From the NCBI RefSeq assembly GCF_003991155.1, contig NZ_CP031293.1: 64,000 nucleotides of DNA. The stretch is one strand, 5' to 3'. The number at the start of each line of letters is the position of its first letter. Position 1 is the first letter of the stretch. This stretch comes from Escherichia coli. GTDB taxonomy: Bacteria > Pseudomonadota > Gammaproteobacteria > Enterobacterales > Enterobacteriaceae. The position numbers and the translations under genes were made by a program. This document shows positions 1 through 64,000 of this stretch, piece by piece. Below the pieces are notes generated by a model. That model had not been told where the DNA came from. It was given only the letters and a program-made list of their open reading frames with translations, and did not search any database.

Positions 1-1062
1 TGTCCTCATTTTGGCGTATGCGGCGGCTGTCAGCAACAACACGCCAGTGTGGATTTACAGCAGCGAAGCAAAAGTGCGGCACTCGCCCGATTAATGAAAC
101 ACGAAGTCTCTGAAGTGATCGCCGATGTTCCCTGGGGCTATCGCCGTCGCGCGCGTTTAAGTCTGAACTACTTACCGAAAACACAGCAACTTCAGATGGG
201 GTTTCGCAAAGCGGGCTCCAGTGACATTGTCGACGTTAAACAATGCCCCATTTTAGTGCCCCAACTTGAAGCATTGCTGCCCAAAGTCAGGGCATGCCTG
301 GGCAGCTTACAAGCTATGCGCCATCTTGGTCATGTTGAACTGGTACAGGCAACCAGCGGCACGCTAATGATTTTGCGCCATACCGCACCGCTAAGTTCGG
401 CAGATCGCGAAAAACTGGAATGCTTTTCGCATTCTGAAGGCCTGGATCTGTATCTCGCCCCCGATAGTGAGATACTCGAAACCGTCTCTGGTGAGATGCC
501 CTGGTATGACTCAAATGGGTTGCGCTTAACTTTTAGCCCGCGCGATTTTATTCAGGTCAATGCGGGTGTGAACCAAAAAATGGTAGCGCGTGCGTTGGAA
601 TGGCTGGATGTGCAACCTGAAGATCGCGTACTGGATCTGTTCTGCGGTATGGGCAACTTTACACTGCCATTGGCGACACAAGCTGCCAGTGTGGTGGGTG
701 TAGAAGGTGTTCCGGCGCTGGTGGAAAAAGGCCAGCAGAATGCGCGTCTTAATGGCTTACACAATGTGACGTTTTATCACGAAAATCTTGAAGAAGATGT
801 CACAAAGCAGCCGTGGGCGAAAAACGGCTTCGATAAAGTGTTGCTGGACCCGGCGCGAGCAGGTGCCGCAGGTGTTATGCAGCAAATTATAAAACTGGAA
901 CCTATTCGTATAGTTTATGTATCCTGTAACCCTGCAACGCTGGCTCGGGATAGCGAAGCGTTATTAAAAGCAGGATATACCATTGCGCGACTGGCGATGC
1001 TGGATATGTTCCCACACACGGGACATCTGGAATCGATGGTACTTTTCTCGCGCGTTAAATAG
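1..1062 (+). CDS. rlmD: 23S rRNA (uracil-1939) methyltransferase RlmD/RumA, 5' partial (window starts inside the gene)
   Basis: ORF runs from window edge to stop at 1062; N-terminal Cys cluster ([14 protein letters not shown]) and SAM-methyltransferase motifs ([15 protein letters not shown]); located immediately upstream of relA. Confidence 0.9.
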
Positions 1063-1109
1063 TTGCGATTTGCCGATTTCGGCAGGTCTGGTCCCTAAAG
1101 GAGAGGACG

Positions 1110-3344
1110 ATGGTTGCGGTAAGAAGTGCACATATCAATAAGGCTGGTGAATTTGATCCGGAAAAATGGATCGCAAGTCTGGGTATTACCAGCCAGAAGT
1201 CGTGTGAGTGCTTAGCCGAAACCTGGGCGTATTGTCTGCAACAGACGCAGGGGCATCCGGATGCCAGTTTGTTATTGTGGCGTGGTGTTGAGATGGTGGA
1301 GATCCTCTCGACATTAAGTATGGACATTGACACGCTGCGGGCGGCGCTGCTGTTCCCTCTGGCTGATGCCAACGTAGTCAGCGAAGATGTGCTGCGTGAG
1401 AGCGTCGGTAAGTCGGTCGTTAACCTTATTCACGGCGTGCGTGATATGGCGGCGATCCGCCAGCTGAAAGCGACGCACACTGATTCTGTTTCCTCCGAAC
1501 AGGTCGATAACGTTCGCCGGATGTTATTGGCGATGGTCGATGATTTTCGCTGCGTGGTCATCAAACTGGCGGAGCGTATTGCTCACCTGCGCGAAGTAAA
1601 AGATGCGCCGGAAGATGAACGCGTACTGGCGGCAAAAGAGTGCACCAATATCTACGCGCCGTTGGCGAACCGTCTTGGGATTGGGCAACTGAAATGGGAG
1701 CTGGAAGATTACTGCTTCCGTTATCTGCACCCGACCGAATACAAACGCATCGCAAAACTGCTGCATGAACGCCGTCTCGACCGCGAACACTATATCGAAG
1801 AGTTTGTCGGCCATCTGCGCGCTGAGATGAAAGCTGAAGGCGTTAAAGCTGAAGTGTATGGTCGTCCGAAACACATCTACAGCATCTGGCGCAAAATGCA
1901 GAAAAAGAACCTCGCCTTCGATGAGCTGTTTGATGTGCGTGCGGTACGTATTGTCGCCGAGCGTTTACAGGATTGTTATGCCGCACTGGGGATAGTGCAC
2001 ACTCACTATCGCCACCTGCCGGATGAGTTCGACGATTACGTTGCTAACCCGAAACCAAACGGTTATCAGTCTATTCATACCGTGGTTCTGGGGCCGGGTG
2101 GAAAAACCGTTGAGATCCAAATCCGCACCAAACAGATGCATGAAGATGCAGAGCTGGGTGTTGCTGCGCACTGGAAATATAAAGAGGGCGCGGCTGCTGG
2201 CGGCGCACGTTCGGGACATGAAGACCGGATTGCCTGGCTGCGTAAACTGATTGCGTGGCAGGAAGAGATGGCTGATTCCGGCGAAATGCTCGACGAAGTA
2301 CGTAGCCAGGTCTTTGACGACCGGGTGTACGTCTTTACGCCGAAAGGTGATGTCGTTGATTTGCCTGCGGGATCAACACCGCTGGACTTCGCTTACCACA
2401 TCCACAGTGATGTCGGACACCGCTGCATCGGGGCAAAAATTGGCGGGCGCATTGTGCCGTTCACCTACCAGCTGCAGATGGGCGACCAGATTGAAATTAT
2501 CACCCAGAAACAGCCGAACCCCAGCCGTGACTGGTTAAACCCAAATCTCGGTTACGTCACAACCAGTCGTGGGCGCTCGAAAATTCACGCCTGGTTCCGT
2601 AAACAGGATCGTGACAAAAACATTCTGGCTGGACGGCAAATCCTTGATGACGAGCTGGAACATCTGGGGATCAGCCTGAAAGAAGCAGAAAAACACCTGC
2701 TGCCGCGTTACAACTTCAATGATGTCGACGAGTTGCTGGCGGCGATTGGTGGCGGGGATATCCGTCTCAATCAGATGGTGAACTTCCTGCAATCGCAATT
2801 TAATAAGCCGAGTGCCGAAGAGCAGGATGCCGCCGCGCTGAAACAGCTTCAGCAAAAAAGCTACACGCCGCAAAACCGCAGTAAAGATAACGGTCGTGTG
2901 GTGGTAGAAGGTGTCGGTAACCTGATGCACCACATCGCGCGCTGCTGCCAGCCGATTCCTGGAGATGAGATTGTCGGCTTCATTACCCAGGGACGCGGTA
3001 TTTCAGTACACCGCGCCGATTGCGAACAACTGGCGGAACTGCGCTCCCATGCGCCAGAACGCATTGTTGACGCGGTATGGGGCGAGAGCTACTCCGCCGG
3101 ATATTCGCTGGTGGTCCGCGTGGTGGCTAATGATCGTAGTGGGTTGTTACGTGATATCACGACCATTCTCGCCAACGAGAAGGTGAACGTACTTGGCGTT
3201 GCCAGCCGTAGCGACACCAAACAGCAACTGGCAACCATCGACATGACTATTGAGATTTATAACCTGCAGGTGTTGGGGCGCGTGCTGGGTAAACTCAACC
3301 AGGTGCCGGATGTTATCGATGCACGTCGGTTGCACGGGAGTTAG
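1110..3344 (+). CDS. relA: GTP pyrophosphokinase, (p)ppGpp synthetase I
   Basis: 744 aa ORF; HD-like and RelA/SpoT synthetase, TGS and ACT regions recognisable; RBS GGAGAGGA upstream. Confidence 0.96.
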   Translation: MVAVRSAHINKAGEFDPEKWIASLGITSQKSCECLAETWAYCLQQTQGHPDASLLLWRGVEMVEILSTLSMDIDTLRAALLFPLADANVVSEDVLRESVGKSVVNLIHGVRDMAAIRQLKATHTDSVSSEQVDNVRRMLLAMVDDFRCVVIKLAERIAHLREVKDAPEDERVLAAKECTNIYAPLANRLGIGQLKWELEDYCFRYLHPTEYKRIAKLLHERRLDREHYIEEFVGHLRAEMKAEGVKAEVYGRPKHIYSIWRKMQKKNLAFDELFDVRAVRIVAERLQDCYAALGIVHTHYRHLPDEFDDYVANPKPNGYQSIHTVVLGPGGKTVEIQIRTKQMHEDAELGVAAHWKYKEGAAAGGARSGHEDRIAWLRKLIAWQEEMADSGEMLDEVRSQVFDDRVYVFTPKGDVVDLPAGSTPLDFAYHIHSDVGHRCIGAKIGGRIVPFTYQLQMGDQIEIITQKQPNPSRDWLNPNLGYVTTSRGRSKIHAWFRKQDRDKNILAGRQILDDELEHLGISLKEAEKHLLPRYNFNDVDELLAAIGGGDIRLNQMVNFLQSQFNKPSAEEQDAAALKQLQQKSYTPQNRSKDNGRVVVEGVGNLMHHIARCCQPIPGDEIVGFITQGRGISVHRADCEQLAELRSHAPERIVDAVWGESYSAGYSLVVRVVANDRSGLLRDITTILANEKVNVLGVASRSDTKQQLATIDMTIEIYNLQVLGRVLGKLNQVPDVIDARRLHGS

Positions 3345-3360
3345 GCCGAAATTTGCTCGT

Positions 3361-3395
3361 ATCTACAATGTAGATTGATATATACTGTATCTACA
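3361..3395. promoter_or_regulatory. mazEF promoter/operator with overlapping (alternating) palindromes
   Basis: TCTACAATGTAGA palindrome at 3362-3374 and TGTAGAT/ATCTACA arms at 3369-3375 and 3389-3395 directly upstream of mazE. Confidence 0.6.
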
Positions 3396-3421
3396 TATGA
3401 TAGCGGTTTGAGGAAAGGGTT

Positions 3422-3670
3422 ATGATCCACAGTAGCGTAAAGCGTTGGGGAAATTCTCCTGCAGTGCGGATCCCAGCTACGTTAATGCAGGCGCTCAATC
3501 TGAATATTGATGATGAAGTGAAGATTGGCCTGGTGGATGGCAAATTAATTATTGAGCCAGTACGTAAAGAGCCCGTATTTACGCTTGCTGAACTGGTCAG
3601 CGACATCACGCCGGAAAACCTCCACGAGAATATCGACTGGGGGGAGCCGAAAGATAAGGAAGTCTGGTAA
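3422..3670 (+). CDS. mazE: antitoxin MazE
   Basis: 82 aa; AbrB/SpoVT-like fold sequence [23 protein letters not shown]; overlaps mazF start by 1 nt. Confidence 0.95.
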
Positions 3671-4005
3671 TGGTAAGCCGATACGTACCCGATATGGGCG
3701 ATCTGATTTGGGTTGATTTTGACCCGACAAAAGGTAGCGAGCAAGCCGGACATCGTCCGGCTGTTGTCCTCAGTCCGTTCATGTACAACAACAAAACAGG
3801 TATGTGTCTGTGTGTTCCTTGTACAACGCAATCAAAAGGATATCCGTTTGAAGTTGTTCTATCCGGTCAGGAACGTGATGGCGTAGCGTTAGCTGATCAG
3901 GTAAAAAGTATCGCCTGGCGGGCAAGAGGAGCAACGAAGAAAGGAACAGTTGCCCCAGAGGAATTACAACTCATTAAAGCCAAAATTAACGTGCTGATTG
4001 GGTAG
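3670..4005 (+). CDS. mazF: endoribonuclease toxin MazF
   Basis: 111 aa PemK/MazF family; start overlaps mazE stop (TAATG). Confidence 0.95.
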   Translation: MVSRYVPDMGDLIWVDFDPTKGSEQAGHRPAVVLSPFMYNNKTGMCLCVPCTTQSKGYPFEVVLSGQERDGVALADQVKSIAWRARGATKKGTVAPEELQLIKAKINVLIG

Positions 4006-4076
4006 GTGTTACTAACTCACTTCTATTCTGGTCACAGGTTTCCACCTGACGGACCCGCAATTTTCAGGACAATTCA

Positions 4077-4868
4077 ATGAATCAAATCGACCGTTTGCTC
4101 ACCATCATGCAGCGCCTGCGCGACCCGGAAAACGGCTGCCCGTGGGATAAAGAGCAGACATTTGCCACCATTGCGCCTTACACCCTTGAAGAAACCTACG
4201 AGGTGCTGGACGCCATCGCCCGTGAAGATTTTGACGATCTGCGCGGTGAACTGGGCGATCTGCTGTTCCAGGTGGTGTTTTACGCGCAAATGGCTCAGGA
4301 AGAAGGGCGCTTTGACTTTAATGATATTTGCGCCGCGATTAGCGATAAATTAGAGCGTCGCCATCCGCATGTTTTTGCTGACAGTTCTGCCGAAAACAGT
4401 AGTGAAGTGCTCGCCCGTTGGGAGCAAATCAAAACCGAAGAACGCGCGCAGAAAGCACAGCATTCGGCGCTGGATGATATTCCTCGTAGTTTACCGGCTT
4501 TAATGCGTGCGCAAAAAATCCAGAAACGTTGCGCCAACGTTGGCTTCGACTGGACGACGCTTGGTCCGGTAGTCGATAAAGTCTACGAAGAGATCGACGA
4601 GGTGATGTACGAGGCGCAGCAGGCTGTTGTCGACCAGGCTAAACTGGAGGAGGAAATGGGTGACCTGCTGTTTGCCACGGTCAATCTGGCTCGTCATTTA
4701 GGGACAAAAGCGGAAATCGCATTGCAAAAAGCGAACGAAAAATTCGAGCGTCGTTTTCGCGAAGTGGAGCGTATTGTTGCCGCGCGTGGACTGGAAATGA
4801 CAGGTGTTGACCTCGAAACAATGGAAGAAGTCTGGCAACAGGTAAAACGGCAGGAAATTGATCTCTAA
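4077..4868 (+). CDS. mazG: nucleoside triphosphate pyrophosphohydrolase MazG
   Basis: 263 aa, two MazG-type EExxE-containing repeats. Confidence 0.93.
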   Translation: MNQIDRLLTIMQRLRDPENGCPWDKEQTFATIAPYTLEETYEVLDAIAREDFDDLRGELGDLLFQVVFYAQMAQEEGRFDFNDICAAISDKLERRHPHVFADSSAENSSEVLARWEQIKTEERAQKAQHSALDDIPRSLPALMRAQKIQKRCANVGFDWTTLGPVVDKVYEEIDEVMYEAQQAVVDQAKLEEEMGDLLFATVNLARHLGTKAEIALQKANEKFERRFREVERIVAARGLEMTGVDLETMEEVWQQVKRQEIDL

Positions 4869-5080
4869 GGGAATTACGCGGTCAAGCGCCATTTGTGTCA
4901 TTTTTTAAATGACAAGCGCTTGATTTGCGTCAAAAACATTTACCCCAAAGGGGCTATTTTCTCACTCCTGATTTCAATAGTGCGCTGGCGAAGAGGAGGG
5001 ATAATGAAAGTTTGTGGCACAGGTCATGTTCGGGTATACTGCTTTCCCGTCCTGGTTATTCCATCGTCTTTTCAACCTAA

Positions 5081-6733
<1,653 letters not shown>

Positions 6734-6751
6734 GAAAAAAGTTAGAACGGC

Positions 6752-6780
6752 AACGCGTACCCTGGGTACGCGTTGTTTGT
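6752..6780 (+). terminator. hairpin between pyrG and eno (partial terminator / processing site)
   Basis: AACGCGTAC-cctgg-GTACGCGTT perfect 9-bp stem followed by GTTTGT. Confidence 0.45.
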
Positions 6781-6804
6781 CTGGAGTTTCAGTTTAACTA
6801 GTGA

Positions 6805-8118
<1,314 letters not shown>

Positions 8119-8137
8119 GTCTGACTTTATCTGATTT

Positions 8138-8169
8138 AAAAATGCCAGCCTTCGGGCTGGCATTTTTTA
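8138..8169. terminator. bidirectional intrinsic terminator shared by eno (+) and the convergent TPM gene (-)
   Basis: AAAAA TGCCAGCC ttcg GGCTGGCA TTTTTT; A-run on one side and T-run on the other. Confidence 0.8.
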
Positions 8170-8177
8170 TGGTTGAG

Positions 8178-9050
8178 TTACCAGCGACCGGACGCGCCGC
8201 CACCGCCAGAAGAACCGCCCCCGCCGCTAAATCCGCCGCCACTTGAGCCGCCACCGGAACCGCTGTTGTCTGAATGATAACTTCTACCAGATGCTTTTTT
8301 CTGAAGTACACATAAACAGGTAAAGACCATAATGGTGGTGAAAGTAAAAAAGAAGAAAAATACAGCAATGGAAAAAGTTTTATCGGAGAACAGGAATAAA
8401 TCTAAAAGATAGATTGCTGAAATACAGACACTGCTTTTACATGCGCGACAAAAATTACTGCCTTGATGAAAAAACCAGAAAGGGAAGAACATCACTGCAA
8501 ATACCCAAAAAATAGCAAAGTAATAATGATCACTGGAAGACGCTGATTCAATTTCTGAAGGATTAGCCGGATATTGGTGTTGTGAAGTGAGTTGGTTATT
8601 CAAAGCGTTTATAGCTAGCTCTAATCCCTGAGCTAATTTTTGTTGTTTAAATGCGGGTATCATGTTGCTACGGATGATATCTCCAGCCAGAGCATCGGTT
8701 ACCTTTTCTTCCAGCCCATAACCTACCTGGATGCGGACAGTGCGGTCCGACCAGGCAACAATGATCAGTATCCCATCATTGCGTTTGGCATCTCCTAAAC
8801 GCCAATTGTTAAAAACCCTTGTAGCATATTGTTCAATAGAATCGTCTCCGGTGGATGGCACTATTAATACAGCGACCTGTGCCCGTGTTTTTTGTGTAAT
8901 ATCCTGCAGCTGTTGTGTTAGTGATTGTTGTTCAGACGTGCTTAAGGTACCAGTAATATCGGTCACCTGTTGGCGCAGCTCCGGCACTGCAATTTGCTGG
9001 GTAAGCCCAGGAAGGCACCATAAAGTAAGTAGAAAAAAGATTAAGCGCAT
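8178..9050 (-). CDS. TPM-domain (YgcG-like) membrane protein, paralog C; ATG start at 9050 chosen over GTG at 9059
   Basis: Signal peptide, TPM/DUF477-like domain ([29 protein letters not shown]...), hydrophobic segment, C-terminal [25 protein letters not shown]. Confidence 0.8.
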
Positions 9051-9055
9051 AATGA

Positions 9056-10204
9056 TCACCAGCGTCCGGATGAACCGCCGCCTCCTGAAGAACCGCCACC
9101 ACCGCGGAAAGAATTTCTCGACGAAGAGCGAGAATGAGCATTACGATTCCCCGTTTTCCTGTTGCTTTTTTCTCCTGACCCCAGTTTAAGATTGCCAGTA
9201 AATTTGGCCACAATGATCAGCAGAACGATGCCAGCAATGGTTATTGGGCCGATAAAATGATCAATTAACCCAATAATTGTTGAGATGAATGCAATATCTT
9301 TATTACTGGCGAACACCAGGCACCATCCCACAACAATTATCAGCATCACGACAAACAATGAATTTCGTCCTGATTCAGGAAATTGCTGGGTCTTCTTTTG
9401 TTTTTTCACTTTAGTGTTTTTATTTTTGGGGGCCAGCATCATAGGAAATGCGCGGCACATATTAAAAACTACCGCGAGACGCTGCCAGCAGGTTGTTGCT
9501 AACAATAAACTAAAACAAACGATCGACACCCGCCGAATGATGACATCATCCTGAAAGAAGAAAAACCAGACCATAGGGGTAATCATCGATATCATCCATA
9601 TGCCAGGCCCAGGACGGCTGGTAAATCGCCAGAGGACAACGATGGCAACGATCATCAGCAGTGTCCAGGCAAGACATGGCAGCGAACGTTGTGGATTAGC
9701 AAACAGATGATTGGCTAAAGCATCCAAAGGGCTAAGGTTCGCTTTGATATGGGTAAACTGTGCGATGCTTTCAATTCCGCCCGTTAATCCAGCAAAGAGA
9801 TTGCTTTTTTCGAATTCTGGCTGCATATGGTAACGAACAATTTGCGCAGCTTGTTCTGGCGGCAACATCTGTTCCAGTCCATGTCCAATCTTCATTGACG
9901 CCAGCCCTTCCGGCCATACGACGAGAATTAAGATACCTTCGCCATATCGCTTCTCTCCAACGGGTTTCCAGTGATATAACCCGTATCTCTGCGAGGCTGC
10001 AAGTTTAATGTTTTTGCCCCCTGTAGTCGGCGTAACCAACACGGCCACCTGGAAGTGGTTTTGCTGCTCGAGAGTCTGTAATTGTTGATTTAAAGCAGTT
10101 TGTTCTTCTGTCGTTAATGTCCCGGTTAAGTCAGTTACTGAAGGCAATTGTTCAGCGAATACCTGAAAACCGCATAGCATCAGAAGTAAGAGAAAAATAC
10201 GCAT
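9056..10204 (-). CDS. TPM-domain membrane protein, paralog B, with extended polytopic membrane region
   Basis: 382 aa; signal peptide, TPM domain ([23 protein letters not shown]...), about 200 aa hydrophobic region, C-terminal [15 protein letters not shown]; RBS AAGGAA. Confidence 0.8.
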
Positions 10205-10218
10205 ATCAATTCCTTTTG

Positions 10219-11112
10219 TTACCAGCGTCCGGAAGCGCCACCGCCACCAGATGAACCGCCACCACCGCGGAAATTGTCATTGTCGAATGAAGAGGATGAC
10301 GATGACGAATAGTGGGAGGAAGAATTACTTCTTGTATGGCGTGATGGCTGGTTGGTATTACGCATCGAATCCCGAACCTTTTTGCCGAAGGGAGTAAAAG
10401 CGATGGCGACAGCCAGGAACGGTGTGGCGAAGCAGAGTAATGTTGCGAGCACTCCCCAGCTTCCGCTGAAACCTGCTATAGGTAAAACAAAGGCCAGTAC
10501 AATAGCTGCGAAGCAAATCAGTCCCAGCGTTTTGATATATCCTCTGGCAGAAATAAACGTCAGTATTATCGCCCAGACTAACAAAGCCCACCAACCGCTA
10601 AAGGGCAAAGGGTGATCGGTCGGTGTTATCGTTGCTGAATTATTCCCCGTCAGGCGACTTTCAATATCGTTGATCCCCTTTTGTAAACCACCAGCCAGGT
10701 CGCCTTTTTTAAATGCCGGAATAATACTGTTGCGAATAATTTTCCCGGACTGTGCATCCGTAATAATACCTTCCAGTCCGTAACCGATTTCAATACGCAC
10801 GGTATGATCCTGCCAGGCGACTAACAGTAGAACGCCATCATCGCGGTCTTTATCACCCGGTTTCCAGCTATCGAATACCCGCGTTGCGTACTGCTCGATG
10901 GTTTCATCGCCTGTTGTATCAACCACTAACACGACCAACTGTGCGTGGTTTTTTTGCGTCAGGGCTTTAATCTGGTTGGTCAGGGTGTTTACTTCGCTGT
11001 TTGTTAATGTGCCGGTTAAGTCATTCACATACTTGGGGGATTCAGGTACTGGAATTTGTGTGGCAAACACAGATGAACAGAAGAAAGCCATAAGGAAGAT
11101 AAAATTTCGCAT
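10219..11112 (-). CDS. TPM-domain membrane protein, paralog A; start at internal ATG (MRNFIFLMAFF signal peptide)
   Basis: TPM domain ([29 protein letters not shown]...), TM segments, Ser-rich linker, C-terminal [15 protein letters not shown]; 13 bp downstream of lemA stop. Confidence 0.8.
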   Translation of the reverse strand: MRNFIFLMAFFCSSVFATQIPVPESPKYVNDLTGTLTNSEVNTLTNQIKALTQKNHAQLVVLVVDTTGDETIEQYATRVFDSWKPGDKDRDDGVLLLVAWQDHTVRIEIGYGLEGIITDAQSGKIIRNSIIPAFKKGDLAGGLQKGINDIESRLTGNNSATITPTDHPLPFSGWWALLVWAIILTFISARGYIKTLGLICFAAIVLAFVLPIAGFSGSWGVLATLLCFATPFLAVAIAFTPFGKKVRDSMRNTNQPSRHTRSNSSSHYSSSSSSSFDNDNFRGGGGSSGGGGASGRW

Positions 11113-11125
11113 AGAACTTCCCCGC

Positions 11126-11728
11126 TTAATGCGCATTAGCATTCTGGCTAAAATCTATTGTTGGGGCTTTACTTACTGCGGTGACATCATCCGGCAAATA
11201 ATTTTTCTTTGGTGTGTAATCCATGACCTTTGCGGTTAATACAGCGGGGAATTTGCGGATAGTGACATTATATTGTTCAATGGCTTTAATATATCTTCCT
11301 CGCGCAACGGCAATTCTATTTTCACTTCCTTCGAGCTGTACCATTAAGTTTTGATAGAGTTCCTGAGCTTTTAACTCAGGGTAACGTTCACTAATTATCG
11401 TTAACTGACCGAGAGTGCGAGACACCTGCGCCTGGGCTTGTTGCCAGGCTTGTAATTTTTGCGCATCTCCCGGAGCTTGCTGAAGATCGCTACTGGCGCG
11501 ATTAGCCTGGCTACGTGCCAATGTTACGGCTTCCAGTACCTCTTGTTCATGGCTGGAATAACCTTTAATACTGGCGACAAGATTAGGAATAAGATCGGCG
11601 CGACGTTGATATTGATTCAATACCTCAGACCAGGAGGCGTTAACCTGCTCATCATAGGTTTGAATATCGTTATATCCACAGCCTGATAAATTGACAATAA
11701 ATATAATTACGATGAATATCCTGAGCAT
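11126..11728 (-). CDS. lemA: LemA-family lipoprotein/membrane protein
   Basis: 200 aa; N-terminal lipobox-like NLSGC; LemA-family sequence pattern; first gene of the lemA-TPM operon. Confidence 0.8.
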   Translation of the reverse strand: MLRIFIVIIFIVNLSGCGYNDIQTYDEQVNASWSEVLNQYQRRADLIPNLVASIKGYSSHEQEVLEAVTLARSQANRASSDLQQAPGDAQKLQAWQQAQAQVSRTLGQLTIISERYPELKAQELYQNLMVQLEGSENRIAVARGRYIKAIEQYNVTIRKFPAVLTAKVMDYTPKKNYLPDDVTAVSKAPTIDFSQNANAH

Positions 11729-11900
11729 GTCTATGTCCCTTTTAATTAATTCCTTAAAACATAATACGCCGCTTCATTTTATTCTTTATGATCTCATCCA
11801 CTTTTTGCCTTAAACCTGCCTGTAACAGAATGTTAATAAGACATGATTGTTGTGGCAGGATCTGCAATAATTAACAATTATCCACTTCACAGAGAATGCT

Positions 11901-12572
11901 ATGCAGTACCCGATTAACGAGATGTTCCAGACCCTGCAAGGTGAGGGTTACTTTACCGGCGTCCCCGCCATTTTTATTCGTTTACAGGGATGCCCGGTTG
12001 GCTGTGCCTGGTGCGACACCAAACACACCTGGGAAAAGCTTGAGGATCGGGAAGTTTCCCTTTTCAGCATTCTGGCGAAGACCAAAGAGAGTGATAAGTG
12101 GGGGGCTGCGAGCAGTGAAGATTTGCTGGCTGTCATTGGTCGCCAGGGATACACCGCGCGGCATGTGGTGATTACGGGTGGTGAGCCTTGCATTCATGAT
12201 TTGCTGCCACTGACTGACCTGCTCGAAAAGAACGGTTTTAGCTGCCAGATCGAAACCAGTGGTACTCATGAAGTACGCTGCACACCGAATACCTGGGTTA
12301 CCGTATCGCCAAAGCTGAATATGCGCGGCGGCTATGAAGTGTTGTCACAGGCACTGGAGCGAGCCAACGAAATCAAGCATCCAGTGGGACGCGTACGTGA
12401 TATCGAAGCACTGGATGAATTGCTTGCGACGCTGACCGATGATAAACCGCGAGTCATTGCACTTCAGCCAATTAGCCAGAAGGAAGATGCTACGCGTTTA
12501 TGTATCGATACCTGCATAGCGCGCAACTGGCGTTTGTCGATGCAGACACATAAATATTTGAATATTGCCTGA
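11901..12572 (+). CDS. queE: 7-carboxy-7-deazaguanine synthase (radical SAM)
   Basis: 223 aa; Cys motif CPVGCAWCDT; divergent from lemA operon. Confidence 0.93.
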   Translation: MQYPINEMFQTLQGEGYFTGVPAIFIRLQGCPVGCAWCDTKHTWEKLEDREVSLFSILAKTKESDKWGAASSEDLLAVIGRQGYTARHVVITGGEPCIHDLLPLTDLLEKNGFSCQIETSGTHEVRCTPNTWVTVSPKLNMRGGYEVLSQALERANEIKHPVGRVRDIEALDELLATLTDDKPRVIALQPISQKEDATRLCIDTCIARNWRLSMQTHKYLNIA

Positions 12573-12610
12573 TTTGATTATTCATCATTAATATTTAACG
12601 TTCAGAATGA

Positions 12611-12640
12611 AAATAATCGCCCCGTTTTACAGGGGCGATG
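12611..12640 (-). terminator. intrinsic terminator for scrR (hairpin also downstream of queE)
   Basis: ATCGCCCC-gttttaca-GGGGCGAT with T-run on the minus strand. Confidence 0.65.
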
Positions 12641-12656
12641 CAAGATAGTGACGGGA

Positions 12657-13664
12657 TTATCGGTAGCGTTTTTGTAGACTGGCTGGAAGATAACGCTGTA
12701 ATGGGGATGGCGTTTCACCTTCAATCAGTTGCGAAATAAGCTCAAAGCAGTGAAAAGCAAGTTGGCGATTATCCTGTTGTATTGTGTCGATTCTTACCGA
12801 AAGTGAATCATACAAGTAATGATCATCAAAACTCGCCAGGTGGATTTTACTGTCGAGTAAATTATATTGGCTCATATAGCGCAGAACGCCTTCCAGTAAT
12901 CCACAAGCGGCAGTGAATAAGGCTTTAGGGGGACGTCCTAAACGAGCGCATAGCGCGGCAAACATTTCATAGCCTGAGCTCGGATGATAATTACCGTGAA
13001 TAATCCATTCAGGTTGTAGCGTTACTCCGGCTTGCTGCAAGCCTTGTGTAAATCCTTCCAGTCGATCGCGAGTCGGTGACAAACGGGGTTGTCCCCCCAG
13101 AAAATAGAATTCATCCGGGTGACTCCGTGCAATATCTGCCACCAGAGCGGTGGTGGGAGAAACAGAGTCAGTAATGACCAATGGCAATGTGCTGCCGTTC
13201 ATGTGGCGATCGAACAACACAACAGGTAATTGCTCGCTAAGTTTTTGATAGTCATTATCATGCAGCATACTGGATGCGACGATTAACCCATCAACCTGGC
13301 GGGCAATCATATTGTTCACCACCATTGTTTCCTGTGAAGGATTTTCATCAGTACAGGATATGAGGAGTTGGACGCCCGCTTCCCGACACAATGTTTCCAG
13401 TTCATGGGAAAATACTGCAAATCCGTAGTTAGTGATTTCAGGAACGACGAGACCAATGGTATGACTGCGGTTGTCCCGTAATGAGCGGGCATGAATGCTG
13501 GGCTGATAATGCTGCTGTTGGGCAATACTCAGCACACGCTCACGCGTTTCCTGCGCAACACGTAACTCTTTGCCACGACCATTGAGAACCAGACTGGCGG
13601 TTGCTTTCGACACTCCCGCCAGTTCAGCAATGTCTTTAATAGTAACGCGTTTGGTTTTTCTCAC
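12657..13664 (-). CDS. scrR: LacI-family sucrose operon repressor
   Basis: 335 aa; N-terminal HTH ([23 protein letters not shown]); position at end of scr operon. Confidence 0.88.
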
Positions 13665-13689
13665 GACGAGGATCCGTAATTCAAAACCC

Positions 13690-15099
13690 TCATTCTACCA
13701 TGCAGGCGCGTAGCGACCAGTAGCGTAACGTGACGTCAGACTCACCCTGTAATATCAGCGAAGCTGGATGATGGGGAAAATAACGATTACTCATTACACC
13801 TTCACCATTATTGATGAATATCTCTACGCTGGAACTGTCACAGAGAATCTTCAGTGACGTTACGCTTCCTCGCCAGTAACGAGTTAGTTTCTCTTGCCCT
13901 GCAAGGCTTCTCCTCTGTAGTTGAATACCATCGTCATTAAGATGCAGTGCCAGCGCATTGCCAAAATTCAGATACAGCTCACCCGACGGAATGATGTCCA
14001 TTTCCAGGCGTTCAATTTCGACATGCGGCGCATGATCTGCTTTTCCTTGCCAGAAGTGTTCAGCTTCACGCAGTTGCGCGAGTTCCCTGATTGGCATCTG
14101 AAACAATTTTCCCTTCTGGAATGAGAGTTCGCGAAAACAGGTCATTTGATGCTGCCAATGATGCTTTCTGGTTGGTTGCAACATCTCTTCGCCATCAGGA
14201 ACCCCCATCCAGCCGACCAGCAATCGTCGCCCGTCCGGGGCTTCCATCGTCTGTGGTGCATAGAATTCAAATCCCGCATCCAGCTCTGAGAAAGCGCCAT
14301 GCGTAAATTTGCCTGTCTCGTAATCAAACTGTCCATGTAGCCAGGCGCAGGGATAAGTATTCAGATAGCGCTCATGTTCGCGCACCATTCCCTGGGGGCA
14401 ACAGAGGAGAATGTATTCACCATCAAGGGCGAAAAAATCAGGACATTCCCACATGTATCCTGCGTTATCTATTTCATTCAGACCGTTACCAGCAATTTCT
14501 CCATGAAAAGACCAGGTATAGAGATCGACAGAGGAATACAGCAGCACTTTCCCCCGTTTCTCTTTATCTTGCGCGCCAAGCACCATGTACCATTGGCTGT
14601 TGTGCTTCCAGACTTTTGGATCACGAACATGTCCGGTGTAACCATCAGGTAACGGTATGACAGGGCCTAGTTTATCAAACCCGCCCTGGTTATTTTCGGT
14701 GGCCAGGCATTGCCATGCCGTTCTGCTGCCATCATCAAACTTAACATTACCGGTATAGCAAAGTGTGAGAACGCCCTGATTATTAACCGCGCTTCCTGAG
14801 TAACAACCATTACGGTCGTACTCTTTATCGGGCATTAGCGCTAATGGTTCATGCTGCCAGTGCAATAAATCCGTCGAACTCCAGTGCCCCCAACATTTGT
14901 ACTTATGATCACAAGCCAGTGGATTCCACTGATAAAACAGATGATAGCGGCCTCCAGACCAGCAAAAGCCATTTGGATCGTTCATTAGTCCAGTGACGGG
15001 AGCGAGATGCCAACAAGGATAGTGGGCATCTGCCAGTACTTTGGACTGACCTTTCATCACTGCCTGTAAAATCGCGGGCATTTGTGAAGGCATCGACAT
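13690..15099 (-). CDS. scrB: sucrose-6-phosphate hydrolase (GH32 invertase)
   Basis: 469 aa; GH32 motif MNDPNGF, WECPD; start overlaps scrA stop. Confidence 0.92.
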
Positions 15100-16469
15100 T
15101 ACTCCTCGTCCGTTTTGTATTTGAGTAATAAAGAGAGGCTAAAAGCGACAGCGAAAGCAATCACCATTCCAATAATATAATTAACCAACGATGTTGGCTG
15201 AACGATTGCCATGCCGGGTATTGCGGTCAGACCAACGGCAGTCATATAAACGTGAACAGAGACAACCCAGGCACCGCCGGCAGCGCCACCAATTAAGGCC
15301 GCAATAAAAGGTTTAACAAAACGAAGGTTGATACCAAAAATAGCGGCTTCAGTAATCCCTAACATTGCGGAAAAGGCCGAGGGTAGGGTGATTGCTTTAA
15401 TTTTTGTATCTTTGGTTTTAAACCATACCGCCAGACATGCACCGCCTTGCGCAACGTTTGCCATTGCCCAAATAGGCAGCAGGAAATTAACACCGATTGC
15501 AGGGTTACCTAAAAGTCCTGCTTCAATTGCGTGGAAGCTATGATGAATACCCGTAATAACAATCGCTGAATATAGTCCGCCGAATAACAACCCTGCTAAC
15601 CAGCCTGCGTGTGCAATCAGCGTGCTGAGAACGAAAGAGATACCGTCACCTAACGCTCGTCCTGCCGGACCAATAATCAAAAGAGCGATAAAGCCAGAAA
15701 TGACGACAGTCAGAAATGGCGTCAGAATGAGATCCAGAGCATCAGGGATAAACCTGCGTAACTGTTTTTCCACTATGCTCATAAACCATACTGCCAGAAG
15801 TACGGGGAAAACCGTTCCCTGATAGCCAATCATGGCGATTTCAAAACCGAAGAAGTTCATTGTCTGAAATCCCGCAGCAACGCCCCAGGCATTTGTGAGT
15901 GCCGGGTGAGTCAGAATCCCTCCTAATGTCGCGCCAAGATAAGGATTTCCACCAAATTCACGAGCAGCAGTAAAGCCAATAAGGATGGGGAGAATAATAA
16001 ATGCGGCTGAACTGCACATATCCAGCAGGATATAAATCGCATTATCGGCATTCACCCAGCCATATATTTTCACCATTCCCAGAAGCCCCATTAATAAACC
16101 AGAAGCAACAATGGCTGGAATGATGGGGACAAAAATATTAGAAAGTAGCCGTGCTATTCGCTGAAAAGGATTGAGTTTTTGAGCGGCGAGTCGAGCGGTA
16201 TCTGCTTTACTGGATTCGCTAATACCTGCAACCTGAATAAAGGCAGCATAGACTTTATTAACCACGCCGGTGCCAAAGATGATTTGCATTTGCCCTGAAT
16301 TACGAAAACAACCTTTCACTCCATCAATCTGGCCAATGGCATGTTGATCGGCAAGTGTGTCGTCAACCAGTACCAGCCGTAGGCGAGTGGCGCAATGTGC
16401 TGCACTGGTGATGTTCTCCTTACCACCTAATAAAGGAAGCAACGATTGGGCGATTTTATCGAAATCCAT
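15099..16469 (-). CDS. scrA: PTS sucrose-specific EIIBC component
   Basis: 456 aa; EIIB Cys motif (AAHCATRLRL) followed by EIIC membrane domain. Confidence 0.92.
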   Translation of the reverse strand: MDFDKIAQSLLPLLGGKENITSAAHCATRLRLVLVDDTLADQHAIGQIDGVKGCFRNSGQMQIIFGTGVVNKVYAAFIQVAGISESSKADTARLAAQKLNPFQRIARLLSNIFVPIIPAIVASGLLMGLLGMVKIYGWVNADNAIYILLDMCSSAAFIILPILIGFTAAREFGGNPYLGATLGGILTHPALTNAWGVAAGFQTMNFFGFEIAMIGYQGTVFPVLLAVWFMSIVEKQLRRFIPDALDLILTPFLTVVISGFIALLIIGPAGRALGDGISFVLSTLIAHAGWLAGLLFGGLYSAIVITGIHHSFHAIEAGLLGNPAIGVNFLLPIWAMANVAQGGACLAVWFKTKDTKIKAITLPSAFSAMLGITEAAIFGINLRFVKPFIAALIGGAAGGAWVVSVHVYMTAVGLTAIPGMAIVQPTSLVNYIIGMVIAFAVAFSLSLLLKYKTDEE

Positions 16470-16529
16470 ATAACCCTCTAATTCATTGTTATTTCAGTAA
16501 AAGCCTCACATCCGTGAGGCTGTCTGGTA

Positions 16530-18071
<1,542 letters not shown>

Positions 18072-18091
18072 TTATAAAAATTGCTAAAATG

Positions 18092-18105
18092 CTAAACCGG
18101 TTTAG
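18092..18105. promoter_or_regulatory. candidate ScrR operator (perfect palindrome CTAAACCGGTTTAG) upstream of scrY
   Basis: 14-bp perfect palindrome in scrK-scrY intergenic region. Confidence 0.6.
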
Positions 18106-18150
18106 GTGTTGATAATAAAGCTGACTTTTTAGCCAGAGCAATTATTTTCG

Positions 18151-18164
18151 CTAAACCGATTTAG
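18151..18164. promoter_or_regulatory. candidate second ScrR operator (CTAAACCGATTTAG)
   Basis: near-perfect copy of the palindrome 59 bp from the first. Confidence 0.55.
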
Positions 18165-18217
18165 TAAATGTGACAGGCACGACAAATCGGGTTACAGATA
18201 CAACAGCAGGATCACTA

Positions 18218-19135
18218 TTATGAAGGGAGATCGTGTTGTCGGGGTAAGGCGGTCATCGCGCCTTTAGCCGTGGTCGCCAGAGCACCACAAATCTGAGCTT
18301 GTGCAATGATTCGTTCAAGCTGTCTGGTATTTGTTGGTATTCCAGAATCAGCCAGACCTGCAAGTAATCCAGCGACAAAAGCATCTCCTGCCCCGGTCGT
18401 ATCGACGACAGAAACAGGTTTGGCGGGATAGTGGATAAACTGCCCCTGAAAATACACAAGTACGCCATTTTTTCCTTGTGTAATAAGCAATAAAGTCAAC
18501 GAATAACGTTGTACTAATGAATATGCGCCTTGCTGAACCTGGCTTTCGCCACTGATGAATAGCAACTCTTCTTCGGACAATTTAGCGATATTCGCCAGCG
18601 AAAGTGCGCGATCAAGGTATTTCCTTAATAGCGCTTCACTCTGCCAGAGATCGCTGCGGATATTGGGATCAAAACTGATGTTTCCGCCAGCCTGACGTAT
18701 TTTCTCCATAGCCAGAAATGCGGTACTTCGGGAAGGTTCTGCACTGAGCGCAATGGAACAAAGATGGAGCCATTCACCCGGCCCAAATGCAGGAAGGTCA
18801 CCAGGTTGTAAAAAAAGATCGGCACTTGGGCGTACCATAAAGGTAAAGTTTCTTTCTCCTTGCTCATCAAGTCCTACAGCCACAATTGAGGTGCGTTGTT
18901 GAGGATCAAGAGACATATAACGTGTATCAACATTTTCTGTACTCAGTGTCTGATACATAAAGCGACCGAAAGGATCATCGCCAACTTTGCCAATAAAGGC
19001 ACTTTTCCCCCCCAGCCTTGCGATACCGACTGCAACATTAGCAGGCGCCCCGCCAGGACACTGTAGTAGTCTCCCCTGGCTTTCGGGTAATAAATCAACA
19101 ACCGCATCACCGAGTACCCATACTCTTGCGCTCAT
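18218..19135 (-). CDS. scrK: fructokinase (PfkB family)
   Basis: 305 aa; PfkB/ribokinase motifs (DTTGAGDAF); first gene of scr cluster; RBS GGAG. Confidence 0.9.
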   Translation of the reverse strand: MSARVWVLGDAVVDLLPESQGRLLQCPGGAPANVAVGIARLGGKSAFIGKVGDDPFGRFMYQTLSTENVDTRYMSLDPQQRTSIVAVGLDEQGERNFTFMVRPSADLFLQPGDLPAFGPGEWLHLCSIALSAEPSRSTAFLAMEKIRQAGGNISFDPNIRSDLWQSEALLRKYLDRALSLANIAKLSEEELLFISGESQVQQGAYSLVQRYSLTLLLITQGKNGVLVYFQGQFIHYPAKPVSVVDTTGAGDAFVAGLLAGLADSGIPTNTRQLERIIAQAQICGALATTAKGAMTALPRQHDLPS

Positions 19136-19166
19136 AAAGGCTCCAATATACTAATTGCTAAACTAA

Positions 19167-19180
19167 TTAAATCGGTTTAG
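19167..19180. promoter_or_regulatory. candidate ScrR operator upstream of scrK (TTAAATCGGTTTAG)
   Basis: third copy of the same half-site pattern in the scrK promoter region. Confidence 0.5.
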
Positions 19181-19299
19181 CAATTAAAGCATAAACGCTG
19201 CTCAGGAGAGAACAATATTCAGCAGTGGTTACCCGGTATTTTGTGGTGGAAACGTGAATATGCCGGGATTAATCATCTACCCGGCACTGTTTATCTCAC

Positions 19300-20778
19300 T
19301 TACGCATTCGACCAGCTCTGGATCGAATCTTCATTCCCCAGCTCACCATGCATCACTTCATACGATTTTTTCAGGATCACATCAGTGTGCTTGGTTAGGT
19401 CTTTGAAAATGCCTTTATTCATCGCGTCGTAGCGTTTGGCATTGCTCTCAATCGGTATGAAGATATCTTTCACGCGAACCATTTTATCGACAGCCGTTGC
19501 GTAATCCGGGTATAGCCCCAGACCTACCGCCGTATTGATCGCTGCCCCCAGACTTGCACAACCATTAATGGCGTTACGGCGTGCCGGAAGGTTGAACACG
19601 TCGGCAAAAATCTGCATAAACAGATCGCTGTTCGAACCGCCGCCAGTAATGATCACATGCTTTGCAAAGTGATTCATTTCATTACACATATTGTCGTAAT
19701 TGTTCTTCAGCGTCAGCGCCACGCTTTCCAGTATCGAACGATATATCCATGCGTAATCCATGCTGGAATCAAAGCCGATCATAATCCCGCGTTTGTATGG
19801 TTCCCACGGATTGGTCAGCCAGTCCAGCACCGTCATCAGACCATTACAGCCAGGCGGCACACAAGACGCTTTTTTGTTGAGCAAATCTTCCGGTGAAAGA
19901 TCCTGTGCTTTGGCATCCTGAATTAACGACTCGCCTAGCATGTCGCGTAGCCAGCTCACCGTCCACATGCCTTTGCGAATACCGTAACCTTCATACAGCA
20001 AGGTTTGCGGAATAGAAGACATAATCGGCCAGTACGCTACCGGATCTTTCGGCAGTGCTTTACCGTTCATCATCAGCGCGATGTAGGTGCCAAGAGAAAT
20101 CACCGCCGTTTCATCATCCAGTAATCCGGCTCCCAGAGCTTCTACCGGTTTATCACTGGTGGTACAAACAACCGGCAGCCCAGCCGGGAAATGTGTCGCC
20201 AGCGCGGCTTGACGAGTGATATGCCCAAGAACAGTGCCCGGCATTTGCACATCAAAAAGCATCTGTCGGGGAATATTAAACTTCTCCATTACCGCGGTAT
20301 CTTCGCTCCATGCCCAGGTCTTATAATCCACCGGCCACTGACCAAAATAGTTGGCGATATTGTCTTTAAACTCGCCGGTTAAGCGATGCGTCAGATAACC
20401 TGAAAAAGAGGTGACATATGCCACGTCAGGATTCGTATGTTCGTAAGGGCGTGTAACGCGTGCATCCTGCCAGCTAATCAACGGCGCAGCTGGCGTGCCA
20501 TCGGCTTTCAATAACGCACGGCAGCAACGGATGGATCCCAGACCAATACCGACAATATCTTCTTTATTTCCGGCAAACTGACTCATCAAATCGTGACCGG
20601 CAAAACATAATGATGCCCATAAATCGTCGTCAGGATGTTCTGCGGTATCGGCATCTGGCGTGTGCATCGGCTGCAATAAGCCTTTGCCTTCGCAAACCAC
20701 ATTACCTTCCAGATCGTACATCACCACTTTTGTGCTCTGACTTCCGCCATCAATCCCTATGATGTATTTTTTCGACAT
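19300..20778 (-). CDS. ygcE: FGGY-family carbohydrate kinase
   Basis: 492 aa; FGGY N-terminal motif (IGIDGGSQSTKVV) and C-terminal domain. Confidence 0.88.
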   Translation of the reverse strand: MSKKYIIGIDGGSQSTKVVMYDLEGNVVCEGKGLLQPMHTPDADTAEHPDDDLWASLCFAGHDLMSQFAGNKEDIVGIGLGSIRCCRALLKADGTPAAPLISWQDARVTRPYEHTNPDVAYVTSFSGYLTHRLTGEFKDNIANYFGQWPVDYKTWAWSEDTAVMEKFNIPRQMLFDVQMPGTVLGHITRQAALATHFPAGLPVVCTTSDKPVEALGAGLLDDETAVISLGTYIALMMNGKALPKDPVAYWPIMSSIPQTLLYEGYGIRKGMWTVSWLRDMLGESLIQDAKAQDLSPEDLLNKKASCVPPGCNGLMTVLDWLTNPWEPYKRGIMIGFDSSMDYAWIYRSILESVALTLKNNYDNMCNEMNHFAKHVIITGGGSNSDLFMQIFADVFNLPARRNAINGCASLGAAINTAVGLGLYPDYATAVDKMVRVKDIFIPIESNAKRYDAMNKGIFKDLTKHTDVILKKSYEVMHGELGNEDSIQSWSNA

Positions 20779-20804
20779 GATTTTTCTCCTGTAATTTTCC
20801 TGGC

Positions 20805-22082
20805 TTACTTGCTGCTAGCCATTGCGGGGGCGCTATCAGCAGTACGAATTTTTTGGAACAGCAAAAAGGTAAAGATGATCACCATGGCAAGCGCCGCCAT
20901 GCCCATTAGCCACATGTTGCGGTAGGCTTCTGCAGCGGGCAGGGTGTCTTGCCAGTGGCCGATAATCGGGTAAACGAAGACATCCGGCAGGAATCCAATC
21001 ACCGAACAAATACCTACCGTGGTGCCCATAATGTAAGACGGTGTTCTCGCTTCGCCGGGGCAGGCCCAGTACAGTCCACGTGAGGCGTAGCAGGTGAATC
21101 CCAGTAGTAAAATCAGGCCAATCCCCATAGCGACCGATTGCGGGTTAGAGTTGGTAACAAGCAGGGCAGTCAGTGCCAGCAGGCCGATGATGGAAAGGAT
21201 TTGAATTACGCGGGTAGGGGATTTCACTTTACTGTAGGTGGTGATAATGCCGCCAAGTGGACCACACAGCGCGCGGAATATTTTGTTGATCACAATCCCC
21301 ATGTAGCTCGCCGCCACCAGCGACATGCCGTACATTTCGGTGAGATAGTTGGTGGAGTAACTCAGAATGGCGTAGATGGTGAAGACGCCAAAAATCACCA
21401 TGCTGCAATACCAGGTGGTGCTGATGCGCAAAACGGCCAGGATGTCGCTAAGCTGGAATGATTGTTTTTCTTCGTTATTGGCACTGCGCAGGTTGTTGTT
21501 ATCGCTAACAAAAAACCAGCACAGAATCCCCAACAAGATGTAAACCACACTATAGATGATAATGACCGTTTTCAGGCTGGCGCTGTCATCCGGTGCAAAG
21601 CGAGAAAAGACCCACATGGTAAACACCGCCAGCGACATTACACCGACGCCGCGCAGCCCTTCCATCCAGCCCATAATTTTCCCTTGCTCGCTATGATCGC
21701 CCAGCAACGATGCGGCTTTAATCGACACCGACCACAGCATTAAAATCGTCGTTATCGCAAAGGCAACCTGAATACAGAGCATTACCCACAGCGGTGGATA
21801 AGTTGCCATTAACAGACCCAGTAATCCGGTAATGATCATCGCGGAAGTAATCATTTTGCGATGTGAGAATTTATCGGCAATAACGCCACTGGGCGCATAA
21901 AGAATAATAGCTGCAATACCAAAGGTACTCATTATTAAACCTATCTCGGTATTGCTGAATCCCATAAATTTCGCCATGGGAATTTGATAAATATAACGTA
22001 AATAAGCCAGGTCGAAACTAACGCCGCCGCTAAAACTAATTATCGCGAGGGTTATCCAACGGCGATATGAGTTGTGTTGCAT
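20805..22082 (-). CDS. yqcE: MFS transporter
   Basis: 425 aa, 12 predicted TM segments. Confidence 0.85.
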   Translation of the reverse strand: MQHNSYRRWITLAIISFSGGVSFDLAYLRYIYQIPMAKFMGFSNTEIGLIMSTFGIAAIILYAPSGVIADKFSHRKMITSAMIITGLLGLLMATYPPLWVMLCIQVAFAITTILMLWSVSIKAASLLGDHSEQGKIMGWMEGLRGVGVMSLAVFTMWVFSRFAPDDSASLKTVIIIYSVVYILLGILCWFFVSDNNNLRSANNEEKQSFQLSDILAVLRISTTWYCSMVIFGVFTIYAILSYSTNYLTEMYGMSLVAASYMGIVINKIFRALCGPLGGIITTYSKVKSPTRVIQILSIIGLLALTALLVTNSNPQSVAMGIGLILLLGFTCYASRGLYWACPGEARTPSYIMGTTVGICSVIGFLPDVFVYPIIGHWQDTLPAAEAYRNMWLMGMAALAMVIIFTFLLFQKIRTADSAPAMASSK

Positions 22083-22104
22083 ATCGTATTCCCATTTGTA
22101 ATAG

Positions 22105-22153
22105 ACAAAAAAAGAGAAAAGTAAGCCGCCCTTTCAGGTGGATTACTTTTCTC
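22105..22153 (-). terminator. leader intrinsic terminator/attenuator about 23 nt upstream of yqcE start
   Basis: 11-bp stem GAGAAAAGTAA/TTACTTTTCTC with 18-nt loop, followed on the minus strand by a 7-T run. Confidence 0.6.
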
Positions 22154-22259
22154 AGGTCTCTAGTAATTGCAATAAGAAATAACATGGAAAGCAGTGGTGT
22201 TGTGTGAGAGTAGTCACGCTTCTGCTTTTTAAAATTATTTGATAATACGAATATCACAC

Positions 22260-22275
22260 TGTGATTACGATCACA
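22260..22275. promoter_or_regulatory. CRP binding site (TGTGA-N6-TCACA) in yqcE/ygcW divergent region
   Basis: TGTGATTACGATCACA is a perfect match to both consensus half-sites. Confidence 0.7.
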
Positions 22276-22327
22276 TTAGCGCTTATGCCCTTATGCTAAA
22301 AATTATATCCAGTTACCAGAGATAATG

Positions 22328-22375
22328 AGAAAGGTAACTTCCCTCTCGCGGGGGAAGTTACCTTTCTTTTTTTTT
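22328..22375 (+). terminator. leader intrinsic terminator/attenuator about 24 nt upstream of ygcW start
   Basis: 16-bp perfect stem (GAAAGGTAACTTCCCC / GGGGAAGTTACCTTTC), 7-nt loop, followed by a 9-T run. Confidence 0.75.
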
Positions 22376-22399
22376 GCTTTACGGAAATTGGAGCTAACT

Positions 22400-23185
22400 A
22401 TGTCAATCGAATCTCTCAATGCGTTCTCAATGGATTTTTTCTCCCTGAAAGGTAAAACATCAATTGTTACCGGCGGGAATAGTGGATTAGGCCAGGCATT
22501 TGCCATGGCGCTGGCCAAGGCTGGCGCAAATGTCTTTATTCCAAGTTTCGTCAAAGATAACGGCGAAACAAAGGAAATGATTGAAAAACAGGGTGTTGAA
22601 GTGGACTTCATGCAGGTGGATATCACCGCAGAAGGCGCACCACAGAAGATTATCGCTGCCTGCTGTGAGCGTTTCGGTACCGTCGATATTCTGGTTAACA
22701 ATGCCGGTATATGTAAGCTGAATAAGGTGCTGGACTTCGGGCGTGCCGACTGGGATCCGATGATTGACGTGAACCTTACCGCCGCATTCGAGTTAAGCTA
22801 TGAAGCTGCAAAAATTATGATCCCGCAGAAAAGCGGTAAAATCATTAATATCTGTTCATTATTCTCTTACTTAGGTGGACAATGGTCACCTGCATATTCT
22901 GCCACTAAACATGCTCTTGCCGGATTCACCAAAGCTTATTGTGATGAACTAGGTCAATATAATATTCAGGTAAATGGTATTGCCCCTGGATATTACGCTA
23001 CCGATATCACCCTGGCGACACGCAGTAATCCAGAAACCAATCAGCGCGTTCTTGATCATATTCCAGCAAACCGTTGGGGCGATACTCAGGATTTAATGGG
23101 CGCAGCCGTCTTCCTCGCAAGTCCGGCTTCAAATTATGTTAACGGGCATTTATTAGTGGTCGATGGCGGTTATTTAGTGCGCTAA
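22400..23185 (+). CDS. ygcW: short-chain dehydrogenase/reductase (KduD-like)
   Basis: 261 aa from internal ATG with RBS GGAG; TGGNSGLG Rossmann motif and YxxxK active site. Confidence 0.85.
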   Translation: MSIESLNAFSMDFFSLKGKTSIVTGGNSGLGQAFAMALAKAGANVFIPSFVKDNGETKEMIEKQGVEVDFMQVDITAEGAPQKIIAACCERFGTVDILVNNAGICKLNKVLDFGRADWDPMIDVNLTAAFELSYEAAKIMIPQKSGKIINICSLFSYLGGQWSPAYSATKHALAGFTKAYCDELGQYNIQVNGIAPGYYATDITLATRSNPETNQRVLDHIPANRWGDTQDLMGAAVFLASPASNYVNGHLLVVDGGYLVR

Positions 23186-23254
23186 TCCATAACGGTGGTT
23201 TCTGTTTTCTCTTATTAATGATTATTCTATTTTTATTATCAGGAAGGAATTACT

Positions 23255-24709
23255 ATGTCTTTATCTCGCGCAGCGATTGTCGACCAGCTAAAGGAAATTG
23301 TTGGTGCAGATCGCGTAATTACCGATGAAACAGTATTAAAGAAAAACAGTATTGACCGTTTTCGCAAATTTCCGGATATTCATGGCATTTATACTTTGCC
23401 GATTCCGGCAGCGGTCGTAAAACTCGGTTCCACAGAACAAGTATCCCGTGTGCTGAATTTTATGAATGCGCACAAAATTAACGGTGTGCCGCGTACCGGT
23501 GCTTCCGCTACCGAAGGTGGACTGGAAACCGTTGTGGAAAACTCGGTGGTGCTCGACGGCTCCGCCATGAATCAAATCATTAATATTGATATTGAGAATA
23601 TGCAGGCCACGGCGCAATGTGGCGTTCCGCTGGAAGTGCTGGAAAACGCGTTGCGTGAAAAAGGTTACACCACGGGGCACTCTCCGCAGTCAAAACCGTT
23701 GGCGCAGATGGGTGGACTGGTGGCGACCCGTAGTATCGGGCAGTTCTCCACACTCTACGGCGCAATCGAGGATATGGTCGTTGGTCTGGAAGCAGTATTG
23801 GCTGATGGCACCGTCACACGTATTAAAAACGTGCCACGCCGCGCGGCTGGCCCGGACATTCGTCACATTATCATCGGCAACGAAGGTGCATTGTGCTATA
23901 TCACTGAAGTAACAGTGAAAATCTTTAAGTTCACCCCGGAAAACAACCTCTTCTACGGCTATATCCTGGAAGACATGAAAACCGGCTTCAACATCCTGCG
24001 TGAAATCATGGTGGAAGGGTATCGTCCGTCGATCGCTCGTTTGTATGACGCTGAAGATGGCACCCAACACTTCACCCATTTTGCCGATGGTAAATGTGTG
24101 CTGATCTTTATGGCTGAAGGTAACCCTCGCATTGCGAAGGCGACGGGCGAAGGGATTGCTGAAATCGTGGCACGTTACCCGCAATGCCAGCGCGTGGACA
24201 GTAAGCTGATCGAAACCTGGTTTAATCACCTGAACTGGGGGCCGGATAAAGTGGCTGCCGAACGTGTGCAGATCCTCAAAACCGGCAACATGGGCTTTAC
24301 CACCGAAGTGTCCGGCTGCTGGAGCTGCATCCACGAAATCTACGAAAGCGTTATTAACCGTATTCGTACCGAGTTCGCGCACGCCGACGACATCACCATG
24401 CTGGGCGGTCACTCCTCTCATAGCTATCAGAACGGCACCAACATGTACTTCGTCTACGACTACAACGTCGTTGACTGTAAGCCGGAAGAGGAAATCGACA
24501 AGTACCACAATCCGCTCAACAAAATCATCTGCGAAGAAACCATTCGTCTCGGCGGTTCGATGGTGCACCACCACGGTATCGGTAAACATCGCGTTCACTG
24601 GAGCAAACTGGAACACGGCAGCGCGTGGGCGTTGCTGGAAGGGCTGAAAAAGCAGTTCGATCCTAATGGCATTATGAACACGGGTACTATCTATCCGATT
24701 GAAAAATAA
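23255..24709 (+). CDS. ygcU: FAD-linked oxidase (alkyl-DHAP synthase / D-lactate dehydrogenase-like)
   Basis: 484 aa; FAD-binding PCMH-type domain. Confidence 0.85.
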   Translation: MSLSRAAIVDQLKEIVGADRVITDETVLKKNSIDRFRKFPDIHGIYTLPIPAAVVKLGSTEQVSRVLNFMNAHKINGVPRTGASATEGGLETVVENSVVLDGSAMNQIINIDIENMQATAQCGVPLEVLENALREKGYTTGHSPQSKPLAQMGGLVATRSIGQFSTLYGAIEDMVVGLEAVLADGTVTRIKNVPRRAAGPDIRHIIIGNEGALCYITEVTVKIFKFTPENNLFYGYILEDMKTGFNILREIMVEGYRPSIARLYDAEDGTQHFTHFADGKCVLIFMAEGNPRIAKATGEGIAEIVARYPQCQRVDSKLIETWFNHLNWGPDKVAAERVQILKTGNMGFTTEVSGCWSCIHEIYESVINRIRTEFAHADDITMLGGHSSHSYQNGTNMYFVYDYNVVDCKPEEEIDKYHNPLNKIICEETIRLGGSMVHHHGIGKHRVHWSKLEHGSAWALLEGLKKQFDPNGIMNTGTIYPIEK

Positions 24710-24802
24710 TGTGTCAGGCAGCGTTCCGCGATGACGGTGCGTTGCCTTTTCGGCTTCTCAGGCGAGAAGCCGTTCTTATTACCGGACAATGAAGGGGTAA
24801 AG

Positions 24803-26140
24803 ATGAACACTTCACCGGTGCGAATGGATGATTTACCGCTTAACCGTTTTCACTGTCGAATTGCTGCGCTCACTTTCGGTGCACACCTGACCGACGGTTA
24901 TGTTCTCGGCGTCATTGGTTACGCCATTATTCAGCTTACGCCCGCCATGCAACTGACGCCGTTTATGGCGGGAATGATCGGCGGCTCGGCGTTACTTGGT
25001 TTGTTTCTTGGCAGCCTGGTTTTGGGGTGGATCTCCGACCATATCGGGCGGCAAAAAATCTTCACCTTCAGTTTTATGCTGATTACGCTCGCTTCGTTCT
25101 TGCAATTTTTTGCCACCACGCCAGAGCATCTTATTGGATTGCGCATTTTGATCGGCATTGGTCTGGGAGGCGATTACTCAGTCGGTCACACCTTGCTGGC
25201 TGAATTTTCCCCGCGCCGCCATCGCGGTATTTTGCTGGGCGCATTCAGTGTGGTGTGGACCGTAGGCTATGTGCTGGCAAGTATTGCCGGACATCACTTT
25301 ATTACCGAAAGCCCGGAGGCCTGGCGCTGGCTGCTGGCATCAGCAGCGTTACCAGCCTTGCTGATTACGCTGCTACGTTGGGGCACGCCGGAATCGCCAC
25401 GCTGGCTACTGCGCCAGGGGCGTTTTGCTGAAGCTCACGCTATCGTGCATCGCTACTTTGGTCCCCATGTTTTACTGGGCGATGAAGTGGCAACGGCGAC
25501 CCATAAACACATCAAAACCTTGTTCTCTTCGCGCTACTGGCGGCGCACAGCGTTTAACAGCGTCTTCTTTGTCTGCCTCGTAATCCCATGGTTTGTGATT
25601 TATACCTGGCTGCCAACTATCGCCCAGACTATTGGACTGGAAGATGCGCTGACTGCCAGCCTGATGCTTAATGCGTTGTTAATTGTTGGCGCGCTGCTGG
25701 GATTAGTTCTGACGCACCTGCTGGCACATCGCAAGTTTTTGCTGGGAAGTTTTTTGCTGCTGGCGGCAACGCTGGTAGTGATGGCCTGTTTGCCTTCCGG
25801 CAGTTCATTAACGCTGCTGCTTTTTGTTCTCTTCAGCACCACCATTTCGGCAGTCAGTAATCTGGTGGGCATTTTGCCTGCGGAAAGTTTTCCTACTGAC
25901 ATTCGCTCGCTGGGCGTCGGTTTTGCCACCGCCATGAGTCGGCTCGGCGCGGCGGTAAGCACTGGTCTGCTGCCGTGGATTCTGGCGCAGTGGGGGATGC
26001 CGGTCACTTTATTGCTTCTGGCGGCAGTGTTGTTGGTTGGTTTTGTTGTGACCTGGTTATGGGCGCCAGAAACCAAAGCTCTCCCGCTGGTGGCGGCGGG
26101 AAATGTAGGAGGTGCGAATGAACATTCTGTTAGCGTTTAA
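24803..26140 (+). CDS. ygcS: MFS transporter
   Basis: 445 aa from internal ATG (RBS GAAGGGG); multiple TM segments. Confidence 0.83.
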   Translation: MNTSPVRMDDLPLNRFHCRIAALTFGAHLTDGYVLGVIGYAIIQLTPAMQLTPFMAGMIGGSALLGLFLGSLVLGWISDHIGRQKIFTFSFMLITLASFLQFFATTPEHLIGLRILIGIGLGGDYSVGHTLLAEFSPRRHRGILLGAFSVVWTVGYVLASIAGHHFITESPEAWRWLLASAALPALLITLLRWGTPESPRWLLRQGRFAEAHAIVHRYFGPHVLLGDEVATATHKHIKTLFSSRYWRRTAFNSVFFVCLVIPWFVIYTWLPTIAQTIGLEDALTASLMLNALLIVGALLGLVLTHLLAHRKFLLGSFLLLAATLVVMACLPSGSSLTLLLFVLFSTTISAVSNLVGILPAESFPTDIRSLGVGFATAMSRLGAAVSTGLLPWILAQWGMPVTLLLLAAVLLVGFVVTWLWAPETKALPLVAAGNVGGANEHSVSV

Positions 26141-26897
26141 AGCCGAACCGGATGCCGGAATGCTGGCGGAAAAAGAGTGGCAGGCGGCGGCTCAGGGTAA
26201 TATTGGACCAGATGTTTCGCTACTGCGAAGTTTACTCGGTGCTGATGAACAGGCTGCCGCCGCGCTGCTGTTGGCGCAGAGAAAAAACGGTACGCCGATG
26301 TCTTTAACCGCGTTGAGCATGGGGGATGAACGGGCGTTGCACTGGCTGCGCTATCTCATGGCTCTTGGGTTTGAGGACGCTGTATTGCTGGAGACGGTGG
26401 CAGATCTGCGCTTTGCGCCGGAATTTGTCGCTCGCCATATTGCCGAATGGCAGCGTCAGAATCCGCTGGATCTGATAATTACCGGCTGCCAAAGCAGCGA
26501 AGGGCAGAATGGGCAAACGCCATTTTTGCTGGCGGAAATGCTGGGCTGGCCCTGCTTCACCCAGGTGGAGCGTTTTACTCTCGACGCGCCGTTTATCACC
26601 CTTGAACAGCGTACTGAACATGGGCTGCGCTGTTACCGGGTTCGCTTGCCTGCGGTGATTGCCGTGCGCCAGTGTGGTGAAGTGGCCTTGCCAGTACCGG
26701 GAATGCGCCAGCGAATGGCTGCGGGGAAAGCAGAAATTATCCGTAAAACTGTTGCTGTCGAATTGCCAGCGATGCAGTGTCTGCAACTGGCAAGAGCAGA
26801 GCAACGACGCGGAGCGACGCTGATTGATGGGCAAACGGTAGCAGAAAAAGCGCAAAAGCTATGGCAGGACTATTTACGCCAAAGGATGCAGCCATGA
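26118..26897 (+). CDS. ygcR: electron transfer flavoprotein beta-subunit-like protein
   Basis: about 259 aa; ETF-beta-like; RBS AGGAGG 6 nt upstream of ATG at 26118. Confidence 0.8.
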   Translation: MNILLAFKAEPDAGMLAEKEWQAAAQGNIGPDVSLLRSLLGADEQAAAALLLAQRKNGTPMSLTALSMGDERALHWLRYLMALGFEDAVLLETVADLRFAPEFVARHIAEWQRQNPLDLIITGCQSSEGQNGQTPFLLAEMLGWPCFTQVERFTLDAPFITLEQRTEHGLRCYRVRLPAVIAVRQCGEVALPVPGMRQRMAAGKAEIIRKTVAVELPAMQCLQLARAEQRRGATLIDGQTVAEKAQKLWQDYLRQRMQP

Positions 26898-27754
26898 ATA
26901 TCGCCATTGTGACAATAAATCAGGAGAATGCCGCAATAGCGAGCTGGCTGGCGGCACAGGATTTCAGCGGTTGTACCCTGGCGCACTGGCAGATTGAACC
27001 TCAGCCCGTAGTGGCGGAACAGGTGCTGGATGCGTTGGTGGAACAGTGGCAGCGAACGCCAGCGGACGTTGTTCTCTTTCCGCCGGGAACGTTTGGTGAT
27101 GAACTGTCGACACGGCTGGCCTGGCGTTTACATGGTGCAAGCATCTGCCAGGTGACTTCATTAGATATTCCAACCGTAAACGTACGCAAATCCCACTGGG
27201 GAAATGCGCTAACGGCGACGCTGCAAACAGAAAAACGCCCGCTATGCCTTTCCCTTGCCCGCCAGGCGGGAGCAGTGAAAAACGCCACATTGCCCTCTGG
27301 TATGCAGCAACTGAACATTGTCCCCGGCGCGCTTCCCGACTGGCTGGTTAGCACAGAGGATCTGAAAAATGTTACCCGTGACCCATTAGCTGAGGCCAGA
27401 CGGGTGCTGGTGGTGGGGCAGGGCGGAGAGGCAGATAACCAGGAAATCGCTATGCTGGCAGAAAAGCTGGGAGCCGAAGTGGGCTACAGTCGGGCGCGAG
27501 TAATGAACGGTGGCGTTGATGCCGAAAAAGTGATTGGTATTTCCGGACATCTGCTGGCACCTGAGGTGTGTATTGTTGTTGGCGCTTCTGGCGCAGCAGC
27601 GTTAATGGCAGGCGTATGCAATAGCAAGTTTGTGGTGGCGATTAATCATGACGCCAGCGCAGCGATATTTTTACAGGCAGATGTTGGCGTGGTTGATGAC
27701 TGGAAAGCGGTGCTGGAGGCACTGGTGACAAACATTCACGCAGATTGCCAATAA
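26894..27754 (+). CDS. ygcQ: electron transfer flavoprotein alpha-subunit-like protein
   Basis: 286 aa; ETF-alpha C-terminal FAD-binding region; start overlaps ygcR stop. Confidence 0.8.
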   Translation: MNIAIVTINQENAAIASWLAAQDFSGCTLAHWQIEPQPVVAEQVLDALVEQWQRTPADVVLFPPGTFGDELSTRLAWRLHGASICQVTSLDIPTVNVRKSHWGNALTATLQTEKRPLCLSLARQAGAVKNATLPSGMQQLNIVPGALPDWLVSTEDLKNVTRDPLAEARRVLVVGQGGEADNQEIAMLAEKLGAEVGYSRARVMNGGVDAEKVIGISGHLLAPEVCIVVGASGAAALMAGVCNSKFVVAINHDASAAIFLQADVGVVDDWKAVLEALVTNIHADCQ

Positions 27755-27756
27755 CG

Positions 27757-27867
27757 TGTTGCCGGATGATCCTGCCTACGGTTCTGGCCTGGGGACTTGT
27801 AAGCCTGATAAGACGCGTCAAGCGTCGCATCAGGCGCTGAATGTCGGATGTGGCGTGCAGCCTACAA
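27757..27867. repeat. REP/BIME repetitive extragenic palindromes
   Basis: GCCGGATG...CCTAC and GCCTGATAAGACGCG...GCGTCGCATCAGGC motifs between convergent ygcQ and ygcP. Confidence 0.75.
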
Positions 27868-27900
27868 ATCACACAAATTCAATTCGTTACGAATATCCCG

Positions 27901-28476
27901 TCAAAGCAATTTTTTCGCTAATGTCCAGACCCCGGTATTCGTGGTGGAAAGCGCCACGACACCTGCGTTAATCGCATTACGCGCATCTTCTTCATCGCAC
28001 ACCAGCCCGCCAGCAATCAGCGGTTGGCGGATTTTCTCCGTCACCCAGCCCAGCACTTTGGGCATACAGCCAGGCAGGATCTCAATACAATCCGGATTCG
28101 ATTGCGCAACTTGCTTATCAATGTTGTGAAACGAAATCGAATCAACAATAAACAGGCGATGAATACAGAAAAAACCTTCCGCTCTTGCTGCTTTCAGCAT
28201 CGATGCTTTCGTGCTGATAATGCCGTCCGCCTCGGTCACCAGTTTCAGAAACTGAATCACCACTTCTTTGTTCGATGCGCCTTCCAGCAAATCGACATGA
28301 ATAAATGCATATTTCCCGGCACTTTTAATCTTTTTGACGATATGACTGATGGTGCAGATATTGCCGTACAACACGGAAATAAACTGGCATTCAGAGTCGA
28401 TTGCCAGTTGCAGGCTGGCATTATCTTTAACGGCAGCAATCACCGGATTCTGGCGGAGCAGGTGTAAGAGGGGCAT
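27901..28476 (-). CDS. ygcP: GlpP-family (glycerol-3-phosphate-responsive type) RNA-binding antiterminator
   Basis: 191 aa with GlpP-like sequence. Confidence 0.8.
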   Translation of the reverse strand: MPLLHLLRQNPVIAAVKDNASLQLAIDSECQFISVLYGNICTISHIVKKIKSAGKYAFIHVDLLEGASNKEVVIQFLKLVTEADGIISTKASMLKAARAEGFFCIHRLFIVDSISFHNIDKQVAQSNPDCIEILPGCMPKVLGWVTEKIRQPLIAGGLVCDEEDARNAINAGVVALSTTNTGVWTLAKKLL

Positions 28477-28492
28477 AAATTATCCTTATTAT

Positions 28493-28753
28493 TTATCCAA
28501 AACGGTAGGTGATGCCGAATCCGGAAGGCGGATAGCGCCACTGTTGTAGTGTTGATTCGTCGCACAGCAAACGGCAGGTGCCACACTCCAGGCAGCCGCG
28601 ATAATCAACGCGTAAGTCACCTTCCGGTGTGAGCGAAAAAAGACCAGCCGGACAAGCGTTAATCAACCGTTGTACCGTCTGGCGCTCAACGGAGTCAGCC
28701 GGAACAATGTGCGGCGCATCGGCAACGCGCCAGAGATTACGGGCTACAGACAT
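28493..28753 (-). CDS. ygcO: ferredoxin-like protein (FixX-like)
   Basis: 86 aa from internal ATG; Cys-rich CPAGLF...CLECGTCRLLC. Confidence 0.8.
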   Translation of the reverse strand: MSVARNLWRVADAPHIVPADSVERQTVQRLINACPAGLFSLTPEGDLRVDYRGCLECGTCRLLCDESTLQQWRYPPSGFGITYRFG

Positions 28754-30015
28754 CGCAGACTCCTGATAACATCGCCCGCCAGATGCCACAGGCCGTGACG
28801 ACGTAAATGACGCCAGAATAACTGGCGCAGCGGTGGAACAGGTTTATCACCCTGATCCCATAAATCGCGGGAAATATCCTGCATTAACGCAGGCCACGCC
28901 CGATACCAGCCAGGGCGTTGCAAAAGCGCCGGAACATGCTGATAACGTTGTAGAACATCCCATAGCAGGCTGCGCTCTACGTTGTGATGATAAAGCGCAA
29001 ACAGATTTTGCGGCTCGCGGTGCTGGCAGGCGCTTATCAGCGTTTGTGCCGCCGCCTGCGCGCCAGTTAGCGCCATATCCATGCCGCGCACGGAAATTCC
29101 GGTATTGACGCAACTGCGCAACGCATCGCCCAGCAGCAGCCAGCCGTTACCGGCGTATTGCACCGGCATACTGTGCAAGCCACCTTCTGGCACCAGATGC
29201 GCACCATACTCCAGTGATTCTGTGTTTTTGATAAGCGGGCGCACTGCCGGATGCGTTTTAAAGCGAGCCAGCAGCTCGCTTGCCGGAACACGACTTTGCG
29301 TAAGGGAAGAGAGCGGGCAAACAATCCCTAACGAGAGCGTTTGTTGATTAGTATAAAGAAATGCGCCGCCGGGTAAGTCATCACAGATCCCGCCGCTGAA
29401 CAGCAACGCTGCGCCTTCGTTATTCTCCAGATGAAAACGTTCTTCAATAGCGGATGTTTCCAGCGACAGCACTTCTTTGATCCCCAACGCCATCGCTTCG
29501 CCAGCAGGACGAGTCACTAACCCGTGACGCTCAGCCAGGACGCTGTTGGCACCTTCTGCCAGCACCACATAACGGGCGCGGAGAATATCGTCACCACAAA
29601 TGACACCACACACCCTGCCGTTTTCTTCATACAGCGCATCCACCGTCGCACCGGGGATGCATTCGACACCTTCTTTTTCGGCTTCGGCAACCAGCCACGG
29701 ATCGAACCGTGCACGTAATACACTCCAGGATTCACCGCCGGGCTGTAAGCTGGAAAACGTCGTTGCGCCATCCGGCGTTAACAGGGAAAGGCTTTCGTGA
29801 GTGATGCGTCGTTCAAGAGGCGCGGTCAGATGAAATTGTGGGAGGAGTTCCGCGAGCGCCTGGGTATATAAACGCCCGCCGGAAAGGTTTTTACTGCCGG
29901 GGATTTCAGCGCGTTCCAGTAACAAAACGGATAAACCCGCTCGCGCGCAGCGTAACGCGCAAGCGGTGCCTGCAATACCGGCACCAATAATAATAATGTC
30001 GCAGTCGTCTTCCAT
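28744..30015 (-). CDS. ygcN: FAD-dependent oxidoreductase (FixC / ETF-quinone oxidoreductase-like)
   Basis: 423 aa from internal ATG; N-terminal GAGIAG dinucleotide-binding motif. Confidence 0.83.
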   Translation of the reverse strand: MEDDCDIIIIGAGIAGTACALRCARAGLSVLLLERAEIPGSKNLSGGRLYTQALAELLPQFHLTAPLERRITHESLSLLTPDGATTFSSLQPGGESWSVLRARFDPWLVAEAEKEGVECIPGATVDALYEENGRVCGVICGDDILRARYVVLAEGANSVLAERHGLVTRPAGEAMALGIKEVLSLETSAIEERFHLENNEGAALLFSGGICDDLPGGAFLYTNQQTLSLGIVCPLSSLTQSRVPASELLARFKTHPAVRPLIKNTESLEYGAHLVPEGGLHSMPVQYAGNGWLLLGDALRSCVNTGISVRGMDMALTGAQAAAQTLISACQHREPQNLFALYHHNVERSLLWDVLQRYQHVPALLQRPGWYRAWPALMQDISRDLWDQGDKPVPPLRQLFWRHLRRHGLWHLAGDVIRSLRCL

Positions 30016-30092
30016 GTCATGCCCCAGATATCCAGAACACAACACCCTAACATAGCGTTACTTAAGGGAAATTGACCGCCGACACACTCTTA

Positions 30093-30458
30093 TCATTCGC
30101 CGCGATAGATACAACCTGCGGTGCAGGTTTCTTTTACCATCACCGCACTTAACAGCGGCACAACGGGTTTAACCTGATCCCAAATCCATTTTGCTAAAAC
30201 TTCGCTGGTTGGGTTTTCCAGACCTGGAATATCATTGAGATAATGGTGATCGAGGCGCTCATAAGTTGGCTTAAACGCCGCTTTCAGTTCAGCGAAATCG
30301 ATAATCCAGCCCGTATGCGGATCGACTTCCCCGGTAATTTCCAGTCGCACCATAAAGGAATGCCCGTGCAGGCGACCACATTTATGTCCTTCCGGGACGT
30401 GTGGTAAGCGGTGAGCGGCTTCGAAGGTGAAATCTTTAAATAACGTGGTGGACATCAT
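30093..30458 (-). CDS. queD: 6-carboxy-5,6,7,8-tetrahydropterin synthase
   Basis: 121 aa from [10 protein letters not shown]; His/Cys zinc motif (CGRLHGHSF). Confidence 0.9.
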
Positions 30459-30773
30459 AATTTCTCTACAGGACGATAAAACCGCCGTAGAGTACCGGAA
30501 AGCCTGTTTTTTCGCATTATCTAAAACGACTTTGTTGCGCAAAATCGCTGATTTATCTTGATGATGGGAAATATTCATTTATTTTTCATTGGGTTGGTTA
30601 ATCTGTTTTGTTGTTAAAGACTATTGCTAAAACAGGTTAGTCGATTTGGTTATTAGTTATCGCTATCCCGTCTTTAATCCACACCGTTCGCCCCGTTAAC
30701 CTTACCTTCTCTTCTGTTTTATGGGCGCTGACAGGGCGCAGAAACAGCTTTGCTTACTGGAACATAACGACGC

Positions 30774-32573
30774 ATGACGACACAGGCCCCACCTTCCGCG
30801 TTGCTTCCGTTGAACCCGGAGCAACTGGCACGCCTTCAGGCGGCCACGACCGATTTAACTCCCACCCAGCTTGCCTGGGTTTCTGGCTATTTCTGGGGCG
30901 TGCTCAACCAGCAGCCTGCTGCGCTTGCAGCGACGCCAGCGCCCGCCGCAGAAATGCCGGGTATAACTATTATCTCCGCCTCGCAAACCGGCAATGCGCG
31001 CCGGGTTGCTGAAGCATTACGCGATGATTTATTGGCAGCAAAACTGAACGTTAAGCTGGTGAACGCGGGCGACTATAAATTCAAACAAATCGCCAGCGAA
31101 AAACTGCTTATCGTGGTGACGTCAACGCAAGGAGAAGGGGAACCGCCGGAAGAAGCCGTCGCGCTGCATAAGTTCCTGTTCTCCAAAAAAGCGCCGAAGC
31201 TGGAAAACACCGCATTTGCCGTGTTTAGCCTCGGCGATAGCTCTTATGAATTTTTCTGCCAGTCCGGGAAAGATTTTGACAGCAAGCTGGCGGAACTGGG
31301 CGGTGAACGCCTGCTCGACCGTGTCGATGCCGATGTTGAATATCAGGCCGCTGCCAGCGAGTGGCGCGCCCGCGTGGTTGATGCGCTTAAATCGCGTGCG
31401 CCTGTCGCGGCACCTTCGCAATCCGTCGCTACTGGCGCGGTAAATGAAATCCACACCAGCCCGTACAGCAAAGACGCGCCGCTGGTGGCGAGCCTCTCTG
31501 TTAACCAGAAAATTACCGGGCGTAACTCTGAAAAAGACGTTCGCCATATCGAAATTGACTTAGGTGACTCGGGCCTGCGTTACCAGCCGGGTGACGCGCT
31601 GGGTGTCTGGTATCAGAACGATCCGGCACTGGTGAAAGAACTTGTCGAACTGCTGTGGCTGAAAGGCGATGAACCTGTCACCGTCGAGGGCAAAACGTTG
31701 CCTCTGAACGAAGCGCTACAGTGGCACTTCGAACTGACCGTCAACACCGCCAACATTGTTGAGAACTATGCCACGCTTACCCGCAGCGAAACGCTGCTGC
31801 CGCTGGTGGGCGATAAAGCGAAGTTACAGCATTACGCCGCGACCACGCCGATTGTCGACATGGTGCGTTTCTCTCCGGCGCAACTGGATGCCGAAGCGCT
31901 GATTAATCTGCTGCGCCCGCTGACCCCGCGCCTGTATTCCATCGCCTCCTCGCAGGCGGAAGTCGAGAACGAAGTACACGTCACCGTTGGCGTGGTGCGT
32001 TACGACGTGGAAGGCCGCGCCCGTGCCGGTGGTGCCTCCAGCTTCCTCGCGGACCGCGTGGAAGAAGAGGGCGAAGTCCGCGTATTTATCGAACATAACG
32101 ACAACTTCCGCCTGCCAGCCAACCCAGAAACCCCGGTGATTATGATTGGCCCAGGCACCGGCATCGCGCCGTTCCGCGCCTTTATGCAGCAGCGCGCCGC
32201 TGACGAAGCGCCGGGTAAAAACTGGTTGTTCTTTGGCAACCCGCACTTTACGGAAGATTTCCTCTACCAGGTGGAGTGGCAGCGCTACGTCAAAGAGGGC
32301 GTGCTGACGCGTATCGATCTTGCCTGGTCGCGCGATCAAAAAGAAAAAATTTACGTACAAGACAAACTGCGCGAACAGGGCGCAGAGCTGTGGCGCTGGA
32401 TCAATGACGGTGCCCACATTTATGTCTGCGGCGACGCTAATCGCATGGCGAAAGACGTTGAGCAGGCACTTCTGGAAGTGATTGCCGAATTTGGTGGCAT
32501 GGACACCGAAGCGGCGGATGAATTTTTAAGTGAGCTGCGCGTAGAGCGCCGTTATCAGCGAGATGTCTACTAA
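30774..32573 (+). CDS. cysJ: sulfite reductase [NADPH] flavoprotein alpha component
   Basis: 599 aa; flavodoxin-like and FAD/NADPH-binding domains. Confidence 0.96.
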
Positions 32574-34285
32574 TGAGCGAAAAACATCCAGGGCCTTTAG
32601 TGGTCGAAGGAAAACTGACAGACGCCGAGCGCATGAAGCTTGAAAGCAACTACCTGCGCGGCACCATTGCGGAAGATTTAAACGACGGCCTGACCGGCGG
32701 CTTTAAGGGCGATAACTTCCTGCTGATCCGCTTCCACGGCATGTATCAGCAGGATGACCGCGACATCCGCGCCGAACGTGCTGAACAGAAGCTGGAGCCG
32801 CGCCACGCGATGCTGTTGCGCTGCCGTCTGCCGGGTGGCGTGATCACCACCAAACAGTGGCAGGCGATAGACAAATTTGCCGGTGAAAACACCATCTATG
32901 GCAGCATTCGCCTGACCAACCGCCAGACGTTTCAGTTCCACGGCATTCTGAAAAAGAACGTCAAACCGGTGCACCAGATGCTGCACTCGGTCGGTCTTGA
33001 TGCGCTGGCGACCGCCAACGACATGAACCGTAACGTACTCTGCACCTCGAACCCTTACGAGTCGCAGCTGCACGCGGAAGCCTATGAATGGGCGAAGAAA
33101 ATTTCTGAACATCTGCTGCCTCGTACCCGCGCGTATGCGGAGATCTGGCTCGATCAGGAAAAAGTCGCCACTACTGATGAAGAGCCGATCCTTGGTCAGA
33201 CCTACCTGCCGCGTAAGTTCAAAACCACGGTAGTGATCCCGCCGCAGAACGATATCGATCTGCACGCCAACGACATGAACTTCGTGGCGATCGCCGAAAA
33301 CGGCAAGCTGGTGGGCTTTAACCTGCTGGTGGGCGGTGGGCTTTCCATCGAACATGGCAACAAGAAAACCTACGCCCGCACGGCGAGTGAGTTTGGCTAT
33401 CTGCCGCTGGAGCATACGCTGGCGGTGGCGGAAGCCGTCGTGACAACTCAGCGTGACTGGGGTAACCGAACCGATCGTAAAAATGCCAAAACCAAATACA
33501 CGCTGGAGCGCGTAGGGGTTGAGACGTTTAAAGCGGAAGTGGAGCGTCGCGCGGGGATCAAATTCGAGCCGATTCGCCCGTATGAGTTTACCGGACGTGG
33601 CGATCGTATTGGCTGGGTTAAGGGCATTGATGATAACTGGCACCTGACGCTGTTTATCGAAAATGGTCGCATCCTTGATTATCCGGGGCGTCCGCTGAAA
33701 ACCGGCTTGCTGGAGATCGCGAAGATCCACAAAGGTGATTTCCGCATTACGGCGAACCAGAATCTGATCATCGCCGGCGTGCCGGAAAGCGAGAAAGCGA
33801 AGATCGAGAAGATCGCCAAAGAAAGCGGGTTAATGAATGCCGTCACGCCGCAGCGTGAAAACTCAATGGCCTGCGTGTCATTCCCGACTTGCCCGCTGGC
33901 GATGGCCGAAGCCGAGCGTTTCCTGCCGTCTTTTATCGACAACATCGATAATTTAATGGCGAAACATGGTGTCAGCGATGAGCATATCGTGATGCGTGTA
34001 ACAGGCTGCCCGAACGGTTGTGGTCGCGCGATGCTGGCGGAAGTGGGCCTGGTGGGTAAAGCGCCGGGTCGCTACAACCTGCATCTTGGCGGCAACCGCA
34101 TTGGGACACGTATCCCACGGATGTATAAAGAAAACATCACCGAACCGGAAATCCTGGCGTCGCTTGATGAACTGATAGGGCGCTGGGCGAAAGAGCGCGA
34201 AGCGGGTGAAGGCTTCGGCGACTTTACGGTGCGTGCGGGCATCATTCGCCCGGTGCTCGATCCGGCGCGCGATTTGTGGGATTAA
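32573..34285 (+). CDS. cysI: sulfite reductase [NADPH] hemoprotein beta component
   Basis: 570 aa; sirohaem/4Fe-4S Cys motif (CPNGC). Confidence 0.96.
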
Positions 34286-34298
34286 CCATCAGCCCGGT

Positions 34299-34338
34299 CT
34301 TGTAGGCCTGATAAGACGCGTGAGCGTCGCATCAGGCA
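34299..34338. repeat. REP element
   Basis: GTAGGCCTGATAAGACGCGTGAGCGTCGCATCAGGC between cysI and cysH. Confidence 0.8.
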
Positions 34339-34358
34339 AGGCAAACAGTGAGGAATCT

Positions 34359-35093
34359 ATGTCCAAACTCGATCTAAACGCCCTGAACGAACTGCCGAAG
34401 GTAGATCGCATTCTGGCGCTGGCGGAAACTAACGCCGAACTGGAAAAACTGGACGCTGAAGGCCGCGTTGCCTGGGCGCTGGATAATCTGCCTGGTGAAT
34501 ATGTACTTTCTTCCAGCTTTGGCATTCAGGCGGCGGTGAGCCTGCATCTGGTGAATCAGATTCGCCCGGATATTCCAGTGATCCTCACCGATACGGGTTA
34601 CTTGTTCCCGGAAACCTACCGCTTTATTGACGAGTTAACGGACAAACTCAAACTCAACCTGAAAGTGTACCGCGCTACCGAAAGCGCCGCCTGGCAGGAA
34701 GCACGTTACGGAAAACTATGGGAGCAGGGCGTTGAAGGCATTGAAAAGTACAATGACATCAACAAAGTCGAACCGATGAACCGGGCGCTGAAAGAACTAA
34801 ACGCGCAAACGTGGTTTGCTGGCCTGCGCCGTGAACAATCCGGCAGCCGCGCCAATTTACCGGTGCTGGCAATTCAGCGTGGCGTATTTAAAGTGCTGCC
34901 GATTATCGACTGGAATAACCGAACGATATATCAGTACCTGCAAAAACATGGCCTGAAATATCACCCATTATGGGACGAAGGATATTTATCGGTCGGTGAT
35001 ACCCATACAACCCGTAAATGGGAACCCGGCATGGCGGAAGAAGAAACGCGTTTCTTTGGCTTGAAAAGGGAATGTGGATTACACGAAGGGTAA
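34359..35093 (+). CDS. cysH: phosphoadenosine phosphosulfate reductase
   Basis: 244 aa from internal ATG with RBS GAGGAA; C-terminal ECGLH motif. Confidence 0.95.
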
Positions 35094-35112
35094 ATATTGC
35101 TGCTTAAATTAA

Positions 35113-35150
35113 ACGCCTCTGTCTGAAAAGATGGGGGCGTTTTTATTTTG
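35113..35150 (+). terminator. probable cysH terminator
   Basis: AACGCC...GGCGTT stem followed by TTTTTATTTT. Confidence 0.5.
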
Positions 35151-35357
35151 CGAGCAGGATTCCTGATTTTAAACGTGAACGCCGCAGGAAGAATCAACAG
35201 GCATAGAATGGCGTTGGGTGCTTGAGGCTGTCTGGCGTTAAGCATTCGCGAGGTTCCAGATGGACAAAAGCCCCAGGCGATATTTCTATCAACCTGAGGC
35301 CAGCGTTCGAACCTAAGCAATTCGGATGTTAGTCTCTTCTTTGCAGGGAGGCAAGAC

Positions 35358-35510
35358 ATGCTGACAAAATATGCCCTTGTGGCAATCATCGTACTGTGTT
35401 GTACAGTACTGGGATTCACGTTGATGGTAGGCGACTCGTTGTGTGAGTTGAGTATCAGAGAACGTGGTATGGAGTTTAAGGCAGTTCTCGCTTACGAATC
35501 GAAGAAGTAG
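35358..35510 (+). CDS. hokX: Hok/Gef-family type I toxin (small membrane peptide), 50 aa
   Basis: [50 protein letters not shown]: N-terminal TM helix, conserved LCE and AYES motifs of Hok; RBS GGGAGG; not in ORF track (below size cutoff); symbol by position next to cysH, from memory. Confidence 0.8.
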
Positions 35511-35515
35511 CCACC

Positions 35516-35580
35516 ACGCGGGGTAAAACCCCGCGTACTGAATTGTGATTGTTTGGCCTCCTGCACCCCTTTTTTATACT
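35516..35580 (+). promoter_or_regulatory. hok mRNA 3' fold-back element and terminator
   Basis: CGCGGGGTAAAACCCCGCG hairpin; GCCTCCTGC (35556-35564) near-complementary to the hok SD region GCAGGGAGGC (35343-35352); followed by T-run. Confidence 0.6.
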
Positions 35581-35635
35581 CTGTTTCTGGTGGCATTGAT
35601 TTCCTGCAGGCAAGGGAGTAATCATTTCAAACCCA

Positions 35636-36673
35636 TTAAGATGCCTTCGCCAGCTCCTTCACCAACGGTAGCATTATCCGCATAACATCACGGCAGCGAC
35701 GTTCTATTCTTCCTGGAAGTGCCTTATCAATATGCTGTTGATTATCCAGTCTTACGTCATGCCAGCTATTTCCTGCAGGGAATGCGGCTGTTTTTGCGCG
35801 TTGCTGATAACCATCCTTATTCCCAAGATTCCAGTTTGTCGCTTCCACCGAAAGTACAGCAATGCCCGCTTTGTCGAATATTTCTGCGTCATTACAACAC
35901 CCAGTGCCTTTCGGATAGTTTTTATTCAAACCTGGATTTGTGGTGGCGGCAATTCCATGACTGCGGGCAATTGCCAGCGCCCGGTCGCGCGTTAATTTCC
36001 TTACTGCTTCAGGTGTTTTTACGCCACTGTTGAAATACAGCTTATCGCCAACAATCAGATTATCGAGATTAATCACCAATAAAGTATTTTTCTTTTCGGT
36101 ATCACTCATGCGCTTGAGTAAATTCTCAGCGCCTAATTTCCCTTCTTCTTCACCACTGGTTGCCACAAAACGAATGCCATATTCGGTTGGCGTATTTTTC
36201 AGGCGTTCAGCCAGCTCCAGCATGACACCTAAACCTGCGGCGTTATCATCCATTCCTTGTAACGTCAGCCCGCCGAGATTGGCATCGGCGTCAGCATCGC
36301 TCAGCGGGGCGTAAGTATCCAGATGCGCCATAATGATGATCTGCTGCGGCGCTTTGCCTTCATGAGCGGCAATCACCGTACTTCCCGTCACGTTATGCCA
36401 GCTCTTGCGATTATCGCGGGCGGTATAAATATACCGACTATTAAATGTCCGAATATCACTGCGATAACCCATTTGCTGAAACTGTTGGCGAATATAATCG
36501 GCAGATAACATTTCTGCAGGAGTTCCGGTCATGCGTCCCGGAAAGAAAGTAGCAATATGTCGTGCCTGGGTATTAGCAAAATCGCCAGGTTTAGGTGACG
36601 AGGCGTGTACGGGGAGAATAAAGCATACGCCGAGCGCCAGGGCAGCGGTACGGTGGCGCAATGCGGAAAACAT
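35636..36673 (-). CDS. iap: alkaline phosphatase isozyme conversion aminopeptidase
   Basis: 345 aa; signal peptide, M28-family peptidase sequence. Confidence 0.9.
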   Translation of the reverse strand: MFSALRHRTAALALGVCFILPVHASSPKPGDFANTQARHIATFFPGRMTGTPAEMLSADYIRQQFQQMGYRSDIRTFNSRYIYTARDNRKSWHNVTGSTVIAAHEGKAPQQIIIMAHLDTYAPLSDADADANLGGLTLQGMDDNAAGLGVMLELAERLKNTPTEYGIRFVATSGEEEGKLGAENLLKRMSDTEKKNTLLVINLDNLIVGDKLYFNSGVKTPEAVRKLTRDRALAIARSHGIAATTNPGLNKNYPKGTGCCNDAEIFDKAGIAVLSVEATNWNLGNKDGYQQRAKTAAFPAGNSWHDVRLDNQQHIDKALPGRIERRCRDVMRIMLPLVKELAKAS

Positions 36674-36924
36674 AGTGAGTCCTTAAATACCATGCAAATT
36701 TTTTTACCGCCATAGTATGAAACTGCCGCTGCGCTAAAACAATTTCAAATCTTCCTAAACGCCCGAAATCCGGTGCCTTAAGCACTTTTTGATATTAGCT
36801 TTGCCAAATCGTTATTCCGTTAAGGAACTACTCATTCTAATTGGTAATTTCATTCGTTCTCTTACGCTCCCTATAGTCGAAACATCTGATGGCAAGAAAA
36901 TAGCGGTATTGCAAAGGAACGGTT

Positions 36925-37833
36925 ATGGATCAAAAACGACTTACCCACCTGCGGCAACTGGAGGCGGAAAGCATCCACATTATTCGCGAGGTGGCTGCAG
37001 AATTCTCAAATCCGGTGATGCTCTACTCTATCGGTAAAGATTCCAGCGTCATGCTGCATCTGGCGCGCAAGGCGTTTTATCCAGGTACGCTGCCTTTCCC
37101 GTTGCTGCATGTCGATACCGGCTGGAAATTCCGCGAGATGTATGAGTTCCGCGATCGTACGGCGAAAGCCTACGGCTGCGAGCTGCTGGTGCATAAAAAC
37201 CCGGAAGGCGTGGCGATGGGGATTAATCCATTCGTACACGGCAGCGCGAAACATACCGATATTATGAAAACTGAAGGCCTGAAACAGGCGCTGAACAAAT
37301 ACGGTTTTGATGCCGCCTTCGGTGGTGCGCGCCGTGACGAAGAGAAATCCCGCGCTAAAGAGCGAATCTACTCTTTCCGTGACCGCTTCCATCGCTGGGA
37401 TCCGAAAAATCAGCGCCCGGAGCTGTGGCACAACTACAACGGGCAAATTAACAAAGGCGAAAGCATCCGCGTCTTCCCGCTCTCTAACTGGACCGAGCAG
37501 GATATCTGGCAATACATCTGGCTGGAAAATATCGACATTGTGCCGCTGTATCTCGCTGCGGAACGTCCGGTTCTGGAACGCGACGGTATGTTGATGATGA
37601 TTGATGACAACCGTATCGACCTGCAACCGGGCGAAGTGATTAAAAAACGGATGGTGCGTTTCCGTACGCTGGGCTGCTGGCCGCTGACCGGTGCGGTGGA
37701 GTCAAATGCACAAACACTGCCGGAGATCATCGAAGAGATGCTGGTTTCCACCACCAGTGAACGTCAGGGCCGCGTGATTGACCGCGACCAGGCGGGGTCT
37801 ATGGAGCTGAAAAAACGTCAGGGGTATTTTTAA
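36925..37833 (+). CDS. cysD: sulfate adenylyltransferase subunit 2
   Basis: 302 aa PAPS-reductase-like fold. Confidence 0.96.
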
Positions 37834-37834
37834 G

Positions 37835-39262
37835 ATGAACACCGCACTTGCACAACAAATCGCCAATGAAGGCGGCGTCGAAGCCTGGATGATTGCGCAA
37901 CAACATAAAAGCCTGCTGCGTTTTCTGACCTGTGGTAGCGTCGATGACGGCAAAAGTACCCTGATTGGTCGCCTGCTGCACGATACCCGCCAAATCTACG
38001 AAGATCAGCTCTCATCGCTGCATAACGACAGTAAGCGTCACGGCACCCAGGGCGAAAAGCTGGATCTGGCGCTTCTGGTGGATGGTCTGCAAGCCGAGCG
38101 TGAACAGGGCATTACTATTGATGTGGCCTACCGCTATTTCTCTACCGAGAAGCGTAAATTTATTATCGCCGACACACCTGGGCACGAGCAGTACACCCGC
38201 AATATGGCGACCGGCGCATCGACATGCGAACTGGCGATCTTACTGATCGACGCCCGTAAAGGCGTGCTCGATCAAACCCGTCGTCACAGTTTTATCTCCA
38301 CACTGTTGGGGATCAAACATCTGGTCGTGGCGATCAACAAAATGGATCTGGTGGATTACAGTGAAGAGACGTTCACCCGTATTCGTGAAGATTATCTGAC
38401 TTTTGCCGGGCAGCTGCCGGGTAATCTGGATATCCGCTTTGTGCCGCTCTCTGCACTGGAAGGCGACAACGTGGCTTCGCAAAGTGAAAGTATGCCGTGG
38501 TACAGCGGTCCGACACTGCTCGAAGTGCTGGAAACCGTGGAGATCCAGCGAGTGGTGGATGCCCAGCCAATGCGCTTCCCGGTGCAGTACGTTAATCGCC
38601 CGAATCTCGATTTTCGTGGCTACGCCGGAACGCTGGCATCCGGTCGCGTGGAAGTCGGGCAACGTGTCAAAGTGCTGCCCTCTGGTGTGGAATCAAACGT
38701 CGCGCGGATCGTGACCTTTGATGGCGATCGCGAAGAAGCCTTTGCCGGAGAAGCGATCACCCTGGTGCTGACGGATGAAATCGACATTAGCCGTGGCGAT
38801 CTGCTGCTGGCGGCAGACGAAGCGTTACCGGCTGTGCAGAGCGCGTCGGTGGATGTGGTATGGATGGCGGAACAGCCGCTTTCCCCGGGCCAGAGTTATG
38901 ACATCAAAATTGCCGGTAAGAAGACGCGTGCTCGTGTTGATGGCATTCGTTATCAGGTTGATATTAATAACCTTACCCAACGCGAGGTTGAAAACCTGCC
39001 GCTGAACGGCATCGGCCTGGTGGATCTCACTTTTGACGAGCCACTGGTGTTAGATCGTTATCAGCAAAATCCGGTGACCGGTGGGCTGATTTTTATCGAT
39101 CGCCTGAGCAATGTGACCGTGGGTGCCGGTATGGTGCACGAGCCAGTTAGCCAGGCAACTGCTGCGCCATCTCAATTCAGTGTATTCGAACTTGAATTGA
39201 ATGCTCTGGTTCGCCGCCACTTTCCGCACTGGGGCGCGCGCGATTTGCTGGGAGATAAATAA
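37835..39262 (+). CDS. cysN: sulfate adenylyltransferase subunit 1 (GTPase)
   Basis: 475 aa; GTP-binding motifs ([18 protein letters not shown]). Confidence 0.96.
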
Positions 39263-39867
39263 TGGCGCTGCATGACGAAAACGTCGTCTGGCATAGCCAT
39301 CCAGTCACTGTGCAACAACGCGAGCTACACCACGGTCATCGTGGTGTAGTGCTGTGGTTTACCGGCCTCTCCGGGTCCGGTAAATCAACGGTCGCCGGGG
39401 CGCTGGAGGAGGCGTTACATAAACTCGGCGTCAGTACGTATCTGCTGGATGGCGACAATGTTCGCCACGGATTATGCAGCGATCTCGGTTTTAGCGATGC
39501 CGATCGTAAAGAGAATATCCGTCGCGTCGGTGAAGTGGCGAATTTGATGGTTGAAGCCGGACTGGTGGTGCTGACCGCATTTATCTCGCCACACCGCGCC
39601 GAACGCCAGATGGTTCGTGAACGCGTAGGAGAAGGGCGCTTTATCGAAGTGTTTGTCGATACACCGCTGGCGATTTGCGAAGCCCGCGATCCAAAAGGCT
39701 TATATAAGAAAGCGCGTGCCGGTGAACTGCGTAACTTTACGGGAATAGATTCTGTTTACGAAGCGCCTGAATCGGCAGAAATTCATCTCAATGGTGAACA
39801 ATTAGTAACAAATTTGGTACAGCAATTATTAGATCTGTTGAGACAGAACGATATTATCAGATCCTGA
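39262..39867 (+). CDS. cysC: adenylylsulfate kinase
   Basis: 201 aa; P-loop GLSGSGKST. Confidence 0.96.
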
Positions 39868-39916
39868 GACACCACCGGGTTTCCATGCCCGGTTCGTCAA
39901 AGTAACAGGATCAAAT

Positions 39917-40240
39917 ATGCGTAATAGCCATAACATTACACTAACAAATAACGACAGCCTTACTGAGGATGAAGAAACCACATGGTCACTGCCTGGTGCC
40001 GTGGTCGGTTTTATCTCCTGGTTATTTGCGCTGGCGATGCCGATGTTGATTTATGGCTCTAACACGCTGTTCTTCTTTATCTACACCTGGCCTTTCTTTC
40101 TGGCACTGATGCCTGTCGCGGTAGTGGTGGGGATTGCGCTGCATTCATTGATGGACGGAAAGCTACGCTACAGTATTGTTTTCACCCTGATGACAGTAGG
40201 CATTATGTTTGGCGCACTGTTTATGTGGCTACTGGGCTAA
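39917..40240 (+). CDS. ygbE: inner membrane protein (DUF3561)
   Basis: 107 aa, hydrophobic; position between cysC and ftsB. Confidence 0.8.
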   Translation: MRNSHNITLTNNDSLTEDEETTWSLPGAVVGFISWLFALAMPMLIYGSNTLFFFIYTWPFFLALMPVAVVVGIALHSLMDGKLRYSIVFTLMTVGIMFGALFMWLLG

Positions 40241-40433
40241 TTTGTACTTTCTTGTCTCCTCTGTTCATAATTCAAACCGTAACTAATAATGAGATTATGT
40301 TCTGCACGCCCTGGGTATACGTAACAATGGACAAATGTGGTACATTTGCCCGCGTTGTCGCGGTATCCCCAACAGAGGATGTAGAGTCGTCTTCGGATGC
40401 ATGGGATGATGATGCCGTTTTTCAGGGGGCAGG

Positions 40434-40745
40434 ATGGGTAAACTAACGCTGCTGTTGCTGGCTATTCTGGTCTGGCTACAGTATTCGCTGTGGTTCGGTA
40501 AGAACGGTATACATGACTATACCCGCGTCAATGATGATGTGGCGGCACAGCAAGCTACAAACGCGAAACTTAAAGCGCGAAACGATCAACTTTTTGCCGA
40601 AATTGACGATCTCAATGGCGGCCAGGAGGCGCTCGAAGAGCGTGCGCGTAATGAACTCAGCATGACCAGGCCGGGCGAAACTTTTTATCGTCTGGTGCCT
40701 GACGCGTCGAAGCGCGCACAGTCTGCGGGGCAAAACAATCGATAA
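40434..40745 (+). CDS. ftsB: cell division protein FtsB
   Basis: 103 aa; N-terminal TM segment and coiled coil. Confidence 0.93.
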
Positions 40746-40763
40746 ATCAGCCCAGGAATTAAC

Positions 40764-41474
40764 ATGGCAACCACTCATTTGGATGTTTGCGCCGTGGTTC
40801 CGGCGGCCGGATTTGGCCGTCGAATGCAAACGGAATGTCCTAAGCAATATCTCTCAATCGGTAATCAAACCATTCTTGAACACTCGGTGCATGCGCTGCT
40901 GGCGCATCCCCGGGTGACACGTGTCGTCATTGCCATAAGTCCTGGCGATAGCCGTTTTGCAAAACTTCCTCTGGCGAATCATCCGCAAATCACCGTTGTA
41001 GATGGCGGTGATGAGCGTGCCGATTCCGTGCTGGCAGGTTTGAAAGCCGCTGGCGACGCGCAGTGGGTATTGGTGCATGATGCCGCTCGTCCTTGTCTGC
41101 ATCAGGATGACCTCGCGCGATTGTTGGCGTTGAGCGAAACCAGCCGCACGGGAGGGATCCTCGCCGCACCAGTGCGCGATACGATGAAACGTGCCGAACC
41201 GGGCAAAAATGCCATTGCTCATACCGTTGATCGCAACGGCTTATGGCACGCGCTGACGCCGCAATTTTTCCCTCGTGAGCTGTTACATGACTGTCTGACG
41301 CGCGCTCTAAATGAAGGCGCGACTATTACTGACGAAGCCTCGGCGCTGGAATATTGCGGATTTCATCCGCAGTTGGTCGAAGGCCGCGCGGATAACATTA
41401 AAGTCACGCGCCCGGAGGATTTGGCGCTGGCCGAATTTTACCTCACCCGAACCATCCATCAGGAGAATACATAA
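40764..41474 (+). CDS. ispD: 2-C-methyl-D-erythritol 4-phosphate cytidylyltransferase
   Basis: 236 aa; [10 protein letters not shown] motif. Confidence 0.95.
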
Positions 41475-41953
41475 TGCGAATTGGACACGGTTTTGACGTA
41501 CACGCCTTTGGCGGTGAAGGCCCAATTATCATTGGTGGCGTGCGCATTCCTTACGAAAAAGGGCTGCTGGCGCATTCTGATGGCGACGTGGCGCTCCATG
41601 CGTTGACCGATGCATTGCTTGGCGCGGCGGCGCTGGGGGATATCGGCAAACTGTTCCCGGATACCGATCCGGCATTTAAAGGTGCCGACAGCCGCGAGCT
41701 GTTGCGCGAAGCCTGGCGTCGTATTCAGGCGAAAGGTTATGCCCTCGGCAACGTCGATGTCACTATCATCGCTCAGGCACCGAAGATGTTGCCGCACATT
41801 CCACAAATGCGCGTGTTTATTGCCGAAGATCTCGGCTGCCATATGGATGATGTTAACGTGAAAGCCACTACTACGGAAAAACTGGGATTTACCGGACGTG
41901 GGGAAGGGATTGCCTGTGAAGCGGTGGCGCTACTCATTAAGGCAACGAAATGA
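41474..41953 (+). CDS. ispF: 2-C-methyl-D-erythritol 2,4-cyclodiphosphate synthase
   Basis: 159 aa; [12 protein letters not shown] motif. Confidence 0.96.
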
Positions 41954-42979
41954 TTGAGTTCGATAATCTCACTTACCTCCACGGCAAACCGCAAGGCACC
42001 GGGCTGCTGAAAGCGAATCCGGAAGACTTTGTGGTGGTGGAAGATTTGGGCTTTGAGCCTGATGGTGAAGGTGAGCATATTCTGGTTAGAATCCTCAAAA
42101 ACGGCTGCAATACCCGTTTTGTGGCGGATGCACTGGCGAAATTCCTGAAAATTCATGCCCGTGAAGTCAGCTTCGCTGGGCAAAAAGATAAACATGCTGT
42201 TACGGAACAGTGGTTTTGTGCACGAGTGCCAGGTAAAGAGATGCCGGACCTCAGTGCTTTTCAACTGGAAGGTTGTCAGGTGCTGGAGTATGCGCGACAC
42301 AAGCGTAAGTTGCGTTTAGGTGCACTAAAAGGTAATGCTTTCACTCTGGTGCTGCGCGATGTAAGCAACCGTGACGATGTTGAACAACGTCTCATCGATA
42401 TTTGCGTAAAAGGCGTGCCTAATTATTTTGGTGCTCAGCGTTTTGGTATTGGCGGTAGCAACTTGCAGGGTGCGCTGCGCTGGGCGCAAACCAATACTCC
42501 GGTGCGCGATCGCAATAAACGGAGTTTTTGGTTGTCGGCAGCCCGCAGTGCGTTGTTTAATCAGATTGTTGCTGAGCGCCTCAAAAAAGCAGACGTTAAT
42601 CAAGTTGTTGACGGCGATGCGCTACAATTAGCCGGACGTGGTAGCTGGTTTGTTGCAACCACCGAAGAACTGGCGGAATTACAGCGTCGCGTCAACGATA
42701 AAGAGCTAATGATAACCGCCGCATTGCCGGGCAGTGGCGAATGGGGAACTCAGTGTGAAGCGCTGGCATTCGAACAAGCAGCTGTCGCCGCAGAAACTGA
42801 ATTACAAGCCTTACTGGTGCGCGAAAAAGTTGAAGCCGCGCGCAGAGCGATGCTGCTGTATCCGCAACAATTAAGCTGGAACTGGTGGGATGACGTCACC
42901 GTAGAAATCCGTTTCTGGCTTCCGGCGGGAAGTTTTGCAACCAGCGTTGTCAGGGAACTTATCAACACAACAGGTGATT

Positions 42980-42999
<20 letters not shown>
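41950..42999 (+). CDS. truD: tRNA pseudouridine(13) synthase
   Basis: 349 aa; overlaps ispF stop. Confidence 0.93.
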
Positions 43000-44361
<1,362 letters not shown>

Positions 44362-44500
44362 AACGTGAGGAAATACCTGGATTTTTCCTGGTTATTTTGC
44401 CGCAGGTCAGCGTATCGTGAACATCTTTTCCAGTGTTCAGTATGGTGCCTTGCACGGTAATTATGTCACTGGTTATTAACCAATTTTTCCTGGGGGATAA

Positions 44501-45640
44501 ATGAGCGCGGGAAGCCCAAAATTCACCGTTCGCCGCATTGCGGCTTTGTCACTGGTTTCGCTATGGCTGGCAGGCTGTTCTGACACTTCAAATCCACCGG
44601 CCCCGGTCAGCTCCGTTAATGGCAATGCGCCTGCAAATACCAATTCTGGTATGTTGATTACGCCGCCGCCGAAAATGGGGACGACGTCTACAGCTCAGCA
44701 ACCGCAAATTCAGCCGGTACAGCAGCCACAAATTCAGGCCACTCAACAACCGCAAATCCAGCCGGTGCAGCCAGTAGCTCAGCAGCCGGTACAGATGGAA
44801 AACGGACGCATCGTCTATAACCGTCAGTATGGGAACATTCCGAAAGGCAGTTATAGCGGCAGTACCTATACAGTGAAAAAAGGCGACACACTTTTCTATA
44901 TCGCCTGGATTACTGGCAACGATTTCCGTGACCTTGCTCAGCGCAACAATATTCAGGCACCATACGCGCTGAACGTCGGTCAGACCTTACAGGTGGGGAA
45001 TGCTTCCGGTACGCCAATCACTGGCGGAAATGCCATTACCCAGGCCGACGCAGCAGAGCAAGGAGTTGTGATCAAGCCTGCACAAAATTCCACCGTTGCT
45101 GTTGCTTCGCAACCGACAATTACGTATTCTGAGTCTTCGGGTGAACAGAGTGCTAACAAAATGTTGCCGAACAACAAGCCAACTGCGACCACGGTCACAG
45201 CGCCTGTAACGGTACCAACAGCAAGCACAACCGAGCCGACTGTCAGCAGTACATCAACCAGTACGCCTATCTCCACCTGGCGCTGGCCGACTGAGGGCAA
45301 AGTGATCGAAACCTTTGGCGCTTCTGAGGGGGGCAACAAGGGGATTGATATCGCAGGCAGCAAAGGACAGGCAATTATCGCGACTGCAGATGGACGCGTT
45401 GTTTATGCCGGTAACGCGCTGCGCGGCTACGGTAATCTGATTATCATCAAACATAATGATGATTACCTGAGTGCCTACGCCCATAACGACACAATGCTGG
45501 TCCGGGAACAACAAGAAGTGAAGGCGGGGCAAAAAATAGCAACCATGGGTAGCACCGGAACCAGTTCAACACGCTTGCATTTTGAAATTCGTTACAAGGG
45601 GAAATCCGTAAACCCGCTGCGTTATTTGCCGCAGCGATAA
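44501..45640 (+). CDS. nlpD: murein hydrolase activator lipoprotein NlpD
   Basis: 379 aa; lipobox LAGCS, LysM domain, Q/P-rich repeats, C-terminal M23 (LytM) domain. Confidence 0.94.
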
Positions 45641-45702
45641 ATCGGCGGAACCAGGCTTTTGCTTGAATGTTCCGTCAAGGGATCACGGGTAGGAGCCACC
45701 TT

Positions 45703-46695
45703 ATGAGTCAGAATACGCTGAAAGTTCATGATTTAAATGAAGATGCGGAATTTGATGAGAACGGAGTTGAGGTTTTTGACGAAAAGGCCTTAGTAGAAGA
45801 GGAACCCAGTGATAACGATTTGGCCGAAGAGGAACTGTTATCGCAGGGAGCCACACAGCGTGTGCTGGACGCGACTCAGCTTTACCTTGGTGAGATTGGT
45901 TATTCACCACTGTTAACGGCCGAAGAAGAAGTTTATTTTGCGCGTCGCGCACTGCGTGGAGATGTTGCCTCTCGCCGCCGGATGATCGAGAGTAACTTGC
46001 GTCTGGTGGTAAAAATTGCCCGCCGTTATGGCAATCGTGGTCTGGCGTTGCTGGATCTTATCGAAGAGGGCAACCTGGGGCTGATCCGCGCGGTAGAGAA
46101 GTTTGACCCGGAACGTGGTTTCCGCTTCTCAACATACGCAACCTGGTGGATTCGCCAGACGATCGAACGGGCGATTATGAACCAAACCCGTACTATTCGT
46201 TTGCCGATTCACATCGTAAAGGAGCTGAACGTTTACCTGCGAACCGCACGTGAGTTGTCCCATAAGCTGGACCACGAACCAAGTGCGGAAGAGATCGCAG
46301 AGCAACTGGATAAGCCAGTTGATGACGTCAGCCGTATGCTTCGTCTTAACGAGCGCATTACCTCGGTAGACACCCCGCTGGGTGGTGATTCCGAAAAAGC
46401 GTTGCTGGACATCCTGGCCGATGAAAAAGAGAATGGTCCGGAAGATACCACGCAAGATGACGATATGAAGCAGAGCATCGTCAAATGGCTGTTCGAGCTG
46501 AACGCCAAACAGCGTGAAGTACTGGCACGTCGATTCGGTTTGCTGGGGTACGAAGCGGCAACACTGGAAGATGTAGGTCGTGAAATTGGCCTCACCCGTG
46601 AACGTGTTCGCCAGATTCAGGTTGAAGGCCTGCGCCGTTTGCGCGAAATCCTGCAAACGCAGGGGCTGAATATCGAAGCGCTGTTCCGCGAGTAA
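45703..46695 (+). CDS. rpoS: RNA polymerase sigma factor RpoS (sigma-38), full length
   Basis: 330 aa from [11 protein letters not shown]; RBS AGGAG; sigma-70 family regions 2-4; no premature stop. Confidence 0.96.
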
Positions 46696-46709
46696 GTAAG
46701 CATCTGTCA

Positions 46710-46746
46710 GAAAGGCCAGTCTCTTATGAGGCTGGCCTTTTTCTTT
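46710..46746 (+). terminator. rpoS intrinsic terminator
   Basis: AAAGGCCAG...CTGGCCTTT stem followed by TTTTTCTTTT. Confidence 0.8.
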
Positions 46747-46771
46747 TGTATGGGGAGTTGGTGTGTTTCGT

Positions 46772-46806
46772 CGCCTGGATAAGACACGTCAGCGTCCCAT
46801 CCGGCA
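46772..46806. repeat. REP-like element
   Basis: CGCCTGGATAAGACACGTCAGCGTCCCATCCGGCA resembles REP consensus. Confidence 0.6.
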
Positions 46807-46815
46807 ATCAACATC

Positions 46816-47223
46816 CTATTTGCTCATCATCTTGCGCACCAGCTGCATAAACAGCTCCTGCTCTTCTGCACTCAAACGCCCCAAAAATTCCTCATCCACA
46901 CTGTCACCAATCGGTATCGCCGCAGCAAGTACCTTTTCTCCTTCGGCAGTCAGCCAGACAAAGCGTCGCCGCTTATCAGCAGAGTCATGTTCTCGTCTGA
47001 CTAAGCCACGATTTTCCATTCGTGCCAACATTTCTGCCAGCGTTGCTTTGGTGCTGACGGCTGCTTCTATCAGTGCCACCTGTTCGATACCAGGTTTATC
47101 AGCAATGGCGCGCATCACCGCGTACTGTGGTTTGGTCAGATCAGGTAACTCGTGCTGCCAGCGAGCCGTGTGCTGCTGAAAAAGCTGTCGTAACTGATGG
47201 AACGCTTTATTTCGTAACGCCAT
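46816..47223 (-). CDS. MarR-family transcriptional regulator; start at internal ATG (MALRNK...)
   Basis: winged-helix MarR sequence; RBS GGAG 7 nt upstream of ATG at 47223; divergent from decarboxylase operon. Confidence 0.8.
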   Translation of the reverse strand: MALRNKAFHQLRQLFQQHTARWQHELPDLTKPQYAVMRAIADKPGIEQVALIEAAVSTKATLAEMLARMENRGLVRREHDSADKRRRFVWLTAEGEKVLAAAIPIGDSVDEEFLGRLSAEEQELFMQLVRKMMSK

Positions 47224-47246
47224 GTAAACTCCGGGCAAACTATCTG

Positions 47247-47261
47247 CCGCTATCATAGCGG
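47247..47261. promoter_or_regulatory. palindrome CCGCTA-tca-TAGCGG in the MarR/decarboxylase divergent promoter region (candidate operator)
   Basis: 6-bp inverted repeat arms directly upstream of the MarR-family gene. Confidence 0.4.
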
Positions 47262-47369
47262 TTTTTCAGTGACGCAGGGGATGTTGTTACTTTTCAGTGC
47301 TTGCCGCGATGAGAACAGAGGCGTATTTTAATAATAACGTTCGTGTACGAACAATTAAGAGAATTAACA

Positions 47370-47963
47370 ATGAGACTGATCGTCGGGATGACAGGGGCCA
47401 CCGGAGCGCCTCTTGGTGTGGCATTACTGCAAGCGCTGCGGGAGATGCCGAATGTCGAGACTCATCTGGTGATGTCGAAGTGGGCGAAAACCACCATTGA
47501 ACTGGAAACGCCTTACAACGCCCGCGATGTTGCTGCCCTCGCAGACTTCTGCCATAACCCGGCGGATCAGGCCGCAACCATCTCCTCAGGTTCCTTTCGT
47601 ACCGACGGCATGATCGTTATTCCGTGCAGTATGAAAACGCTCGCCGGTATCCGTGCCGGTTACGCCGATGGCCTGGTGGGGCGCGCGGCGGACGTCGTGC
47701 TCAAAGAAGGCCGCAAACTGGTGCTGGTGCCGCGTGAAATGCCGCTTAGCACAATCCATCTCGAAAATATGCTCGCACTTTCGCGCATGGGCGTGGCGAT
47801 GGTGCCGCCGATGCCTGCCTTTTATAACCATCCCGAAACGGTAGATGACATTGTCCACCACGTGGTAGCCCGCGTGCTGGATCAATTTGGCCTCGAACAT
47901 CCTCACGCCAGGCGCTGGCAAGGATTGCCGCAGGCCCGGAATTTTTCTCAGGAGAATGAATAA
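47370..47963 (+). CDS. ecdB: UbiX-family flavin prenyltransferase (decarboxylase B subunit)
   Basis: 197 aa from MRLIVGMTGATGA; UbiX/Pad1 family; symbol by analogy with the E. coli O157 locus, from memory. Confidence 0.85.
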   Translation: MRLIVGMTGATGAPLGVALLQALREMPNVETHLVMSKWAKTTIELETPYNARDVAALADFCHNPADQAATISSGSFRTDGMIVIPCSMKTLAGIRAGYADGLVGRAADVVLKEGRKLVLVPREMPLSTIHLENMLALSRMGVAMVPPMPAFYNHPETVDDIVHHVVARVLDQFGLEHPHARRWQGLPQARNFSQENE

Positions 47964-49390
47964 TGGCATTTGATGATTTACGCAGCTTTTTACAGGCGCT
48001 CGACGACCATGGGCAATTGCTGAAAATCAGCGAAGAGGTGAACGCGGAACCGGATCTGGCAGCAGCAGCTAACGCCACCGGGCGTATCGGCGACGGCGCG
48101 CCCGCGCTGTGGTTTGATAATATTCGCGGCTTTACCGATGCCCGCGTGGCAATGAACACCATCGGTTCCTGGCAGAACCACGCGATTTCCCTCGGCCTGC
48201 CGCCAAATACCCCGGTTAAAAAACAGATTGATGAGTTTATCCGCCGCTGGGATAACTTCCCGATTGCCCCGGAGCGCCGCGCCAATCCGGCCTGGGCGCA
48301 GAACACCGTTGATGGCGACGAGATCAACCTGTTCGATATCCTGCCGCTGTTTCGTTTAAACGATGGCGATGGCGGTTTCTATCTCGACAAAGCGTGCGTG
48401 GTTTCCCGCGATCCGCTTGATCCGGATAACTTCGGCAAGCAGAACGTCGGCATCTACCGTATGGAAGTGAAGGGTAAGCGTAAGCTCGGTCTGCAACCGG
48501 TGCCGATGCACGATATCGCCCTGCATCTGCATAAAGCGGAAGAGCGCGGTGAAGATCTGCCGATTGCCATCACCCTGGGTAACGACCCGATCATCACCCT
48601 GATGGGGGCCACGCCGCTGAAATACGATCAGTCCGAGTACGAAATGGCGGGCGCGCTGCGCGAAAGTCCGTACCCGATCGCCACCGCTCCGCTGACCGGT
48701 TTTGATGTGCCGTGGGGCTCGGAGGTGATCCTCGAAGGAGTCATCGAAAGCCGCAAACGCGAGATTGAAGGGCCATTCGGTGAGTTTACCGGCCACTACT
48801 CCGGCGGGCGCAATATGACCGTCGTGCGCATTGATAAAGTCTCTTATCGCAGCAAACCCATTTTTGAATCGCTCTATCTCGGGATGCCGTGGACGGAAAT
48901 CGACTACCTGATGGGGCCAGCCACCTGTGTGCCGCTGTATCAACAACTGAAAGCTGAGTTCCCGGAAGTGCAGGCGGTAAACGCCATGTACACCCACGGC
49001 CTGCTGGCGATTATCTCCACCAAAAAACGCTACGGTGGCTTTGCCCGCGCGGTGGGCCTCCGTGCGATGACCACGCCGCACGGTCTGGGCTACGTGAAGA
49101 TGGTGATTATGGTCGATGAAGACGTTGATCCGTTCAACCTGCCGCAGGTGATGTGGGCGCTCTCTTCGAAAGTGAACCCGGCAGGGGATTTGGTGCAGTT
49201 GCCGAATATGTCCGTGCTGGAACTCGACCCTGGCTCAAGTCCGGCGGGGATCACCGACAAGCTGATTATCGACGCCACCACGCCTGTCGCCCCGGACAAC
49301 CGTGGTCACTACAGTCAGCCGGTGGTGGATTTACCGGAAACCAAAGCCTGGGCTGAAAAACTGACCGCTATGCTGGCCGCACGTCAATAA
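47963..49390 (+). CDS. ecdC: UbiD-family reversible hydroxyarylic acid decarboxylase, C subunit
   Basis: 475 aa; UbiD-family sequence; translationally coupled to upstream gene. Confidence 0.85.
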   Translation: MAFDDLRSFLQALDDHGQLLKISEEVNAEPDLAAAANATGRIGDGAPALWFDNIRGFTDARVAMNTIGSWQNHAISLGLPPNTPVKKQIDEFIRRWDNFPIAPERRANPAWAQNTVDGDEINLFDILPLFRLNDGDGGFYLDKACVVSRDPLDPDNFGKQNVGIYRMEVKGKRKLGLQPVPMHDIALHLHKAEERGEDLPIAITLGNDPIITLMGATPLKYDQSEYEMAGALRESPYPIATAPLTGFDVPWGSEVILEGVIESRKREIEGPFGEFTGHYSGGRNMTVVRIDKVSYRSKPIFESLYLGMPWTEIDYLMGPATCVPLYQQLKAEFPEVQAVNAMYTHGLLAIISTKKRYGGFARAVGLRAMTTPHGLGYVKMVIMVDEDVDPFNLPQVMWALSSKVNPAGDLVQLPNMSVLELDPGSSPAGITDKLIIDATTPVAPDNRGHYSQPVVDLPETKAWAEKLTAMLAARQ

Positions 49391-49400
49391 GGAGAACAAG

Positions 49401-49637
49401 ATGATTTGTCCACGTTGTGCCGATGAACAGATTGAAGTGATGGCGAAATCGCCGGTAAAAGATGTCTGGACGGTATATCAGTGCCAGCATTGCCTTTATA
49501 CCTGGCGCGATACCGAACCGCTGCGCCGCACCAGCCGCGAACATTATCCCGAAGCGTTCCGCATGACGCAGAAAGATATTGATGACGCGCCGATGGTGCC
49601 GAGCATCCCGCCGCTGCTGGCGGAAGGTAAGTGTTAA
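49401..49637 (+). CDS. ecdD: decarboxylase small subunit D (zinc-ribbon like)
   Basis: 78 aa; CPRC...CQHC Cys pairs; position after the UbiD-like gene. Confidence 0.75.
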   Translation: MICPRCADEQIEVMAKSPVKDVWTVYQCQHCLYTWRDTEPLRRTSREHYPEAFRMTQKDIDDAPMVPSIPPLLAEGKC

Positions 49638-49639
49638 TA

Positions 49640-49676
49640 AAAAAGTGCCGGGTAGAGGCTTTGCTTTACCCGGCCA
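49640..49676. terminator. bidirectional terminator between decarboxylase operon and pphB
   Basis: AAAAA GCCGGGTA 12-nt loop TACCCGGC; T-run on the minus strand. Confidence 0.65.
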
Positions 49677-49678
49677 CG

Positions 49679-50335
49679 TTATTTAATTTTATAAAACGAT
49701 AACCGTCTGCTTTCCGGCGAGCCGGTATCAATATAAACCTGATTGGCAAATGTCTGGATATTTATAAACATCATATGTCCAAAGATAAAACAGTCGGCAC
49801 CGTTTATTTCTTTTAACTCTCCCTTGAATGATTTCTGCACGCGATCAACAGGCCAGAGTAATTCGCTTTCTGCTATTTCTTTACCAAACTGATATTCATC
49901 ACCCGGATAATCTGCATGTGCGATGACATATTTTATGTTGTCGTTAGTGATTTCAATAATATGTGGAAGGTGATGGAATTTCAGCAACAGATCTATTGCC
50001 TCTTGTTGCTCTGAATCATTTAAATTGAAAAACCAGTCACCACCGCTGGCAAGCCACATATTTCCATCGCCAGTTTCGAATGCCTCAAGCGCCATCGCTT
50101 CGTGGTTGCCTTTAGCCGATGTAAACCAGGGCTGGTTTAGCAGGCGCAGCACGTTAAGACTCTCCGGCCCACGATCAATATTATCGCCGACAGAAATAAG
50201 TAAGTCGGTTTCAGGGCAAAAAGAGAGTTGATGTAAGCGGGATTGTAATAATTGATAGTCACCATGAATATCACCAACGGCCCATATATGGCGATAGTGA
50301 TGGGCATTGATTTTTTGATAGCGTGTAGATGGCAT
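49679..50335 (-). CDS. pphB: serine/threonine protein phosphatase 2
   Basis: 218 aa; metallophosphatase motifs GDIHG, GDNIDRG, GNHE. Confidence 0.9.
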   Translation of the reverse strand: MPSTRYQKINAHHYRHIWAVGDIHGDYQLLQSRLHQLSFCPETDLLISVGDNIDRGPESLNVLRLLNQPWFTSAKGNHEAMALEAFETGDGNMWLASGGDWFFNLNDSEQQEAIDLLLKFHHLPHIIEITNDNIKYVIAHADYPGDEYQFGKEIAESELLWPVDRVQKSFKGELKEINGADCFIFGHMMFINIQTFANQVYIDTGSPESRRLSFYKIK

Positions 50336-50440
50336 GGTTTTACCCTGTAAAATAAGATTTCCTATTATACAGGGTATTTTTATTTGATTCGTCAGTTGTC
50401 GTTAATATTCCCGATAGCAAAAGACTATCGGGAATTGTTA

Positions 50441-53002
50441 TTACACCAGACTCTTCAAGCGATAAATCCACTCCAGCGCCTGACGCGGAGTCAGTGAATC
50501 CGGGTCGAGGTTTTCCAGTGCCTCGACCGCAGGCGAAGTTTCTTCCGGTAGGGACAGCAAAGACATTTGTGTACCATCCACTTGCGTAGCAGCGGCGTTC
50601 GGCGAAATGCTTTCCAGCTCACGCAGTTTTTGCCGTGCGCGCTTAATAACCTCTTTTGGCACGCCCGCCAGAGCAGCAACCGCCAGGCCGTAGCTTTTGC
50701 TCGCCGCGCCATCCTGCACGCTGTGCATAAAGGCAATGGTGTCGCCGTGCTCCAGCGCATCGAGATGCACGTTGGCGACGCCTTCCATTTTCTCCGGCAG
50801 TTGGGTCAGCTCGAAATAGTGGGTAGCAAACAGCGTCAACGCTTTGATCTTATTTGCCAGATTTTCCGCGCATGCCCACGCCAGCGACAGACCATCGTAA
50901 GTGGAAGTTCCGCGCCCAATCTCATCCATCAGCACCAGACTGTACTCGGTGGCGTTATGTAAAATATTGGCGGTTTCGGTCATCTCCACCATAAAGGTTG
51001 AACGCCCGGATGCCAGATCGTCTGCCGCGCCTACGCGGGTAAAGATACGGTCGATCGGGCCAATCTCGACTTTTTGCGCCGGTACGTAGCTGCCGATATA
51101 CGCCATCAGCGCAATCAACGCGGTCTGGCGCATATAGGTACTTTTACCGCCCATGTTCGGACCGGTAATGATCAACATGCGGCGCTGCGGCGACAGGTTC
51201 AGCGGGTTAGCGATAAACGGCTCATTCAGTACTTGTTCAACTACCGGATGGCGACCTTCGGTAATGCGAATACCCGGTTTATCAATAAAGGTCGGGCAGG
51301 TGTAGTTCAGGGTATAGGCCCGTTCCGCCAGGTTCACCAGCACGTCGAGTTCCGCCAGCGCGCTCGCGCTCTGTTGCAACGCTTCCAGATGCGGCAACAG
51401 CAGGTCGAACAGCTCTTCATAAAGTTGTTTTTCCAGAGCCAGTGCTTTGCCTTTTGAGGTGAGAACTTTATCTTCGTACTCTTTCAGCTCCGGAATAATG
51501 TAACGCTCGGCGTTTTTCAGCGTCTGGCGGCGCATGTAGTTAATCGGTGCCAGATGGCTTTGCCCACGGCTGATCTGAATGTAGTAGCCGTGCACTGCAT
51601 TAAAGCCAACTTTCAGCGTGTCCAGGCCGGTACGTTCACGCTCGCGGACCTCCAGACGCTCCAGATAATCGGTCGCACCGTCAGCCAGCGCGCGCCACTC
51701 ATCCAGCTCTTCGTTATAGCCCGATGCGATAACACCACCGTCGCGTACCAGCACCGGTGGTGTGTCGATGATTGCTCGCTCCAGCAGATCGCGCAGCTCG
51801 GCAAACTCGCCCATCTTCTCACGCAGCGCTTGTACCGGTGCACTATCGACATTTTCTAACTGCGCACGCAACTCCGGCAGTTGCTGGAAAGCGTGGCGCA
51901 TACGGGCCAGATCGCGCGGGCGAGCAGTACGTAACGCCAGACGCGCCAGAATACGTTCCAGGTCGCCCACCTGACGCAGCACAGGCTGTATCTCGGCGGT
52001 GAAATCCTGCAATGCGCCAATAGTTTGCTGGCGCTCAAGCAACACGCGGGTATCGCGCACTGGCATATGCAGCCAGCGTTTCAGCATACGACTACCCATC
52101 GGCGTTACAGTGCAGTCGAGCACTGAAGCCAGCGTGTTTTCCGCACCGCCCGCCAGGTTCTGAGTAATTTCCAGGTTACGACGCGTCGCGGCATCCATAA
52201 TGATGCTGTCCTGCTCACGTTCCATGGTGATAGAACGAATATGCGGCAGGGTCGTGCGTTGGGTATCTTTCGCATACTGCAACAGACAACCGGCAGCACA
52301 AAGTCCGCGCGGCGCGTTCTCGACGCCAAAACCGACCAGATCGCGGGTGCCAAATTGCAGATTCAACTGCTGGCGCGCAGTGTCGATTTCAAACTCCCAC
52401 AGCGGACGACGACGCAGGCCGCGACGACCTTCAATCAGCGACATCTCGGCGAAATCTTCTGCATACAACAGCTCTGCCGGGTTGGTACGTTGCAGCTCTG
52501 CAGCCATCGTTTCGCGGTCCGCCGGTTCGCTAAGGCGAAAACGCCCGGAGCTGATATCCAACGTCGCGTAGCCGAACCCTTTGCTGTCCTGCCAGATAGC
52601 TGCCAGCAGGTTATCCTGACGCTCCTGCAACAGCGCTTCATCGCTGATGGTGCCCGGCGTAACGATACGGACAACTTTGCGCTCGACCGGCCCTTTGCTG
52701 GTCGCCGGATCGCCAATTTGTTCGCAGATGGCAACGGACTCGCCCTGATTCACCAGTTTGGCGAGATAGTTTTCCACCGCATGGTAGGGGATCCCCGCCA
52801 TCGGGATCGGCTCTCCCGCGGAAGCACCGCGTTTGGTCAGTGAAATATCCAGCAGCTGCGAGGCGCGTTTCGCGTCGTCATAAAACAGTTCGTAAAAGTC
52901 ACCCATCCGATAGAACAGCAGGATCTCGGGATGCTGGGCTTTCAGCTTGAGATACTGCTGCATCATTGGCGTATGGGCATCAAAATTTTCTATTGCACTC
53001 AT
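50441..53002 (-). CDS. mutS: DNA mismatch repair protein MutS
   Basis: 853 aa; Walker [10 protein letters not shown]; canonical MutS sequence. Confidence 0.97.
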
Positions 53003-53248
53003 GGAGTTATGTCCGGTTCCCTGATATTAAATGGGGTGTGATGGTTTTTATTTTCGTTGTAATCACATAAGGCGCACATGATACCGGAGTTAATCATTTC
53101 AGGGGAAGAAGCGAACGGCGAGTTCTTGATGGTGATTCCGGGAAAGATGCTGTTTTGCAGCTTTTGCGTGATGCTTATGAAGCAAGTACGCAAAATTGCG
53201 TCGGTTGAATAAACCTCCTCCTTCAGAGCCATAGTCCCCTTTCAAATT

Positions 53249-53271
53249 AAGTTGTAATATAAATACACCTT
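53249..53271. promoter_or_regulatory. candidate NsrR operator in ygbA promoter
   Basis: AAGTTGTAATATAAATACACCTT resembles the AT-rich inverted-repeat NsrR motif as I recall it; ygbA is a reported NsrR target. Confidence 0.35.
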
Positions 53272-53288
53272 AAGAGTATGGAGGCAGC

Positions 53289-53633
53289 ATGTCCGGCAAG
53301 CGTATCTCTCGTGAAAAACTGACGATTAAAAAAATGATCGATCTTTATCAAGCGAAATGCCCGCAGGCGTCAGCGGAGCCGGAGCATTACGACGCGCTGT
53401 TTGCCTACGCGCAAAAGCGGCTGGATAAATGTGTGTTCGGCGAAGAGAAACCAGCCTGTAAGCAGTGTCCGGTGCACTGTTACCAGCCAGCAAAGCGTGA
53501 AGAGATGAAACAGATTATGCGTTGGGCCGGGCCGCGAATGCTGTGGCGTCATCCGATCTTAACCGTGCGTCATCTCATCGATGACAAGCGTCCGGTGCCG
53601 GAGTTGCCAGAAAAATATCGTCCAAAGAAATAA
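53289..53633 (+). CDS. ygbA: nitrous-oxide-stimulated promoter family protein YgbA
   Basis: 114 aa; Cys-rich (CPQ...CKQCPVHC). Confidence 0.85.
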   Translation: MSGKRISREKLTIKKMIDLYQAKCPQASAEPEHYDALFAYAQKRLDKCVFGEEKPACKQCPVHCYQPAKREEMKQIMRWAGPRMLWRHPILTVRHLIDDKRPVPELPEKYRPKK

Positions 53634-53671
53634 ATCTGCCGGAGAGCCATACTCTCCGGCAAATAAGGCGT

Positions 53672-54100
53672 TTACGCTTTGGTGGCAATCAGGATGGCTG
53701 ATGCTTTGATCAATGCAATAACGCGCGAGCCAGTGGTGAGTTTCATTTCATCCTGACTTTCATTTGTTACCACTGCCACAATTTCAAAACCCGCATCCGT
53801 TTTGATATGGACAGTGGCGTTCACTGCGCCTTCGGTGATTGTCGACACGCTGCCAGCAAACTGGTTGCGAGCAGAGAATTTCAGTCCACAGTCTTCCGTT
53901 GCCAGTGTTACCCACGGGGCTTTAATCAGGGCAATCGCTTCTTTCCCTTTTGCCAGACCAAGAGCCTGCTGGCTGCTGTGTGTAACAATTGCCACCAGCT
54001 TTGCACCACCTGCCAGCGTCAGTTCTACTTCATCATTCACAGCGCCCATTGCTACTGCGCTAACTGTTCCGGTTAATTGATTTCTTGCTGAAACTGCCAT
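53672..54100 (-). CDS. molybdenum-pterin-binding (Mop, di-TOBE) protein
   Basis: 142 aa from MAVSARNQLTG with RBS AGGAGG; two tandem TOBE repeats each beginning SARNQ(L/F)(T/A)G(T/S)VS. Confidence 0.75.
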   Translation of the reverse strand: MAVSARNQLTGTVSAVAMGAVNDEVELTLAGGAKLVAIVTHSSQQALGLAKGKEAIALIKAPWVTLATEDCGLKFSARNQFAGSVSTITEGAVNATVHIKTDAGFEIVAVVTNESQDEMKLTTGSRVIALIKASAILIATKA

Positions 54101-54144
54101 ACTGCCTCCTTTCATTGAATGTTGATCGAGTATAACCACATCTG

Positions 54145-56223
54145 TTAAATCAATGCCGATTTATCAATTCCCAGTCGCTTCATCCGTGACAGCAGGGTCG
54201 TGCGTTTCAGCCCCAGACGTTGCGCAGCGCCTTTAGGTCCGGCAACCACGCCGTTAGTTTCTTTCAGCACGCGAACAATCAACTGATATTCATCTTCGCC
54301 CTCCTGAGCGACAACCGTTGCGGCAGGCGGCGTTTCAGGTTCTGGTAAAGCAATATCTGGCAATGACAGCTGCAGCACGTTGCCGCGTGTTAGCAATACC
54401 GCGCGCTCAATGACGTTTTCCAGCTCACGCACGTTGCCCGGCCATTCCATGTTGCTCAGGATGCGCAGCGTCTCGGCAGGAATGCTGTCGATATTGCGCC
54501 CCAGACGACGGGCAATTTTGAAGGTAAAGGCTTTCGCCAGCAGCGGAATATCTTCCGGACGCTCGCGTAGTGGCGGCAGGTGGATCGGGAATACGTTCAG
54601 GCGGTAATAGAGATCGCTACGGAACTCTCGGTCGGCGACCATTTTTTTCAGATCGCGGTTAGTCGCGGCAATTAAACGTACGTCCGTCTGAATGATTTTG
54701 TTGCTGCCAAGACGTTCAAACTCCTGTTCCTGTAATACACGCAGCAACTTCGGCTGTAACTCCAGCGGCATATCGCCCACTTCATCGAGGAATAGTGAGC
54801 TTTTATCCGCCAGTTCAAAACGACCAATGCGCTGAGCGCTGGCACCGGTAAAAGCCCCACGCTCATGACCAAATAGATCGCTTTCCAGCAATCCGGCAGG
54901 CATCGCCGCGCAGTTCATTTTGACCATGCGGCGATTATTACGCCCACTGAGATTATGGATCGCGCGGGCAATCAGCTCTTTACCTGTACCAGTTTCACCG
55001 AGGATCAGCACGGTACTGTCACTTTGCGCCACCATTTCAACTTGTTTAAGTACGCTGTACATGGCTTCGCTGCGGCCAATAATCTCGCCAAATTCACTAT
55101 CAACATTGTTGAGCTGCTCGGTCAGGGCGAGGTTTTCATCAACCAGCCGTTCTTTCAGACGATGAATTTCCTGATAGGCGAGGGCGTTATCGACAGCGAT
55201 TGCCACACGTTCGGCAATCTGGCGCAGTAAGCTCAGATTGGTAGTGGTAAATACTTTCTCTTCGCATTGCGCCAGTTTCAGCACGCCCAGCATGGTGTCG
55301 CCAGACATCAGCGGTAACAGGCACAAGGTTTGAATCTGGTTGCCCCAGGTGTCGAACAACATGCGTTCATAGGGGGCTAAATCGTCCCGCTCGTGGAGAT
55401 TAATCAACAGCATCTCTTTACTTTTGAAGACGCGTTCGGTGAGGGTTCCGGCTTCATCGACTTCGCTCTGTTCGTGGGCGGGATGCTGTTTATCAAGATA
55501 GTGAGTGGAGTAGATGTTGAGTTTGTTTTTACGGTGGCTGCGTAAGACAATGCTGATATCGTCAATGTCGAAATAGTAATGGATTTCTTTGGCGACTTCG
55601 CTGACCAGTTCGTCCATATCCAGGCGGGAAAGCACCGCGTTGGTGATGGCGACCAGGATGCGGAAGTTATCGCGTTCCCGGCATAACAACTCATAGTCGA
55701 CATTGTTAACGACGCGGCTCTGGATTTGTTCGGTGACGACAGAAACGATCTGCGTAAATGTTTGCAGGCGATTGAACTCTTTTTCACTCCACGGGCGATC
55801 GTCATAACGAATAAATTCACAGCCACCAAAAATATGCCCTTCCGCCGCCAGTGGCATCAGGCAATAGTGACCAAATTTGGGGTATAGCCCACCTGCGGCC
55901 AGCTGCGGCCAGGTTTCACAAAATTCTTCGTAACTGCAATGCAGCGTATCAGGGCGCGACAAAATGCTGCGTACCGGACCGTGTGCCAGAACAGTTTCGT
56001 CTTCATATTTAATGGGGGTGTCTTTTTCACGCGACGCGTAATAAGACGCACGTTGAGTCTGCGCTTGCCACAACACAATAGCCGCGTTGTCGGCGAGCGC
56101 AGAACGCTTTACCAGTTGCGAAAGAGCCTCACACAGCGAGGCCAGATCGGGCTGCTGCAATAGTGTCCGAGTGATGTCGAACAACCCTTGTTGTCCGAGA
56201 TCACTCATCGGTGTATATGACAT
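54145..56223 (-). CDS. fhlA: formate hydrogenlyase transcriptional activator (sigma-54 dependent)
   Basis: 692 aa from MSYTPMSDLG; GAF domains, AAA+ sigma-54 activator (GETGTGKE, GAFTGA), C-terminal HTH. Confidence 0.95.
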   Translation of the reverse strand: MSYTPMSDLGQQGLFDITRTLLQQPDLASLCEALSQLVKRSALADNAAIVLWQAQTQRASYYASREKDTPIKYEDETVLAHGPVRSILSRPDTLHCSYEEFCETWPQLAAGGLYPKFGHYCLMPLAAEGHIFGGCEFIRYDDRPWSEKEFNRLQTFTQIVSVVTEQIQSRVVNNVDYELLCRERDNFRILVAITNAVLSRLDMDELVSEVAKEIHYYFDIDDISIVLRSHRKNKLNIYSTHYLDKQHPAHEQSEVDEAGTLTERVFKSKEMLLINLHERDDLAPYERMLFDTWGNQIQTLCLLPLMSGDTMLGVLKLAQCEEKVFTTTNLSLLRQIAERVAIAVDNALAYQEIHRLKERLVDENLALTEQLNNVDSEFGEIIGRSEAMYSVLKQVEMVAQSDSTVLILGETGTGKELIARAIHNLSGRNNRRMVKMNCAAMPAGLLESDLFGHERGAFTGASAQRIGRFELADKSSLFLDEVGDMPLELQPKLLRVLQEQEFERLGSNKIIQTDVRLIAATNRDLKKMVADREFRSDLYYRLNVFPIHLPPLRERPEDIPLLAKAFTFKIARRLGRNIDSIPAETLRILSNMEWPGNVRELENVIERAVLLTRGNVLQLSLPDIALPEPETPPAATVVAQEGEDEYQLIVRVLKETNGVVAGPKGAAQRLGLKRTTLLSRMKRLGIDKSALI

Positions 56224-56296
56224 TTTGTTCTTCCAGGAAAGCACCGCAAAGCGGTGCAAAAGGTCATTGACTAACTATAGGAGATTTAGAATTTTA

Positions 56297-57307
56297 TTAG
56301 CATATACGCGGAAGCGGTTCGGCGTGTGGTAAATCGAGGGTTCGTTTCACGCCATACAGACCGGCAAGACGAACACCTTTACGTTCCACCACTTCACCAA
56401 TCAGCGCCGCGTCTTTCCCCAGTGGATGGGAATGTAACGCTGCCAGCACTTGCTCTGCCGCGTTGCGTTCAACGGCGATCACCAGTTTGCCTTCGTTGGC
56501 AAAGTTAAGGGCGTCCAGTCCCAGCAGCTCGCAAACGCCACGCACAGCAGGTTTAACCGGCAGTGCCGCTTCTGAAAGTTCAATACCACAACCGCAGGCT
56601 GCCGCGAACTCATGTACCACCGCGTTTACACCACCACGGGTGGCATCACGCAGCGCTTTCACGCCGGGAATGTCACGCAGCGTCTGAATAAGCGGCGTTA
56701 GTACGGCACAGTCGCTGACCAGTTCGCCATCCAGCCCCAGCTGCTCACGCAGGTTAAGGATAGTCGCCCCGTGGTCGCCGAGTGTACCGCTAACCAGCAA
56801 TACATCGCCTGCGGTTAGCGTCTGTGCGCCCCAGTGAATATTCGCCGGAATTGCGCCCATACCAGCGGTGTTGATAAACAGTTTATCTGCCGCGCCGCGC
56901 TGCACCACTTTAGTGTCGCCAGTAACGATGGCAATGCCTGCCGCGCGGGCGGTTTCTGCCATGCTGGTCACAACGGCTTTCAGCGTCTCCATCGGTAATC
57001 CTTCTTCAAGGATAAAGCCACAGGAGAGATAACGCGGAATAGCGCCACTGACCGCTACGTCGTTCGCGGTGCCGCAAATCGCCAGCTTGCCGATATTGCC
57101 ACCAGGAAAGAACAGCGGGTCGATGACGTAGCTGTCGGTGGTGAACGCCAGACGGTCGCCTTCCGCTACCAGCTGCGCCAGATCAAGACGTGCCTGATCT
57201 TCCTGCTCTGCCAGCCACGGGTTGGCAAAGGCTTCCATAAACAGGCTGTTGATTAATTGCTGCATCGCCTGGCCGCCGCTACCGTGGGCGAGTTGGATAT
57301 TATTCAC
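56297..57307 (-). CDS. hypE: hydrogenase maturation carbamoyl dehydratase HypE
   Basis: 336 aa; AIR-synthase-like; C-terminal PRIC motif. Confidence 0.95.
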   Translation of the reverse strand: MNNIQLAHGSGGQAMQQLINSLFMEAFANPWLAEQEDQARLDLAQLVAEGDRLAFTTDSYVIDPLFFPGGNIGKLAICGTANDVAVSGAIPRYLSCGFILEEGLPMETLKAVVTSMAETARAAGIAIVTGDTKVVQRGAADKLFINTAGMGAIPANIHWGAQTLTAGDVLLVSGTLGDHGATILNLREQLGLDGELVSDCAVLTPLIQTLRDIPGVKALRDATRGGVNAVVHEFAAACGCGIELSEAALPVKPAVRGVCELLGLDALNFANEGKLVIAVERNAAEQVLAALHSHPLGKDAALIGEVVERKGVRLAGLYGVKRTLDLPHAEPLPRIC

Positions 57308-58425
57308 GCTTCACTCTCCTGCTGACGATACTGATACCACGCGGCGCACGCTCCTTCGGAGGAAACCATCAGCGCACCAAACGCGGTTTGAGGATTACAG
57401 GTGTTACCAAACAGCGGGCATTGATGCGGCTTACATTTGCCCGTTAATACTTCTCCACAACATGCGCGCGGGTCATCGCAGACCTGCTGCGGTGCCGGGC
57501 GGAAATGCGCTTCGGCATCGAATCGTTGATAATCCGGCGTCAGGTGTACACCAGAAGATTCAATCACGCCTAAGCCGCGCCATTCGCTGTCGCCGTTGAC
57601 ACAGAACACATCGGCAATCGCCTGTTGCGCCAGCAGGTTACCGGCATCCGGCACCACCCGACGATACTGATTCTCTACCTTGCTGTGGGCCGCTATTTTC
57701 TGCTCCACCAGCATGACCACGCCTTGTAGTAGATCAAGCGGTTCGAATCCAGCAACCACCAGCGGACGATGAAAATCGCTGGCGATAAAATTATAGGCGT
57801 CGGTGCCGATAACCATACTGACGTGGCCGGGCGCGAGGAACGCGTCGATACCGTTATCCGGCTGTTCCAGCAAACTGCGCAGTGTTGGGATGAGCGTAAT
57901 GTGCTGGCAGAAGAAGTAAAAATTCTGCACATCGCGGGCTTTTGCCTGTTGCAGAGTGATGGCGGTGGTCGGCATGGTGGTTTCAAAACCTAAGCCGAAG
58001 AACACCACTTTGCGGGTTGGATTCTCCTGCGCCAGTTTCAACGCATCCATCGGCGAGTAAACGATGCGCACATCGGCACCGCGCGCTTTTGCCTGTAACA
58101 GCGAACCCTGTTTCCCTGGTACGCGCATGGCGTCGCCAAAGGTACAGAAGATGACTTCCGGATGGCTGGCAATCTCCACGCAGGTGTCGATTCTACCCAT
58201 CGGCAGTACACACACCGGGCAACCGGGACCGTGGATAAACTCAACGTTTTCCGGCAGCAACTGGTCGAGGCCGAATTTAAAAATGGCGTGGGTATGACCG
58301 CCACACACTTCCATAATCCGCAGAGGGCGTTCGGCGGTGTAAGAGAGATGTGAAGCTCGTTCGCGCAGATGCTCAATTAACTGCATCACCTGTTCCGGCG
58401 CGCGATATTCATCAACAAAACGCAT
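57304..58425 (-). CDS. hypD: hydrogenase maturation factor HypD
   Basis: 373 aa; CGxH and GPGCPVC motifs. Confidence 0.95.
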   Translation of the reverse strand: MRFVDEYRAPEQVMQLIEHLRERASHLSYTAERPLRIMEVCGGHTHAIFKFGLDQLLPENVEFIHGPGCPVCVLPMGRIDTCVEIASHPEVIFCTFGDAMRVPGKQGSLLQAKARGADVRIVYSPMDALKLAQENPTRKVVFFGLGFETTMPTTAITLQQAKARDVQNFYFFCQHITLIPTLRSLLEQPDNGIDAFLAPGHVSMVIGTDAYNFIASDFHRPLVVAGFEPLDLLQGVVMLVEQKIAAHSKVENQYRRVVPDAGNLLAQQAIADVFCVNGDSEWRGLGVIESSGVHLTPDYQRFDAEAHFRPAPQQVCDDPRACCGEVLTGKCKPHQCPLFGNTCNPQTAFGALMVSSEGACAAWYQYRQQESEA

Positions 58426-58697
58426 TATTTTTCCTCGCCATACAACAGCGCACCGACATCCGGCTCAACGTCAAACATGTTTTGTAAGGCGTCGAGAGTG
58501 TCGCGCGCTTCGGCTTCATTAATTACGCTCATGGCAAAGCCAACGTGAACCAGTACCCACTGGCCCACGCGTGGCTGACCGTTTTCATCGCAGCTGCCGA
58601 CTAACGATAAATCGACATCGCGCTGAATGCCGCAGACGTCGACTTTCGCCTGGTTGCCGTCAATGGTGCGGATCTGGCCGGGAACGCCTATGCACAT
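58425..58697 (-). CDS. hypC: hydrogenase maturation chaperone HypC
   Basis: 90 aa from MCIGVPGQ. Confidence 0.93.
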
Positions 58698-59560
58698 CGC
58701 TGTGTCTCCAGCCAGTTCAGCCACTGGTCCATCCCTTCGCCGCTGGTGGCGGAAATAAGGATGATTTCAATTTCTGGATTGACTTCGCGGGCGCAGGCGA
58801 TGCACTTCTCAACGTCAAAGTTGAGATACGGCAGCAGGTCAACTTTGTTGAGCAGCATCAGTGAGGCGGCGGCAAACATATGTGGATATTTCAGCGGTTT
58901 GTCTTCACCTTCGGTAACGGAAAGCACCGCCACTTTGTGTTTTTCACCGAGATCGAAGCTCGCCGGACATACGAGGTTGCCAACGTTTTCGATAAACAGA
59001 ATACCGTTATCGTCCAGTGGCAGGCGCGGCGCGGCGTCGGCGATCATCTGTGCGTCAAGATGGCAACCTTTACCGGTATTCACCTGAATCGCTGGCGTGC
59101 CGGTAGCGCGAATGCGCGCGGCATCGTTCACGGTTTGCTGGTCGCCTTCAATCACCGCACACGGAACGCTATCTTTCAGGCGCATTAAGGTTTCCGTCAG
59201 CAGGGTGGTTTTACCGGAACCAGGGCTGGAAACCAGGTTGAGCACCAGTTGCTTGCGGGCAGCAAAGCGCGCGCGGTTGCGTTCAGCCAGACGGTTATTT
59301 TTGTCCAGCACGTCAATTTCGACTTCCAGCATCCGACGCTGGCTCATGCCCGGCGCGTGAGTGCCCGCTTCGCCATGACCGTAATGCAGGTCGCCTTCTT
59401 CAGTCTGGCTGGGGGTAAATTCAGGCGTTTTAATGCCGGTGATTTTCATCTTCGGGCGTGCCGCCGGGGCAAATGGCGCGCTACGAAACGCGGAATGAGG
59501 GTTATGTTCATCACCCTCGATATACAGGTTGCCTTCACCGCAACCGCATGTTGTACACAT
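58688..59560 (-). CDS. hypB: hydrogenase nickel incorporation GTPase HypB
   Basis: 290 aa; N-terminal [10 protein letters not shown] metal site, His-rich stretch, P-loop GSGKTT. Confidence 0.95.
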
Positions 59561-59563
59561 CGC

Positions 59564-59914
59564 TCACTCCTGGTCTATTTCTATCCGCCGAATCTGTAAA
59601 CCGTCGTCTGCCACAATCTGTAGCATATCACCATGACACTGTGGACAGCGGCGGACGCGCTGGGTCAGTAGCGTCACATACTGTTGGCATGTTTCACACC
59701 AGCATTCGGCCTCTTGTTCTTCGAGGTGCAGTTTACAACCTTCCGCCACGCTGCCGCGGCAAACCAGATCAAAACAAAAGGCAAGAGAGCTGGTTTCGAC
59801 ACAAGAAAATGCGCCAATTTTGAGCCAGACCCCAGTTACGCGTTTTGCGCCGTGTTTTGCGGCCTGCTGTTCGATCAATTCCAGTGCCCGTTGGCAGAGG
59901 GTTATTTCGTGCAT
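59564..59914 (-). CDS. hypA: hydrogenase nickel insertion protein HypA
   Basis: 116 aa from MHEITLCQ; CxxC...CxxC zinc site; RBS GGGAGG. Confidence 0.93.
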   Translation of the reverse strand: MHEITLCQRALELIEQQAAKHGAKRVTGVWLKIGAFSCVETSSLAFCFDLVCRGSVAEGCKLHLEEQEAECWCETCQQYVTLLTQRVRRCPQCHGDMLQIVADDGLQIRRIEIDQE

Positions 59915-59943
59915 ATCGCCTCCCATTAACTATCGCCAGCTAC

Positions 59944-59961
59944 AAGCAATAATTGTGCCAG
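59944..59961 (-). promoter_or_regulatory. sigma-54 promoter for hyp operon
   Basis: minus-strand reading CTGGCAC-AATTA-TTGCT matches the -24 GG / -12 GC consensus with correct spacing. Confidence 0.7.
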
Positions 59962-60072
59962 TGTTGATTATCCCTGCGGTGAATAATGTCGATGATGTCG
60001 AAATGACACGTCGACACGGCGACGAAATTCATCTTTAGCTTAAAAATCTCTTTAATAACAATAAATTAAAAG

Positions 60073-60089
60073 TTGGCACAGAAAATGCT
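60073..60089 (+). promoter_or_regulatory. sigma-54 promoter for hyc operon
   Basis: TTGGCAC-AGAAA-ATGCT, GG and GC elements 12 nt apart. Confidence 0.7.
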
Positions 60090-60125
60090 TAAAGCTGGCA
60101 TCTCTGTTAAACGGGTAACCTGACA

Positions 60126-60587
60126 ATGACTATTTGGGAAATAAGCGAGAAAGCCGATTACATCGCACAGCGGCATCGTCGCCTACAGGACCAGTGGCAC
60201 ATCTACTGCAATTCGCTGGTTCAGGGGATCACGTTATCGAAAGCGCGCCTGCATCACGCCATGAGTTGCGCGCCGGACAAAGAACTCTGTTTCGTCCTTT
60301 TTGAACATTTTCGTATTTATGTCACCCTGGCGGATGGCTTTAACAGCCACACCATCGAGTATTACGTCGAAACAAAAGATGGTGAAGACAAACAGCGGAT
60401 TGCGCAGGCGCAACTGAGCATTGACGGCATGATTGATGGCAAGGTCAACATCCGCGATCGCGAACAAGTTCTGGAACACTATCTCGAAAAAATCGCTGGC
60501 GTTTACGACAGCTTATATACCGCCATTGAAAACAATGTGCCGGTGAATTTAAGCCAACTGGTAAAGGGACAAAGCCCGGCAGCATGA
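60126..60587 (+). CDS. hycA: formate hydrogenlyase regulatory protein HycA
   Basis: 153 aa; first gene of hyc operon, divergent from hypA. Confidence 0.92.
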   Translation: MTIWEISEKADYIAQRHRRLQDQWHIYCNSLVQGITLSKARLHHAMSCAPDKELCFVLFEHFRIYVTLADGFNSHTIEYYVETKDGEDKQRIAQAQLSIDGMIDGKVNIRDREQVLEHYLEKIAGVYDSLYTAIENNVPVNLSQLVKGQSPAA

Positions 60588-60711
60588 GCTGAGGCTTTGC
60601 CCGTTTTGCAGGCGTTACGCCTGTTTGGGGATGGGCGTGTCGATGAGTGTCGAAAATGACATTTCATCGGCATGTTTTCGTCAAAAATGACAATCACCTG
60701 AGGAATGACTG

Positions 60712-61323
60712 GTGAATCGTTTTGTAATTGCTGACTCCACGCTCTGTATCGGCTGTCACACCTGTGAGGCCGCCTGTTCAGAGACGCATCGCCAGCATGG
60801 GCTGCAATCTATGCCGCGCCTGCGAGTGATGTTGAATGAAAAAGAATCTGCGCCACAACTTTGCCACCACTGTGAAGATGCACCCTGCGCAACGGTCTGC
60901 CCGGTTAACGCCATCACCCGCGTTGATGGGGCTGTGCAGCTAAATGAAAGTCTGTGCGTAAGCTGCAAACTGTGCGGCATCGCCTGCCCGTTTGGCGCAA
61001 TTGAATTTTCCGGCAGCCGTCCGCTGGATATTCCGGCAAACGCCAATACTCCGAAAGCGCCACCGGCACCGCCTGCTCCGGCGCGTGTCAGTACGCTGCT
61101 TGACTGGGTGCCAGGTATTCGCGCGATCGCCGTCAAATGTGACCTTTGCAGTTTTGATGAACAAGGTCCGGCCTGCGTGCGGATGTGCCCGACTAAAGCC
61201 CTGCATCTGGTGGATAACACCGATATCGCCCGCGTCAGCAAACGTAAGCGTGAGCTGACTTTTAACACGGACTTTGGCGATCTCACCTTGTTTCAGCAGG
61301 CTCAAAGTGGAGAGGCTAAATGA
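60712..61323 (+). CDS. hycB: formate hydrogenlyase Fe-S subunit HycB (GTG start)
   Basis: 203 aa; multiple CxxCxxCxxxCP ferredoxin motifs. Confidence 0.93.
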   Translation: MNRFVIADSTLCIGCHTCEAACSETHRQHGLQSMPRLRVMLNEKESAPQLCHHCEDAPCATVCPVNAITRVDGAVQLNESLCVSCKLCGIACPFGAIEFSGSRPLDIPANANTPKAPPAPPAPARVSTLLDWVPGIRAIAVKCDLCSFDEQGPACVRMCPTKALHLVDNTDIARVSKRKRELTFNTDFGDLTLFQQAQSGEAK

Positions 61324-63146
61324 GCGCAATTTCCCTGATCAATAGCGGCGTGGCGTGGTTTGTCGCCGCCGCTGTTCTGGCATTTCTCTTTTCTTTTCAA
61401 AAGGCGCTAAGCGGCTGGATAGCCGGAATTGGCGGCGCGGTGGGTAGTCTGTATACGGCAGCCGCGGGCTTCACTGTACTGACTGGCGCGGTTGGCGTGA
61501 GCGGTGCGCTGTCGCTGGTAAGCTACGATGTGCAAATCTCTCCGCTTAACGCGATTTGGCTGATTACGCTCGGTCTGTGCGGTCTGTTTGTCAGCCTCTA
61601 CAACATTGACTGGCATCGCCACGCGCAGGTGAAGTGCAACGGCTTGCAGATCAATATGTTGATGGCTGCCGCCGTCTGCGCCGTCATTGCCAGCAACCTC
61701 GGCATGTTCGTGGTAATGGCCGAAGTCATGGCCTTGTGTGCGGTGTTCCTCACCAGCAACAGCAAAGAGGGCAAACTGTGGTTTGCGCTGGGGCGTCTTG
61801 GCACTCTGCTGCTGGCGATTGCTTGCTGGCTGCTGTGGCAGCGTTACGGCACGCTGGATCTGCGCCTGCTGGATATGCGCATGCAACAGCTGCCGCTTGG
61901 TTCCGATATCTGGCTGCTCGGTGTGATTGGTTTTGGCCTGCTGGCCGGGATTATCCCGCTGCACGGCTGGGTGCCACAGGCTCATGCTAACGCCTCTGCG
62001 CCAGCTGCCGCGCTGTTTTCCACGGTGGTGATGAAAATTGGCCTGCTGGGTATTTTAACTCTGTCACTGCTGGGCGGTAACGCACCGCTGTGGTGGGGGA
62101 TCGCGCTGCTGGTGCTCGGTATGATCACCGCGTTCGTCGGTGGTCTGTATGCGCTGATGGAGCATAATATCCAACGCCTGCTGGCTTACCACACCCTGGA
62201 AAATATCGGCATTATCCTGCTGGGGCTGGGCGCTGGCGTAACGGGTATCGCGCTCGAACAACCGGCGCTGATTGCCCTTGGTCTGGTCGGTGGTCTGTAC
62301 CATCTGCTTAACCATAGCCTGTTCAAGAGCGTACTGTTCCTTGGTGCGGGGAGCGTCTGGTTCCGTACCGGTCATCGCGATATCGAAAAACTCGGTGGTA
62401 TTGGCAAGAAAATGCCGGTTATCTCCATCGCCATGTTAGTCGGGCTGATGGCAATGGCTGCGCTGCCGCCGCTGAACGGTTTTGCCGGGGAATGGGTTAT
62501 CTATCAATCCTTCTTCAAACTGAGCAATAGTGGCGCGTTTGTTGCCCGTCTTCTCGGGCCGCTGCTCGCCGTGGGGCTGGCAATTACCGGTGCGCTGGCG
62601 GTGATGTGTATGGCGAAAGTCTATGGCGTTACTTTCCTCGGCGCGCCGCGTACCAAAGAAGCCGAAAACGCCACCTGTGCGCCGCTCCTGATGAGCGTAA
62701 GCGTAGTGGCACTGGCGATTTGCTGCGTAATTGGCGGTGTTGCTGCGCCGTGGCTGCTGCCGATGCTCTCTGCTGCTGTACCTCTGCCGCTGGAGCCTGC
62801 TAACACCACCGTTTCTCAACCAATGATCACGTTGCTGCTGATTGCCTGCCCGCTGCTGCCATTCATCATTATGGCGATTTGCAAAGGCGATCGTTTGCCG
62901 TCGCGTTTCCGCGGCGCGGCCTGGGTGTGCGGCTACGACCATGAAAAATCAATGGTGATTACTGCTCACGGTTTTGCCATGCCGGTGAAACAGGCGTTTG
63001 CGCCGGTGCTGAAACTGCGCAAATGGCTGAATCCGGTGTCGCTGGTACCGGGCTGGCAGTGCGAGGGGAGTGCGTTGCTGTTCCGCCGGATGGCGCTGGT
63101 TGAACTGGCGGTGCTGGTGGTGATTATTGTTTCACGAGGAGCCTGA
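61320..63146 (+). CDS. hycC: formate hydrogenlyase membrane subunit HycC (NuoL/MnhA-like)
   Basis: 608 aa polytopic membrane protein. Confidence 0.93.
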   Translation: MSAISLINSGVAWFVAAAVLAFLFSFQKALSGWIAGIGGAVGSLYTAAAGFTVLTGAVGVSGALSLVSYDVQISPLNAIWLITLGLCGLFVSLYNIDWHRHAQVKCNGLQINMLMAAAVCAVIASNLGMFVVMAEVMALCAVFLTSNSKEGKLWFALGRLGTLLLAIACWLLWQRYGTLDLRLLDMRMQQLPLGSDIWLLGVIGFGLLAGIIPLHGWVPQAHANASAPAAALFSTVVMKIGLLGILTLSLLGGNAPLWWGIALLVLGMITAFVGGLYALMEHNIQRLLAYHTLENIGIILLGLGAGVTGIALEQPALIALGLVGGLYHLLNHSLFKSVLFLGAGSVWFRTGHRDIEKLGGIGKKMPVISIAMLVGLMAMAALPPLNGFAGEWVIYQSFFKLSNSGAFVARLLGPLLAVGLAITGALAVMCMAKVYGVTFLGAPRTKEAENATCAPLLMSVSVVALAICCVIGGVAAPWLLPMLSAAVPLPLEPANTTVSQPMITLLLIACPLLPFIIMAICKGDRLPSRFRGAAWVCGYDHEKSMVITAHGFAMPVKQAFAPVLKLRKWLNPVSLVPGWQCEGSALLFRRMALVELAVLVVIIVSRGA

Positions 63147-63148
63147 GA

Positions 63149-64000
63149 ATGAGTGTTTTATATCCGTTAATTCAGGCGCTGGTGCTATTTGCCGTTGCGC
63201 CGCTGCTCTCCGGTATTACCCGCGTAGCGCGCGCCCGTCTGCATAACCGTCGTGGGCCGGGTGTGTTGCAGGAGTATCGCGACATTATCAAACTGCTGGG
63301 GCGTCAGAGCGTTGGCCCGGATGCCTCCGGCTGGGTGTTCCGCCTGACGCCGTATGTGATGGTGGGCGTCATGCTGACTATCGCCACTGCGCTGCCGGTG
63401 GTGACCGTCGGTTCTCCGCTGCCGCAACTGGGCGATTTGATCACCTTACTGTATCTCTTCGCCATCGCGCGTTTCTTCTTTGCCATTTCTGGTCTGGATA
63501 CCGGTAGCCCGTTTACCGCTATCGGCGCGAGCCGTGAAGCGATGCTTGGCGTGTTGGTTGAACCGATGCTGCTGCTTGGTCTGTGGGTCGCCGCACAGGT
63601 TGCCGGTTCCACCAACATCAGCAACATCACCGACACCGTTTATCACTGGCCACTGAGCCAGAGCATCCCGCTGGTGCTGGCGCTTTGTGCCTGTGCGTTC
63701 GCCACTTTTATCGAAATGGGCAAACTGCCGTTCGACCTGGCGGAAGCCGAGCAGGAGTTGCAGGAAGGTCCGCTCTCTGAGTATAGCGGCAGCGGTTTTG
63801 GCGTCATGAAATGGGGCATCAGCCTGAAACAGTTGGTGGTGTTGCAGATGTTCGTCGGGGTGTTTATTCCGTGGGGACAAATGGAAACCTTCACCGTCGG
63901 TGGGCTGCTGCTGGCGCTGGTGATTGCCATCGTCAAACTGGTGGTTGGCGTCCTGGTTATCGCGCTGTTCGAAAACAGCATGGCCCGTCTGCGTCTTGAT
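63149..64000 (+). CDS. hycD: formate hydrogenlyase membrane subunit HycD (NuoH-like), 3' partial at window edge
   Basis: ATG at 63149 with RBS GAGGAG; open frame to window end (MSVLYPLIQALVLFAV...); not in ORF track because no stop in window. Confidence 0.88.
   Translation, partial: MSVLYPLIQALVLFAVAPLLSGITRVARARLHNRRGPGVLQEYRDIIKLLGRQSVGPDASGWVFRLTPYVMVGVMLTIATALPVVTVGSPLPQLGDLITLLYLFAIARFFFAISGLDTGSPFTAIGASREAMLGVLVEPMLLLGLWVAAQVAGSTNISNITDTVYHWPLSQSIPLVLALCACAFATFIEMGKLPFDLAEAEQELQEGPLSEYSGSGFGVMKWGISLKQLVVLQMFVGVFIPWGQMETFTVGGLLLALVIAIVKLVVGVLVIALFENSMARLRLD

Follow-up and report, generated by a model that had tools for sequence, protein, structure and literature searches.

Does the stretch of DNA that follows relA in this Escherichia coli chromosome hold a complete, self-regulated mazEF toxin-antitoxin module, and does it depart from the well-known module of E. 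coli K-12 in any way that could matter for its function? An earlier note on this sequence had described intact and translationally coupled mazE and mazF genes behind overlapping palindromes of the kind expected at the autoregulated mazEF promoter, and had counted them together with a hok gene as two toxin modules in the window, i.e., in the whole stretch of 64,000 nucleotides that was analyzed. Our comparison with annotated genomes, protein families, solved structures, and published binding studies leaves hardly any doubt that this is the mazEF (chpA) locus of the E. coli chromosome, a type II toxin-antitoxin module flanked as usual by relA and mazG. As such, it is already known and ordinary, and it holds nothing novel.

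The window is E. coli chromosome and differs in a whole-window alignment by 1 mismatch in 64,000 bases from strain 2016C-3878, which is collinear with it and served as the annotated guide to its whole length. This sole mismatch lies at position 60599 between hycB and hycA. The ORF list, Pfam matches, and the annotation of the collinear strain agree on a gene order of rlmD-relA (1110-3344)-mazE-mazF-mazG-pyrG-eno, which places mazEF between relA and mazG as expected of an orthologue by position, and the annotation of identical strains concurs. The region from 3300 to 4080 (781 nt) has a 100% identical counterpart in many complete E. coli chromosomes, among them those of IAI39, CE10, and 2016C-3878, and the PGAP annotation underneath this match reads relA, mazE, mazF, and mazG. 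It is a minority allele that reaches at least 99% identity in only 46 of 4,671 matching genomes, and dozens of isolates obtained independently from humans, cattle, poultry, and wastewater carry it unchanged. The same 781 nt had no match among E. coli plasmids, in line with a chromosomal module. IAI39 had also been considered as a guide to the whole window and was dropped due to an IS4 element and a rearrangement directly after eno; this genome is identical across mazEF, and the IS4 transposase and rearrangement (positions 39997-41692 of its locus, L002, compared with window position ca. 8170 onward) end its collinearity past ca. 8.2 kb.

The genes of the module and the signals around their start codons are the following:

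3410-3419, plus strand: Shine-Dalgarno-like GAGGAAAGGG before mazE, the same in K-12
3422-3670, plus strand: mazE, ATG start, 82 amino acids, one terminal stop; antitoxin and autorepressor
3656-3662, plus strand: Shine-Dalgarno-like AAGGAAG, 7 nt before the mazF ATG
3668-3672, plus strand: TAATG, with one A common to the stop codon of mazE (TAA) and the start codon of mazF (ATG)
3670-4005, plus strand: mazF, ATG start, 111 amino acids, one terminal stop; predicted ACA-specific endoribonuclease toxin
4077-4868, plus strand: mazG, downstream gene of the relA-mazEFG operon (Pfam PF03819, 134.7 bits)

This is the architecture of a type II toxin-antitoxin operon, with the antitoxin gene first and the toxin gene second on one strand, overlapping each other, and with an operator directly upstream. 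Purine-rich, Shine-Dalgarno-like motifs precede both start codons. The TAATG overlap can be read exactly as the earlier note had given it, and translational coupling of mazE and mazF, which that note had stated outright, may reasonably be inferred from this 1-nt overlap. The interval that it had assigned to the module, 3361-4005, is accurate as well because it runs from the first base of the first palindrome arm to the final base of the stop codon of mazF.

Both proteins are assigned far above the cut-offs of their families. MazE scored 191.8 bits with NCBIfam equivalog NF007312 (cut-off 113) and 50.8 bits with Pfam PF04014 MazE_antitoxin (cut-off 24.7), while MazF scored 227.4 bits with NCBIfam equivalog NF007386 (cut-off 120) over positions 1-111 of 111 and 84.8 bits with Pfam PF02452 PemK_toxin (cut-off 23.1). 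MazE, annotated as WP_000581940.1 in identical strains, shares 80 of 82 residues with PDB chains 1MVF_D and 1UB4_C, and MazF is identical to 3NFC_A in 111 of 111 residues. Structures of the same or nearly the same sequences have thus been solved for the complex (1UB4), for MazE (1MVF, 2MRN), and for MazF (3NFC and the 5CK9 series). From its identity to K-12 MazF, for which endoribonuclease activity and an inactive E24A mutant have been described (PMC5888573), the toxin encoded here should be an ACA-specific, ribosome-independent endoribonuclease. The module's own message would offer it 2 ACA sites within mazE and 9 within mazF, numbers that K-12 shares and that agree with PMC5888573. None of the PADLOC defense models matched MazE, MazF, or MazG, which leaves a defense role without database support.

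The note had named a frameshift or truncation on careful alignment as the outcome that would overturn its claim of intact genes. Neither was found in an alignment with K-12 (MG1655 positions 2910500-2911700): there are no indels inside mazE or mazF relative to MG1655, and the reading frames of 82 and 111 amino acids each end in their single terminal stop. Over both genes we counted 15 substitutions relative to K-12, of which 13 are synonymous. All 7 nucleotide changes in mazF are silent and leave the protein without a single amino-acid difference, whereas 2 of the 8 changes in mazE are non-synonymous (D36G and N60S) and the other 6 are synonymous. In addition, one extra G follows the mazF stop codon here. 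MazE residues 1-35 are identical to K-12, and the C-terminal 46 residues are identical except for N60S. All of the 16 MazE residues that were perturbed by operator DNA in NMR (from K7 to I29, with W9, N11, and R16 as key contacts) are unchanged. Positions 36 and 60 do not appear in that list of perturbed residues, and position 60 lies in the disordered tail that binds MazF.

The spacer between relA and mazE (3345-3421, 77 nt) is identical to K-12 at every base; an alignment with the K-12 promoter had been suggested as a check, and it came out at 77 of 77 nt. The spacer is present in 4,418 complete E. coli genomes, and 2,834 of these have it in exactly this form. It contains the following elements:

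3356-3405, no strand: predicted mazEF operator "cab", an exact match to the 50-nt "cab" oligo minus its last base (Zorzini et al. 2015, PMC4333400); it would overlap the autoregulated mazEF promoter
3359-3377, no strand: MazE site "c", GTATCTACAATGTAGATTG, an oligo in PMC4333400 that holds the palindrome ATCTACA-A-TGTAGAT at 3361-3375
3375-3388, no strand: MazE site "a", TTGATATATACTGT, an oligo in PMC4333400 with the perfect palindrome ATATAT at 3378-3383
3380-3398, no strand: MazE site "b", ATATACTGTATCTACATAT, an oligo in PMC4333400 that holds the third arm, ATCTACAT, at 3389-3396, with an inverted and a direct repeat in the repeat search

The overlapping palindromes that had been noticed upstream of mazE are therefore real and resolve into three arms at 3361-3396, in a spacer that equals K-12 and matches the "cab" oligo. 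In our repeat search, ATCTACA (3361-3367) pairs with TGTAGAT (3369-3375) across a gap of 1 nt, and ATGTAGAT (3368-3375) pairs with ATCTACAT across a gap of 13 nt, i.e., the middle arm has a partner on each side and the ATATAT sits between the second and the third arm. Such a three-arm palindrome lies far outside what chance would give: when the 77-nt spacer was shuffled 20,000 times with its dinucleotides preserved, only 3 of the shuffles contained a 7-mer with an inverted partner on each side. When the same two-sided test was run across the window, 6 of 3,197 tiles passed and 3 of these overlap the mazEF operator. Elsewhere, two-sided inverted 7-mers were seen at 12352-12415, at 18092-18157 between the porin and kinase genes of a sucrose cluster, and at 22311-22362, where a T-run follows and the arrangement is terminator-like.

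The mazEF promoter carries the name "alternating palindrome" in the literature (Marianovsky et al. 2001, as cited in PMC4333400, PMC8749433, and PMC5888573). Its operator has been described as 47 bp with three sites for MazE dimers, c, a, and b, represented by oligos that were used for calorimetry (Zorzini et al. 2015, PMC4333400), and it was with these very fragments that the binding of MazE to DNA was directly measured in that work. Three adjacent MazE sites, a middle arm that pairs both ways, and the central ATATAT are all present here in sequence, as expected of the autoregulatory mazEF operator of E. coli. A generic sigma-70 scan of 3100-4200 did not pick out the published promoters P2 and P3; its one match (3397-3426) was no better than shuffles. 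In the reviews PMC1626106 and PMC3021852, P2 is named without coordinates.

In K-12, the locus is also covered by an antisense RNA, aMEF, which the earlier note had left unmentioned along with the cassette nature of mazEF discussed below. Its counterparts in the window map as follows:

3311-3710, minus strand: predicted aMEF counterpart (ameF, b4844), with its start at 3710 inside mazF and its 3' end at 3311 inside relA, placed from the K-12 annotation
3711-3785, minus strand: putative non-canonical aMEF promoter, the 75 bp that precede the start, within the mazF coding sequence

The 400 nt of K-12 aMEF map to the window without gaps and with 390 of 400 positions identical, and this span takes in the 5' end of mazF, the whole of mazE, the operator, and the 3' end of relA. 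The promoter is identical to K-12 from -36 to +1, and the substitutions further upstream at -37, -49, -61, and -67 are all synonymous in mazF. A 75-bp aMEF promoter fragment is active in K-12, where aMEF stimulates mazEF expression (PMC8749433).

The mechanism worked out experimentally in K-12 can be carried over to this locus, given the identity or near-identity of the sequences. MazE dimers would bind sites c, a, and b within 3356-3405 through their N-terminal AbrB-type domain. MazF sitting on the disordered C-terminal tail of MazE would then tighten operator binding near a 1:1 ratio and weaken it in excess, just as MazF has been found to raise the affinity of MazE for the operator near 1:1 and to lower it when in excess (PMC4333400), so that the operon would repress itself according to the ratio of toxin to antitoxin. 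MazE is expected to be labile (ClpAP, Lon), and once its synthesis stops, free MazF dimers would be left behind. These dimers would cut single-stranded RNA at ACA, the module's own mRNA included, and translation would be inhibited. The antisense RNA that starts inside mazF would probably raise mazEF expression as it does in K-12.

Beyond its genes and signals, mazEF behaves as a discrete and dispensable unit between relA and mazG:

3345-4045, plus strand: mazEF cassette, ca. 700 bp, delimited by alignment with the empty site of CFT073

The left edge of this cassette falls immediately after the relA stop codon, and the right edge lies between ca. 4021, where weak similarity resumes, and 4045, where perfect identity resumes, about 30 nt before the mazG start. 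Its GC content is 46.2%, compared to 53.6% in relA and 51.6% in mazG. The relA and mazG flanks were matched in all but one of 5,426 complete E. coli genomes, but most of the query was matched in only 4,415 of them, and ca. 1,010 of 5,425 complete genomes (ca. 19%), CFT073 among them, carry relA-mazG without mazEF. Neither flanking direct repeats of at least 5 nt nor mobility genes were found at the cassette. This polymorphism in the presence or absence of mazEF has been described before (PMC7167474).

Three other ways of reading these data have to be weighed against an intact and ordinary module, and two of them concern its parts. The exchanges D36G, in the folded N-terminal domain of MazE, and N60S, in its MazF-binding tail, might weaken repression or neutralization, and the locus would then be an altered or decaying, lineage-specific variant. 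That MazE differs from K-12 at two positions and MazF at none, that the allele is found in so few genomes, and that mazEF can be missing altogether would all fit such a scenario. We nevertheless consider it very improbable, since both reading frames are of full length and MazE scores as a full equivalog, since residues 36 and 60 are outside the DNA-perturbed set, and since an intact and fully conserved toxin could hardly persist without a working antitoxin. The unchanged recurrence of the allele in dozens of independent isolates argues in the same direction, and the share of synonymous changes (6 of 8 in mazE and 7 of 7 in mazF) suggests purifying selection. The palindromes, in turn, might act mainly as an RNA hairpin that ends or stabilizes the relA transcript rather than as an operator, given that they lie directly after the relA stop codon and that in read-through RNA an 8-bp stem can form between the arms at 3368-3375 and 3389-3396. 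However, the predicted fold of 3340-3425 has a z of -0.12, with 86 of 200 shuffles at least as stable, and on this value a hairpin or terminator was discarded as an explanation. No T-run follows the arms, a terminator scan of the plus strand from 3100 to 4200 returned nothing terminator-like, the palindrome of the c site with its 1-nt spacer makes a hairpin impossible, and it is to exactly these fragments as DNA that MazE binding has been measured. An RNA role is thus scarcely credible, and with a fold no better than shuffles and neither T-run nor terminator the palindromes are best read as protein-binding sites in DNA.

The third alternative accepts an intact mazEF module under its operator and concerns only what the module is there for. 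The cassette could owe its persistence mainly to being a selfish addiction element that was acquired horizontally and brings the host no benefit, rather than to a function as a stress-response or anti-phage system. Its clean boundaries around ca. 700 bp, a GC content of 46% next to 52-54% in the flanks, and intact relA-mazG junctions in the roughly one-fifth of complete genomes that lack it speak for this idea, and the review PMC7167474 argues likewise, pointing to multiple toxin-antitoxin deletions without fitness defect. On the other hand, ca. 81% of complete genomes have retained mazEF at one fixed locus, its operator is highly conserved, a mazEF deletion strain showed increased P1 infection (cited in PMC7167474), and the direct repeats and mobility genes that could betray a mobile element were not found at its borders. 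We therefore see a purely selfish role as a serious possibility, though not as the favored one. The physiological role of mazEF is in any case disputed in the literature between growth arrest, programmed death, phage exclusion, and a selfish element (PMC7167474), and the biological role of the module is not settled by this sequence.

A functional consequence of the allele itself would be a long shot. The MazE(G36,S60) variant of the lineage of IAI39, CE10, and 2016C-3878, together with the four substitutions upstream of the aMEF core promoter, may shift the set-point of autoregulation or the stability of MazE relative to K-12; our data give no pointer to this. If it were true, a natural MazE variant would be at hand that could be useful to dissect conditional cooperativity.

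The second toxin module that had been counted in the window is a hok/sok locus far downstream of mazEF, and the PGAP annotation of 2016C-3878 bears out the count of two in that it contains no toxin module besides these over the 64 kb. The features of this locus are:

35216-35373, plus strand: sok match, Rfam RF01794, 110 bits (cut-off 59)
35260-35316, minus strand: counterpart of K-12 SokX, antisense to the hok leader
35358-35510, plus strand: hok, an intact Hok/Gef reading frame of 50 amino acids, Pfam PF01848, 39.1 bits (cut-off 22)

A Hok/Gef reading frame with an antisense Sok RNA over its leader points to a type I module of the Hok/Sok kind. The Rfam match spans the hok leader in the orientation of hok, while K-12 SokX lies on the opposite strand within that interval, so the strand of the Rfam match should not be taken as the strand of the antisense RNA. 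The hok reading frame stays below the NCBIfam cut-offs of both the HokA equivalog (53 vs. 89) and the Hok subfamily (39.5 vs. 73), and it is a divergent member of the Hok family, neither HokA nor an orthologue of a named K-12 hok gene. Here, hok/sok sits directly between cysH and iap (35100-35640). At the same place K-12 has only SokX, followed by ca. 10 kb of type I-E CRISPR-Cas (cas3 to cas2 and the array) and then iap, and homology to K-12 from the cysH side ends at ca. 35360, the hok start codon. No CRISPR-Cas genes were found in the window, i.e., the type I-E locus that K-12 has beside hok is absent. This lineage thus carries mazEF and an intact hok/sok without the type I-E CRISPR-Cas that accompanies the remnant of hok in K-12.

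Other parts of the window hold genes that we list as observations in their own right. After eno, at 8178-11112, TPM-domain genes follow each other in a run together with a LemA-family gene, and the collinear strain's annotation gives the TPM-domain gene at 10441-11112 as a truncated pseudogene. The interval 12657-19135 from queE to ygcE is annotated in that strain as a sucrose-utilization cluster with a LacI-family regulator, a sucrose-6-phosphate hydrolase, a sucrose PTS IIBC component, a carbohydrate porin, and a sugar kinase. At 46816-49637, in the rpoS-mutS interval, the same annotation shows the hydroxyarylic acid decarboxylase subunits B, C, and D and a MarR-family regulator.

What the analysis of mazEF amounts to is a correct annotation of a toxin-antitoxin locus that ranks among the best studied, in a strain whose sequence RefSeq essentially already contains. 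Its use lies in placing the three MazE sites, the aMEF antisense RNA, and the edges of the cassette exactly on the window, and in the demonstration that the author of the earlier note was able to recognize a toxin-antitoxin module and its operator from raw sequence.

Among known systems, the closest is mazEF of K-12 itself (chpAI/chpAK, b2783/b2782), which shares with the module described here the locus, the gene lengths, the TAATG overlap, the MazF protein, the 77-nt spacer, the number of ACA sites, and the aMEF core promoter. Strains of phylogroup B2 without mazEF, such as CFT073 and UTI89, have the same flanks with intact relA and mazG, and in CFT073 the cassette is replaced by a 95-nt spacer (positions 846-940 of its locus, L005), in which GCTGGATA/TATCCAGC form an inverted repeat of 8 bp. 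More distantly, the module belongs together with pem of plasmids R100/R1 (parD, kis/kid) and with chpB of E. coli (chpBI/chpBK), which have in common a toxin of the PemK/MazF fold family and an antitoxin of the AbrB-type family. The relationship to Kid (1M1F) can be seen in a match to MazF with an E-value of 7.6e-9. ChpB and ChpS are distant paralogues: the ChpB model reached 55.2 bits (cut-off 129) and the ChpS model 33.9 bits (cut-off 101), and with both scores under their cut-offs the module is therefore not chpB.

Follow-up and report, generated by a model that had tools for sequence, protein, structure and literature searches.

What is the array of four genes that lies between eno and queE in this Escherichia coli strain, where did it come from and what might its products do? 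In the 64,000-nucleotide stretch of DNA analysed here, hereafter the window, a gene for a LemA-family protein is followed on the minus strand by three genes for TPM-domain proteins, which together occupy positions 8178–11728. All four open reading frames proposed in a first-pass annotation of the window are present, separated after correction of the start codons by only 13, 14 and 5 nucleotides, and a terminator for the operon is seen solely downstream of tpmC; lemA-tpmA-tpmB-tpmC is a genuine four-gene operon. Comparison with RefSeq orthologues indicated that tpmA most likely starts at the ATG at 11112 (MRNFIFL...) and tpmC at the ATG at 9050 (MRLIFF...), with the GTG at 9059 also possible for the latter. 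The features of the locus are listed in Table 1; a search of the region against Rfam yielded no match.

Table 1. Features of the lemA-TPM locus, with positions given in the window
Feature	Position	Strand	Details
lemA	11126–11728	minus	200 aa; Pfam LemA PF04011
tpmA	10219–11112	minus	297 aa; longest ORF 10219–11142; PF04536
tpmB	9056–10204	minus	382 aa; PF04536
tpmC	8178–9050	minus	290 aa; longest ORF 8178–9059; PF04536
Tail-coding direct repeat D1	8180–8232 (tpmC), 9058–9110 (tpmB), 10221–10273 (tpmA)	minus	3 copies, 53 nt, 77–87% identity
Divergent lemA/queE control region, 172 bp	11729–11900		82–88% identity to the K-12 yqcG/queE intergenic region
Bidirectional intrinsic terminator, eno/tpmC	8141–8170		AAAAATGCCAGCC-TTCG-GGCTGGCATTTTTT; read from the sequence; self-complementary in the K-12 comparison too

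The AT-richness remarked on earlier is also real. The GC content of the array is 45.3%, against 51.5% for the whole window, which ranks it among the lowest 0.7% of windows of the same length, and GC3 values range from 0.38 to 0.48 in the array genes compared with 0.52 to 0.57 in eno, pyrG and queE. The locus adjoins a variable interval which contains a sucrose cluster in this genome and a CRISPR array in K-12.

The family assignments were borne out by Pfam profile matches for all four proteins, with E-values extending from 1.2e-48 to 3.1e-21. LemA matched its profile best and over the full length of the model (1–149 of 149) and it has a four-helix-bundle fold as in Thermotoga TM0961 (2ETD), while TpmA, TpmB and TpmC yielded E-values of 2.6e-41, 3.1e-21 and 2.6e-39, respectively, and the alpha/beta fold of the TPM domain. 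The N-terminus of LemA carries the lipobox LSGC, with the cysteine at position 17, and the protein is therefore a predicted lipoprotein. This lipobox was absent from the first-pass annotation. It provides the membrane anchor, in place of a transmembrane helix, and it is retained in proteobacterial orthologues. In LemA proteins of Thermotoga and the Firmicutes a single membrane helix comes after a basic N-terminus, an arrangement that puts the LemA domain outside, and for the array protein a periplasmic domain anchored to the outside of the cytoplasmic membrane is predicted. Lipoproteins with glycine at position +2, as in LemA, are transferred to the outer membrane under the default Lol sorting rule, and LemA would then be kept apart from the TPM proteins of the inner membrane unless the complex spans the periplasm.

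Each TPM protein shows the arrangement described earlier of a signal peptide, a TPM domain and a membrane region, as judged from the Pfam matches and hydropathy. The N-termini resemble signal peptides (e.g., ...SSVFA|TQ and ...FQVFA|EQ) and the domain is followed by three hydrophobic segments in TpmA and TpmC and by about five in TpmB. TpmA carries a Ser-rich basic linker between the hydrophobic helices and the C-terminal tail, and TpmB, the most divergent paralogue, has a Lys-rich loop. Identity within the TPM domain is 36–58% among the three paralogues; the TpmB domain is 75% identical to that of its E. albertii counterpart and only 36–40% identical to those of TpmA and TpmC, and from these comparisons the paralogues are old. 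They differ mainly in their membrane segments. Moreover, tpmC occurs as two deep allele classes which differ in the membrane region (positions 8259–8695) and share 54% amino acid identity over the whole protein.

The side of the membrane on which the tail lies depends on the number of helices. Some long TPM proteins have a single helix followed by an Arg-rich sequence, which indicates that their tails are cytoplasmic. In most homologues hydropathy first yielded two segments after the domain, and hence a periplasmic tail, but on inspection a 40-residue hydrophobic stretch proved to be a hairpin; together with the one-helix variants, this makes the number of helices odd. Three helices, and with them a tail most likely on the cytoplasmic side, are deduced from the hydropathy profile, the positive-inside rule and the homologues with one helix; an AlphaFold2 (AF2) model of the tpmA product differs in drawing the first two hydrophobic segments as one 41-residue helix. 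Both globular parts, LemA and TPM, are predicted to face the periplasm. When LemA was fused to the periplasmic domain of TpmA and modelled with AF2 using 36 species-paired sequences, the pTM was 0.68, with a mean pLDDT of 82. Against the roughly 0.5 that two domains of such size would be expected to score without a fixed mutual orientation, this pTM hints at a LemA-TPM interface.

The tails of the three proteins consist of F[RS], ten further residues and [AS]SGRW, such that all end in SGRW. The near-identical Gly-rich ending was therefore correctly seen in the first-pass annotation, but it does not hold as a sign of diversification because it is a pan-bacterial signature of the TPM subfamily. 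Of 69 long TPM proteins from Proteobacteria, 67 terminate in tryptophan, and long TPM proteins of Thermotoga and the Firmicutes likewise end in a G-x-W tail, which argues for a family signature rather than for homogenisation of the paralogues or recent exchange. In the full-length AF2 model of the tpmA product, 30 disordered residues precede a beta strand made up of the C-terminal 9 residues (pLDDT about 80).

Pairs of lemA and a long TPM gene were found in Thermotoga, Bacilli, Clostridia and more than 70 Proteobacteria. Among 79 loci examined, 75 of which were proteobacterial genome loci, the long TPM gene directly follows lemA in most. The linkage also holds in Thermotoga, Neobacillus and Caloramator, with overlapping or abutting genes. 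Two TPM genes are present in 42 of these loci, one in 30 and three in 2, both of the last from E. albertii, while the 5 loci with none lie at contig ends. A second, short TPM protein of 163–175 aa is encoded in 42 of the 79 loci; it matches BA42 (3.9e-18) and is presumably cytoplasmic since it has neither a signal peptide nor a membrane segment. No such reading frame lies between tpmC and eno. A search for recurrent neighbour families of the lemA operons yielded none, the top clusters being artefactual antisense reading frames of high-GC genomes and the real ones clade-restricted.

At the same eno/queE site, Klebsiella carries lemA and one TPM gene, and E. albertii carries the same four genes, each paralogue being orthologous between E. 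albertii and E. coli. These comparisons show that the array arose in the Escherichia lineage through expansion of an ancient gene pair found across bacteria, consisting of LemA and a long TPM protein with a signal peptide, a TPM domain, one or three helices and a G-x-W tail. It had been suggested that the array was an expanded or ancestral form and both descriptions apply: it is expanded relative to Klebsiella and other phyla and, judging from the E. albertii orthologues, ancestral relative to K-12, with about 73% of E. coli reduced to yqcG-ygcG.

Three haplotypes occur at the eno/queE site among 5,426 E. coli genomes. The four-gene array is present in about 20%, including O157-type strains (tpmB occurs in 1,104 of the 5,426), lemA with one TPM gene, the one kept being tpmA, in about 6.5%, and the K-12 form yqcG-ygcG, from which lemA is absent, in 73%. 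Annotation of the form with lemA and one TPM gene as "LemA plus truncated TPM" pseudogenes (L002, L011) looks like an artefact, the tpmA frame being open throughout. K-12 has the same chromosomal site and upstream control region as the array but lacks lemA, tpmA and tpmB. A single ygcG gene does occur there, as had been stated earlier, accompanied by the previously unmentioned 46-codon yqcG, whose 46-aa product is annotated as a cell-envelope stress response protein. The K-12 ygcG is an orthologue of tpmC with the same tail, 95.6% identical over the 3' 700 nucleotides (within an aligned window segment, 8002–8873), and with its 5' end replaced; about 59 initial codons of ygcG and the entire yqcG show no DNA similarity to the array. 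We considered yqcG as a remnant of lemA and rejected this, as the alignment covers only the upstream DNA and about 11 codons at the start of lemA, yqcG itself being unrelated in sequence.

Some information on regulation comes from the control region that the array has in common with K-12. The yqcG/queE region of K-12 is bound by the sigma-S holoenzyme (PMC4447067, PMC5493296) and by phospho-PhoP (PMC4974570). Scanning the lemA/queE spacer for the sigma-70 consensus revealed nothing that would pass as a strong promoter, with 2 sites in 4 kb against 7 expected by chance, and matches to PhoP-box and sigma-S motifs were weak by eye. By extension from K-12, whose downstream genes differ, the array is probably switched on in stationary phase or by envelope stress.

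Several known systems share parts with the array. The widespread lemA-TPM operon, exemplified by Thermotoga TM0961 (2ETD) and its downstream gene and by those of Pseudomonas, Klebsiella and Bradyrhizobium, has the same families, gene order, tight coupling, predicted topology and G-x-W tail, and is annotated only as "LemA family protein" and "TPM domain-containing / YgcG family protein". The Escherichia array differs in having three long TPM paralogues rather than one, with divergent membrane regions, and in lacking the short TPM. BA41 and BA42 of Bizionia argentinensis (PDB 5ANP, 4OA3) have been published as a cold-adapted ATPase/ADPase and a phosphatase on the basis of in vitro work, and the parts of those texts available to us discuss no LemA context; the BA42-type gene is missing from the Escherichia operon. 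Structural relatives are Psb32/TLP18.3, which helps to assemble and repair photosystem II, and a DUF5130 subunit from the Mycobacterium smegmatis CIII2CIV2 supercomplex (6ADQ_J); these and Campylobacter jejuni CcoZ show 13–15% sequence identity and, as far as could be seen, neither a LemA partner nor a Gly-rich tail. TpmA and TpmC score 34.4 and 41.3 bits against the NCBIfam Psb32 model NF047379, far under its cut-off of 160 bits, and TpmB does not match, so the Tpm proteins are not Psb32 members. The LemA domain is also common to the magnetosome protein MamQ (NCBIfam NF040966, E=5e-26), but a score of 91.4 bits, far below the cut-off of 250, means that the array LemA is not MamQ, and a magnetosome context is absent. 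In Bacillus subtilis, the TPM protein YdjH is encoded in the pspA-ydjGHI operon, where its partner is PspA/band-7 and not LemA; no PspA-like gene was found near the array.

The first-pass annotation had stated that the function of the module is not established, and this agrees with the literature searched. Queries on ygcG, on yqcG and on LemA together with TPM revealed no functional study, no experiment on any LemA-TPM pair and no paper on the pair, which appeared only in two transcriptome mentions. Opinion in the literature is split on whether TPM domains have phosphatase or nucleotidase activity. The TPM domain itself has been argued to be a chaperone-like assembly domain and not a phosphatase (PMC11237479, PMC12419801), and the TPM protein CcoZ is required for cbb3 oxidase activity (PMC8267372). 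The best explanation for the role of this expanded LemA-TPM envelope module, to which we would give about an even chance, is that its products act as a stress-induced periplasmic factor for the assembly or maintenance of membrane complexes. By analogy with Psb32/TLP18.3 on photosystem II and with the DUF5130 subunit of the mycobacterial supercomplex, the TPM domains, at the periplasmic face of the inner membrane, would help membrane protein complexes to dock or assemble without acting as enzymes. LemA would be their obligatory binding partner, and the membrane helices and conserved cytoplasmic tail would link what is assembled in the periplasm to the cytoplasm. With their divergent membrane parts, the three paralogues could serve different clients or form a hetero-oligomer, and induction in stress or stationary phase would proceed via the control region common with K-12 yqcG.

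Three other explanations have to be weighed against this assembly role. The proteins might be periplasmic phosphatases acting on ATP/ADP or other nucleotide or phosphoester substrates, in which case LemA would regulate or anchor them and the three paralogues would take different substrates. This we consider quite unlikely, given the arguments of the two comparative-genomics papers cited above and the fact that the well-studied members Psb32, the CIII2CIV2 subunit and CcoZ are subunits or assembly factors; moreover, a simple periplasmic hydrolase leaves unexplained why a LemA partner and a cytoplasmic Gly-rich tail are so strictly retained across bacteria. The module might instead be dispensable in Escherichia and in the process of being lost, with little or no current function here. 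The absence of lemA in 73% of genomes, together with an in-frame stop in tpmA of an O157-type strain, does suggest weak selection in E. coli, and an IS4 element lies within the array of an otherwise identical strain while an IS1-mediated deletion has removed it from another. The dN/dS values of tpmB and tpmC (0.2–0.45) also lie far above those of neighbouring genes (0–0.05). Nevertheless, dN/dS is 0.03–0.45 across all four genes and, relative to E. albertii, 0.03 for lemA, 0.15 for tpmA, 0.20 for tpmB and 0.38 for tpmC, and the four frames are intact in both species despite dS values of 0.44–1.18, indicating that the genes are maintained by purifying selection; tail and lipobox are perfectly preserved, and decay is an unlikely account of the array.

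The first-pass annotation had suggested a diversifying envelope or conflict system. On such a reading, whether anti-phage or inter-bacterial, the tandem copies with their variable middle parts would differ in specificity within a defence or toxin-immunity module. The presence/absence polymorphism with three haplotypes, the low GC content, the deep tpmC allele classes, the adjoining variable interval and a match of LemA to the phage family phrog_1383 speak for such a role; other evidence speaks against it. All dN/dS values are below 0.5, the four proteins matched no family of PADLOC-DB v2 at E<=0.01, and the site is the same in Klebsiella and E. albertii. The array is chromosomal in every E. 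coli copy (0 of 5,432 places on plasmids), and a LemA homologue occurs in only 97 of 72,556 plasmid records, the best of the matches listed being mostly to replicons of 0.13–2.2 Mb. Furthermore, the operon is kept in single copy from Thermotoga to the Proteobacteria and no toxin, nuclease or NTPase domain was found near the pair in the loci examined. With the tail being pan-bacterial as well, a conflict role is highly improbable. The locus is ordinary chromosomal biology and no new kind of system.

Few bacterial envelope proteins without an assigned function are as widespread as LemA and the YgcG-type TPM proteins. What is new is the conservation of the pair and of its Gly-rich, Trp-ending tail from Thermotoga to E. 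coli, together with the predicted placing of the globular parts in the periplasm and of the tail, most likely, in the cytoplasm, to which most Proteobacteria add a cytoplasmic TPM protein. Since the E. coli haplotypes constitute natural knock-outs, this old problem of function becomes directly testable in the best genetic system.

A more specific and rather improbable extension is that the tail is a cytoplasmic docking peptide which, with the periplasmic LemA-TPM part, forms an undescribed trans-membrane coupling device. The periplasmic state would be relayed via the membrane helices to a cytoplasmic partner, namely the short BA42-type TPM protein, through beta-strand addition, in most Proteobacteria and something else in Escherichia, where the three paralogues would provide three input channels.

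Between eno and queE the window carries four consecutive minus-strand ORFs (8178-11728), named lemA, tpmA, tpmB and tpmC, which constitute a single operon. When the starts of RefSeq orthologues are adopted (the Met of MRNFIFL at 11112 for tpmA and MRLIFF at 9050 for tpmC), the intergenic spacers are 13, 14 and 5 nt. ORF calls and Pfam matches bear out the first-pass annotation of a four-gene LemA/TPM locus, and its reported AT-richness is evident in a GC content of 45.3%, which places it among the lowest 0.7% of windows of equal length (whole window, 51.5%). TpmA, TpmB and TpmC each show the signal-peptide-like N-terminus, the hydrophobic segments C-terminal to the TPM domain and the common GRW tail that had been described; the tail reads F[RS], ten further residues and [AS]SGRW, and its DNA is a 53-nt repeat in three copies. 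LemA also carries a lipobox (LSGC, Cys17) that had been overlooked.

Features of the eno-queE interval and the downstream sucrose-utilisation cluster (window coordinates)
Feature	Position	Strand	Length	Match or basis
eno	6820-8118	+
Bidirectional terminator	8141-8170			perfect hairpin between tpmC and eno
tpmC (longest ORF)	8178-9059	-	293 aa	Pfam TPM PF04536, E=2.6e-39
tpmB	9056-10204	-	382 aa	Pfam TPM PF04536, E=3.1e-21
tpmA (longest ORF)	10219-11142	-	307 aa	Pfam TPM PF04536, E=2.6e-41
lemA	11126-11728	-	200 aa	Pfam LemA PF04011, E=1.2e-48, whole model matched
queE	11901-12572	+
LacI-family regulator	12657-13664	-		name from collinear annotated strain DS566
Sucrose-6-phosphate hydrolase	13690-15099	-		name from DS566
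Sucrose PTS IIBC gene	15099-16469	-		name from DS566
Two further sucrose-cluster ORFs	within 12657-19135	-

LemA and TPM proteins, both extracytoplasmic and tethered to the membrane, are an ancient pair with obligatory linkage. A LemA-alignment scan, with one genome per species, returned 80 loci, almost all from Proteobacteria, and TPM genes were located by ORF calling and a TPM HMM built in this analysis. Among 79 lemA-bearing loci (75 from the scan and four fetched earlier), two TPM genes lie directly downstream of lemA in 42, one in 30, often owing to a contig end, none in five, at contig ends, and three in two, only in E. albertii. The first TPM gene is always of the long type, matching BA41 (5ANP, E=9e-21) and ending GGGGASG[RSD]W, with W as the final residue in 67 of 69 proteins. 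The second is short (163-175 aa), ends NELPDxPVxL, shows neither signal peptide nor membrane segment, and matches the stand-alone TPM protein BA42 (4OA3, E=3.9e-18). In Thermotoga, Neobacillus and Caloramator, the gene overlapping or abutting lemA encodes a signal peptide, a TPM domain and one or more membrane helices, with Gly-rich tails ending GASRGW, GAGRGW or GSSGSW; since the tail is kept in these genera and in Proteobacteria, it is a cross-phylum subfamily signature. No recurring neighbour gene family besides TPM was found around the lemA loci, and a literature search found no paper treating LemA and TPM as one unit.

Proteobacterial LemA proteins retain the lipobox L[ST]GC[GSN]YN, and in those of Thermotoga and Firmicutes a single helix comes after a basic N-terminus. 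Either arrangement would place the LemA bundle outside the cytoplasm, and it is therefore predicted to lie on the same outer side of the cytoplasmic membrane as the exported TPM domain. The conserved C-terminal peptide is predicted across the membrane from both, in the cytoplasm, because single-helix long-TPM homologues (Thermotoga and comparison loci L031 and L047) have Arg-rich sequence after the helix. The odd helix count of three-segment TPM proteins agrees with the positive-inside rule; the AF2 model of TpmA differs from this reading in merging the first two segments into a single long helix, with modest confidence.

All four genes also occur at this site in E. albertii and, in a TPM-domain tree, A, B and C each group with their own E. 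albertii counterpart, so the duplications predate the E. coli/E. albertii split. Identity among the paralogues is 36-58% in the TPM domain and 23-31% beyond it. Klebsiella has lemA and one long TPM gene at this eno/queE site, and Pseudomonas has a lemA-long TPM pair at a different genomic location. From these comparisons the array, previously described as expanded or ancestral, has expanded from a two-gene ancestor, and the K-12 form was reduced later.

Copy-number variation within E. coli, raised earlier as a check, is present: across 5,426 complete genomes the interval takes three nearly exclusive forms, namely the four-gene array (1,102-1,104 genomes, about 20%), lemA-tpmA with an unrelated 120-aa membrane ORF (about 350, or 6.5%, taken as 1,454 genomes with lemA minus 1,104 with tpmB) and K-12-type yqcG-ygcG (3,948, 73%). 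The first-pass annotation correctly placed ygcG in K-12 and overlooked the small gene yqcG. K-12 ygcG is the tpmC orthologue, with 95.6% nucleotide identity across 8002-8873; neither its first ~59 codons nor yqcG has DNA similarity to the array, and similarity picks up again (82-88%) in the upstream control region. All E. coli copies of the array are chromosomal. IS4 and IS1 events occur within the four-gene form, and across the tpmC membrane region (8259-8695) O157-type strains have, in common with E. albertii, a second allele that is non-homologous. In O157-type strain 135 (L010 5653-6576), an in-frame stop in tpmA (VLAT*LCF) removes the last membrane helix and tail, the operon being otherwise intact. 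RefSeq calls tpmA a pseudogene 'missing C-terminus' at L011 6570-7508 (DS566) and L002 4001-4936 (a two-gene genome), yet the frame continues uninterrupted to the GRW stop, and the pseudogene call is probably an artefact of Ser-run length variation before the tail. Beside eno in L002 (3603-3965), the hydrophobic hypothetical protein WP_000034929 (120 aa) replaces tpmB and tpmC.

The eno-ygcE interval is a hotspot for variable gene content. Downstream of queE the window has a five-ORF sucrose-utilisation cluster (12657-19135, minus strand), at the position of which K-12 has a CRISPR array and L002 a longer one.

A diversifying envelope or conflict system, as originally envisaged, is not supported. 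PADLOC gave no match to the array proteins, and dN/dS, calculated against E. albertii and three alleles from E. coli, revealed no gene-wide positive selection in lemA (0.03-0.18), tpmA (0.12-0.16), tpmB (0.20-0.45) or tpmC (0.26-0.42); selection on these genes is purifying but relaxed, with values of 0-0.05 for eno, pyrG and queE. Few plasmid records (97 of 72,556) contain a LemA homologue, the best matches listed being mostly replicons of 0.13-2.2 Mb. LemA-like proteins do occur in phage genomes, given LemA matches to PHROG phrog_1383 ('virion structural protein', E=3.5e-22) and phrog_29825. Other rivals are that the module is a periplasmic nucleotidase or that the array is a decaying remnant.

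By analogy with structural relatives on PSII and respiratory supercomplexes, we consider that TPM domains may serve membrane complexes as docking or assembly factors. Structure comparison gave values of 24.2 for BA41, 23.1 for 7TBR, 20.3 for PG0361, 18.9 for TLP18.3, 18.5 for Psb32, 14.8 for the CIII2CIV2 subunit 6ADQ_J, and 14.6 for both LemA 2ETD and BA42. LemA would be a direct partner of the TPM domains: an AF2 fusion of LemA(21-182), a linker and TpmA(20-156), with 36 species-paired sequences, had a mean pLDDT of 82 and a pTM of 0.68, and it is this pTM, against about 0.5 expected for two unoriented domains of such size, that suggests an interface. In the full-length TpmA model (mcedea29b0034) residues 254-285 are disordered and the last nine, GGGGASGRW (codons at 10219-10245), form a beta strand (pLDDT about 80), as would be expected of a docking peptide. 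The tail could link the assembly to the cytoplasm, with the short TPM protein perhaps the contact in most Proteobacteria, and the Escherichia paralogues, divergent in their membrane parts, might serve separate clients or co-assemble. As had been stated, function is not established, the LemA and TPM families and the K-12 gene being annotated yet uncharacterised. The three-paralogue array is a lineage-specific variant of a known but unexplained LemA-TPM module; the value of the array lies in giving genetics a way in, not in being unexpected.

K-12 yqcG (L001 3465-3605) has an upstream region in common with lemA (window 11696-11761) and an unrelated coding sequence, for which the RefSeq annotation is cell-envelope stress response protein. 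In the present strain, searches of this region yielded neither a sigma-70 consensus promoter nor an Rfam element. The shared K-12 DNA is bound by sigma-S holoenzyme, by ChIP-seq and genomic SELEX (PMC4447067, PMC5493296), and by phospho-PhoP (PMC4974570), and the lemA operon would be regulated likewise. Deletion of yqcG in K-12 raises queE expression (PMC4974570) and, since yqcG shares the upstream DNA of lemA, the lemA operon may affect the expression of the divergent queE as well.

Follow-up and report, generated by a model that had tools for sequence, protein, structure and literature searches.

The three direct repeats with which the TPM/YgcG genes of the E. coli lemA operon end are very likely the coding sequence of a single conserved family peptide, with recombination between them a rare by-product. 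A striking DNA repeat would then reflect a conserved protein motif, with a role in recombination that is real but marginal.

The lemA operon between eno and queE carries three TPM/YgcG genes

We analysed a 64-kb stretch of E. coli DNA (the window), positions 8100-11800 of which are 100% identical to E. coli strain 2016C-3878. Within it, a lemA operon with three TPM/YgcG genes, C, B and A, sits on the minus strand between eno (6820-8118) and queE (11901-12572), both of which lie on the plus strand. The first gene of the operon, lemA (11126..11728, minus strand), is annotated as 'LemA family protein' in 2016C-3878, and its product matches Pfam LemA (PF04011) with an E-value of 1e-48 and a score of 165.4 bits against a cut-off of 26.2. 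The products of the other three genes all match Pfam TPM_phosphatase above the gathering cut-off of 22.1 bits. These are gene C (10219..11112, minus strand; 297 aa from the RefSeq-equivalent start; 141.3 bits, E 2e-41), gene B (9056..10204, minus strand; 382 aa; 76.6 bits, E 2e-21) and gene A (8178..9050, minus strand; 290 aa from the ATG at 9050; 134.9 bits, E 2e-39). The open reading frame of gene C reaches further upstream, to an ATG at 11142, and that of gene A begins at a GTG at 9059 (ORF span 8178-9059). Gene A is the orthologue of K-12 ygcG across its 3' 700 nt.

All three proteins are predicted from their sequences to have the signal peptide and the C-terminal hydrophobic membrane block of the TPM/YgcG family; in hydropathy windows, an N-terminal segment is accompanied by three segments in A and C and by four or more in B. 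The open reading frame of gene C is intact in the window, yet RefSeq marks the gene as a pseudogene, and we point out as a practical matter that this label is a mislabel. A promoter and terminator scan of the region contributed nothing.

The gene ends form short, imperfect direct repeats

A repeat search returned a single repeat family with three direct copies of 53 nt, which code on the minus strand and start 878 and 1163 nt apart. When copy B (9058..9110) is taken as the reference, copy A (8180..8232) is 77% identical to it and copy C (10221..10273) is 87% identical. All three are the 3' ends of the minus-strand TPM open reading frames, and each encoded tail, which runs from F-[RS] to [AS]-SGRW, directly precedes the stop codon. 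A first-pass annotation of this DNA had described three repeats in the same orientation that end the TPM genes, and in this respect the search and the spacings bear it out. Its further description of the tails as near-identical holds for the peptides, which match at 15-16 of 18 residues between copies, but not for the DNA. Pairwise alignment of the 3' ends, proposed there as a check, gives the overall identity of 77-87% and shows that extended exact identity is short, the longest exact words common to two tails being 11 nt for A/B, 11 nt for A/C and 21 nt for B/C. With the tails anchored on the right, 80-84% of nucleotides match across 45 nt and 70-80% across 60 nt.

The 21-nt block common to the B and C tails, GAACCGCCACCACCGCGGAAA, lies at 9090..9110 in the B tail and, in identical form, at 10253..10273 in the C tail. 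The crossover of the O157 deletion described below falls within the first 16 nt of this block. A pattern of glycine codons (GGN four times, 6 nt, GGN four times) occurs at exactly three sites in the 64-kb window, all of them in the tails, as against 0 in 100 shuffles, and chance low complexity was rejected on this count.

The tail is a conserved family motif

The C-terminal motif F-x-GGGG-x-x-GGGG-A/S-S-G-x-W-COOH terminates nearly every membrane-anchored protein of the TPM/YgcG family. The tails of A, B and C all carry a glycine-rich extension ending in GGGGxxGGGGASGxW. An exhaustive HMMER search yielded 22,788 family representatives, and tails were read in 142 of the best 150 matches, these distant relatives being representatives of 50%-identity clusters. 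Among the 142, the last residue is Trp in 129 and the last 20 residues are Gly/Ser-rich in 130, with the consensus FSGGGGSFGGGGASGSW. In an alignment of 99 sequences, 5 of the 11 invariant protein columns fall in the tail (G285, G286, G290, G292 and W297) and the remaining invariant columns include residues of the TPM-domain core; the tail is conserved as strongly as that core.

Outside the tail, the A, B and C proteins are only 35-38% identical, and we therefore regard the three as old paralogues. A Klebsiella genome carries, at the same eno-queE site, lemA, an orthologue of C and a B-like gene. Both of its TPM-type genes end in the tail, which the B-like gene has kept even though it has lost the TPM domain. 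Across the E. coli alleles of the three genes, variation is synonymous only at 16 tail codons and changes the residue at 2. Recent duplication was rejected as the origin of the repeats, which are a conserved C-terminal motif of the family.

[quoted passage not shown] No account of these repeats turned up in literature searches on ygcG, on TPM domains together with LemA, or on the motif itself, and comparison with the named families of NCBIfam gave only sub-threshold similarities, to Psb32 and MamQ.

The shared peptide and DNA homogenisation

We used a codon-sampling simulation to estimate the DNA similarity that is expected, out of 54 nt, from the shared peptide alone. The A/B and A/C tails are identical at 40/54 and 41/54 nt, compared with simulated values of 34-38 ± 2.8 (P 0.02-0.18), and the shared peptide largely accounts for their similarity. 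The B/C tails, identical at 45/54 nt with the 21-nt run, are above the peptide-only expectation (P 0.0001-0.016), and some homogenisation of the DNA has probably acted on this pair in addition to selection. In the lineage of the window, the C tail has TTTCCGC at a site where other lineages have TTTTAGC; this 2-nt patch matches B and extends the B/C common block from 16 to 21 nt, and it may be the trace of a minor conversion event. Elsewhere, conversion or recent duplication can dominate, judging from a pair of tandem paralogues in a distant genome whose last 69 nucleotides are identical.

The tails might on this evidence owe their likeness mainly to concerted evolution, by gene conversion or by recent duplication of the 3' ends, rather than to selection on the peptide. 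The excess identity and exact run of the B/C pair, the lineage-specific change that turns the C tail B-like and the identical ends of the distant tandem paralogues all speak for this. We nevertheless consider it unlikely, given that the identity of the A/B and A/C pairs falls inside the range expected from the peptide, and that about half of the identical residues (5-9 of the 15-16 shared by two paralogue tails) are encoded by different codons. Furthermore, unlinked family members across bacteria end in the same peptide, and allelic variation in the tail is almost wholly synonymous. Selection on a shared peptide is the reading that we adopt in what follows.

The eno-queE spacer has four structural haplotypes

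When 5426 complete E. coli genomes were sorted by junction-specific searches, the eno-queE spacer was found to exist as four structural haplotypes. The K-12 type, with a single TPM gene (ygcG) and the small gene yqcG, was present in 3918 genomes, and the three-gene array with B in 1104, of which 1102 were near full length. A form in which lemA-C is followed by an unrelated 120-aa gene was present in 340 genomes, and a lemA-C-A form without B in 10.

By blastn, K-12 is 95.6% identical to the window over 8002-8873 and is again 92.7% identical from 11696 onward. The segment in between, 8874..11695, is replaced in K-12-type genomes by 265 nt of different sequence, and neither end of it is in a tail: the breakpoint at 8873 is inside the TPM domain of A and that at 11696 is at the 5' end of lemA. 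The 265 nt hold most of yqcG as well as the codons for residues 1-62 of YgcG, a stretch with ~40% identity to A, B or C. This K-12-specific sequence has no match in the window and was not found in any three-copy genome in a distant-mode search. Tail junctions were rejected for the K-12 one-copy form on the basis of the mapped breakpoints, both of which are outside the tails.

In the 340-genome form, B and A have been replaced by the unrelated gene, and homology runs to the stop codon of C. A homologue of the replacement gene lies downstream of the B-like gene in Klebsiella; when the lemA-C-hyp120 intergenic sequence was compared with Klebsiella, the spacers were too diverged to show whether a tail-mediated loss of B had produced this form.

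Gene B has been deleted through the B and C tails

The 10 genomes without B, among about 1,110 that bear the array, comprise nine O157:H7-like genomes and 2017-02-2CC; contraction thus amounts to < 1%. The sequence absent from them is 1163 bp long and corresponds to 9106..10268 in the window, this being one of several equivalent in-register notations. An identical junction, in which the C body is followed by the B tail and then by gene A, is present in the nine O157:H7 genomes, with the crossover inside the 16-nt block GAACCGCCACCACCGC common to the B and C tails. In AR-0428, for example, the sequence read from the start of gene A is specific to the B tail as far as ...CTGAAG, continues through GAACCGCCACCACCGC and is thereafter specific to C. 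Comparison of AR-0428 with strain 136, a three-copy O157 sister strain, showed that the left flank is identical at 2539/2539 positions and that the right flank differs by 1 SNP and 1 indel beyond the tail. The A, C and LemA proteins of the two strains do not differ.

The same in-register loss of 1163 bp has occurred in strain 2017-02-2CC, whose alleles are 4-7% distant from those of O157. Its closest alleles (98.9% identical, e.g. EC42405) are in genomes that have all three genes and 1163 bp more, and the B/C common block of this lineage is only about 11 nt. Since 2017-02-2CC is unrelated to the O157:H7 set, we conclude that B has been deleted independently at least twice. Both the O157 and the 2017-02-2CC cases carry the marks of short-homology deletion, namely a junction within a shared block, the loss of one repeat copy along with the spacer, and parental flanks.

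When the sequence of the window is joined across 9106..10268, an in-frame gene with a C body and a B tail results. The O157 gene C has an in-frame stop after codon 224, so that the C/B fusion of O157 is part of a remnant that is not translated. A minority of O157:H7 genomes carry the 1163-bp deletion as a diagnostic feature, and with it a chimeric C/B reading frame.

The junction alone gives no direction, and one could also read it the other way round, with a two-copy lemA-C-A arrangement as the ancestral state and B inserted later between two tails. We regard this as extremely improbable. The two-copy genomes are nested among three-copy ones, with flanks that are identical or nearly so, and their tail is a C/B chimera. 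Moreover, identity between B and its neighbours is 35%, and the Klebsiella genome has a B-like gene at the same site. Deletion of B from a three-gene array is the direction that we accept.

Synthetic sequences for the predicted A/B, A/C and B-duplication junctions gave 0 hits covering the junction in the 5426 genomes. No array expansion was evident from a duplication junction in the same 5426 genomes, and at most two genomes had two places for gene B. These results bear on the proposal of the first-pass annotation that unequal crossing-over at the tails expands and contracts the array, and that this gave rise to the one- versus three-copy difference between strains. Copy number does indeed vary across E. 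coli genomes and is not uniform, and the junctions of the two B-deleted lineages are inside the B/C tail repeat. Recombination of the array through the tails is accordingly upheld for contraction, seen as the loss of B in 10 genomes, but not for expansion; breakpoints fall within the repeats in those 10 genomes, but not in the K-12-type one-copy genomes. As an explanation of the difference between one and three copies, the proposal fails. The K-12 breakpoints are off the tails and the first 62 residues of YgcG are diverged from all three window proteins, in the second one-copy form an unrelated gene has taken the place of B and A, and tail-mediated loss in 10 genomes compares with about 4260 one-copy genomes. 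Crossing-over at the tails is therefore very unlikely to have shaped the array in this general way, and we retain the view that the repeats encode a conserved peptide and have only occasionally recombined.

A predicted strand at the end of the tail

In an AF2 model of the gene C product, residues 21-150 have a pLDDT of 93-98, and a Foldseek search with this model matched 5anp_A (E 2.5e-11, TMt 0.88), which has the TPM alpha/beta fold. With the TPM domain present, the last ~10 residues are modelled as a beta-strand with a pLDDT of ~96; when the domain is left out, the tail has a pLDDT of ~51 and forms no strand, in an alignment that is shallower (40 versus 99 sequences). The confidence of the strand in the presence of the TPM domain is a lead and not a result, as the comparison mixes these two alignment depths.

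It is conceivable, although we think it rather doubtful, that the GGGGxxGGGGASGxW-COOH tail is a structured docking strand that binds the TPM domain, its own or that of a partner, and is not a floppy linker. Persistence of the tail in the Klebsiella paralogue that lacks the TPM domain may be cited alongside this reading. By hydropathy, the tail follows three hydrophobic segments and a stretch rich in Lys and Arg, and the predicted topology therefore makes it cytoplasmic. Docking conflicts with this topology, under which the membrane would separate the cytoplasmic tail from a periplasmic TPM domain; if docking does occur, either the predicted topology or the assumption of binding in cis would be wrong. 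If the suggestion were true, tens of thousands of bacterial proteins would carry an uncharacterised C-terminal assembly or autoregulatory signal.

A model for the origin and recombination of the repeats

We envisage that the lemA operon carries three anciently diverged paralogues, C, B and A, each of which would consist of a signal peptide, a TPM domain, a variable transmembrane block, a Ser-rich linker and the tail. Gly (GGN) and Ser codons make up most of the motif, and strong purifying selection on it would leave ~65-75% of the tail nucleotides common to any two members, so that the conserved peptide would generate short imperfect direct repeats as a by-product. With perfect blocks of 11-21 nt, these repeats would be neither long nor continuous enough for RecA-dependent recombination to work efficiently. 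The best-matched pair, B/C, whose members are 1163 bp apart, would permit a rare in-register short-homology deletion that fuses the C body to the B tail and removes B. We infer that this deletion proceeds by slipped misalignment or by recombination of low efficiency.

The minimum perfect identity for efficient RecA-mediated recombination is usually quoted as ~23-27 bp. The longest perfect block in the tails, at 21 nt, falls short of this, and in the parents of the deletions the perfect B/C block was 16 nt in O157 and about 11 nt in the 2017-02-2CC lineage. Blocks below the usual RecA length fit both the rarity of the events and the finding that B/C is the sole pair to have recombined.

Comparison with known systems

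A, B and C belong to the TPM family (Pfam PF04536, Psb32-like/YgcG), sharing the TPM domain above threshold. Solved TPM domains are those of BA41 (5ANP), Rhom172_1776 (7TBR) and PG_0361 (2KW7), on which the gene C model superposes with target-normalised TM-scores of 0.77-0.90. The solved structures lack the transmembrane part and the tail; otherwise A, B and C show no essential difference from them. Three TPM paralogues in a row with lemA are one haplotype of this E. coli locus.

Classical studies of lacI deletions in E. coli reportedly found short-homology (slipped-misalignment) deletions between short direct repeats, and later work in this organism described RecA-independent deletion between repeats. 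The loss of B resembles such short-homology deletions in that one repeat and 1163 bp in total are lost, the junction falls in a perfect block of 11-16 nt and the event is rare. It differs from the lacI type in that the repeats here are functional coding motifs of paralogous genes, and the product of deletion is therefore an in-frame chimeric gene. The locus also resembles contingency-type tandem arrays, with repeats in the same orientation at the ends of tandem genes. Contingency loci gain and lose copies at appreciable frequency, whereas at this locus there are 10 losses and no duplication junction, no expansion among the 1104 three-gene genomes, contraction in < 1% and perfect blocks that are below 23-27 bp.

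Structural haplotypes of the eno–queE spacer

Among complete E. coli genomes, the eno–queE spacer (window 8143–11695) occurs in four structural haplotypes. The K-12 form, yqcG-ygcG, is carried by 3918 genomes, and lemA-C-B-A, with the three minus-strand TPM/YgcG paralogues A, B and C downstream of lemA, by about 1104; lemA-C-hyp120 (the LD91-1 type) accounts for 340 and lemA-C-A for 10. Some 55 complete genomes are not assigned to any of the four, some of them with IS4 or IS1 insertions.

The 120-aa gene of LD91-1-type strains stands in place of B and A, and is homologous to a 130-aa Klebsiella sp. protein (positions 6721–7113 of that locus). The latter adjoins a B-like protein of 261 aa (5911–6696) from which most of the TPM domain has gone; it retains its signal peptide and membrane block, along with the exact tail, the Gly/Ser-rich motif that closes A, B and C.

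K-12 yqcG (window 11696–11761; K-12 locus 4965–5105), annotated there as 'cell envelope stress response protein', overlaps a stretch homologous to the lemA upstream region and its first ∼11 codons. Residues 11–41 of its product are 35% identical to the LemA N-terminus, and yqcG looks like the leftover of a deleted lemA.

Gene C and the Gly/Ser tail

In strain 2016C-3878, which is identical to the window over 8100–11800, RefSeq labels gene C (3700–4593 of its own locus) a pseudogene 'missing C-terminus' (window 10219–10545), despite an intact ORF of 297 aa. In O157, gene C is genuinely cut short, codon 224 being followed by an in-frame stop, and the label probably arose because this truncated version serves as the reference protein.

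AF2 predicts residues 288–296 of protein C, in the tail (window 10222–10250), as a beta-strand with high confidence if the model includes the TPM domain but not otherwise, the tail pLDDT being ∼96 with that domain and ∼51 without it. Such a predicted strand is at odds with a topology in which the tail is cytoplasmic and the TPM domain periplasmic. Tail length differs in steps of whole Gly/Ser units: five clusters of C orthologues end in a 10-residue sequence (not shown) that is one GGGGSS unit short, and O157 gene A has additional GGGSS units. These steps suggest slippage inside the tail itself.

Conserved ends and exchanged middles

Another short direct repeat, of 26 nt and 88% identity (window 10113–10138 and 11003–11028), codes in B and C for the conserved VTDLTGTL with which the TPM domain begins.

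Alleles of gene A have a mosaic structure. The window and O157 types share 8002–8259 at 95% and 8695–9105 at 84%, with unrelated transmembrane blocks between (8260–8694), and homology picks up again exactly at the start of the Gly/Ser tail. A distant bacterium (GCA_014727845.1) carries tandem TPM paralogues (798–1697 and 1723–2613 of its locus) whose terminal 69 nucleotides are identical and whose TPM-domain DNA is about 90% identical, with unrelated transmembrane blocks. This pair and the E. coli gene A alleles present one pattern, 'conserved ends, swapped middle'.

Follow-up and report, generated by a model that had tools for sequence, protein, structure and literature searches.

Background

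LemA/TPM operons are widespread in bacteria and are without an established function, and no functional data on any YgcG-type protein were found in the literature searched. The assignment of TPM domains as phosphatases is disputed, and they have been proposed to be chaperone-like assembly factors for membrane complexes rather than enzymes (PMC11237479, PMC12419801). For the TPM domain of BA41, ATPase/ADPase activity has been reported, as cited in PMC11237479 (its reference 90). Psb32 and TLP18.3, which are photosystem II repair/assembly factors, and chains of the mycobacterial CIII2CIV2 supercomplex are membrane-anchored accessory subunits located on the outer face of an energy-transducing membrane, and in each case the partner complexes are known. 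In E. coli K-12, the PF04536 protein YgcG (b2778) has a signal peptide, a periplasmic TPM domain, a hydrophobic anchor and a tail ending in GRW, and is encoded beside eno.

The window analyzed here, a 64,000 nucleotide stretch of an E. coli chromosome, carries lemA and three genes for TPM proteins, designated paralogs A, B and C, at this position. An earlier note had singled out paralog B for the length of its membrane domain, and had suggested that the three proteins are not redundant and that B may form a channel- or transporter-like unit.

Results and discussion

Organization and distribution of the locus

The four genes form a minus strand operon between eno (6820-8118, + strand) and queE (11901-12572, + strand). 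The open reading frame list and the Pfam assignments gave the order of transcription as lemA, TPM paralog A, TPM paralog B and TPM paralog C. The first gene, lemA (11126..11728, - strand), matched Pfam PF04011 with 165 bits and PDB entry 2ETD with an E-value of 1e-32, and a lipobox, LSGC, could be read in the sequence at the N-terminus of its product. Paralog A (10219..11142, - strand) is an ORF of 307 aa (297 aa if the PGAP start at 11112 is used), while paralog C (8178..9059, - strand), the ortholog of K-12 ygcG, is an ORF of 293 aa, or 290 aa from the ATG at 9050. Both have approximately three transmembrane (TM) segments and a Gly tail. Paralog B (9056..10204, - strand) is a complete coding sequence of 382 aa plus the stop codon and is longer than both neighbors, in agreement with the earlier note. 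RefSeq lists it as WP_001217974.1, 'TPM domain-containing protein', an annotation taken from a genome with 100% identity across the locus.

The genes are tightly spaced. The B ORF starts with ATG preceded by a Shine-Dalgarno sequence, AAGGA, 7 nt upstream, and is separated from A by 14 nt, a spacing that, together with the Shine-Dalgarno sequence, indicates operon coupling. The stop codon of B lies 5 nt before the ATG of C or overlaps an alternative GTG start of C. Paralog B is associated with LemA in that lemA heads the same operon, an arrangement that was also found in Klebsiella-type loci, and the complete LemA-A-B-C order was present in another Escherichia species.

The GC content of the island is 0.45, compared with 0.50-0.52 in the flanking DNA. 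Of 5426 complete E. coli genomes, 1102 (approximately 20%) carried full-length B, among them O157:H7, CFT073 and APEC strains, and the number with at least 80% of the 4-kb locus was likewise 1102. Approximately 80% of E. coli genomes, K-12 among them, lack lemA, A and B. In O157:H7, paralog A has a premature stop codon, which indicates that some lineages can do without parts of the system. None of the four proteins, LemA, A, B or C, matched the anti-phage defence models of PADLOC.

K-12 carries yqcG-ygcG instead of the full operon. The possibility that K-12 ygcG is an A/C recombinant left by the deletion of B was considered and rejected; the gene is orthologous to C and differs from it in its N-terminal allele. 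K-12 yqcG, annotated as a 46-aa 'cell envelope stress response protein', is homologous to the lemA 5'UTR together with the first 25 or so codons (E 9e-12, 71% over 124 nt), and it appears from this alignment to be a retained relic of lemA. The upstream region of K-12 queE binds phosphorylated PhoP (PMC4974570); it corresponds to the queE-lemA intergenic region of the window. A single, imperfect PhoP-box-like sequence, TGTTAC-N5-GGTTTA, is located here at 11811-11827.

Paralog B is a genuine and constrained gene

The B reading frame was uninterrupted (382-384 aa) in four E. coli alleles that share 93.5-100% DNA identity and are up to 6.5% divergent, and was likewise intact in E. albertii and another Escherichia species, where the genes stand in the same LemA-A-B-C order and B has 378-382 aa. 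When B was compared with its counterpart in the other Escherichia species by the Nei-Gojobori method, omega was 0.29 overall, the TPM part (0.32) being slightly higher than the membrane part (0.26). The values for LemA, A and queE in the same species pair were 0.056, 0.16 and 0.02, respectively. With a dS of 0.4-0.5 across species, omega is clearly less than 1 in both domains of B. Paralog B is a genuine gene that is selectively maintained and under purifying selection. It is also the fastest evolving of LemA, A and B, with the highest omega, and its membrane module evolves faster than LemA and A; within E. coli, the omega of the membrane part was 0.3-0.65. An omega above those of LemA and A would also fit a gene of marginal usefulness.

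These data bear on the trivial explanation that the extra length of B is an artefact, whether of a frameshift, of a fusion or of a wrongly called ORF. No support for such an origin was found. The overlapping ORFs on the same strand (e.g. 8932-9213) lie in other frames and are short. A single reading frame holds both the TPM domain and the family-typical C-terminal tail, the length is kept at 378-384 aa across alleles and species, omega is less than 1, and the whole B module aligns end to end with a Klebsiella-type homolog. The frameshift that the earlier note had named as a possible source of the extra length is excluded by the in-frame tail, the conserved length and the low omega, and an artefact of any of the three kinds is scarcely credible.

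Architecture and topology of paralog B

The protein is predicted to begin with a Sec signal peptide (residues 1-17; 10154..10204, - strand), a 17-residue hydrophobic N-terminus followed by EQ. Residues 1-20 are hydrophobic and the sequence suggests that cleavage would occur at VFA/EQ. Residues 23-149 (9758..10138, - strand) constitute a divergent TPM domain, Pfam PF04536, which is predicted to be periplasmic. All of the extra length of B lies beyond this domain, where there are 230 residues compared to 142 and 135 in A and C.

The region closest to the TPM domain, residues 159-255 (9440..9730, - strand), consists of a juxtamembrane helix, ALANHL, a strong segment, TM1 (174-192), a marginal hairpin (199-216 and 221-241) disposed around a conserved DDVII motif, and a helical extension. 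It is the stretch that is best conserved between the Escherichia and the Klebsiella-type homologs. The loop that follows (242-278) has 9 Lys+Arg and only 1 Asp+Glu and includes a Lys-rich stretch of 12 residues (260-271; 9392..9427, - strand), read from the sequence and predicted to be cytoplasmic. The basic character of the loop is kept in E. albertii and in the Klebsiella-type homologs, although its sequence is not. Residues 278-335 (9200..9373, - strand) form two strong TM segments, 282-300 and 317-335, connected by a short amphipathic joint (301-316); the Hessa sums for this region were -2.44 and +1.2, and the pLDDT was less than 50. The protein ends with a basic, Ser-rich linker and a 17-residue Gly-rich family tail (residues 336-382 plus stop; 9056..9199, - strand) that are predicted to be cytoplasmic, with 9 Lys+Arg and 1 Asp+Glu in the segment 338-382. 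The tail, ending in GRW, is invariant and in the same register in A, B and C and is kept in Pseudomonas and Burkholderia members. The arrangement of B is that of the YgcG family, an anchor and then a Gly tail ending in G(R/S)W, with an anchor that is atypically long.

The topology was assigned from hydropathy, a position-independent Hessa sum and a positive-inside tally. Kyte-Doolittle peak picking located five hydrophobic segments after the TPM domain, and DSSP applied to both AlphaFold models gave helices at 171-194, 199-216, 221-255, 278-302 and 304-335. The strict, position-independent Hessa-scale sum passed only 174-192, 282-300 and 317-335. The protein has, consequently, either five TM helices or three TM helices and an interfacial or cytoplasmic helical hairpin, with three strong and two marginal segments. 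The count is odd in both cases, so the overall orientation is the same. The Lys+Arg tally was 1, 9 and 9 on the proposed cytoplasmic segments, compared with 0 and 1 on the periplasmic loops, which points to an N-out/C-in orientation. The TPM domain would face the periplasm, and the Lys-rich loop and the tail would face the cytoplasm. Asp, Glu, Lys, Arg, His, Asn and Gln are restricted to the ends of the five segments and the helix cores are devoid of charged and strongly polar residues.

An AlphaFold2 model of the B monomer obtained with 13 B-family sequences was unusable (mean pLDDT 40). The addition of 33 TPM fragments repaired the TPM domain (pLDDT 80-96), while the membrane part stayed at 35-77. 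In view of these values, no claims are made about the tertiary packing of the membrane part, and Foldseek matches outside of the TPM domain were disregarded.

The anchors of the neighboring proteins were examined in the same way. Kyte-Doolittle analysis gave approximately three TM-like segments over 75 or so residues in both A and C. The Hessa sum showed strong segments at 181-199, 205-223 and 231-249 in A, and two strong segments and one marginal segment in C. The excess of B over its neighbors amounts to one extra helical hairpin and a basic loop of approximately 37 residues. Long anchors are not unique to B. The median post-TPM length among the 111 complete family members retrieved was approximately 130 residues, and six Burkholderia TPM proteins had five segments over 216-233 post-TPM residues.

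The description of B in the earlier note, roughly 200 mostly hydrophobic residues with a Lys-rich loop after the TPM domain, was borne out in part. The sequence strings that it quoted are present, the Lys-rich loop is found at 260-271, and by either count, five helices or three by the strict Hessa sum, B has more than one or two TM segments. The hydrophobic span, on the other hand, is approximately 165 residues (172-337) and includes the polar, basic loop of some 37 residues. The further statement that the other two paralogs have only a short hydrophobic region was incorrect, given the three or so segments in each.

No internal duplication was found in the anchor of B (TM1-3 versus TM4-5), and no similarity among the A, B and C anchors beyond composition, the Smith-Waterman scores against shuffled sequences giving a z of approximately 1 or less in both cases. 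Two schemes, that B is a duplicated three-TM unit and that B is an A/C anchor with an insertion, were rejected as demonstrable claims on the basis of the same z values.

The TPM domain of paralog B is degenerate

The fold of the domain is that of a TPM domain. Foldseek matched the model of B to 5ANP (E 2.5e-8), 7TBR, 2KW7, 3PVH and 8C7I, and phmmer matched its sequence to PDB entry 7TBR with an E-value of 2e-12. The Pfam PF04536 score was 76.6 bits (cutoff 22.1), compared with 134.9 and 141.3 bits for the neighbors. Conservation was assessed over the 43 columns that are at least 80% conserved among 31 other TPM domains of the family. The conserved residue was kept at 38 of the 43 positions in A and 36 in C; 14 were lost in B, leaving 29. 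The replacements in B include E67K, D88G, R103S, E105K, Y108H, G112Q and D116P, and four of the residues replaced, R103, E105, G112 and D116, are 97-100% conserved in the family. With only 29 of the 43 conserved residues, the domain of B is not a canonical, possibly metal- or nucleotide-binding, TPM domain. The residue counts indicate that it is degenerate, in agreement with its lower Pfam score.

The loss of these 14 positions raises the possibility that B is a decaying duplicate that has lost its TPM function, is held by weak constraint (e.g. translational coupling to C) and has acquired its long anchor by neutral drift. This explanation would also account for an omega that is the highest among LemA, A and B and reaches 0.3-0.65 in the membrane part within E. 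coli, and for the absence of lemA, A and B from approximately 80% of E. coli genomes and the truncation of A in O157:H7. It is difficult to reconcile, however, with an ORF that was intact in every allele examined and across species at a dS of 0.4-0.5, with omega clearly below 1 in both domains. The homologs of the membrane module provide evidence on both sides of this question.

Relatives of the membrane module

A profile of B residues 156-342 was used in a HMMER search of 1.84 billion representative proteins. There were 10 matches, all of which were B-type proteins from Escherichia, members of the Klebsiella-type group, or frameshifted fragments of these, and no relatives of the module were detected among the 1.84e9 representatives outside Escherichia and one Klebsiella-type lineage. 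Comparison of the module with 69 ordinary YgcG anchors by hhalign showed no relationship (probability approximately 1% or less). Pfam, NCBIfam and PADLOC gave no family match in B beyond the TPM domain, the PDB sequence search matched only residues 17-149, and the Foldseek matches beyond the TPM domain, which fell on low-confidence parts of the model, had E-values of 0.45 or worse.

In two Klebsiella-type lineages (L002, from a source named Klebsiella spallanzanii, and L009), the gene order is queE / LemA-TPM-X-..., with X, a protein of 265-285 aa and no Pfam domain, encoded at the position of B. The alignment of X follows the signal peptide and the first TPM residues of B, skips the TPM core of approximately 110 residues, and resumes at the ALA(N/D)HL helix. 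Over the whole membrane module the two proteins are approximately 30% identical and have several motifs in common (LPC, RF, I..IS..T...W, (D/E)DVII and W.R). X also carries the signal peptide, the basic loop and the Gly tail, while TM4 and TM5 of B are poorly conserved between the genera. Between these two lineages, omega was 0.36 for X, while LemA (0.09) and the A-like gene (0.18) gave lower values, which reproduces the pattern seen in Escherichia. Since X has an omega of 0.36, the membrane module and the tail are maintained without any TPM domain.

The outright deletion of the TPM domain in the Klebsiella-type lineage could be taken as a further stage in the decay of a duplicate. The TPM-less version, however, has an omega of 0.36 and an intact signal peptide and tail, and specific motifs are conserved across the genera at only 30% or so identity. 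The decay of a duplicate under weak constraint is, on balance, an unlikely explanation of B, albeit the least unlikely of the alternatives considered.

The proposal of the earlier note that the three paralogs are not redundant is well supported. The TPM domain of B keeps 29 of 43 conserved positions as opposed to 38 and 36, the sequence of its module shows no relation to the anchors of A and C, the LemA-A-B-C order is kept in another Escherichia species, and a middle gene without a TPM domain is kept in the Klebsiella-type lineage.

The suggestion that B resembles a channel or a transporter fared less well. According to this proposal, the polytopic domain, alone or as an oligomer, would form a solute pathway gated or modulated by the periplasmic TPM domain and LemA. 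Five hydrophobic helices exceed what a simple anchor would need, and the conservation of DDVII(R/H)(R/Q), LPC, RF and W..R between the Escherichia and Klebsiella-type proteins implies a constraint beyond plain hydrophobicity. There is a precedent in MOLO-1, a eukaryotic TPM protein that modulates an ion channel. Several observations are contrary to the proposal, 1) no similarity to transporter or channel families was found in Pfam, NCBIfam, the PDB or the profile search of 1.84e9 proteins, 2) the TM cores contain no Asp, Glu, Lys, Arg, His, Asn or Gln, 3) the hydrophobicity of two of the five helices is marginal, 4) TM4 and TM5 are poorly conserved between genera and 5) B is very narrowly distributed and has a fairly high omega, the module evolving faster than LemA and A. 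On this sequence evidence a channel or transporter, an oligomeric pore included, is very improbable.

Proposed role of paralog B

The interpretation that we favor, with slightly better than even confidence, assigns B to a LemA/TPM envelope complex as a diverged scaffold subunit in the inner membrane, a function inferred from the decay of its TPM domain together with the conservation of the gene. The selected part of B would be the membrane module and the cytoplasmic tail, because purifying selection still acts on the module in the Klebsiella-type ortholog, which lacks the TPM core. B may be a structural or adaptor subunit that tethers or organizes LemA and the two canonical TPM proteins (A and C) at the inner membrane, and it may add a basic cytoplasmic surface able to bind anionic lipid or a partner. 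It would not itself be a solute pathway. A scaffold would fit the published chaperone-like proposal for TPM domains (PMC11237479, PMC12419801), and it would also fit the superposition of the B TPM model on Psb32, TLP18.3 and the chains of the mycobacterial CIII2CIV2 supercomplex.

Alternatively, B might be a transmembrane signaling adaptor whose periplasmic TPM or juxtamembrane part senses the state of the envelope, possibly via LemA, and whose basic loop and Gly tail pass it on to a partner in the cytoplasm in a PhoPQ or envelope-stress response. An N-out/C-in protein with conserved elements on both faces of the membrane would be suited to such a function. The operon is divergent from queE, whose K-12 upstream region is the one bound by phosphorylated PhoP (PMC4974570), the intergenic DNA has the PhoP-box-like sequence at 11811-11827, and yqcG, the K-12 relic of the lemA 5' end, was named as an envelope-stress response protein; we infer that the lemA operon may be under envelope-stress or PhoPQ control. 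B has no recognizable signaling domain, however, the PhoP-box match is one imperfect box, and no partner is encoded nearby. A role as signaling adaptor appears doubtful. A more speculative variant, which we regard as slightly more doubtful still, is that the module is an autonomous, TPM-independent unit that oligomerizes as an inner-membrane hub or pore, coupling LemA and the TPM proteins to the cytoplasm under PhoPQ or envelope-stress control.

The TPM-less ortholog of B is the most interesting part of the finding, as it suggests that the functional core lies in the membrane module and the tail. The decay of the TPM domain in B and its loss in a sister genus direct attention to the membrane and tail part, rather than to the supposed phosphatase domain. 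As an accessory locus beside the PhoP-regulated queE, the operon may also bear on envelope-stress biology in pathogenic lineages.

Comparison with known systems

K-12 YgcG and the PF04536 proteins like it resemble B in all of the features listed at the outset, from the signal peptide to the GRW tail and the position of the locus beside eno. YgcG, the ortholog of C, differs in having approximately three TM segments and a canonical TPM domain, and its identity to B, some 30%, is confined to that domain. The anchor of B is approximately 90 residues longer and has no detectable sequence relation to that of YgcG, and B has lost acidic as well as basic residues that are conserved in the TPM domain.

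The five Klebsiella-type homologs share with B the queE-lemA-TPM-X-(TPM)-eno position, the signal peptide, the module, the basic loop and the Gly tail. They differ from B in the deletion of the TPM core of approximately 110 residues, in a longer loop, and in the segment between the last two helices. The six long-anchor TPM proteins of Burkholderia are similar in outline, with a TPM domain, approximately five segments and a Gly tail. Their anchors, however, were not retrieved by the B module profile and gave an hhalign probability of less than 1%, so that, judged by sequence, the long anchor of the Burkholderia proteins is probably an independent expansion.

The solved TPM structures closest to B are those of BA41 and BA42 of Bizionia argentinensis (PDB 5ANP, 2LT2 and 4OA3), of which BA41 is membrane-linked. 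Several of the conserved charged residues are missing in B, and no polytopic module has been described for BA41. Psb32, TLP18.3 and the mycobacterial CIII2CIV2 chains have the same TPM fold as B. The target-normalized Foldseek TM-score was approximately 0.6-0.73 for the single-domain targets (TLP18.3 and the supercomplex chains), and 0.29 for Psb32 (8C7I), an entry of 404 residues, with an rmsd of 2.2 over 133 columns; the NCBIfam Psb32 model did not match B. Unlike B, these proteins are held in the membrane by single-helix anchors. Set beside these systems, paralog B is a modest architectural variant of a family member that is already annotated in RefSeq.

The TPM domain paralogs

The third position of the operon, occupied by paralog C, the ortholog of K-12 ygcG (window 8178-9059, minus strand), was hypervariable. 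Paralog C was 81% identical to K-12 YgcG, the N-terminal ~75 residues of the two proteins being different, and only 50% identical (dS about 1.5) to its counterpart in another Escherichia species, the eno protein of which was 100% identical. The divergence of C, set against the invariant eno protein, suggests from sequence comparison that paralog C has undergone allelic replacement by recombination.

The three paralogs end alike: A, B and C share a nearly identical 17-residue terminal tail, which begins with F(R/S), ends with (A/S)SGRW and is encoded by the 3' ends of the genes (10219-10269, 9059-9109 and 8178-8228, respectively). The same tail was retained in Pseudomonas and Burkholderia members of the family and in the Klebsiella-type proteins that are encoded by a syntenic B-like gene but have no TPM core, and is a family-wide C-terminal motif. 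Within the operon, the tail codons could possibly also serve as a substrate for gene conversion.

Paralog A (10219-11142, minus strand) is an intact open reading frame in the window, as it is in EcPF40 and CFT073. Despite the intact reading frame, PGAP, the RefSeq annotation pipeline, labeled the gene as a pseudogene of 672 nt with a 'missing C-terminus'. In O157:H7, paralog A is truly interrupted by an early stop codon (LAT*LCF), which leaves a product of 224 aa. Since this truncated O157:H7 protein may be the evidence model on which PGAP relied, the pseudogene flag on the intact copies looks like an annotation artifact.

LemA and its probable K-12 remnant

The N-terminal residues of LemA, read from the sequence (11669-11728, minus strand), were MLRIFIVIIFIVNLSGCGYN, which contain the lipobox LSGC, so that the protein is predicted to be a lipoprotein lacking a TM-helix anchor. 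The residue at position +2 is a glycine, which points to outer-membrane sorting. LemA matched the NCBIfam MamQ model weakly, scoring 91 bits where the cutoff is 250.

When the region was aligned with positions 1-200 of the K-12 locus (L006), the lemA 5'UTR and signal-peptide codons (window ~11650-11830, minus strand) were found to align in frame with K-12 yqcG (71% over 124 nt, E 9e-12), a small protein gene of 46 aa named 'cell envelope stress response protein'. By this alignment, K-12 yqcG looks like a relic of lemA that remained once lemA, A and B were lost.

Genomic context and comparison with other loci

The GC content of the lemA-TPM island (8001-12000) was 0.45 vs 0.50-0.52 in the flanking pyrG-eno region, as would fit an accessory stretch of DNA exchanged horizontally. 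After queE, the window carries csc-like sucrose genes that encode a LacI-family regulator and a sucrose-6-phosphate hydrolase (12657-15099, minus strand), while in O157:H7 and CFT073 ygcE directly follows queE; the sucrose genes are therefore a second accessory insertion adjoining the operon.

In the Klebsiella spallanzanii locus (L002), the stretch that separates eno from the B-like gene without a TPM domain (6860-8460), which corresponds to the position of Escherichia paralog C, has a recurring GLSPLARGT...RFIPAGAGNT in the translated reading frames and looks like a CRISPR-type repeat array. In the second Klebsiella-type locus (L009), the third TPM gene is followed in the operon by a gene for a hydrophobic protein of 129 aa (5738-6127), in which no Pfam domain was found.

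The queE-lemA intergenic region contains a PhoP-box-like element, TGTTAC-AGGCA-GGTTTA (window 11811-11827), the GGTTTA half of which is kept in K-12. The 300 bp upstream of K-12 queE are reported to be bound by phosphorylated PhoP (PMC4974570), and together with the PhoP-box-like element this binding raises the possibility that PhoPQ controls the divergent lemA operon.

Follow-up and report, generated by a model that had tools for sequence, protein, structure and literature searches.

A probably functional Scr sucrose regulon in place of the CRISPR2.2-3 locus between queE and ygcE in Escherichia coli

Results

Gene content of the scr locus

The window, i.e., the whole 64-kb (64,000-nucleotide) stretch of E. 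coli DNA analyzed here, corresponds to E. coli 2016C-3878 at 100% identity over the 9.2 kb compared. Between positions 12,657 and 19,135 it carries five intact open reading frames, all on the minus strand, encoding ScrR, ScrB, ScrA (EIIBC), ScrY and ScrK (Table 1). An earlier note, made from the sequence alone, had read this block as genes for a fructokinase, a porin, an EIIBC, a sucrose-6-phosphate hydrolase and a LacI-type repressor in the order of plasmid and conjugative-transposon scr regulons; all five were recovered as ORFs at exactly these coordinates, and their products were identified, four through NCBIfam models and the porin through PDB 1A0S. The order scrK-scrY-scrA-scrB-scrR on a single strand is that of the pUR400 and Klebsiella regulons, and annotations of copies in E. 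coli, in Enterobacter and on plasmids show it too.

Table 1. Genes, predicted regulatory elements and boundaries at the scr locus (window coordinates)
Feature	Position	Strand	Description
queE	11901..12572	+	Left flanking core gene; TIGR04322, RefSeq
Replacing segment	12575..19294		6,720 bp between queE and ygcE; stands in place of CRISPR2.2-3 leader and array
Left junction segment	12575..12655		81 bp; specific to the queE-scr arrangement, missing in plasmid and island copies
Terminator-like hairpin	12616..12639	-	Downstream of scrR, within the 81-bp junction segment; 8-bp stem with 6 GC pairs, then T run
Core scr block	12656..19256		6,601 bp; boundaries seen in alignments
scrR	12657..13664	-	335 aa, GTG start; LacI/GalR-family fructose-responsive repressor; TIGR02417, RefSeq LacI family regulator
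scrB	13690..15099	-	469 aa; sucrose-6-phosphate hydrolase, GH32; TIGR01322
scrA	15099..16469	-	456 aa; sucrose-specific PTS EIIBC without EIIA domain; TIGR01996
scrY	16530..18047	-	505 aa; sucrose porin: signal peptide, ~70-residue N-terminal extension, LamB-type barrel
Proximal ScrR-operator-like palindrome	18093..18104		TAAACCGGTTTA; motif match; directly downstream of inferred scrY -10
Putative sigma-70 promoter of scrYAB(R)	18112..18141	-	TTGCTC, 17 nt, TTATTA; between two palindromes; read by eye
Distal ScrR-operator-like palindrome	18152..18163		TAAACCGATTTA; motif match; directly upstream of inferred scrY -35
Predicted CRP-like site, half conserved	18169..18184	-	TGTCGTGCCTGTCACA; pattern match; upstream of scrY promoter
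scrK	18218..19135	-	305 aa; ATP-dependent fructokinase, pfkB family; NF006957
scrK-upstream ScrR-operator-like palindrome	19168..19179		TAAATCGGTTTA; motif match
Hairpin	19262..19285	-	Directly downstream of ygcE stop; unlike the ygcE terminator hairpin of scr-less strains
ygcE	19300..20778	-	Right flanking core gene; FGGY-family kinase; RefSeq annotation

Four of the five gene products, all but ScrY, score above curated NCBIfam cut-offs: ScrR reaches 463 bits against TIGR02417 fruct_sucro_rep (cut-off 389.55), ScrB 549 bits against its model (cut-off 356), ScrA 648 bits (cut-off 559) and ScrK 509.5 bits against NF006957 fructokinase (cut-off 450). The reading frames are all full length, without frameshifts, and the catalytic and phosphorylation motifs are intact. 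ScrB contains NDPNG (residue 40), RDP (159) and ECP (218); ScrA, whose 456 residues make up the IIB and IIC parts only, carries CATRLR in EIIB (Cys26) and GITE at residue 371 in EIIC, and the scrA stop overlaps the scrB start; ScrK carries GGAPAN and DTTGAGD.

No NCBIfam model passed its cut-off for ScrY, and this protein was identified through the pUR400 sucrose porin structures 1A0S, 1A0T and 1OH2 (E 8.6e-226), with residues 93-505 of the query aligned to residues 1-413 of the chain at 76.8% identity over 413 residues. Residues 23-92 are rich in Ala, Gln and Glu, and by their composition look like a putative coiled coil. According to ORF calls and annotation, scrY is free of insertion sequences, in contrast to published Suc- isolates. 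The PGAP annotation labels ScrK as 'aminoimidazole riboside kinase' and ScrY merely as 'carbohydrate porin'.

Predicted regulatory elements

The motif TAAAYCGRTTTA has three matches in the 64 kb, against 0.00 expected from shuffled sequences; two flank the scrY promoter and one precedes scrK. In pUR400, operators occupy matching positions around the scrY promoter and before scrK (PMC11251922), and the scrK palindrome of the window is also kept upstream of C. koseri scrK. By analogy, we infer that the three 12-bp palindromes are ScrR operators. The proposed sigma-70 promoter of scrYAB(R) is likewise putative: a promoter scan of this region listed just a weaker neighbouring candidate and not the TTGCTC-17-TTATTA pair. 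The CRP-like pattern TGTSR-N6-TCACA gave four matches against 0.46 expected; the candidate site upstream of the scrY promoter is only half conserved, which counts against our best explanation of the locus.

Insertion site and replaced CRISPR locus

The scr block is flanked by the core genes queE (369 bits against its TIGR04322 model) and ygcE, as the earlier note had it; ygcE rests on its RefSeq annotation, since every match of its product to NCBIfam FGGY kinase models is under the respective cut-off. The two genes had also been described as adjacent in K-12. They are indeed neighbouring genes there, but are separated by a 1,372-bp spacer with the CRISPR2.2-3 leader and seven type I-E repeats, and no scr genes; scr thus stands in the place of a CRISPR locus and did not drop into an empty gap. 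BL21 carries a longer array at this site, with ~14 repeats plus degenerate remnants, and a scr-less strain with an identical QueE protein has the leader and one degenerate repeat. The limits of the replacing segment were set by alignment, in which BL21 homology stops at 12574 and restarts at 19295, and the sequences of scr-less sites were also read. The 29-bp type I-E repeat has no match at ≤3 mismatches in the whole 64-kb window, which also lacks cas genes; the cysH-iap interval of the window holds a hok-type toxin gene only.

The junction alignments indicate replacement without duplication, with the loss of ≥412 bp of resident sequence. Neither repeats at 12575/19294 or 12656/19256, nor terminal inverted repeats, nor a target-site duplication were seen, and no remnant of a CRISPR repeat is found at either junction. 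The absence of an integrase, transposase or tRNA at the junctions, remarked on previously, extends to integrase, transposase and transfer genes annotated ≤6 kb on either side and to tRNA or tmRNA genes in 8000-24000. No Rfam family matched in 11000-21000, and each ORF of ≥80 aa in 9500-23000 either is annotated as a gene unrelated to mobility or falls inside or partly across such a gene. The right junction segment measures 38 bp. Among the loci compared, the hairpin next to ygcE has an exact match in the window's own strain only.

Distribution of the arrangement

The earlier view of an accessory island is borne out by the distribution: the queE-scr arrangement occurs in 840 of 5,426 complete E. 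coli genomes, and K-12 lacks it. The 81-bp left junction is found once each in exactly these 840 genomes and never on a plasmid, and all metagenome contigs with the junction hairpin (16/16) also have the queE junction; the two observations therefore point to one junction. A UPEC survey found these genes in this region, termed 'Region C', in 47% of its strains (PMC12736100). Copies of the core 12656-19256 are present in other contexts as well. The IncF plasmid pM71902 gives an ungapped 6,601-bp match at 98.85% identity, and a chromosomal, resistance-associated island at a different site in strain E5 matches at 99.1%.

Divergence of the locus and its flanks

The scr core of the window is 99.36-99.39% identical to that of three B2-type scr-positive strains, while ygcE and yqcE are just 96.0-96.3% identical to those of the same strains. 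Mismatches start ~35 bp or less from the right junction, and the ygcE-yqcE haplotype of the window, ~4% from the B2-type strains, is common to 112 genomes at ≥99% identity. Among B2 strains, ygcE is ~3 times more diverged than scr, and scr divergence follows that of pyrG-eno. The 81-bp junction segment shows 3 differences in 81 bp, which is flank-like divergence. The eno-queE interval of the window holds LemA and TPM-domain genes along with mazEF, which are missing in some B2-type strains. A conserved scr core beside diverged ygcE and yqcE is, on these comparisons, not predicted by simple vertical descent, and spread by long flanking recombination tracts would predict the contrast only awkwardly; this, too, weighs against our best explanation.

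Discussion

We report gene identities, intact motifs, palindromes, the location and the population frequency of an E. coli scr locus. The segment is intact and probably functional, and represents the PTS-dependent Scr sucrose regulon found on the chromosome beside queE in some E. coli lineages. A scr cluster at queE is already known, and it is ordinary in the sense that the same arrangement has been described before, by Stephens et al. 2024 (PMC11251922), Touchon and Rocha 2010 (PMC2886076) and a 2025 UPEC survey (PMC12736100).

In the proposed pathway, sucrose would pass the outer membrane through ScrY and be taken up and phosphorylated to sucrose-6-phosphate by ScrA, together with the general PTS proteins and EIIA-Glc, whose genes (ptsHI, crr) lie outside the window. 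ScrB would split sucrose-6-phosphate into glucose-6-phosphate and fructose, and the fructose would be phosphorylated by ScrK. ScrR bound at the three palindromes would repress scrK and scrYAB(R), and fructose or fructose-1-phosphate would release it. The pUR400 and Klebsiella systems, together with the published cloning of a near-identical B2-type locus, lead us to expect ScrR binding at the operators, this kind of inducer, dependence on EIIA-Glc and a Suc+ phenotype.

As to the origin of the block, most likely the CRISPR2.2-3 leader and array were swapped for the 6.7-kb block in a single recombination event that involved no dedicated mobile element. The swap would have spanned the interval from the queE stop to the ygcE stop, with some enterobacterium as donor, and the scr allele would afterwards have spread within E. 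coli by descent and homologous recombination. Among candidate sources, no donor was found: the related scr loci of Enterobacter and C. koseri sit in other contexts, with nothing common beyond scrR and the scrK operator. We hold this overall explanation, a functional Scr regulon acquired through a single replacement of CRISPR2.2-3, to be highly probable. The earlier note had left the insertion mechanism open, in agreement with the published position (PMC11251922), and the present data leave that unchanged.

Three other explanations were weighed against this one. The genes might act on another sugar or in another role (a PTS for trehalose or beta-glucosides, a maltoporin, an aminoimidazole riboside kinase), or they might be a decayed, inactive remnant; this is the least probable of the three. 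The PGAP names of ScrK and ScrY lean that way, ScrA also scores on EII models for trehalose and beta-glucosides, LamB is weakly matched by ScrY, and some scr-positive E. coli isolates are Suc- or grow slowly (PMC11251922). The searches that could have assigned the locus to a different sugar system nevertheless gave the sucrose-specific models as the top ones, alone above their cut-offs, for ScrA, ScrB, ScrR and ScrK, and for ScrY the maltoporin is a remote match (E 1e-13) next to the crystallised sucrose porin. Decay is opposed by the full-length frames, the intact motifs and the uninterrupted scrY, and by the near-identical B2 locus that, once cloned, confers sucrose use (PMC11251922).

The two remaining alternatives concern the way of entry. 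Delivery by a dedicated mobile element (transposon, ICE or integrase island) with its machinery at or near the junctions is already largely refuted, and we give it a very slim chance. Such an element would suit the presence of the same core on conjugative IncF plasmids and in the E5 island, and scr regulons are also carried by pUR400 and by the conjugative transposon CTnscr94. What speaks against it is the lack of integrase, transposase, tRNA, terminal inverted repeats and target-site duplication within the intervals given above, and the replacement, not interruption, of resident DNA. The plasmid copy moreover differs by ~1.0-1.15% from each of the two chromosomal alleles it was compared with and is therefore not a recent source of either, and the published survey is without flanking IS too (PMC11251922). 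Repeated independent entry at the same site across E. coli lineages, site-directed, e.g., with the CRISPR leader or repeats as the target of recombination, is also very unlikely, if marginally less so than a mobile element. It would accommodate a junction that is identical although the flanks are ~4% diverged nearly up to it, a divergence of the scr core from the B2-type strains that is ~6-fold below that of ygcE, and a site that, as a CRISPR locus, is by nature a recombination-prone repeat region. However, the 81-bp junction segment, which lies outside the plasmid-borne core, is always there, and its constancy together with its flank-like divergence fits one old event. Given the excess divergence of ygcE among B2 strains and the tracking of pyrG-eno by scr, much of the contrast is therefore attributable to a hypervariable ygc region. 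In addition, flank replacement from scr-less donors would have to end at the junction, and neither junction retains a CRISPR repeat remnant.

Comparison with known systems

The closest relative of the locus is the chromosomal scr of phylogroup B2 and F strains, which adjoins queE, replaces ~0.5 kb (the CRISPR2.2 region) and has no flanking IS (Stephens et al. 2024, PMC11251922); a cloned B2-type locus is sufficient for a Suc+ phenotype (PMC11251922). Loci of this type were also treated by Trevino-Quintanilla et al. 2007, as cited in PMC11251922, and in SMS-3-5 CRISPR2 is missing owing to the insertion of a sucrose operon (Touchon and Rocha 2010, PMC2886076). Gene set, gene order, insertion site and junction are the same in the window, as are the lack of flanking IS and the replaced CRISPR2.2 region; the difference is allelic only, with the window on another ygcE-yqcE haplotype. 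The CRISPR2.2-3 (CRISPR II) array of K-12 and most E. coli lies in the same ygcE-queE (formerly ygcF) interval, which in the window is without repeats.

The Salmonella plasmid pUR400 and Klebsiella pneumoniae scr regulons, to which the earlier note had proposed a comparison, are alike in gene set, gene order and an EIIBC without EIIA, as well as in two palindromic operators around the scrY promoter and a CRP-like site upstream. The window copy differs in being chromosomal, at a fixed site and without plasmid context. Its ScrY covers the crystallised pUR400 chain in full, at an identity that marks a distinct sequence lineage, and the whole locus has just ~71% nucleotide identity to scr on Klebsiella, Leclercia and Raoultella plasmids. 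CTnscr94 of Salmonella Senftenberg is a conjugative transposon of ~100 kb that carries scr, an integrase and transfer genes and is located at a tRNA gene. It resembles the present case in that scr is cargo which an enterobacterial chromosome gained by horizontal transfer, whereas the window block measures 6.7 kb and has no integrase, transfer genes or tRNA. The non-PTS csc regulon (cscB, cscK, cscA, cscR) is likewise an accessory E. coli sucrose locus, and it too encodes a fructokinase and a repressor of the LacI type. In contrast to the PTS EIIBC, sucrose-6-phosphate hydrolase and porin of the window, however, csc relies on a proton symporter resembling LacY and on sucrose cleavage by a cytoplasmic enzyme, and it has no porin (PMC11251922).

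Composition and putative regulatory sites of the sucrose locus

In the window, five minus-strand genes lie between queE and ygcE, and an earlier note, made from the sequence alone, had assigned them to fructokinase, sucrose porin, sucrose EIIBC, sucrose-6-phosphate hydrolase and a LacI-type repressor. All five open reading frames were recovered with exactly matching coordinates, both flanking genes were found, and the product identities were confirmed, four of them by scores above the NCBIfam cut-offs and that of ScrY, for which no NCBIfam model exceeded its cut-off, by its match to the porin of pUR400. ScrY aligns end to end with the crystallised pUR400 protein (1A0S; 76.8% identity over 413 residues) and is extended at the N terminus by about 70 residues, many of them Ala, Gln or Glu. 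The five reading frames are all full length, and motifs were found in ScrB (NDPNG, RDP and ECP), ScrA (CATRLR and GITE) and ScrK (DTTGAGD). The locus shows every feature of an Scr regulon that can be checked in sequence.

Three copies of the palindrome TAAAYCGRTTTA are present in the 64 kb of the window, where the expected number was zero. Together with the putative scrY promoter, which was read from the sequence and lies between two of the copies, these sites reproduce the operator and promoter layout reported for pUR400; ScrR would be expected to bind the palindromes and control induction. No Rfam RNA family matched the scr region.

Features of the scr locus and its flanking genes in the window
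Feature	Coordinates	Strand	Evidence
queE, flanking gene	11901-12572	+	
Terminator-like hairpin, 3' of scrR	12616-12639		
scrR, LacI repressor, fructose/sucrose subfamily	12657-13664	-	TIGR02417, 463 bits, cut-off 390 (NCBIfam)
scrB, sucrose-6-phosphate hydrolase	13690-15099	-	TIGR01322, 549 bits, cut-off 356 (NCBIfam)
scrA, sucrose-specific PTS EIIBC	15099-16469	-	TIGR01996, 648 bits, cut-off 559 (NCBIfam)
scrY, sucrose porin	16530-18047	-	PDB 1A0S match, E 8.6e-226
Palindrome copy, near putative scrY promoter	18093-18104		
Putative scrY sigma-70 promoter	18141-18112	-	TTGCTC-17 nt-TTATTA
Palindrome copy, near putative scrY promoter	18152-18163		
Candidate CRP-like site, half-conserved	18169-18184		
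scrK, fructokinase	18218-19135	-	NF006957, 509.5 bits, cut-off 450 (NCBIfam)
Palindrome, third copy, upstream of scrK	19168-19179		
ygcE, flanking gene	19300-20778	-	

The scr block occupies the place of a CRISPR locus

The chromosome of E. coli 2016C-3878, which was isolated from a human rectal swab in the USA, matches the window at 100% identity across the 9.2 kb that were compared. In an alignment with a BL21 derivative, homology stops at 12574, two bases past the queE stop codon, and restarts at 19295, at the ygcE stop codon; the foreign segment therefore spans 12575-19294 (6,720 bp). The view that the scr genes are accessory was borne out, since the corresponding K-12 MG1655 spacer holds instead 1,372 bp with seven type I-E CRISPR repeats. 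The note's statement that queE and ygcE are adjacent in K-12 was correct in that they are neighbouring genes, but no empty gap separates them: the spacer is the CRISPR2.2-3 locus, and the scr block therefore replaces this locus rather than having entered an empty gap. At the same site, BL21 carries a leader and a longer array with some degenerate repeats, and an scr-less strain that shares the window's QueE protein carries a leader and one degenerate repeat, 412 bp in total.

A search allowing up to three mismatches detected no type I-E repeat anywhere in the 64-kb window and no CRISPR remnant at the junctions. The cysH-iap spacer, which accommodates the cas operon and CRISPR1 in K-12, lacks both the type I-E cas operon and CRISPR1 in the window, within which no part of the type I-E system is present. 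The spacer (35094-35635) measures only 542 bp and contains an open reading frame for a 50-residue Hok/Gef-type toxin (35358-35510, + strand).

Junction conservation and signs of mobility

Among 5,426 complete E. coli genomes, 840 carry the scr genes contiguous with both flanks. Exactly these 840 also hold a single copy of the 81-bp segment at the left junction (12575-12655), which was chromosomal in every case and plasmid-borne in none; no scar or true empty site, that is, the segment without scr, was detected in this collection. The queE junction was also present on all 16 public metagenome contigs bearing the left-junction hairpin. Together, the genomes and contigs point to a single junction, most simply explained by one founding event at the queE-ygcE site; that the CRISPR2.2-3 locus is a preferred landing or exchange site appears very improbable. 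As the earlier note had remarked, no integrase, transposase or tRNA lies at either junction: annotation and a tRNA search gave none near the scr block, and neither terminal repeats nor a target duplication were found at its ends. On these tests the locus does not qualify as a transposon or an integrase-type island.

Copies of the core elsewhere in E. coli, and scr loci of other species

Ungapped matches to the 6,601-bp core (12656-19256), which extends from the scrR stop codon to ~120 bp before the start of scrK, are also present on 22 plasmids of E. coli, with identities of 95-99%. One of them, the conjugative IncF plasmid pM71902, carries the core at 98.85% (positions 6001-12601 of the extracted comparison locus L007), and E. 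coli strain E5 (NZ_CP104521.1) at 99.1% in a different chromosomal island (positions 8001-14597 of locus L005), where it adjoins resistance genes and is close to sul1, qacEdelta1, IS6100 and hsdS/M genes. On the left, the plasmid and E5 copies have a flank in common that differs from that of the window and is unrelated to queE. An IncF plasmid copy as the recent source of chromosomal scr was ruled out: the plasmid core diverges by 1.05-1.15% from each of two chromosomal alleles, which differ from one another by 0.64-0.67%, and it therefore represents a sister lineage. Plasmid-borne scr loci of Klebsiella, Leclercia and Raoultella are just ~71% identical to the window.

A ScrA scan of 100,044 species-representative genomes returned 20 loci, mostly from Enterobacter, Klebsiella, Raoultella, Cedecea, Citrobacter and Kluyvera, and including one MAG with an ORF layout like that of the E5-type island. 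The flanks examined among them, those of Enterobacter hormaechei and Citrobacter koseri, are unrelated to queE or ygcE; in E. hormaechei an EAL-domain gene lies on one side and a chemoreceptor gene on the other, and the context in C. koseri differs from this. C. koseri is the closest other species in the scan (ScrA 95%), and its alignment with the window showed no similarity past the scrR stop codon and the scrK operator. An exact search with the two junction hairpins matched no strain but the window's own in the set of loci compared. In C. koseri NCTC10786 (locus L027, ~8438-13442), the scr genes appear broken up, with a 346-aa scrY product, a scrA split in two and a 210-aa scrR product, which suggests pseudogenes or assembly errors.

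Divergence of the cassette and its flanks

The window was compared with three scr-positive strains that carry the common B2-type haplotype (GN04171, GmM077 and BH100). Identity to the window was 99.36-99.39% in the scr core, 97.0-97.5% in queE and 95.9-96.4% in ygcE plus yqcE. The junction itself is identical, though the flanks are 3-4% diverged almost up to it; on the right, the first mismatches appear about 35 bp past the junction, and the 81-bp left segment differs from that of GN04171 at three positions. The ygcE-yqcE haplotype of the window is about as distant from K-12 as from the B2-type strains and is matched at ≥99% in 112 of the 5,426 genomes.

This contrast may mean that the descent of the scr block is decoupled from that of its flanks, the two not simply descending together. 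The cassette could have moved between lineages; equally, the flanks could have been replaced later from scr-less donors, since a replacement of this kind necessarily ends at the junction. When the B2-type strains are compared with each other, ygcE shows about three times the divergence of scr, and scr divergence follows that of pyrG-eno in the same strain pairs; we therefore place little weight on the contrast. Given also that the ygc region proved hypervariable in all comparisons, we set aside the reading that low scr divergence proves recent lateral spread.

The stretch of core genes from ygcE to ygcN (19295 to ~31000) differs by 3.6-4% from its counterparts in K-12/BL21-type as well as B2-type strains, in a patchy pattern (92-99% identity per 300-500 bp), the pyrG-eno divergence of the strain pairs used being ~0.7-1.1%. 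The region seems to comprise at least three deep haplotypes.

Other variable positions were observed in the window. The eno-queE interval (8178-11728) contains a LemA-family gene (11126-11728, - strand) and three TPM-domain genes, one of which (~10441-11112) is annotated by PGAP as a partial pseudogene, yet a 307-aa open reading frame covers 10219-11142. The only genes at this place in K-12, BL21 and some B2-type scr-positive strains are yqcG and ygcG, which makes the interval a second variable spot, independent of scr. The mazEF toxin-antitoxin pair (3422-4005), between relA and mazG, is missing at that place in GN04171, GmM077 and Z0117EC0117 (alignment gap at 3344-4035 of the window). Between pphB and rpoS (~46816-49637) lie genes for subunits B, C and D of a non-oxidative hydroxyarylic acid decarboxylase and a MarR-type regulator, which we take to belong to the known polymorphic mutS-rpoS region.

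Comparison with described scr loci

The scr locus accounts for quick sucrose fermentation in a minority of E. coli, ~15% of the complete genomes analyzed here and, according to the literature, mainly phylogroups B2 and F. Sucrose use is relevant to diagnostics, to gut ecology and to sucrose as a feedstock for industry, and scr at queE marks strains without a CRISPR2.2-3 array.

The locus at queE is already known. Stephens et al. (2024, PMC11251922) reported that scr of B2 and F isolates adjoins queE and takes the place that the CRISPR2.2 array has in scr-less strains, that the 6.7-kb locus stands in for ~0.5 kb of DNA, that its flanks lack IS or transposable elements, and that the cloned locus suffices for sucrose fermentation and growth; they credit the earlier observation to Trevino-Quintanilla et al. 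(2007) and Diez-Villasenor et al. (2010). Touchon and Rocha (2010, PMC2886076) had attributed the missing CRISPR2 of SMS-3-5 to insertion of a sucrose operon. A 2025 survey of uropathogenic strains (PMC12736100) found scr genes in this region in 47% of them, often accompanied by a hok-sokX remnant at iap-cysH; a hok-type gene without CRISPR at cysH-iap, as in the window, is a configuration described there for UPEC. Since placement, replaced CRISPR locus, absence of IS elements and function are all published, the window represents a further copy of a described locus. The present analysis makes minor additions: the exact boundaries of the whole segment and of its mobile core, the invariance of the junction over the 840 genomes, the sharp drop in divergence within the cassette, and the E. 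coli-type core on IncF plasmids, plasmid carriage having been given in the published survey only for the C. freundii-like scr type (PMC11251922).

Follow-up and report, generated by a model that had tools for sequence, protein, structure and literature searches.

Three copies of a palindromic motif upstream of scrY and scrK in the E. coli chromosomal scr island are very probably the operators through which the repressor ScrR controls both genes, in a standard switch of the LacI type. The window, that is, the whole 64-kb stretch of DNA that was analysed, carries this island between queE and ygcE, with the genes in the order scrK-scrY-scrA-scrB-scrR, all on the minus strand. scrK (18218-19135), a transcription unit of its own, codes for a fructokinase (NF006957 at 509 bits), scrY (16530-18047) for a sucrose porin, scrA (15099-16469) for the IIBC subunit of the sucrose PTS transporter, scrB (13690-15099) for a sucrose-6-phosphate hydrolase and scrR (12657-13664, with a GTG start) for a LacI-family repressor of 335 residues. 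Because the genes lie on the minus strand, the DNA upstream of scrY is the 170-bp scrK-scrY spacer (18048-18217), and the scrK promoter falls within 19136-19299. The RefSeq annotation at the island consists of coding sequences only. The segment 17900-19400 is 100% identical to that of E. coli 2016C-3878, and 987 of the 5,426 complete E. coli genomes contain it at nearly its full length.

The sequence-only reading had placed a perfect 14-bp palindrome at 18092-18105, a near-copy at 18151-18164 and a third copy in the scrK promoter at 19167-19180, and all three were found exactly there. The first, CTAAACCGGTTTAG, is indeed a perfect palindrome; the second, CTAAACCGATTTAG (CTAAATCGGTTTAG on the gene strand), has one asymmetric position beside its central CG; and the third, TTAAATCGGTTTAG, reads CTAAACCGATTTAA on the minus strand, the strand of the gene, and lies 32 bp before the scrK ATG. 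The first two fall in the scrK-scrY spacer, and the proposed placing 5' of scrY and scrK thus holds as well. We refer to the three minus-strand sites as O_Y2 (proximal scrY operator), O_Y1 (distal scrY operator) and O_K (scrK operator), respectively. The 14-bp cores extend to 16-mers (18091-18106 for O_Y2, 18150-18165 for O_Y1 and 19166-19181 for O_K) with the consensus GCTAAACCGGTTTAGC. All three sites combine an inverted repeat within the 14-20 bp range with a central CG, and so have the look of LacI-family operators that had been claimed for them.

The motif is almost confined to these positions. A search with CTAAACCGNTTTAG, allowing up to two mismatches, returned 7 strand-hits in the 64 kb, 6 of them from the three sites, against 1.14 expected by chance as estimated from 100 dinucleotide shuffles, none of which reached 7. 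In a repeat search, the scrY pair came up as a 15-nt repeat with a spacing of 59 bp. Furthermore, a 20-bp weight matrix derived from other species picked exactly three sites in the window, O_Y2 at 25.8 bits, O_Y1 at 26.9 bits and O_K at 27.3 bits, with the runner-up at 10.2 bits. This runner-up, at 30624-30643, was dropped as a possible fourth site: its score is at shuffle level, it has no central CG, and the divergent intergenic region around it is unrelated. A partial copy at 18184-18194, seen as an inverted repeat, was also dropped; it gave no weight-matrix score, and it overlaps both a CRP-like site and the region that in other species holds the T-run of the scrK terminator.

The conservation of the sites was assessed in 80 scr loci from different Enterobacterales species, fetched by means of an alignment of 18 ScrY proteins. 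The order scrK-scrY-scrA-scrB-scrR is kept in nearly all of the 80 loci (at least 70), and the identity of ScrR across them is 66-87%. The palindrome recurs, with its three positions unchanged, in about 70-76 of the 80 loci, in intergenic DNA that is otherwise barely alignable. In nearly every locus the scrY ATG is preceded by two copies, at distances of about 116 and 57 bp, and in 71 loci the scrK ATG by one, at 28-70 bp. The layout holds even where scrK lies 2.5-5 kb from scrY (loci L044, L045, L058, L060 and L063). For O_Y1, a counterpart between -105 and -125 relative to the scrY ATG was found in 71 loci, and the distance between O_Y1 and O_Y2 is confined to 56-60 bp (60 bp in 35 loci, 59 in 19, 58 in 16 and 56 in one; 59 in the window). 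Among 67 distinct orthologous promoters, O_Y2 is unchanged in almost all, and GCTAAAC, the left half of O_K, is the same in 52 of the 52 distinct sites compared. None of the 132 distinct orthologous sites collected departs from the central CG, which was itself a condition of the collection; a few scrK sites of Erwinia have CA instead. The K. pneumoniae locus (L030) has TTAAACCGGTTTAG, CTAAACCGGTTTAG and CTAAACCGGTTTAA at the same offsets. A Salmonella plasmid locus (H31, L081), initially considered as pUR400-like, was set aside as a raffinose-type cluster; it codes for an alpha-galactosidase, an MFS transporter, a GH32 enzyme and crr.

These data also bear on the nature of the motif. Were the palindromes chance repeats, the shuffles should have reached the observed count, which none did. 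Were they RNA hairpins or terminators rather than sites for a protein on DNA, it would be in keeping that the predicted scrY transcript includes the proximal site and that a terminator-like hairpin, at 18136-18121, was picked up nearby in a consensus scan. That hairpin, however, is not conserved, and the 14-nt palindrome itself gives just a short A/U-rich stem of about 5 bp. Moreover, it is the sequence that is conserved, with an invariant central CG, and no compensatory pairing changes were seen among the sites; the predicted scrY promoter is preceded by the distal site, and the scrK site falls within the spacer of its predicted promoter. Taken together, chance and RNA structure are highly improbable as explanations.

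The candidate regulator is encoded in the same locus as the sites. The product of scrR has an N-terminal helix-turn-helix (Pfam PF00356, 57.6 bits) and periplasmic-binding-protein-like (sugar-binding) domains, and matches TIGR02417, the fructose/sucrose-type repressor model, at 463 bits against a cut-off of 390. Its identity to the ScrR of K. pneumoniae ATCC 13883 is 85%, and across 77 orthologues there is hardly any variation in the residues of the helix-turn-helix and the hinge. The proposal that the palindromes are ScrR binding sites is supported by this in-locus LacI-family repressor, by conservation of the sites across species and by the literature on ScrR.

ScrR has a paralogue, Cra (FruR), which also matches TIGR02417 and provides the closest solved structures, and it could be argued that the palindromes are Cra boxes on which Cra rather than ScrR acts. 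The half-sites are alike (GCTAAACC in the scr sites and GCTGAAAC for Cra), a Cra-like box has been proposed in the promoter region of scrAB in E. aerogenes, and a cra mutant showed a decrease of 25-32% in scrA and scrB mRNA (PMC4521459). The Cra operators, of box TGAAACGTTTCA (as at fruBKA), resemble the scr sites in being 16-bp dyads with a central CG that share 6 of 8 positions per half-site, and the effector is likewise a fructose phosphate. The two differ consistently at two positions of each half-site, where the scr sites have A for G, and C for A beside the centre; the scr regulon is also local, whereas that of Cra is global. The window cores TAAACCGGTTTA and TAAACCGATTTA match the Cra box (core TGAAAC|GTTTCA) at only 8 of 12 positions, and the position of the Cra-box G is A in nearly all of the 132 distinct orthologous sites. 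The motif accompanies scrR in every locus, which argues against Cra, and mutational evidence in pUR400 gives the repeats to ScrR (PMC11251922). Finally, the reported effect of Cra is small and its direction activating. We therefore consider it very unlikely that these are Cra sites, and retain ScrR as the protein that would bind them.

A MAFFT alignment of 76 distinct regions upstream of scrY revealed a few conserved islands, consisting of TTTG...TCACA, the distal operator, TTGC, T-A-n-n-n-T, the proximal operator and the Shine-Dalgarno sequence, with the rest unconserved. The TTGC island marks a predicted -35 element, TTGCTC (18136-18141, minus strand), and the T-A-n-n-n-T island a predicted -10 element, TATTAT (18112-18117, minus strand), with an 18-bp spacer; in about 68 of the 75 distinct sequences scanned, the best sigma-70 match has the same offset. 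This would locate the scrY promoter between the two scrY sites, with a predicted start at about 18105. A consensus scan of the scrK-scrY spacer returned TTTACT-16-AATAAT (18168-18141) as its sole promoter on the gene strand, but the -10 of this candidate is not conserved and it was dropped in favour of the one kept in about 68 of the 75 sequences. Relative to the predicted start, O_Y2 begins 6 nt after the -10 and covers +1 to +14 of the transcript, and O_Y1, centred at about -52.5, ends 8 bp before the -35 and lies between the latter and a CRP-like site. This CRP-like site, attTGTCGtgcctgTCACAttt (18166-18187, minus strand), is centred at 18176.5, or about -71.5 if transcription starts at 18105 as predicted. 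It reads TGTCG-N6-TCACA (18184-18169), to be compared with TGTGA-N6-TCACA, centred near -61.5, -71.5 or similar, for class I CRP sites, and its left half has only 3 of 5 consensus matches in the window; TTTG is conserved, and TCACA, whose offset is fixed, is the same in 55 of the 55 distinct sequences compared. This invariance of TCACA differs from the description of the CRP site as poorly conserved (PMC11251922).

The arrangement agrees with what has been described for pUR400, in which two 14-bp inverted repeats flanking the -35 and -10 of scrY are the ScrR operators, as judged by mutational evidence, the downstream repeat covering the expected start; a CRP site further upstream and catabolite repression are also reported (PMC11251922, Front Microbiol 2024). 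The operators were found to be highly conserved in eight species including E. coli, and the E. coli scrY promoter is already aligned and annotated in Figure 5 of that work, which does not discuss the scrK site. The scrY sites of the window fit this description, in that they flank the -35 and -10 and the downstream one lies over the predicted start. Primer scrK43F of the same study matches 19267-19245 of the window, and the same type of locus was therefore studied. The scr systems of pUR400 and K. pneumoniae (Cowan et al., 1991; Jahreis and Lengeler, 1993, via PMC11251922 and PMC4521459) have the same gene order, an orthologous ScrR and likewise two 14-bp repeats flanking the -35 and -10 of scrY, with a CRP site upstream. 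The present locus differs in single bases beside the central CG, in a comparison with the genome sequence of L030 (K. pneumoniae ATCC 13883), and in its chromosomal placing between queE and ygcE. A similar design is also found in the non-PTS csc sucrose system of E. coli, where two repeats for CscR, another LacI-family repressor, flank the -35 and -10, with the downstream repeat over the start site and a CRP site upstream (Jahreis et al., 2002, per PMC11251922). In contrast to the scr sites, the CscR operators are 12 bp long and of another sequence, and they belong to a non-orthologous repressor and another pathway.

For the scrK promoter, Jahreis and Lengeler (1993) are cited as having found that it and a second scr promoter are both repressed by ScrR (PMC4521459). 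The assignment of O_K to ScrR is supported by the conservation of the putative operator together with this secondary statement. The supplements of a LacI-family regulon survey list ScrR groups, and site sequences are absent from them (PMC4052901). In the literature covered, no usable published scr operator sequences were found. Jahreis and Lengeler are also said to have described the scrK operator.

From conservation, we assigned to scrK a predicted -35, TTTAAT (19183-19188, minus strand; TTGATT or TTGCTT in Kosakonia, Yersinia and Brenneria), and a predicted -10, TAGTTT (19160-19165, minus strand; TAAGTT, TAATGT, TAATTT or TAAAGT in orthologues), separated by a 17-bp spacer with O_K inside. 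Counted from the operator, the -35 of the commonest best scrK promoter across the loci is at -8 and the -10 at +15. Within the window, TTGTTC-16-TATGCT (19215-19188) slightly outscores this conserved promoter, and O_K would then be at the start site. Under either predicted promoter, the putative operator overlaps the core promoter. Thus, all three sites overlap or adjoin a core promoter, at fixed offsets to conserved -35 and -10 hexamers, the starts themselves being predicted.

The scrK site is not symmetric, and its weak right half raises the question of whether only some of the three sites work, with another, for example the asymmetric one of scrK or the distal one of scrY, being a remnant. 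The right half of O_K reads ATTTAAT and has decayed to ATTCTTC in Yersinia, and a clear distal scrY site was not found in five of the 80 loci (L031, L057, L065, L074 and L079). Nevertheless, for each of the three positions a site is retained in some 70 or more of the 80 species, with the CG and the GCTAAAC/GTTTAGC halves invariant and the flanks unconserved, and both scrY repeats of pUR400 are backed by mutational evidence (PMC11251922). We find it improbable to a high degree that any of the three is a remnant, and treat all of them as putative operators of ScrR.

The weak inner half of O_K is followed, 9 bp downstream, by an additional and perfect half-site of the ScrR type, GTTTAGC (19157-19163, minus strand), which overlaps the predicted -10 and the discriminator region. 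It makes up an outer dyad with the GCTAAAC of 19175-19181, and in E. coli the region is a near-palindrome of 35 bp (19152-19186) whose 17-nt arms (19152-19168 and 19170-19186) are 88% complementary. With a distance of 9-12 bp from the inner half, in most cases 10, a downstream TTTAGC is shared by 45 of the 64 distinct scrK promoters compared; its background frequency is 0.0006 per position. In all 45 of these promoters the inner half is imperfect, and the extra TTTAGC was found in none of the 15 scrK promoters with a perfect inner GTTTAGC, all or nearly all of which are from Erwiniaceae. Yersinia and Brenneria retain the outer TTTTAGC while their inner half has degenerated to ATTCTTC. The presence or absence of the extra half-site follows a largely phylogenetic split, and thus reflects only one or two events. 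That the outer half is identical to the ScrR half-site across very divergent lineages suggests that it is an auxiliary contact for ScrR. Possibly, then, the scrK promoter has a three-part operator, composed of GCTAAAC, the weak inner ATTTAAT, which overlaps the -10 region, and the outer GTTTAGC about one helical turn further on; we put this forward tentatively, as an arrangement that we think rather unlikely. A second TTTAGC (18083-18088, minus strand) is found 8 bp after the right half of O_Y2 (GTTTAGCATTTTAGCA), and is present in 18 of 67 distinct scrY promoters, from E. coli, Enterobacter, Citrobacter, Lelliottia, Yersinia and Brenneria. The same recognition of an extra half may take place there. 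CytR is a repressor of the LacI family that tolerates a variable spacing between half-sites. The scrK promoter, with its perfect half-sites one helical turn wider than in the canonical operator, recalls CytR, a likeness that we offer as a lead only; ScrR itself shows no sign of such flexibility.

The site positions, combined with what is published on ScrR, suggest how the switch could work; that the sites exist, are non-random, are conserved and keep fixed offsets comes from the present analysis, whereas ScrR binding and the inducers are taken from the literature. Without inducer, a ScrR dimer would occupy each 16-bp site. At scrY, the proximal site covers the predicted start, and its occupation would block the polymerase. 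The distal site fills the gap between the CRP-like site and the -35, which is the usual contact zone of the RNA polymerase alpha C-terminal domain beside CRP, and ScrR bound there would probably also stop the CRP-dependent recruitment of polymerase. At scrK, ScrR would fill the spacer between the -35 and -10. We infer that ScrR binds the sites independently rather than through a loop. Looping between the two scrY sites is unlikely since their spacing of 56-60 bp (about 5.6 helical turns for 58-60 bp) puts them out of phase and since the 335-residue ScrR appears to be without the C-terminal tetramerisation helix of LacI. Upon import and cleavage of sucrose, fructose or fructose-1-phosphate would free ScrR from the DNA, as published for the orthologues of pUR400 and K. 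pneumoniae (PMC11251922), and the scrK and scrYAB(R) units would then both be transcribed.

The ScrR operators described here are already known: they were worked out in the 1990s (1991-1993) and re-described for E. coli in 2024. The sites constitute the regulatory logic of the sucrose island, and their relevance reaches little beyond annotation; knowledge of the operators helps in the design of strains that use sucrose and in understanding variants that are sucrose-negative or constitutive. The conserved outer half-site of scrK may be the one possibly new element in this locus. If ScrR does use it, whether by a second dimer, by a higher oligomer or by a flexible reach like that of CytR, this would be an unusual mode of recognition within the LacI family.

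In the window sequence, the scrK promoter forms a 35-bp near-palindrome (19152-19186) whose midpoint lies at 19169, whereas the centre of the 14-mer operator falls at 19173.5. Within this near-palindrome, 11 nt separate two perfect half-sites, GCTAAAC and GTTTAGC, the latter being the outer half-site (19157-19163), downstream of the weak right half of the 14-mer, or inner half. Of 64 distinct scrK promoters, 45 retained the outer GTTTAGC, in every case together with an imperfect inner half. Among the same promoters, those with a perfect inner half, found in the Erwiniaceae, were missing the outer GTTTAGC.

The scrY promoter also carries additional elements. A second TTTAGC (18083-18088) is found 8 bp past the right half of the proximal operator (GTTTAGCATTTTAGCA). 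This element is common to Enterobacter, Citrobacter, Lelliottia, Yersinia and Brenneria, and was not found in the orthologous scrY promoters of Klebsiella, Kosakonia and Pantoea. A CRP-like site is located at 18166-18187. In E. coli the match to the left half (TGTCG) is weak; the TCACA half was invariant in 55/55 distinct orthologous sequences and its distance to the distal operator was fixed, although the CRP site has been described as poorly conserved (PMC11251922).

The arrangement of the cluster varied among the scr loci collected from other Enterobacterales. In some Pantoea and Mixta loci (L044, L045, L058, L060 and L063), scrK lies 2.5-5 kb from scrY, and despite this separation neither promoter has lost its operators. 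The two genes are divergent in Rouxiella and two uncultured Enterobacterales (L072, L075 and L077), where the shared region carries the sites. Neither scrA nor scrB was seen between scrY and scrR in the Cedecea locus (L031). A Salmonella enterica plasmid locus (L081; NZ_CP022492.1, 17365-31853) is a raffinose-type cluster and not a pUR400-type scr locus: its scrK-like kinase and carbohydrate porin are encoded together with crr and with genes for an alpha-galactosidase, an MFS transporter and a GH32 enzyme.

Outside the cluster, a weak motif match without the central CG (TTGCTAAAACAGGTTAGTCG, 30624-30643) is located between divergent ORFs of 161 aa (30093-30578, minus strand) and 599 aa (30774-32573, plus strand). 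It was rejected as a further site because its score, 10.2 bits, is at chance level. The scrR gene itself starts with GTG (13662-13664), and the 29 N-terminal residues of ScrR were nearly invariant among 77 orthologues.

Of the 5,426 E. coli genomes available as complete sequences, 987 carry the scr island (12573-19299), which is located between queE and ygcE. It has no flanking mobile elements and replaces the CRISPR2.2 array present at this position in scr-negative strains (PMC11251922). Near the island boundary, directly after the ygcE stop codon (19300), a GCCGGG-N-CCCGGC hairpin followed by a T-rich stretch (19262-19285) is probably the ygcE terminator. In many other species (L003, L012 and L033 among the loci), a GC-rich hairpin (GGCCGCC...GGCGGCC) with a T-run after it separates scrK from the CRP-like site and looks like a scrK terminator. 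No such hairpin is present in the corresponding part of the E. coli scrK-scrY spacer (18188-18217), which fits the read-through from scrK into scrYAB suggested before (PMC11251922).
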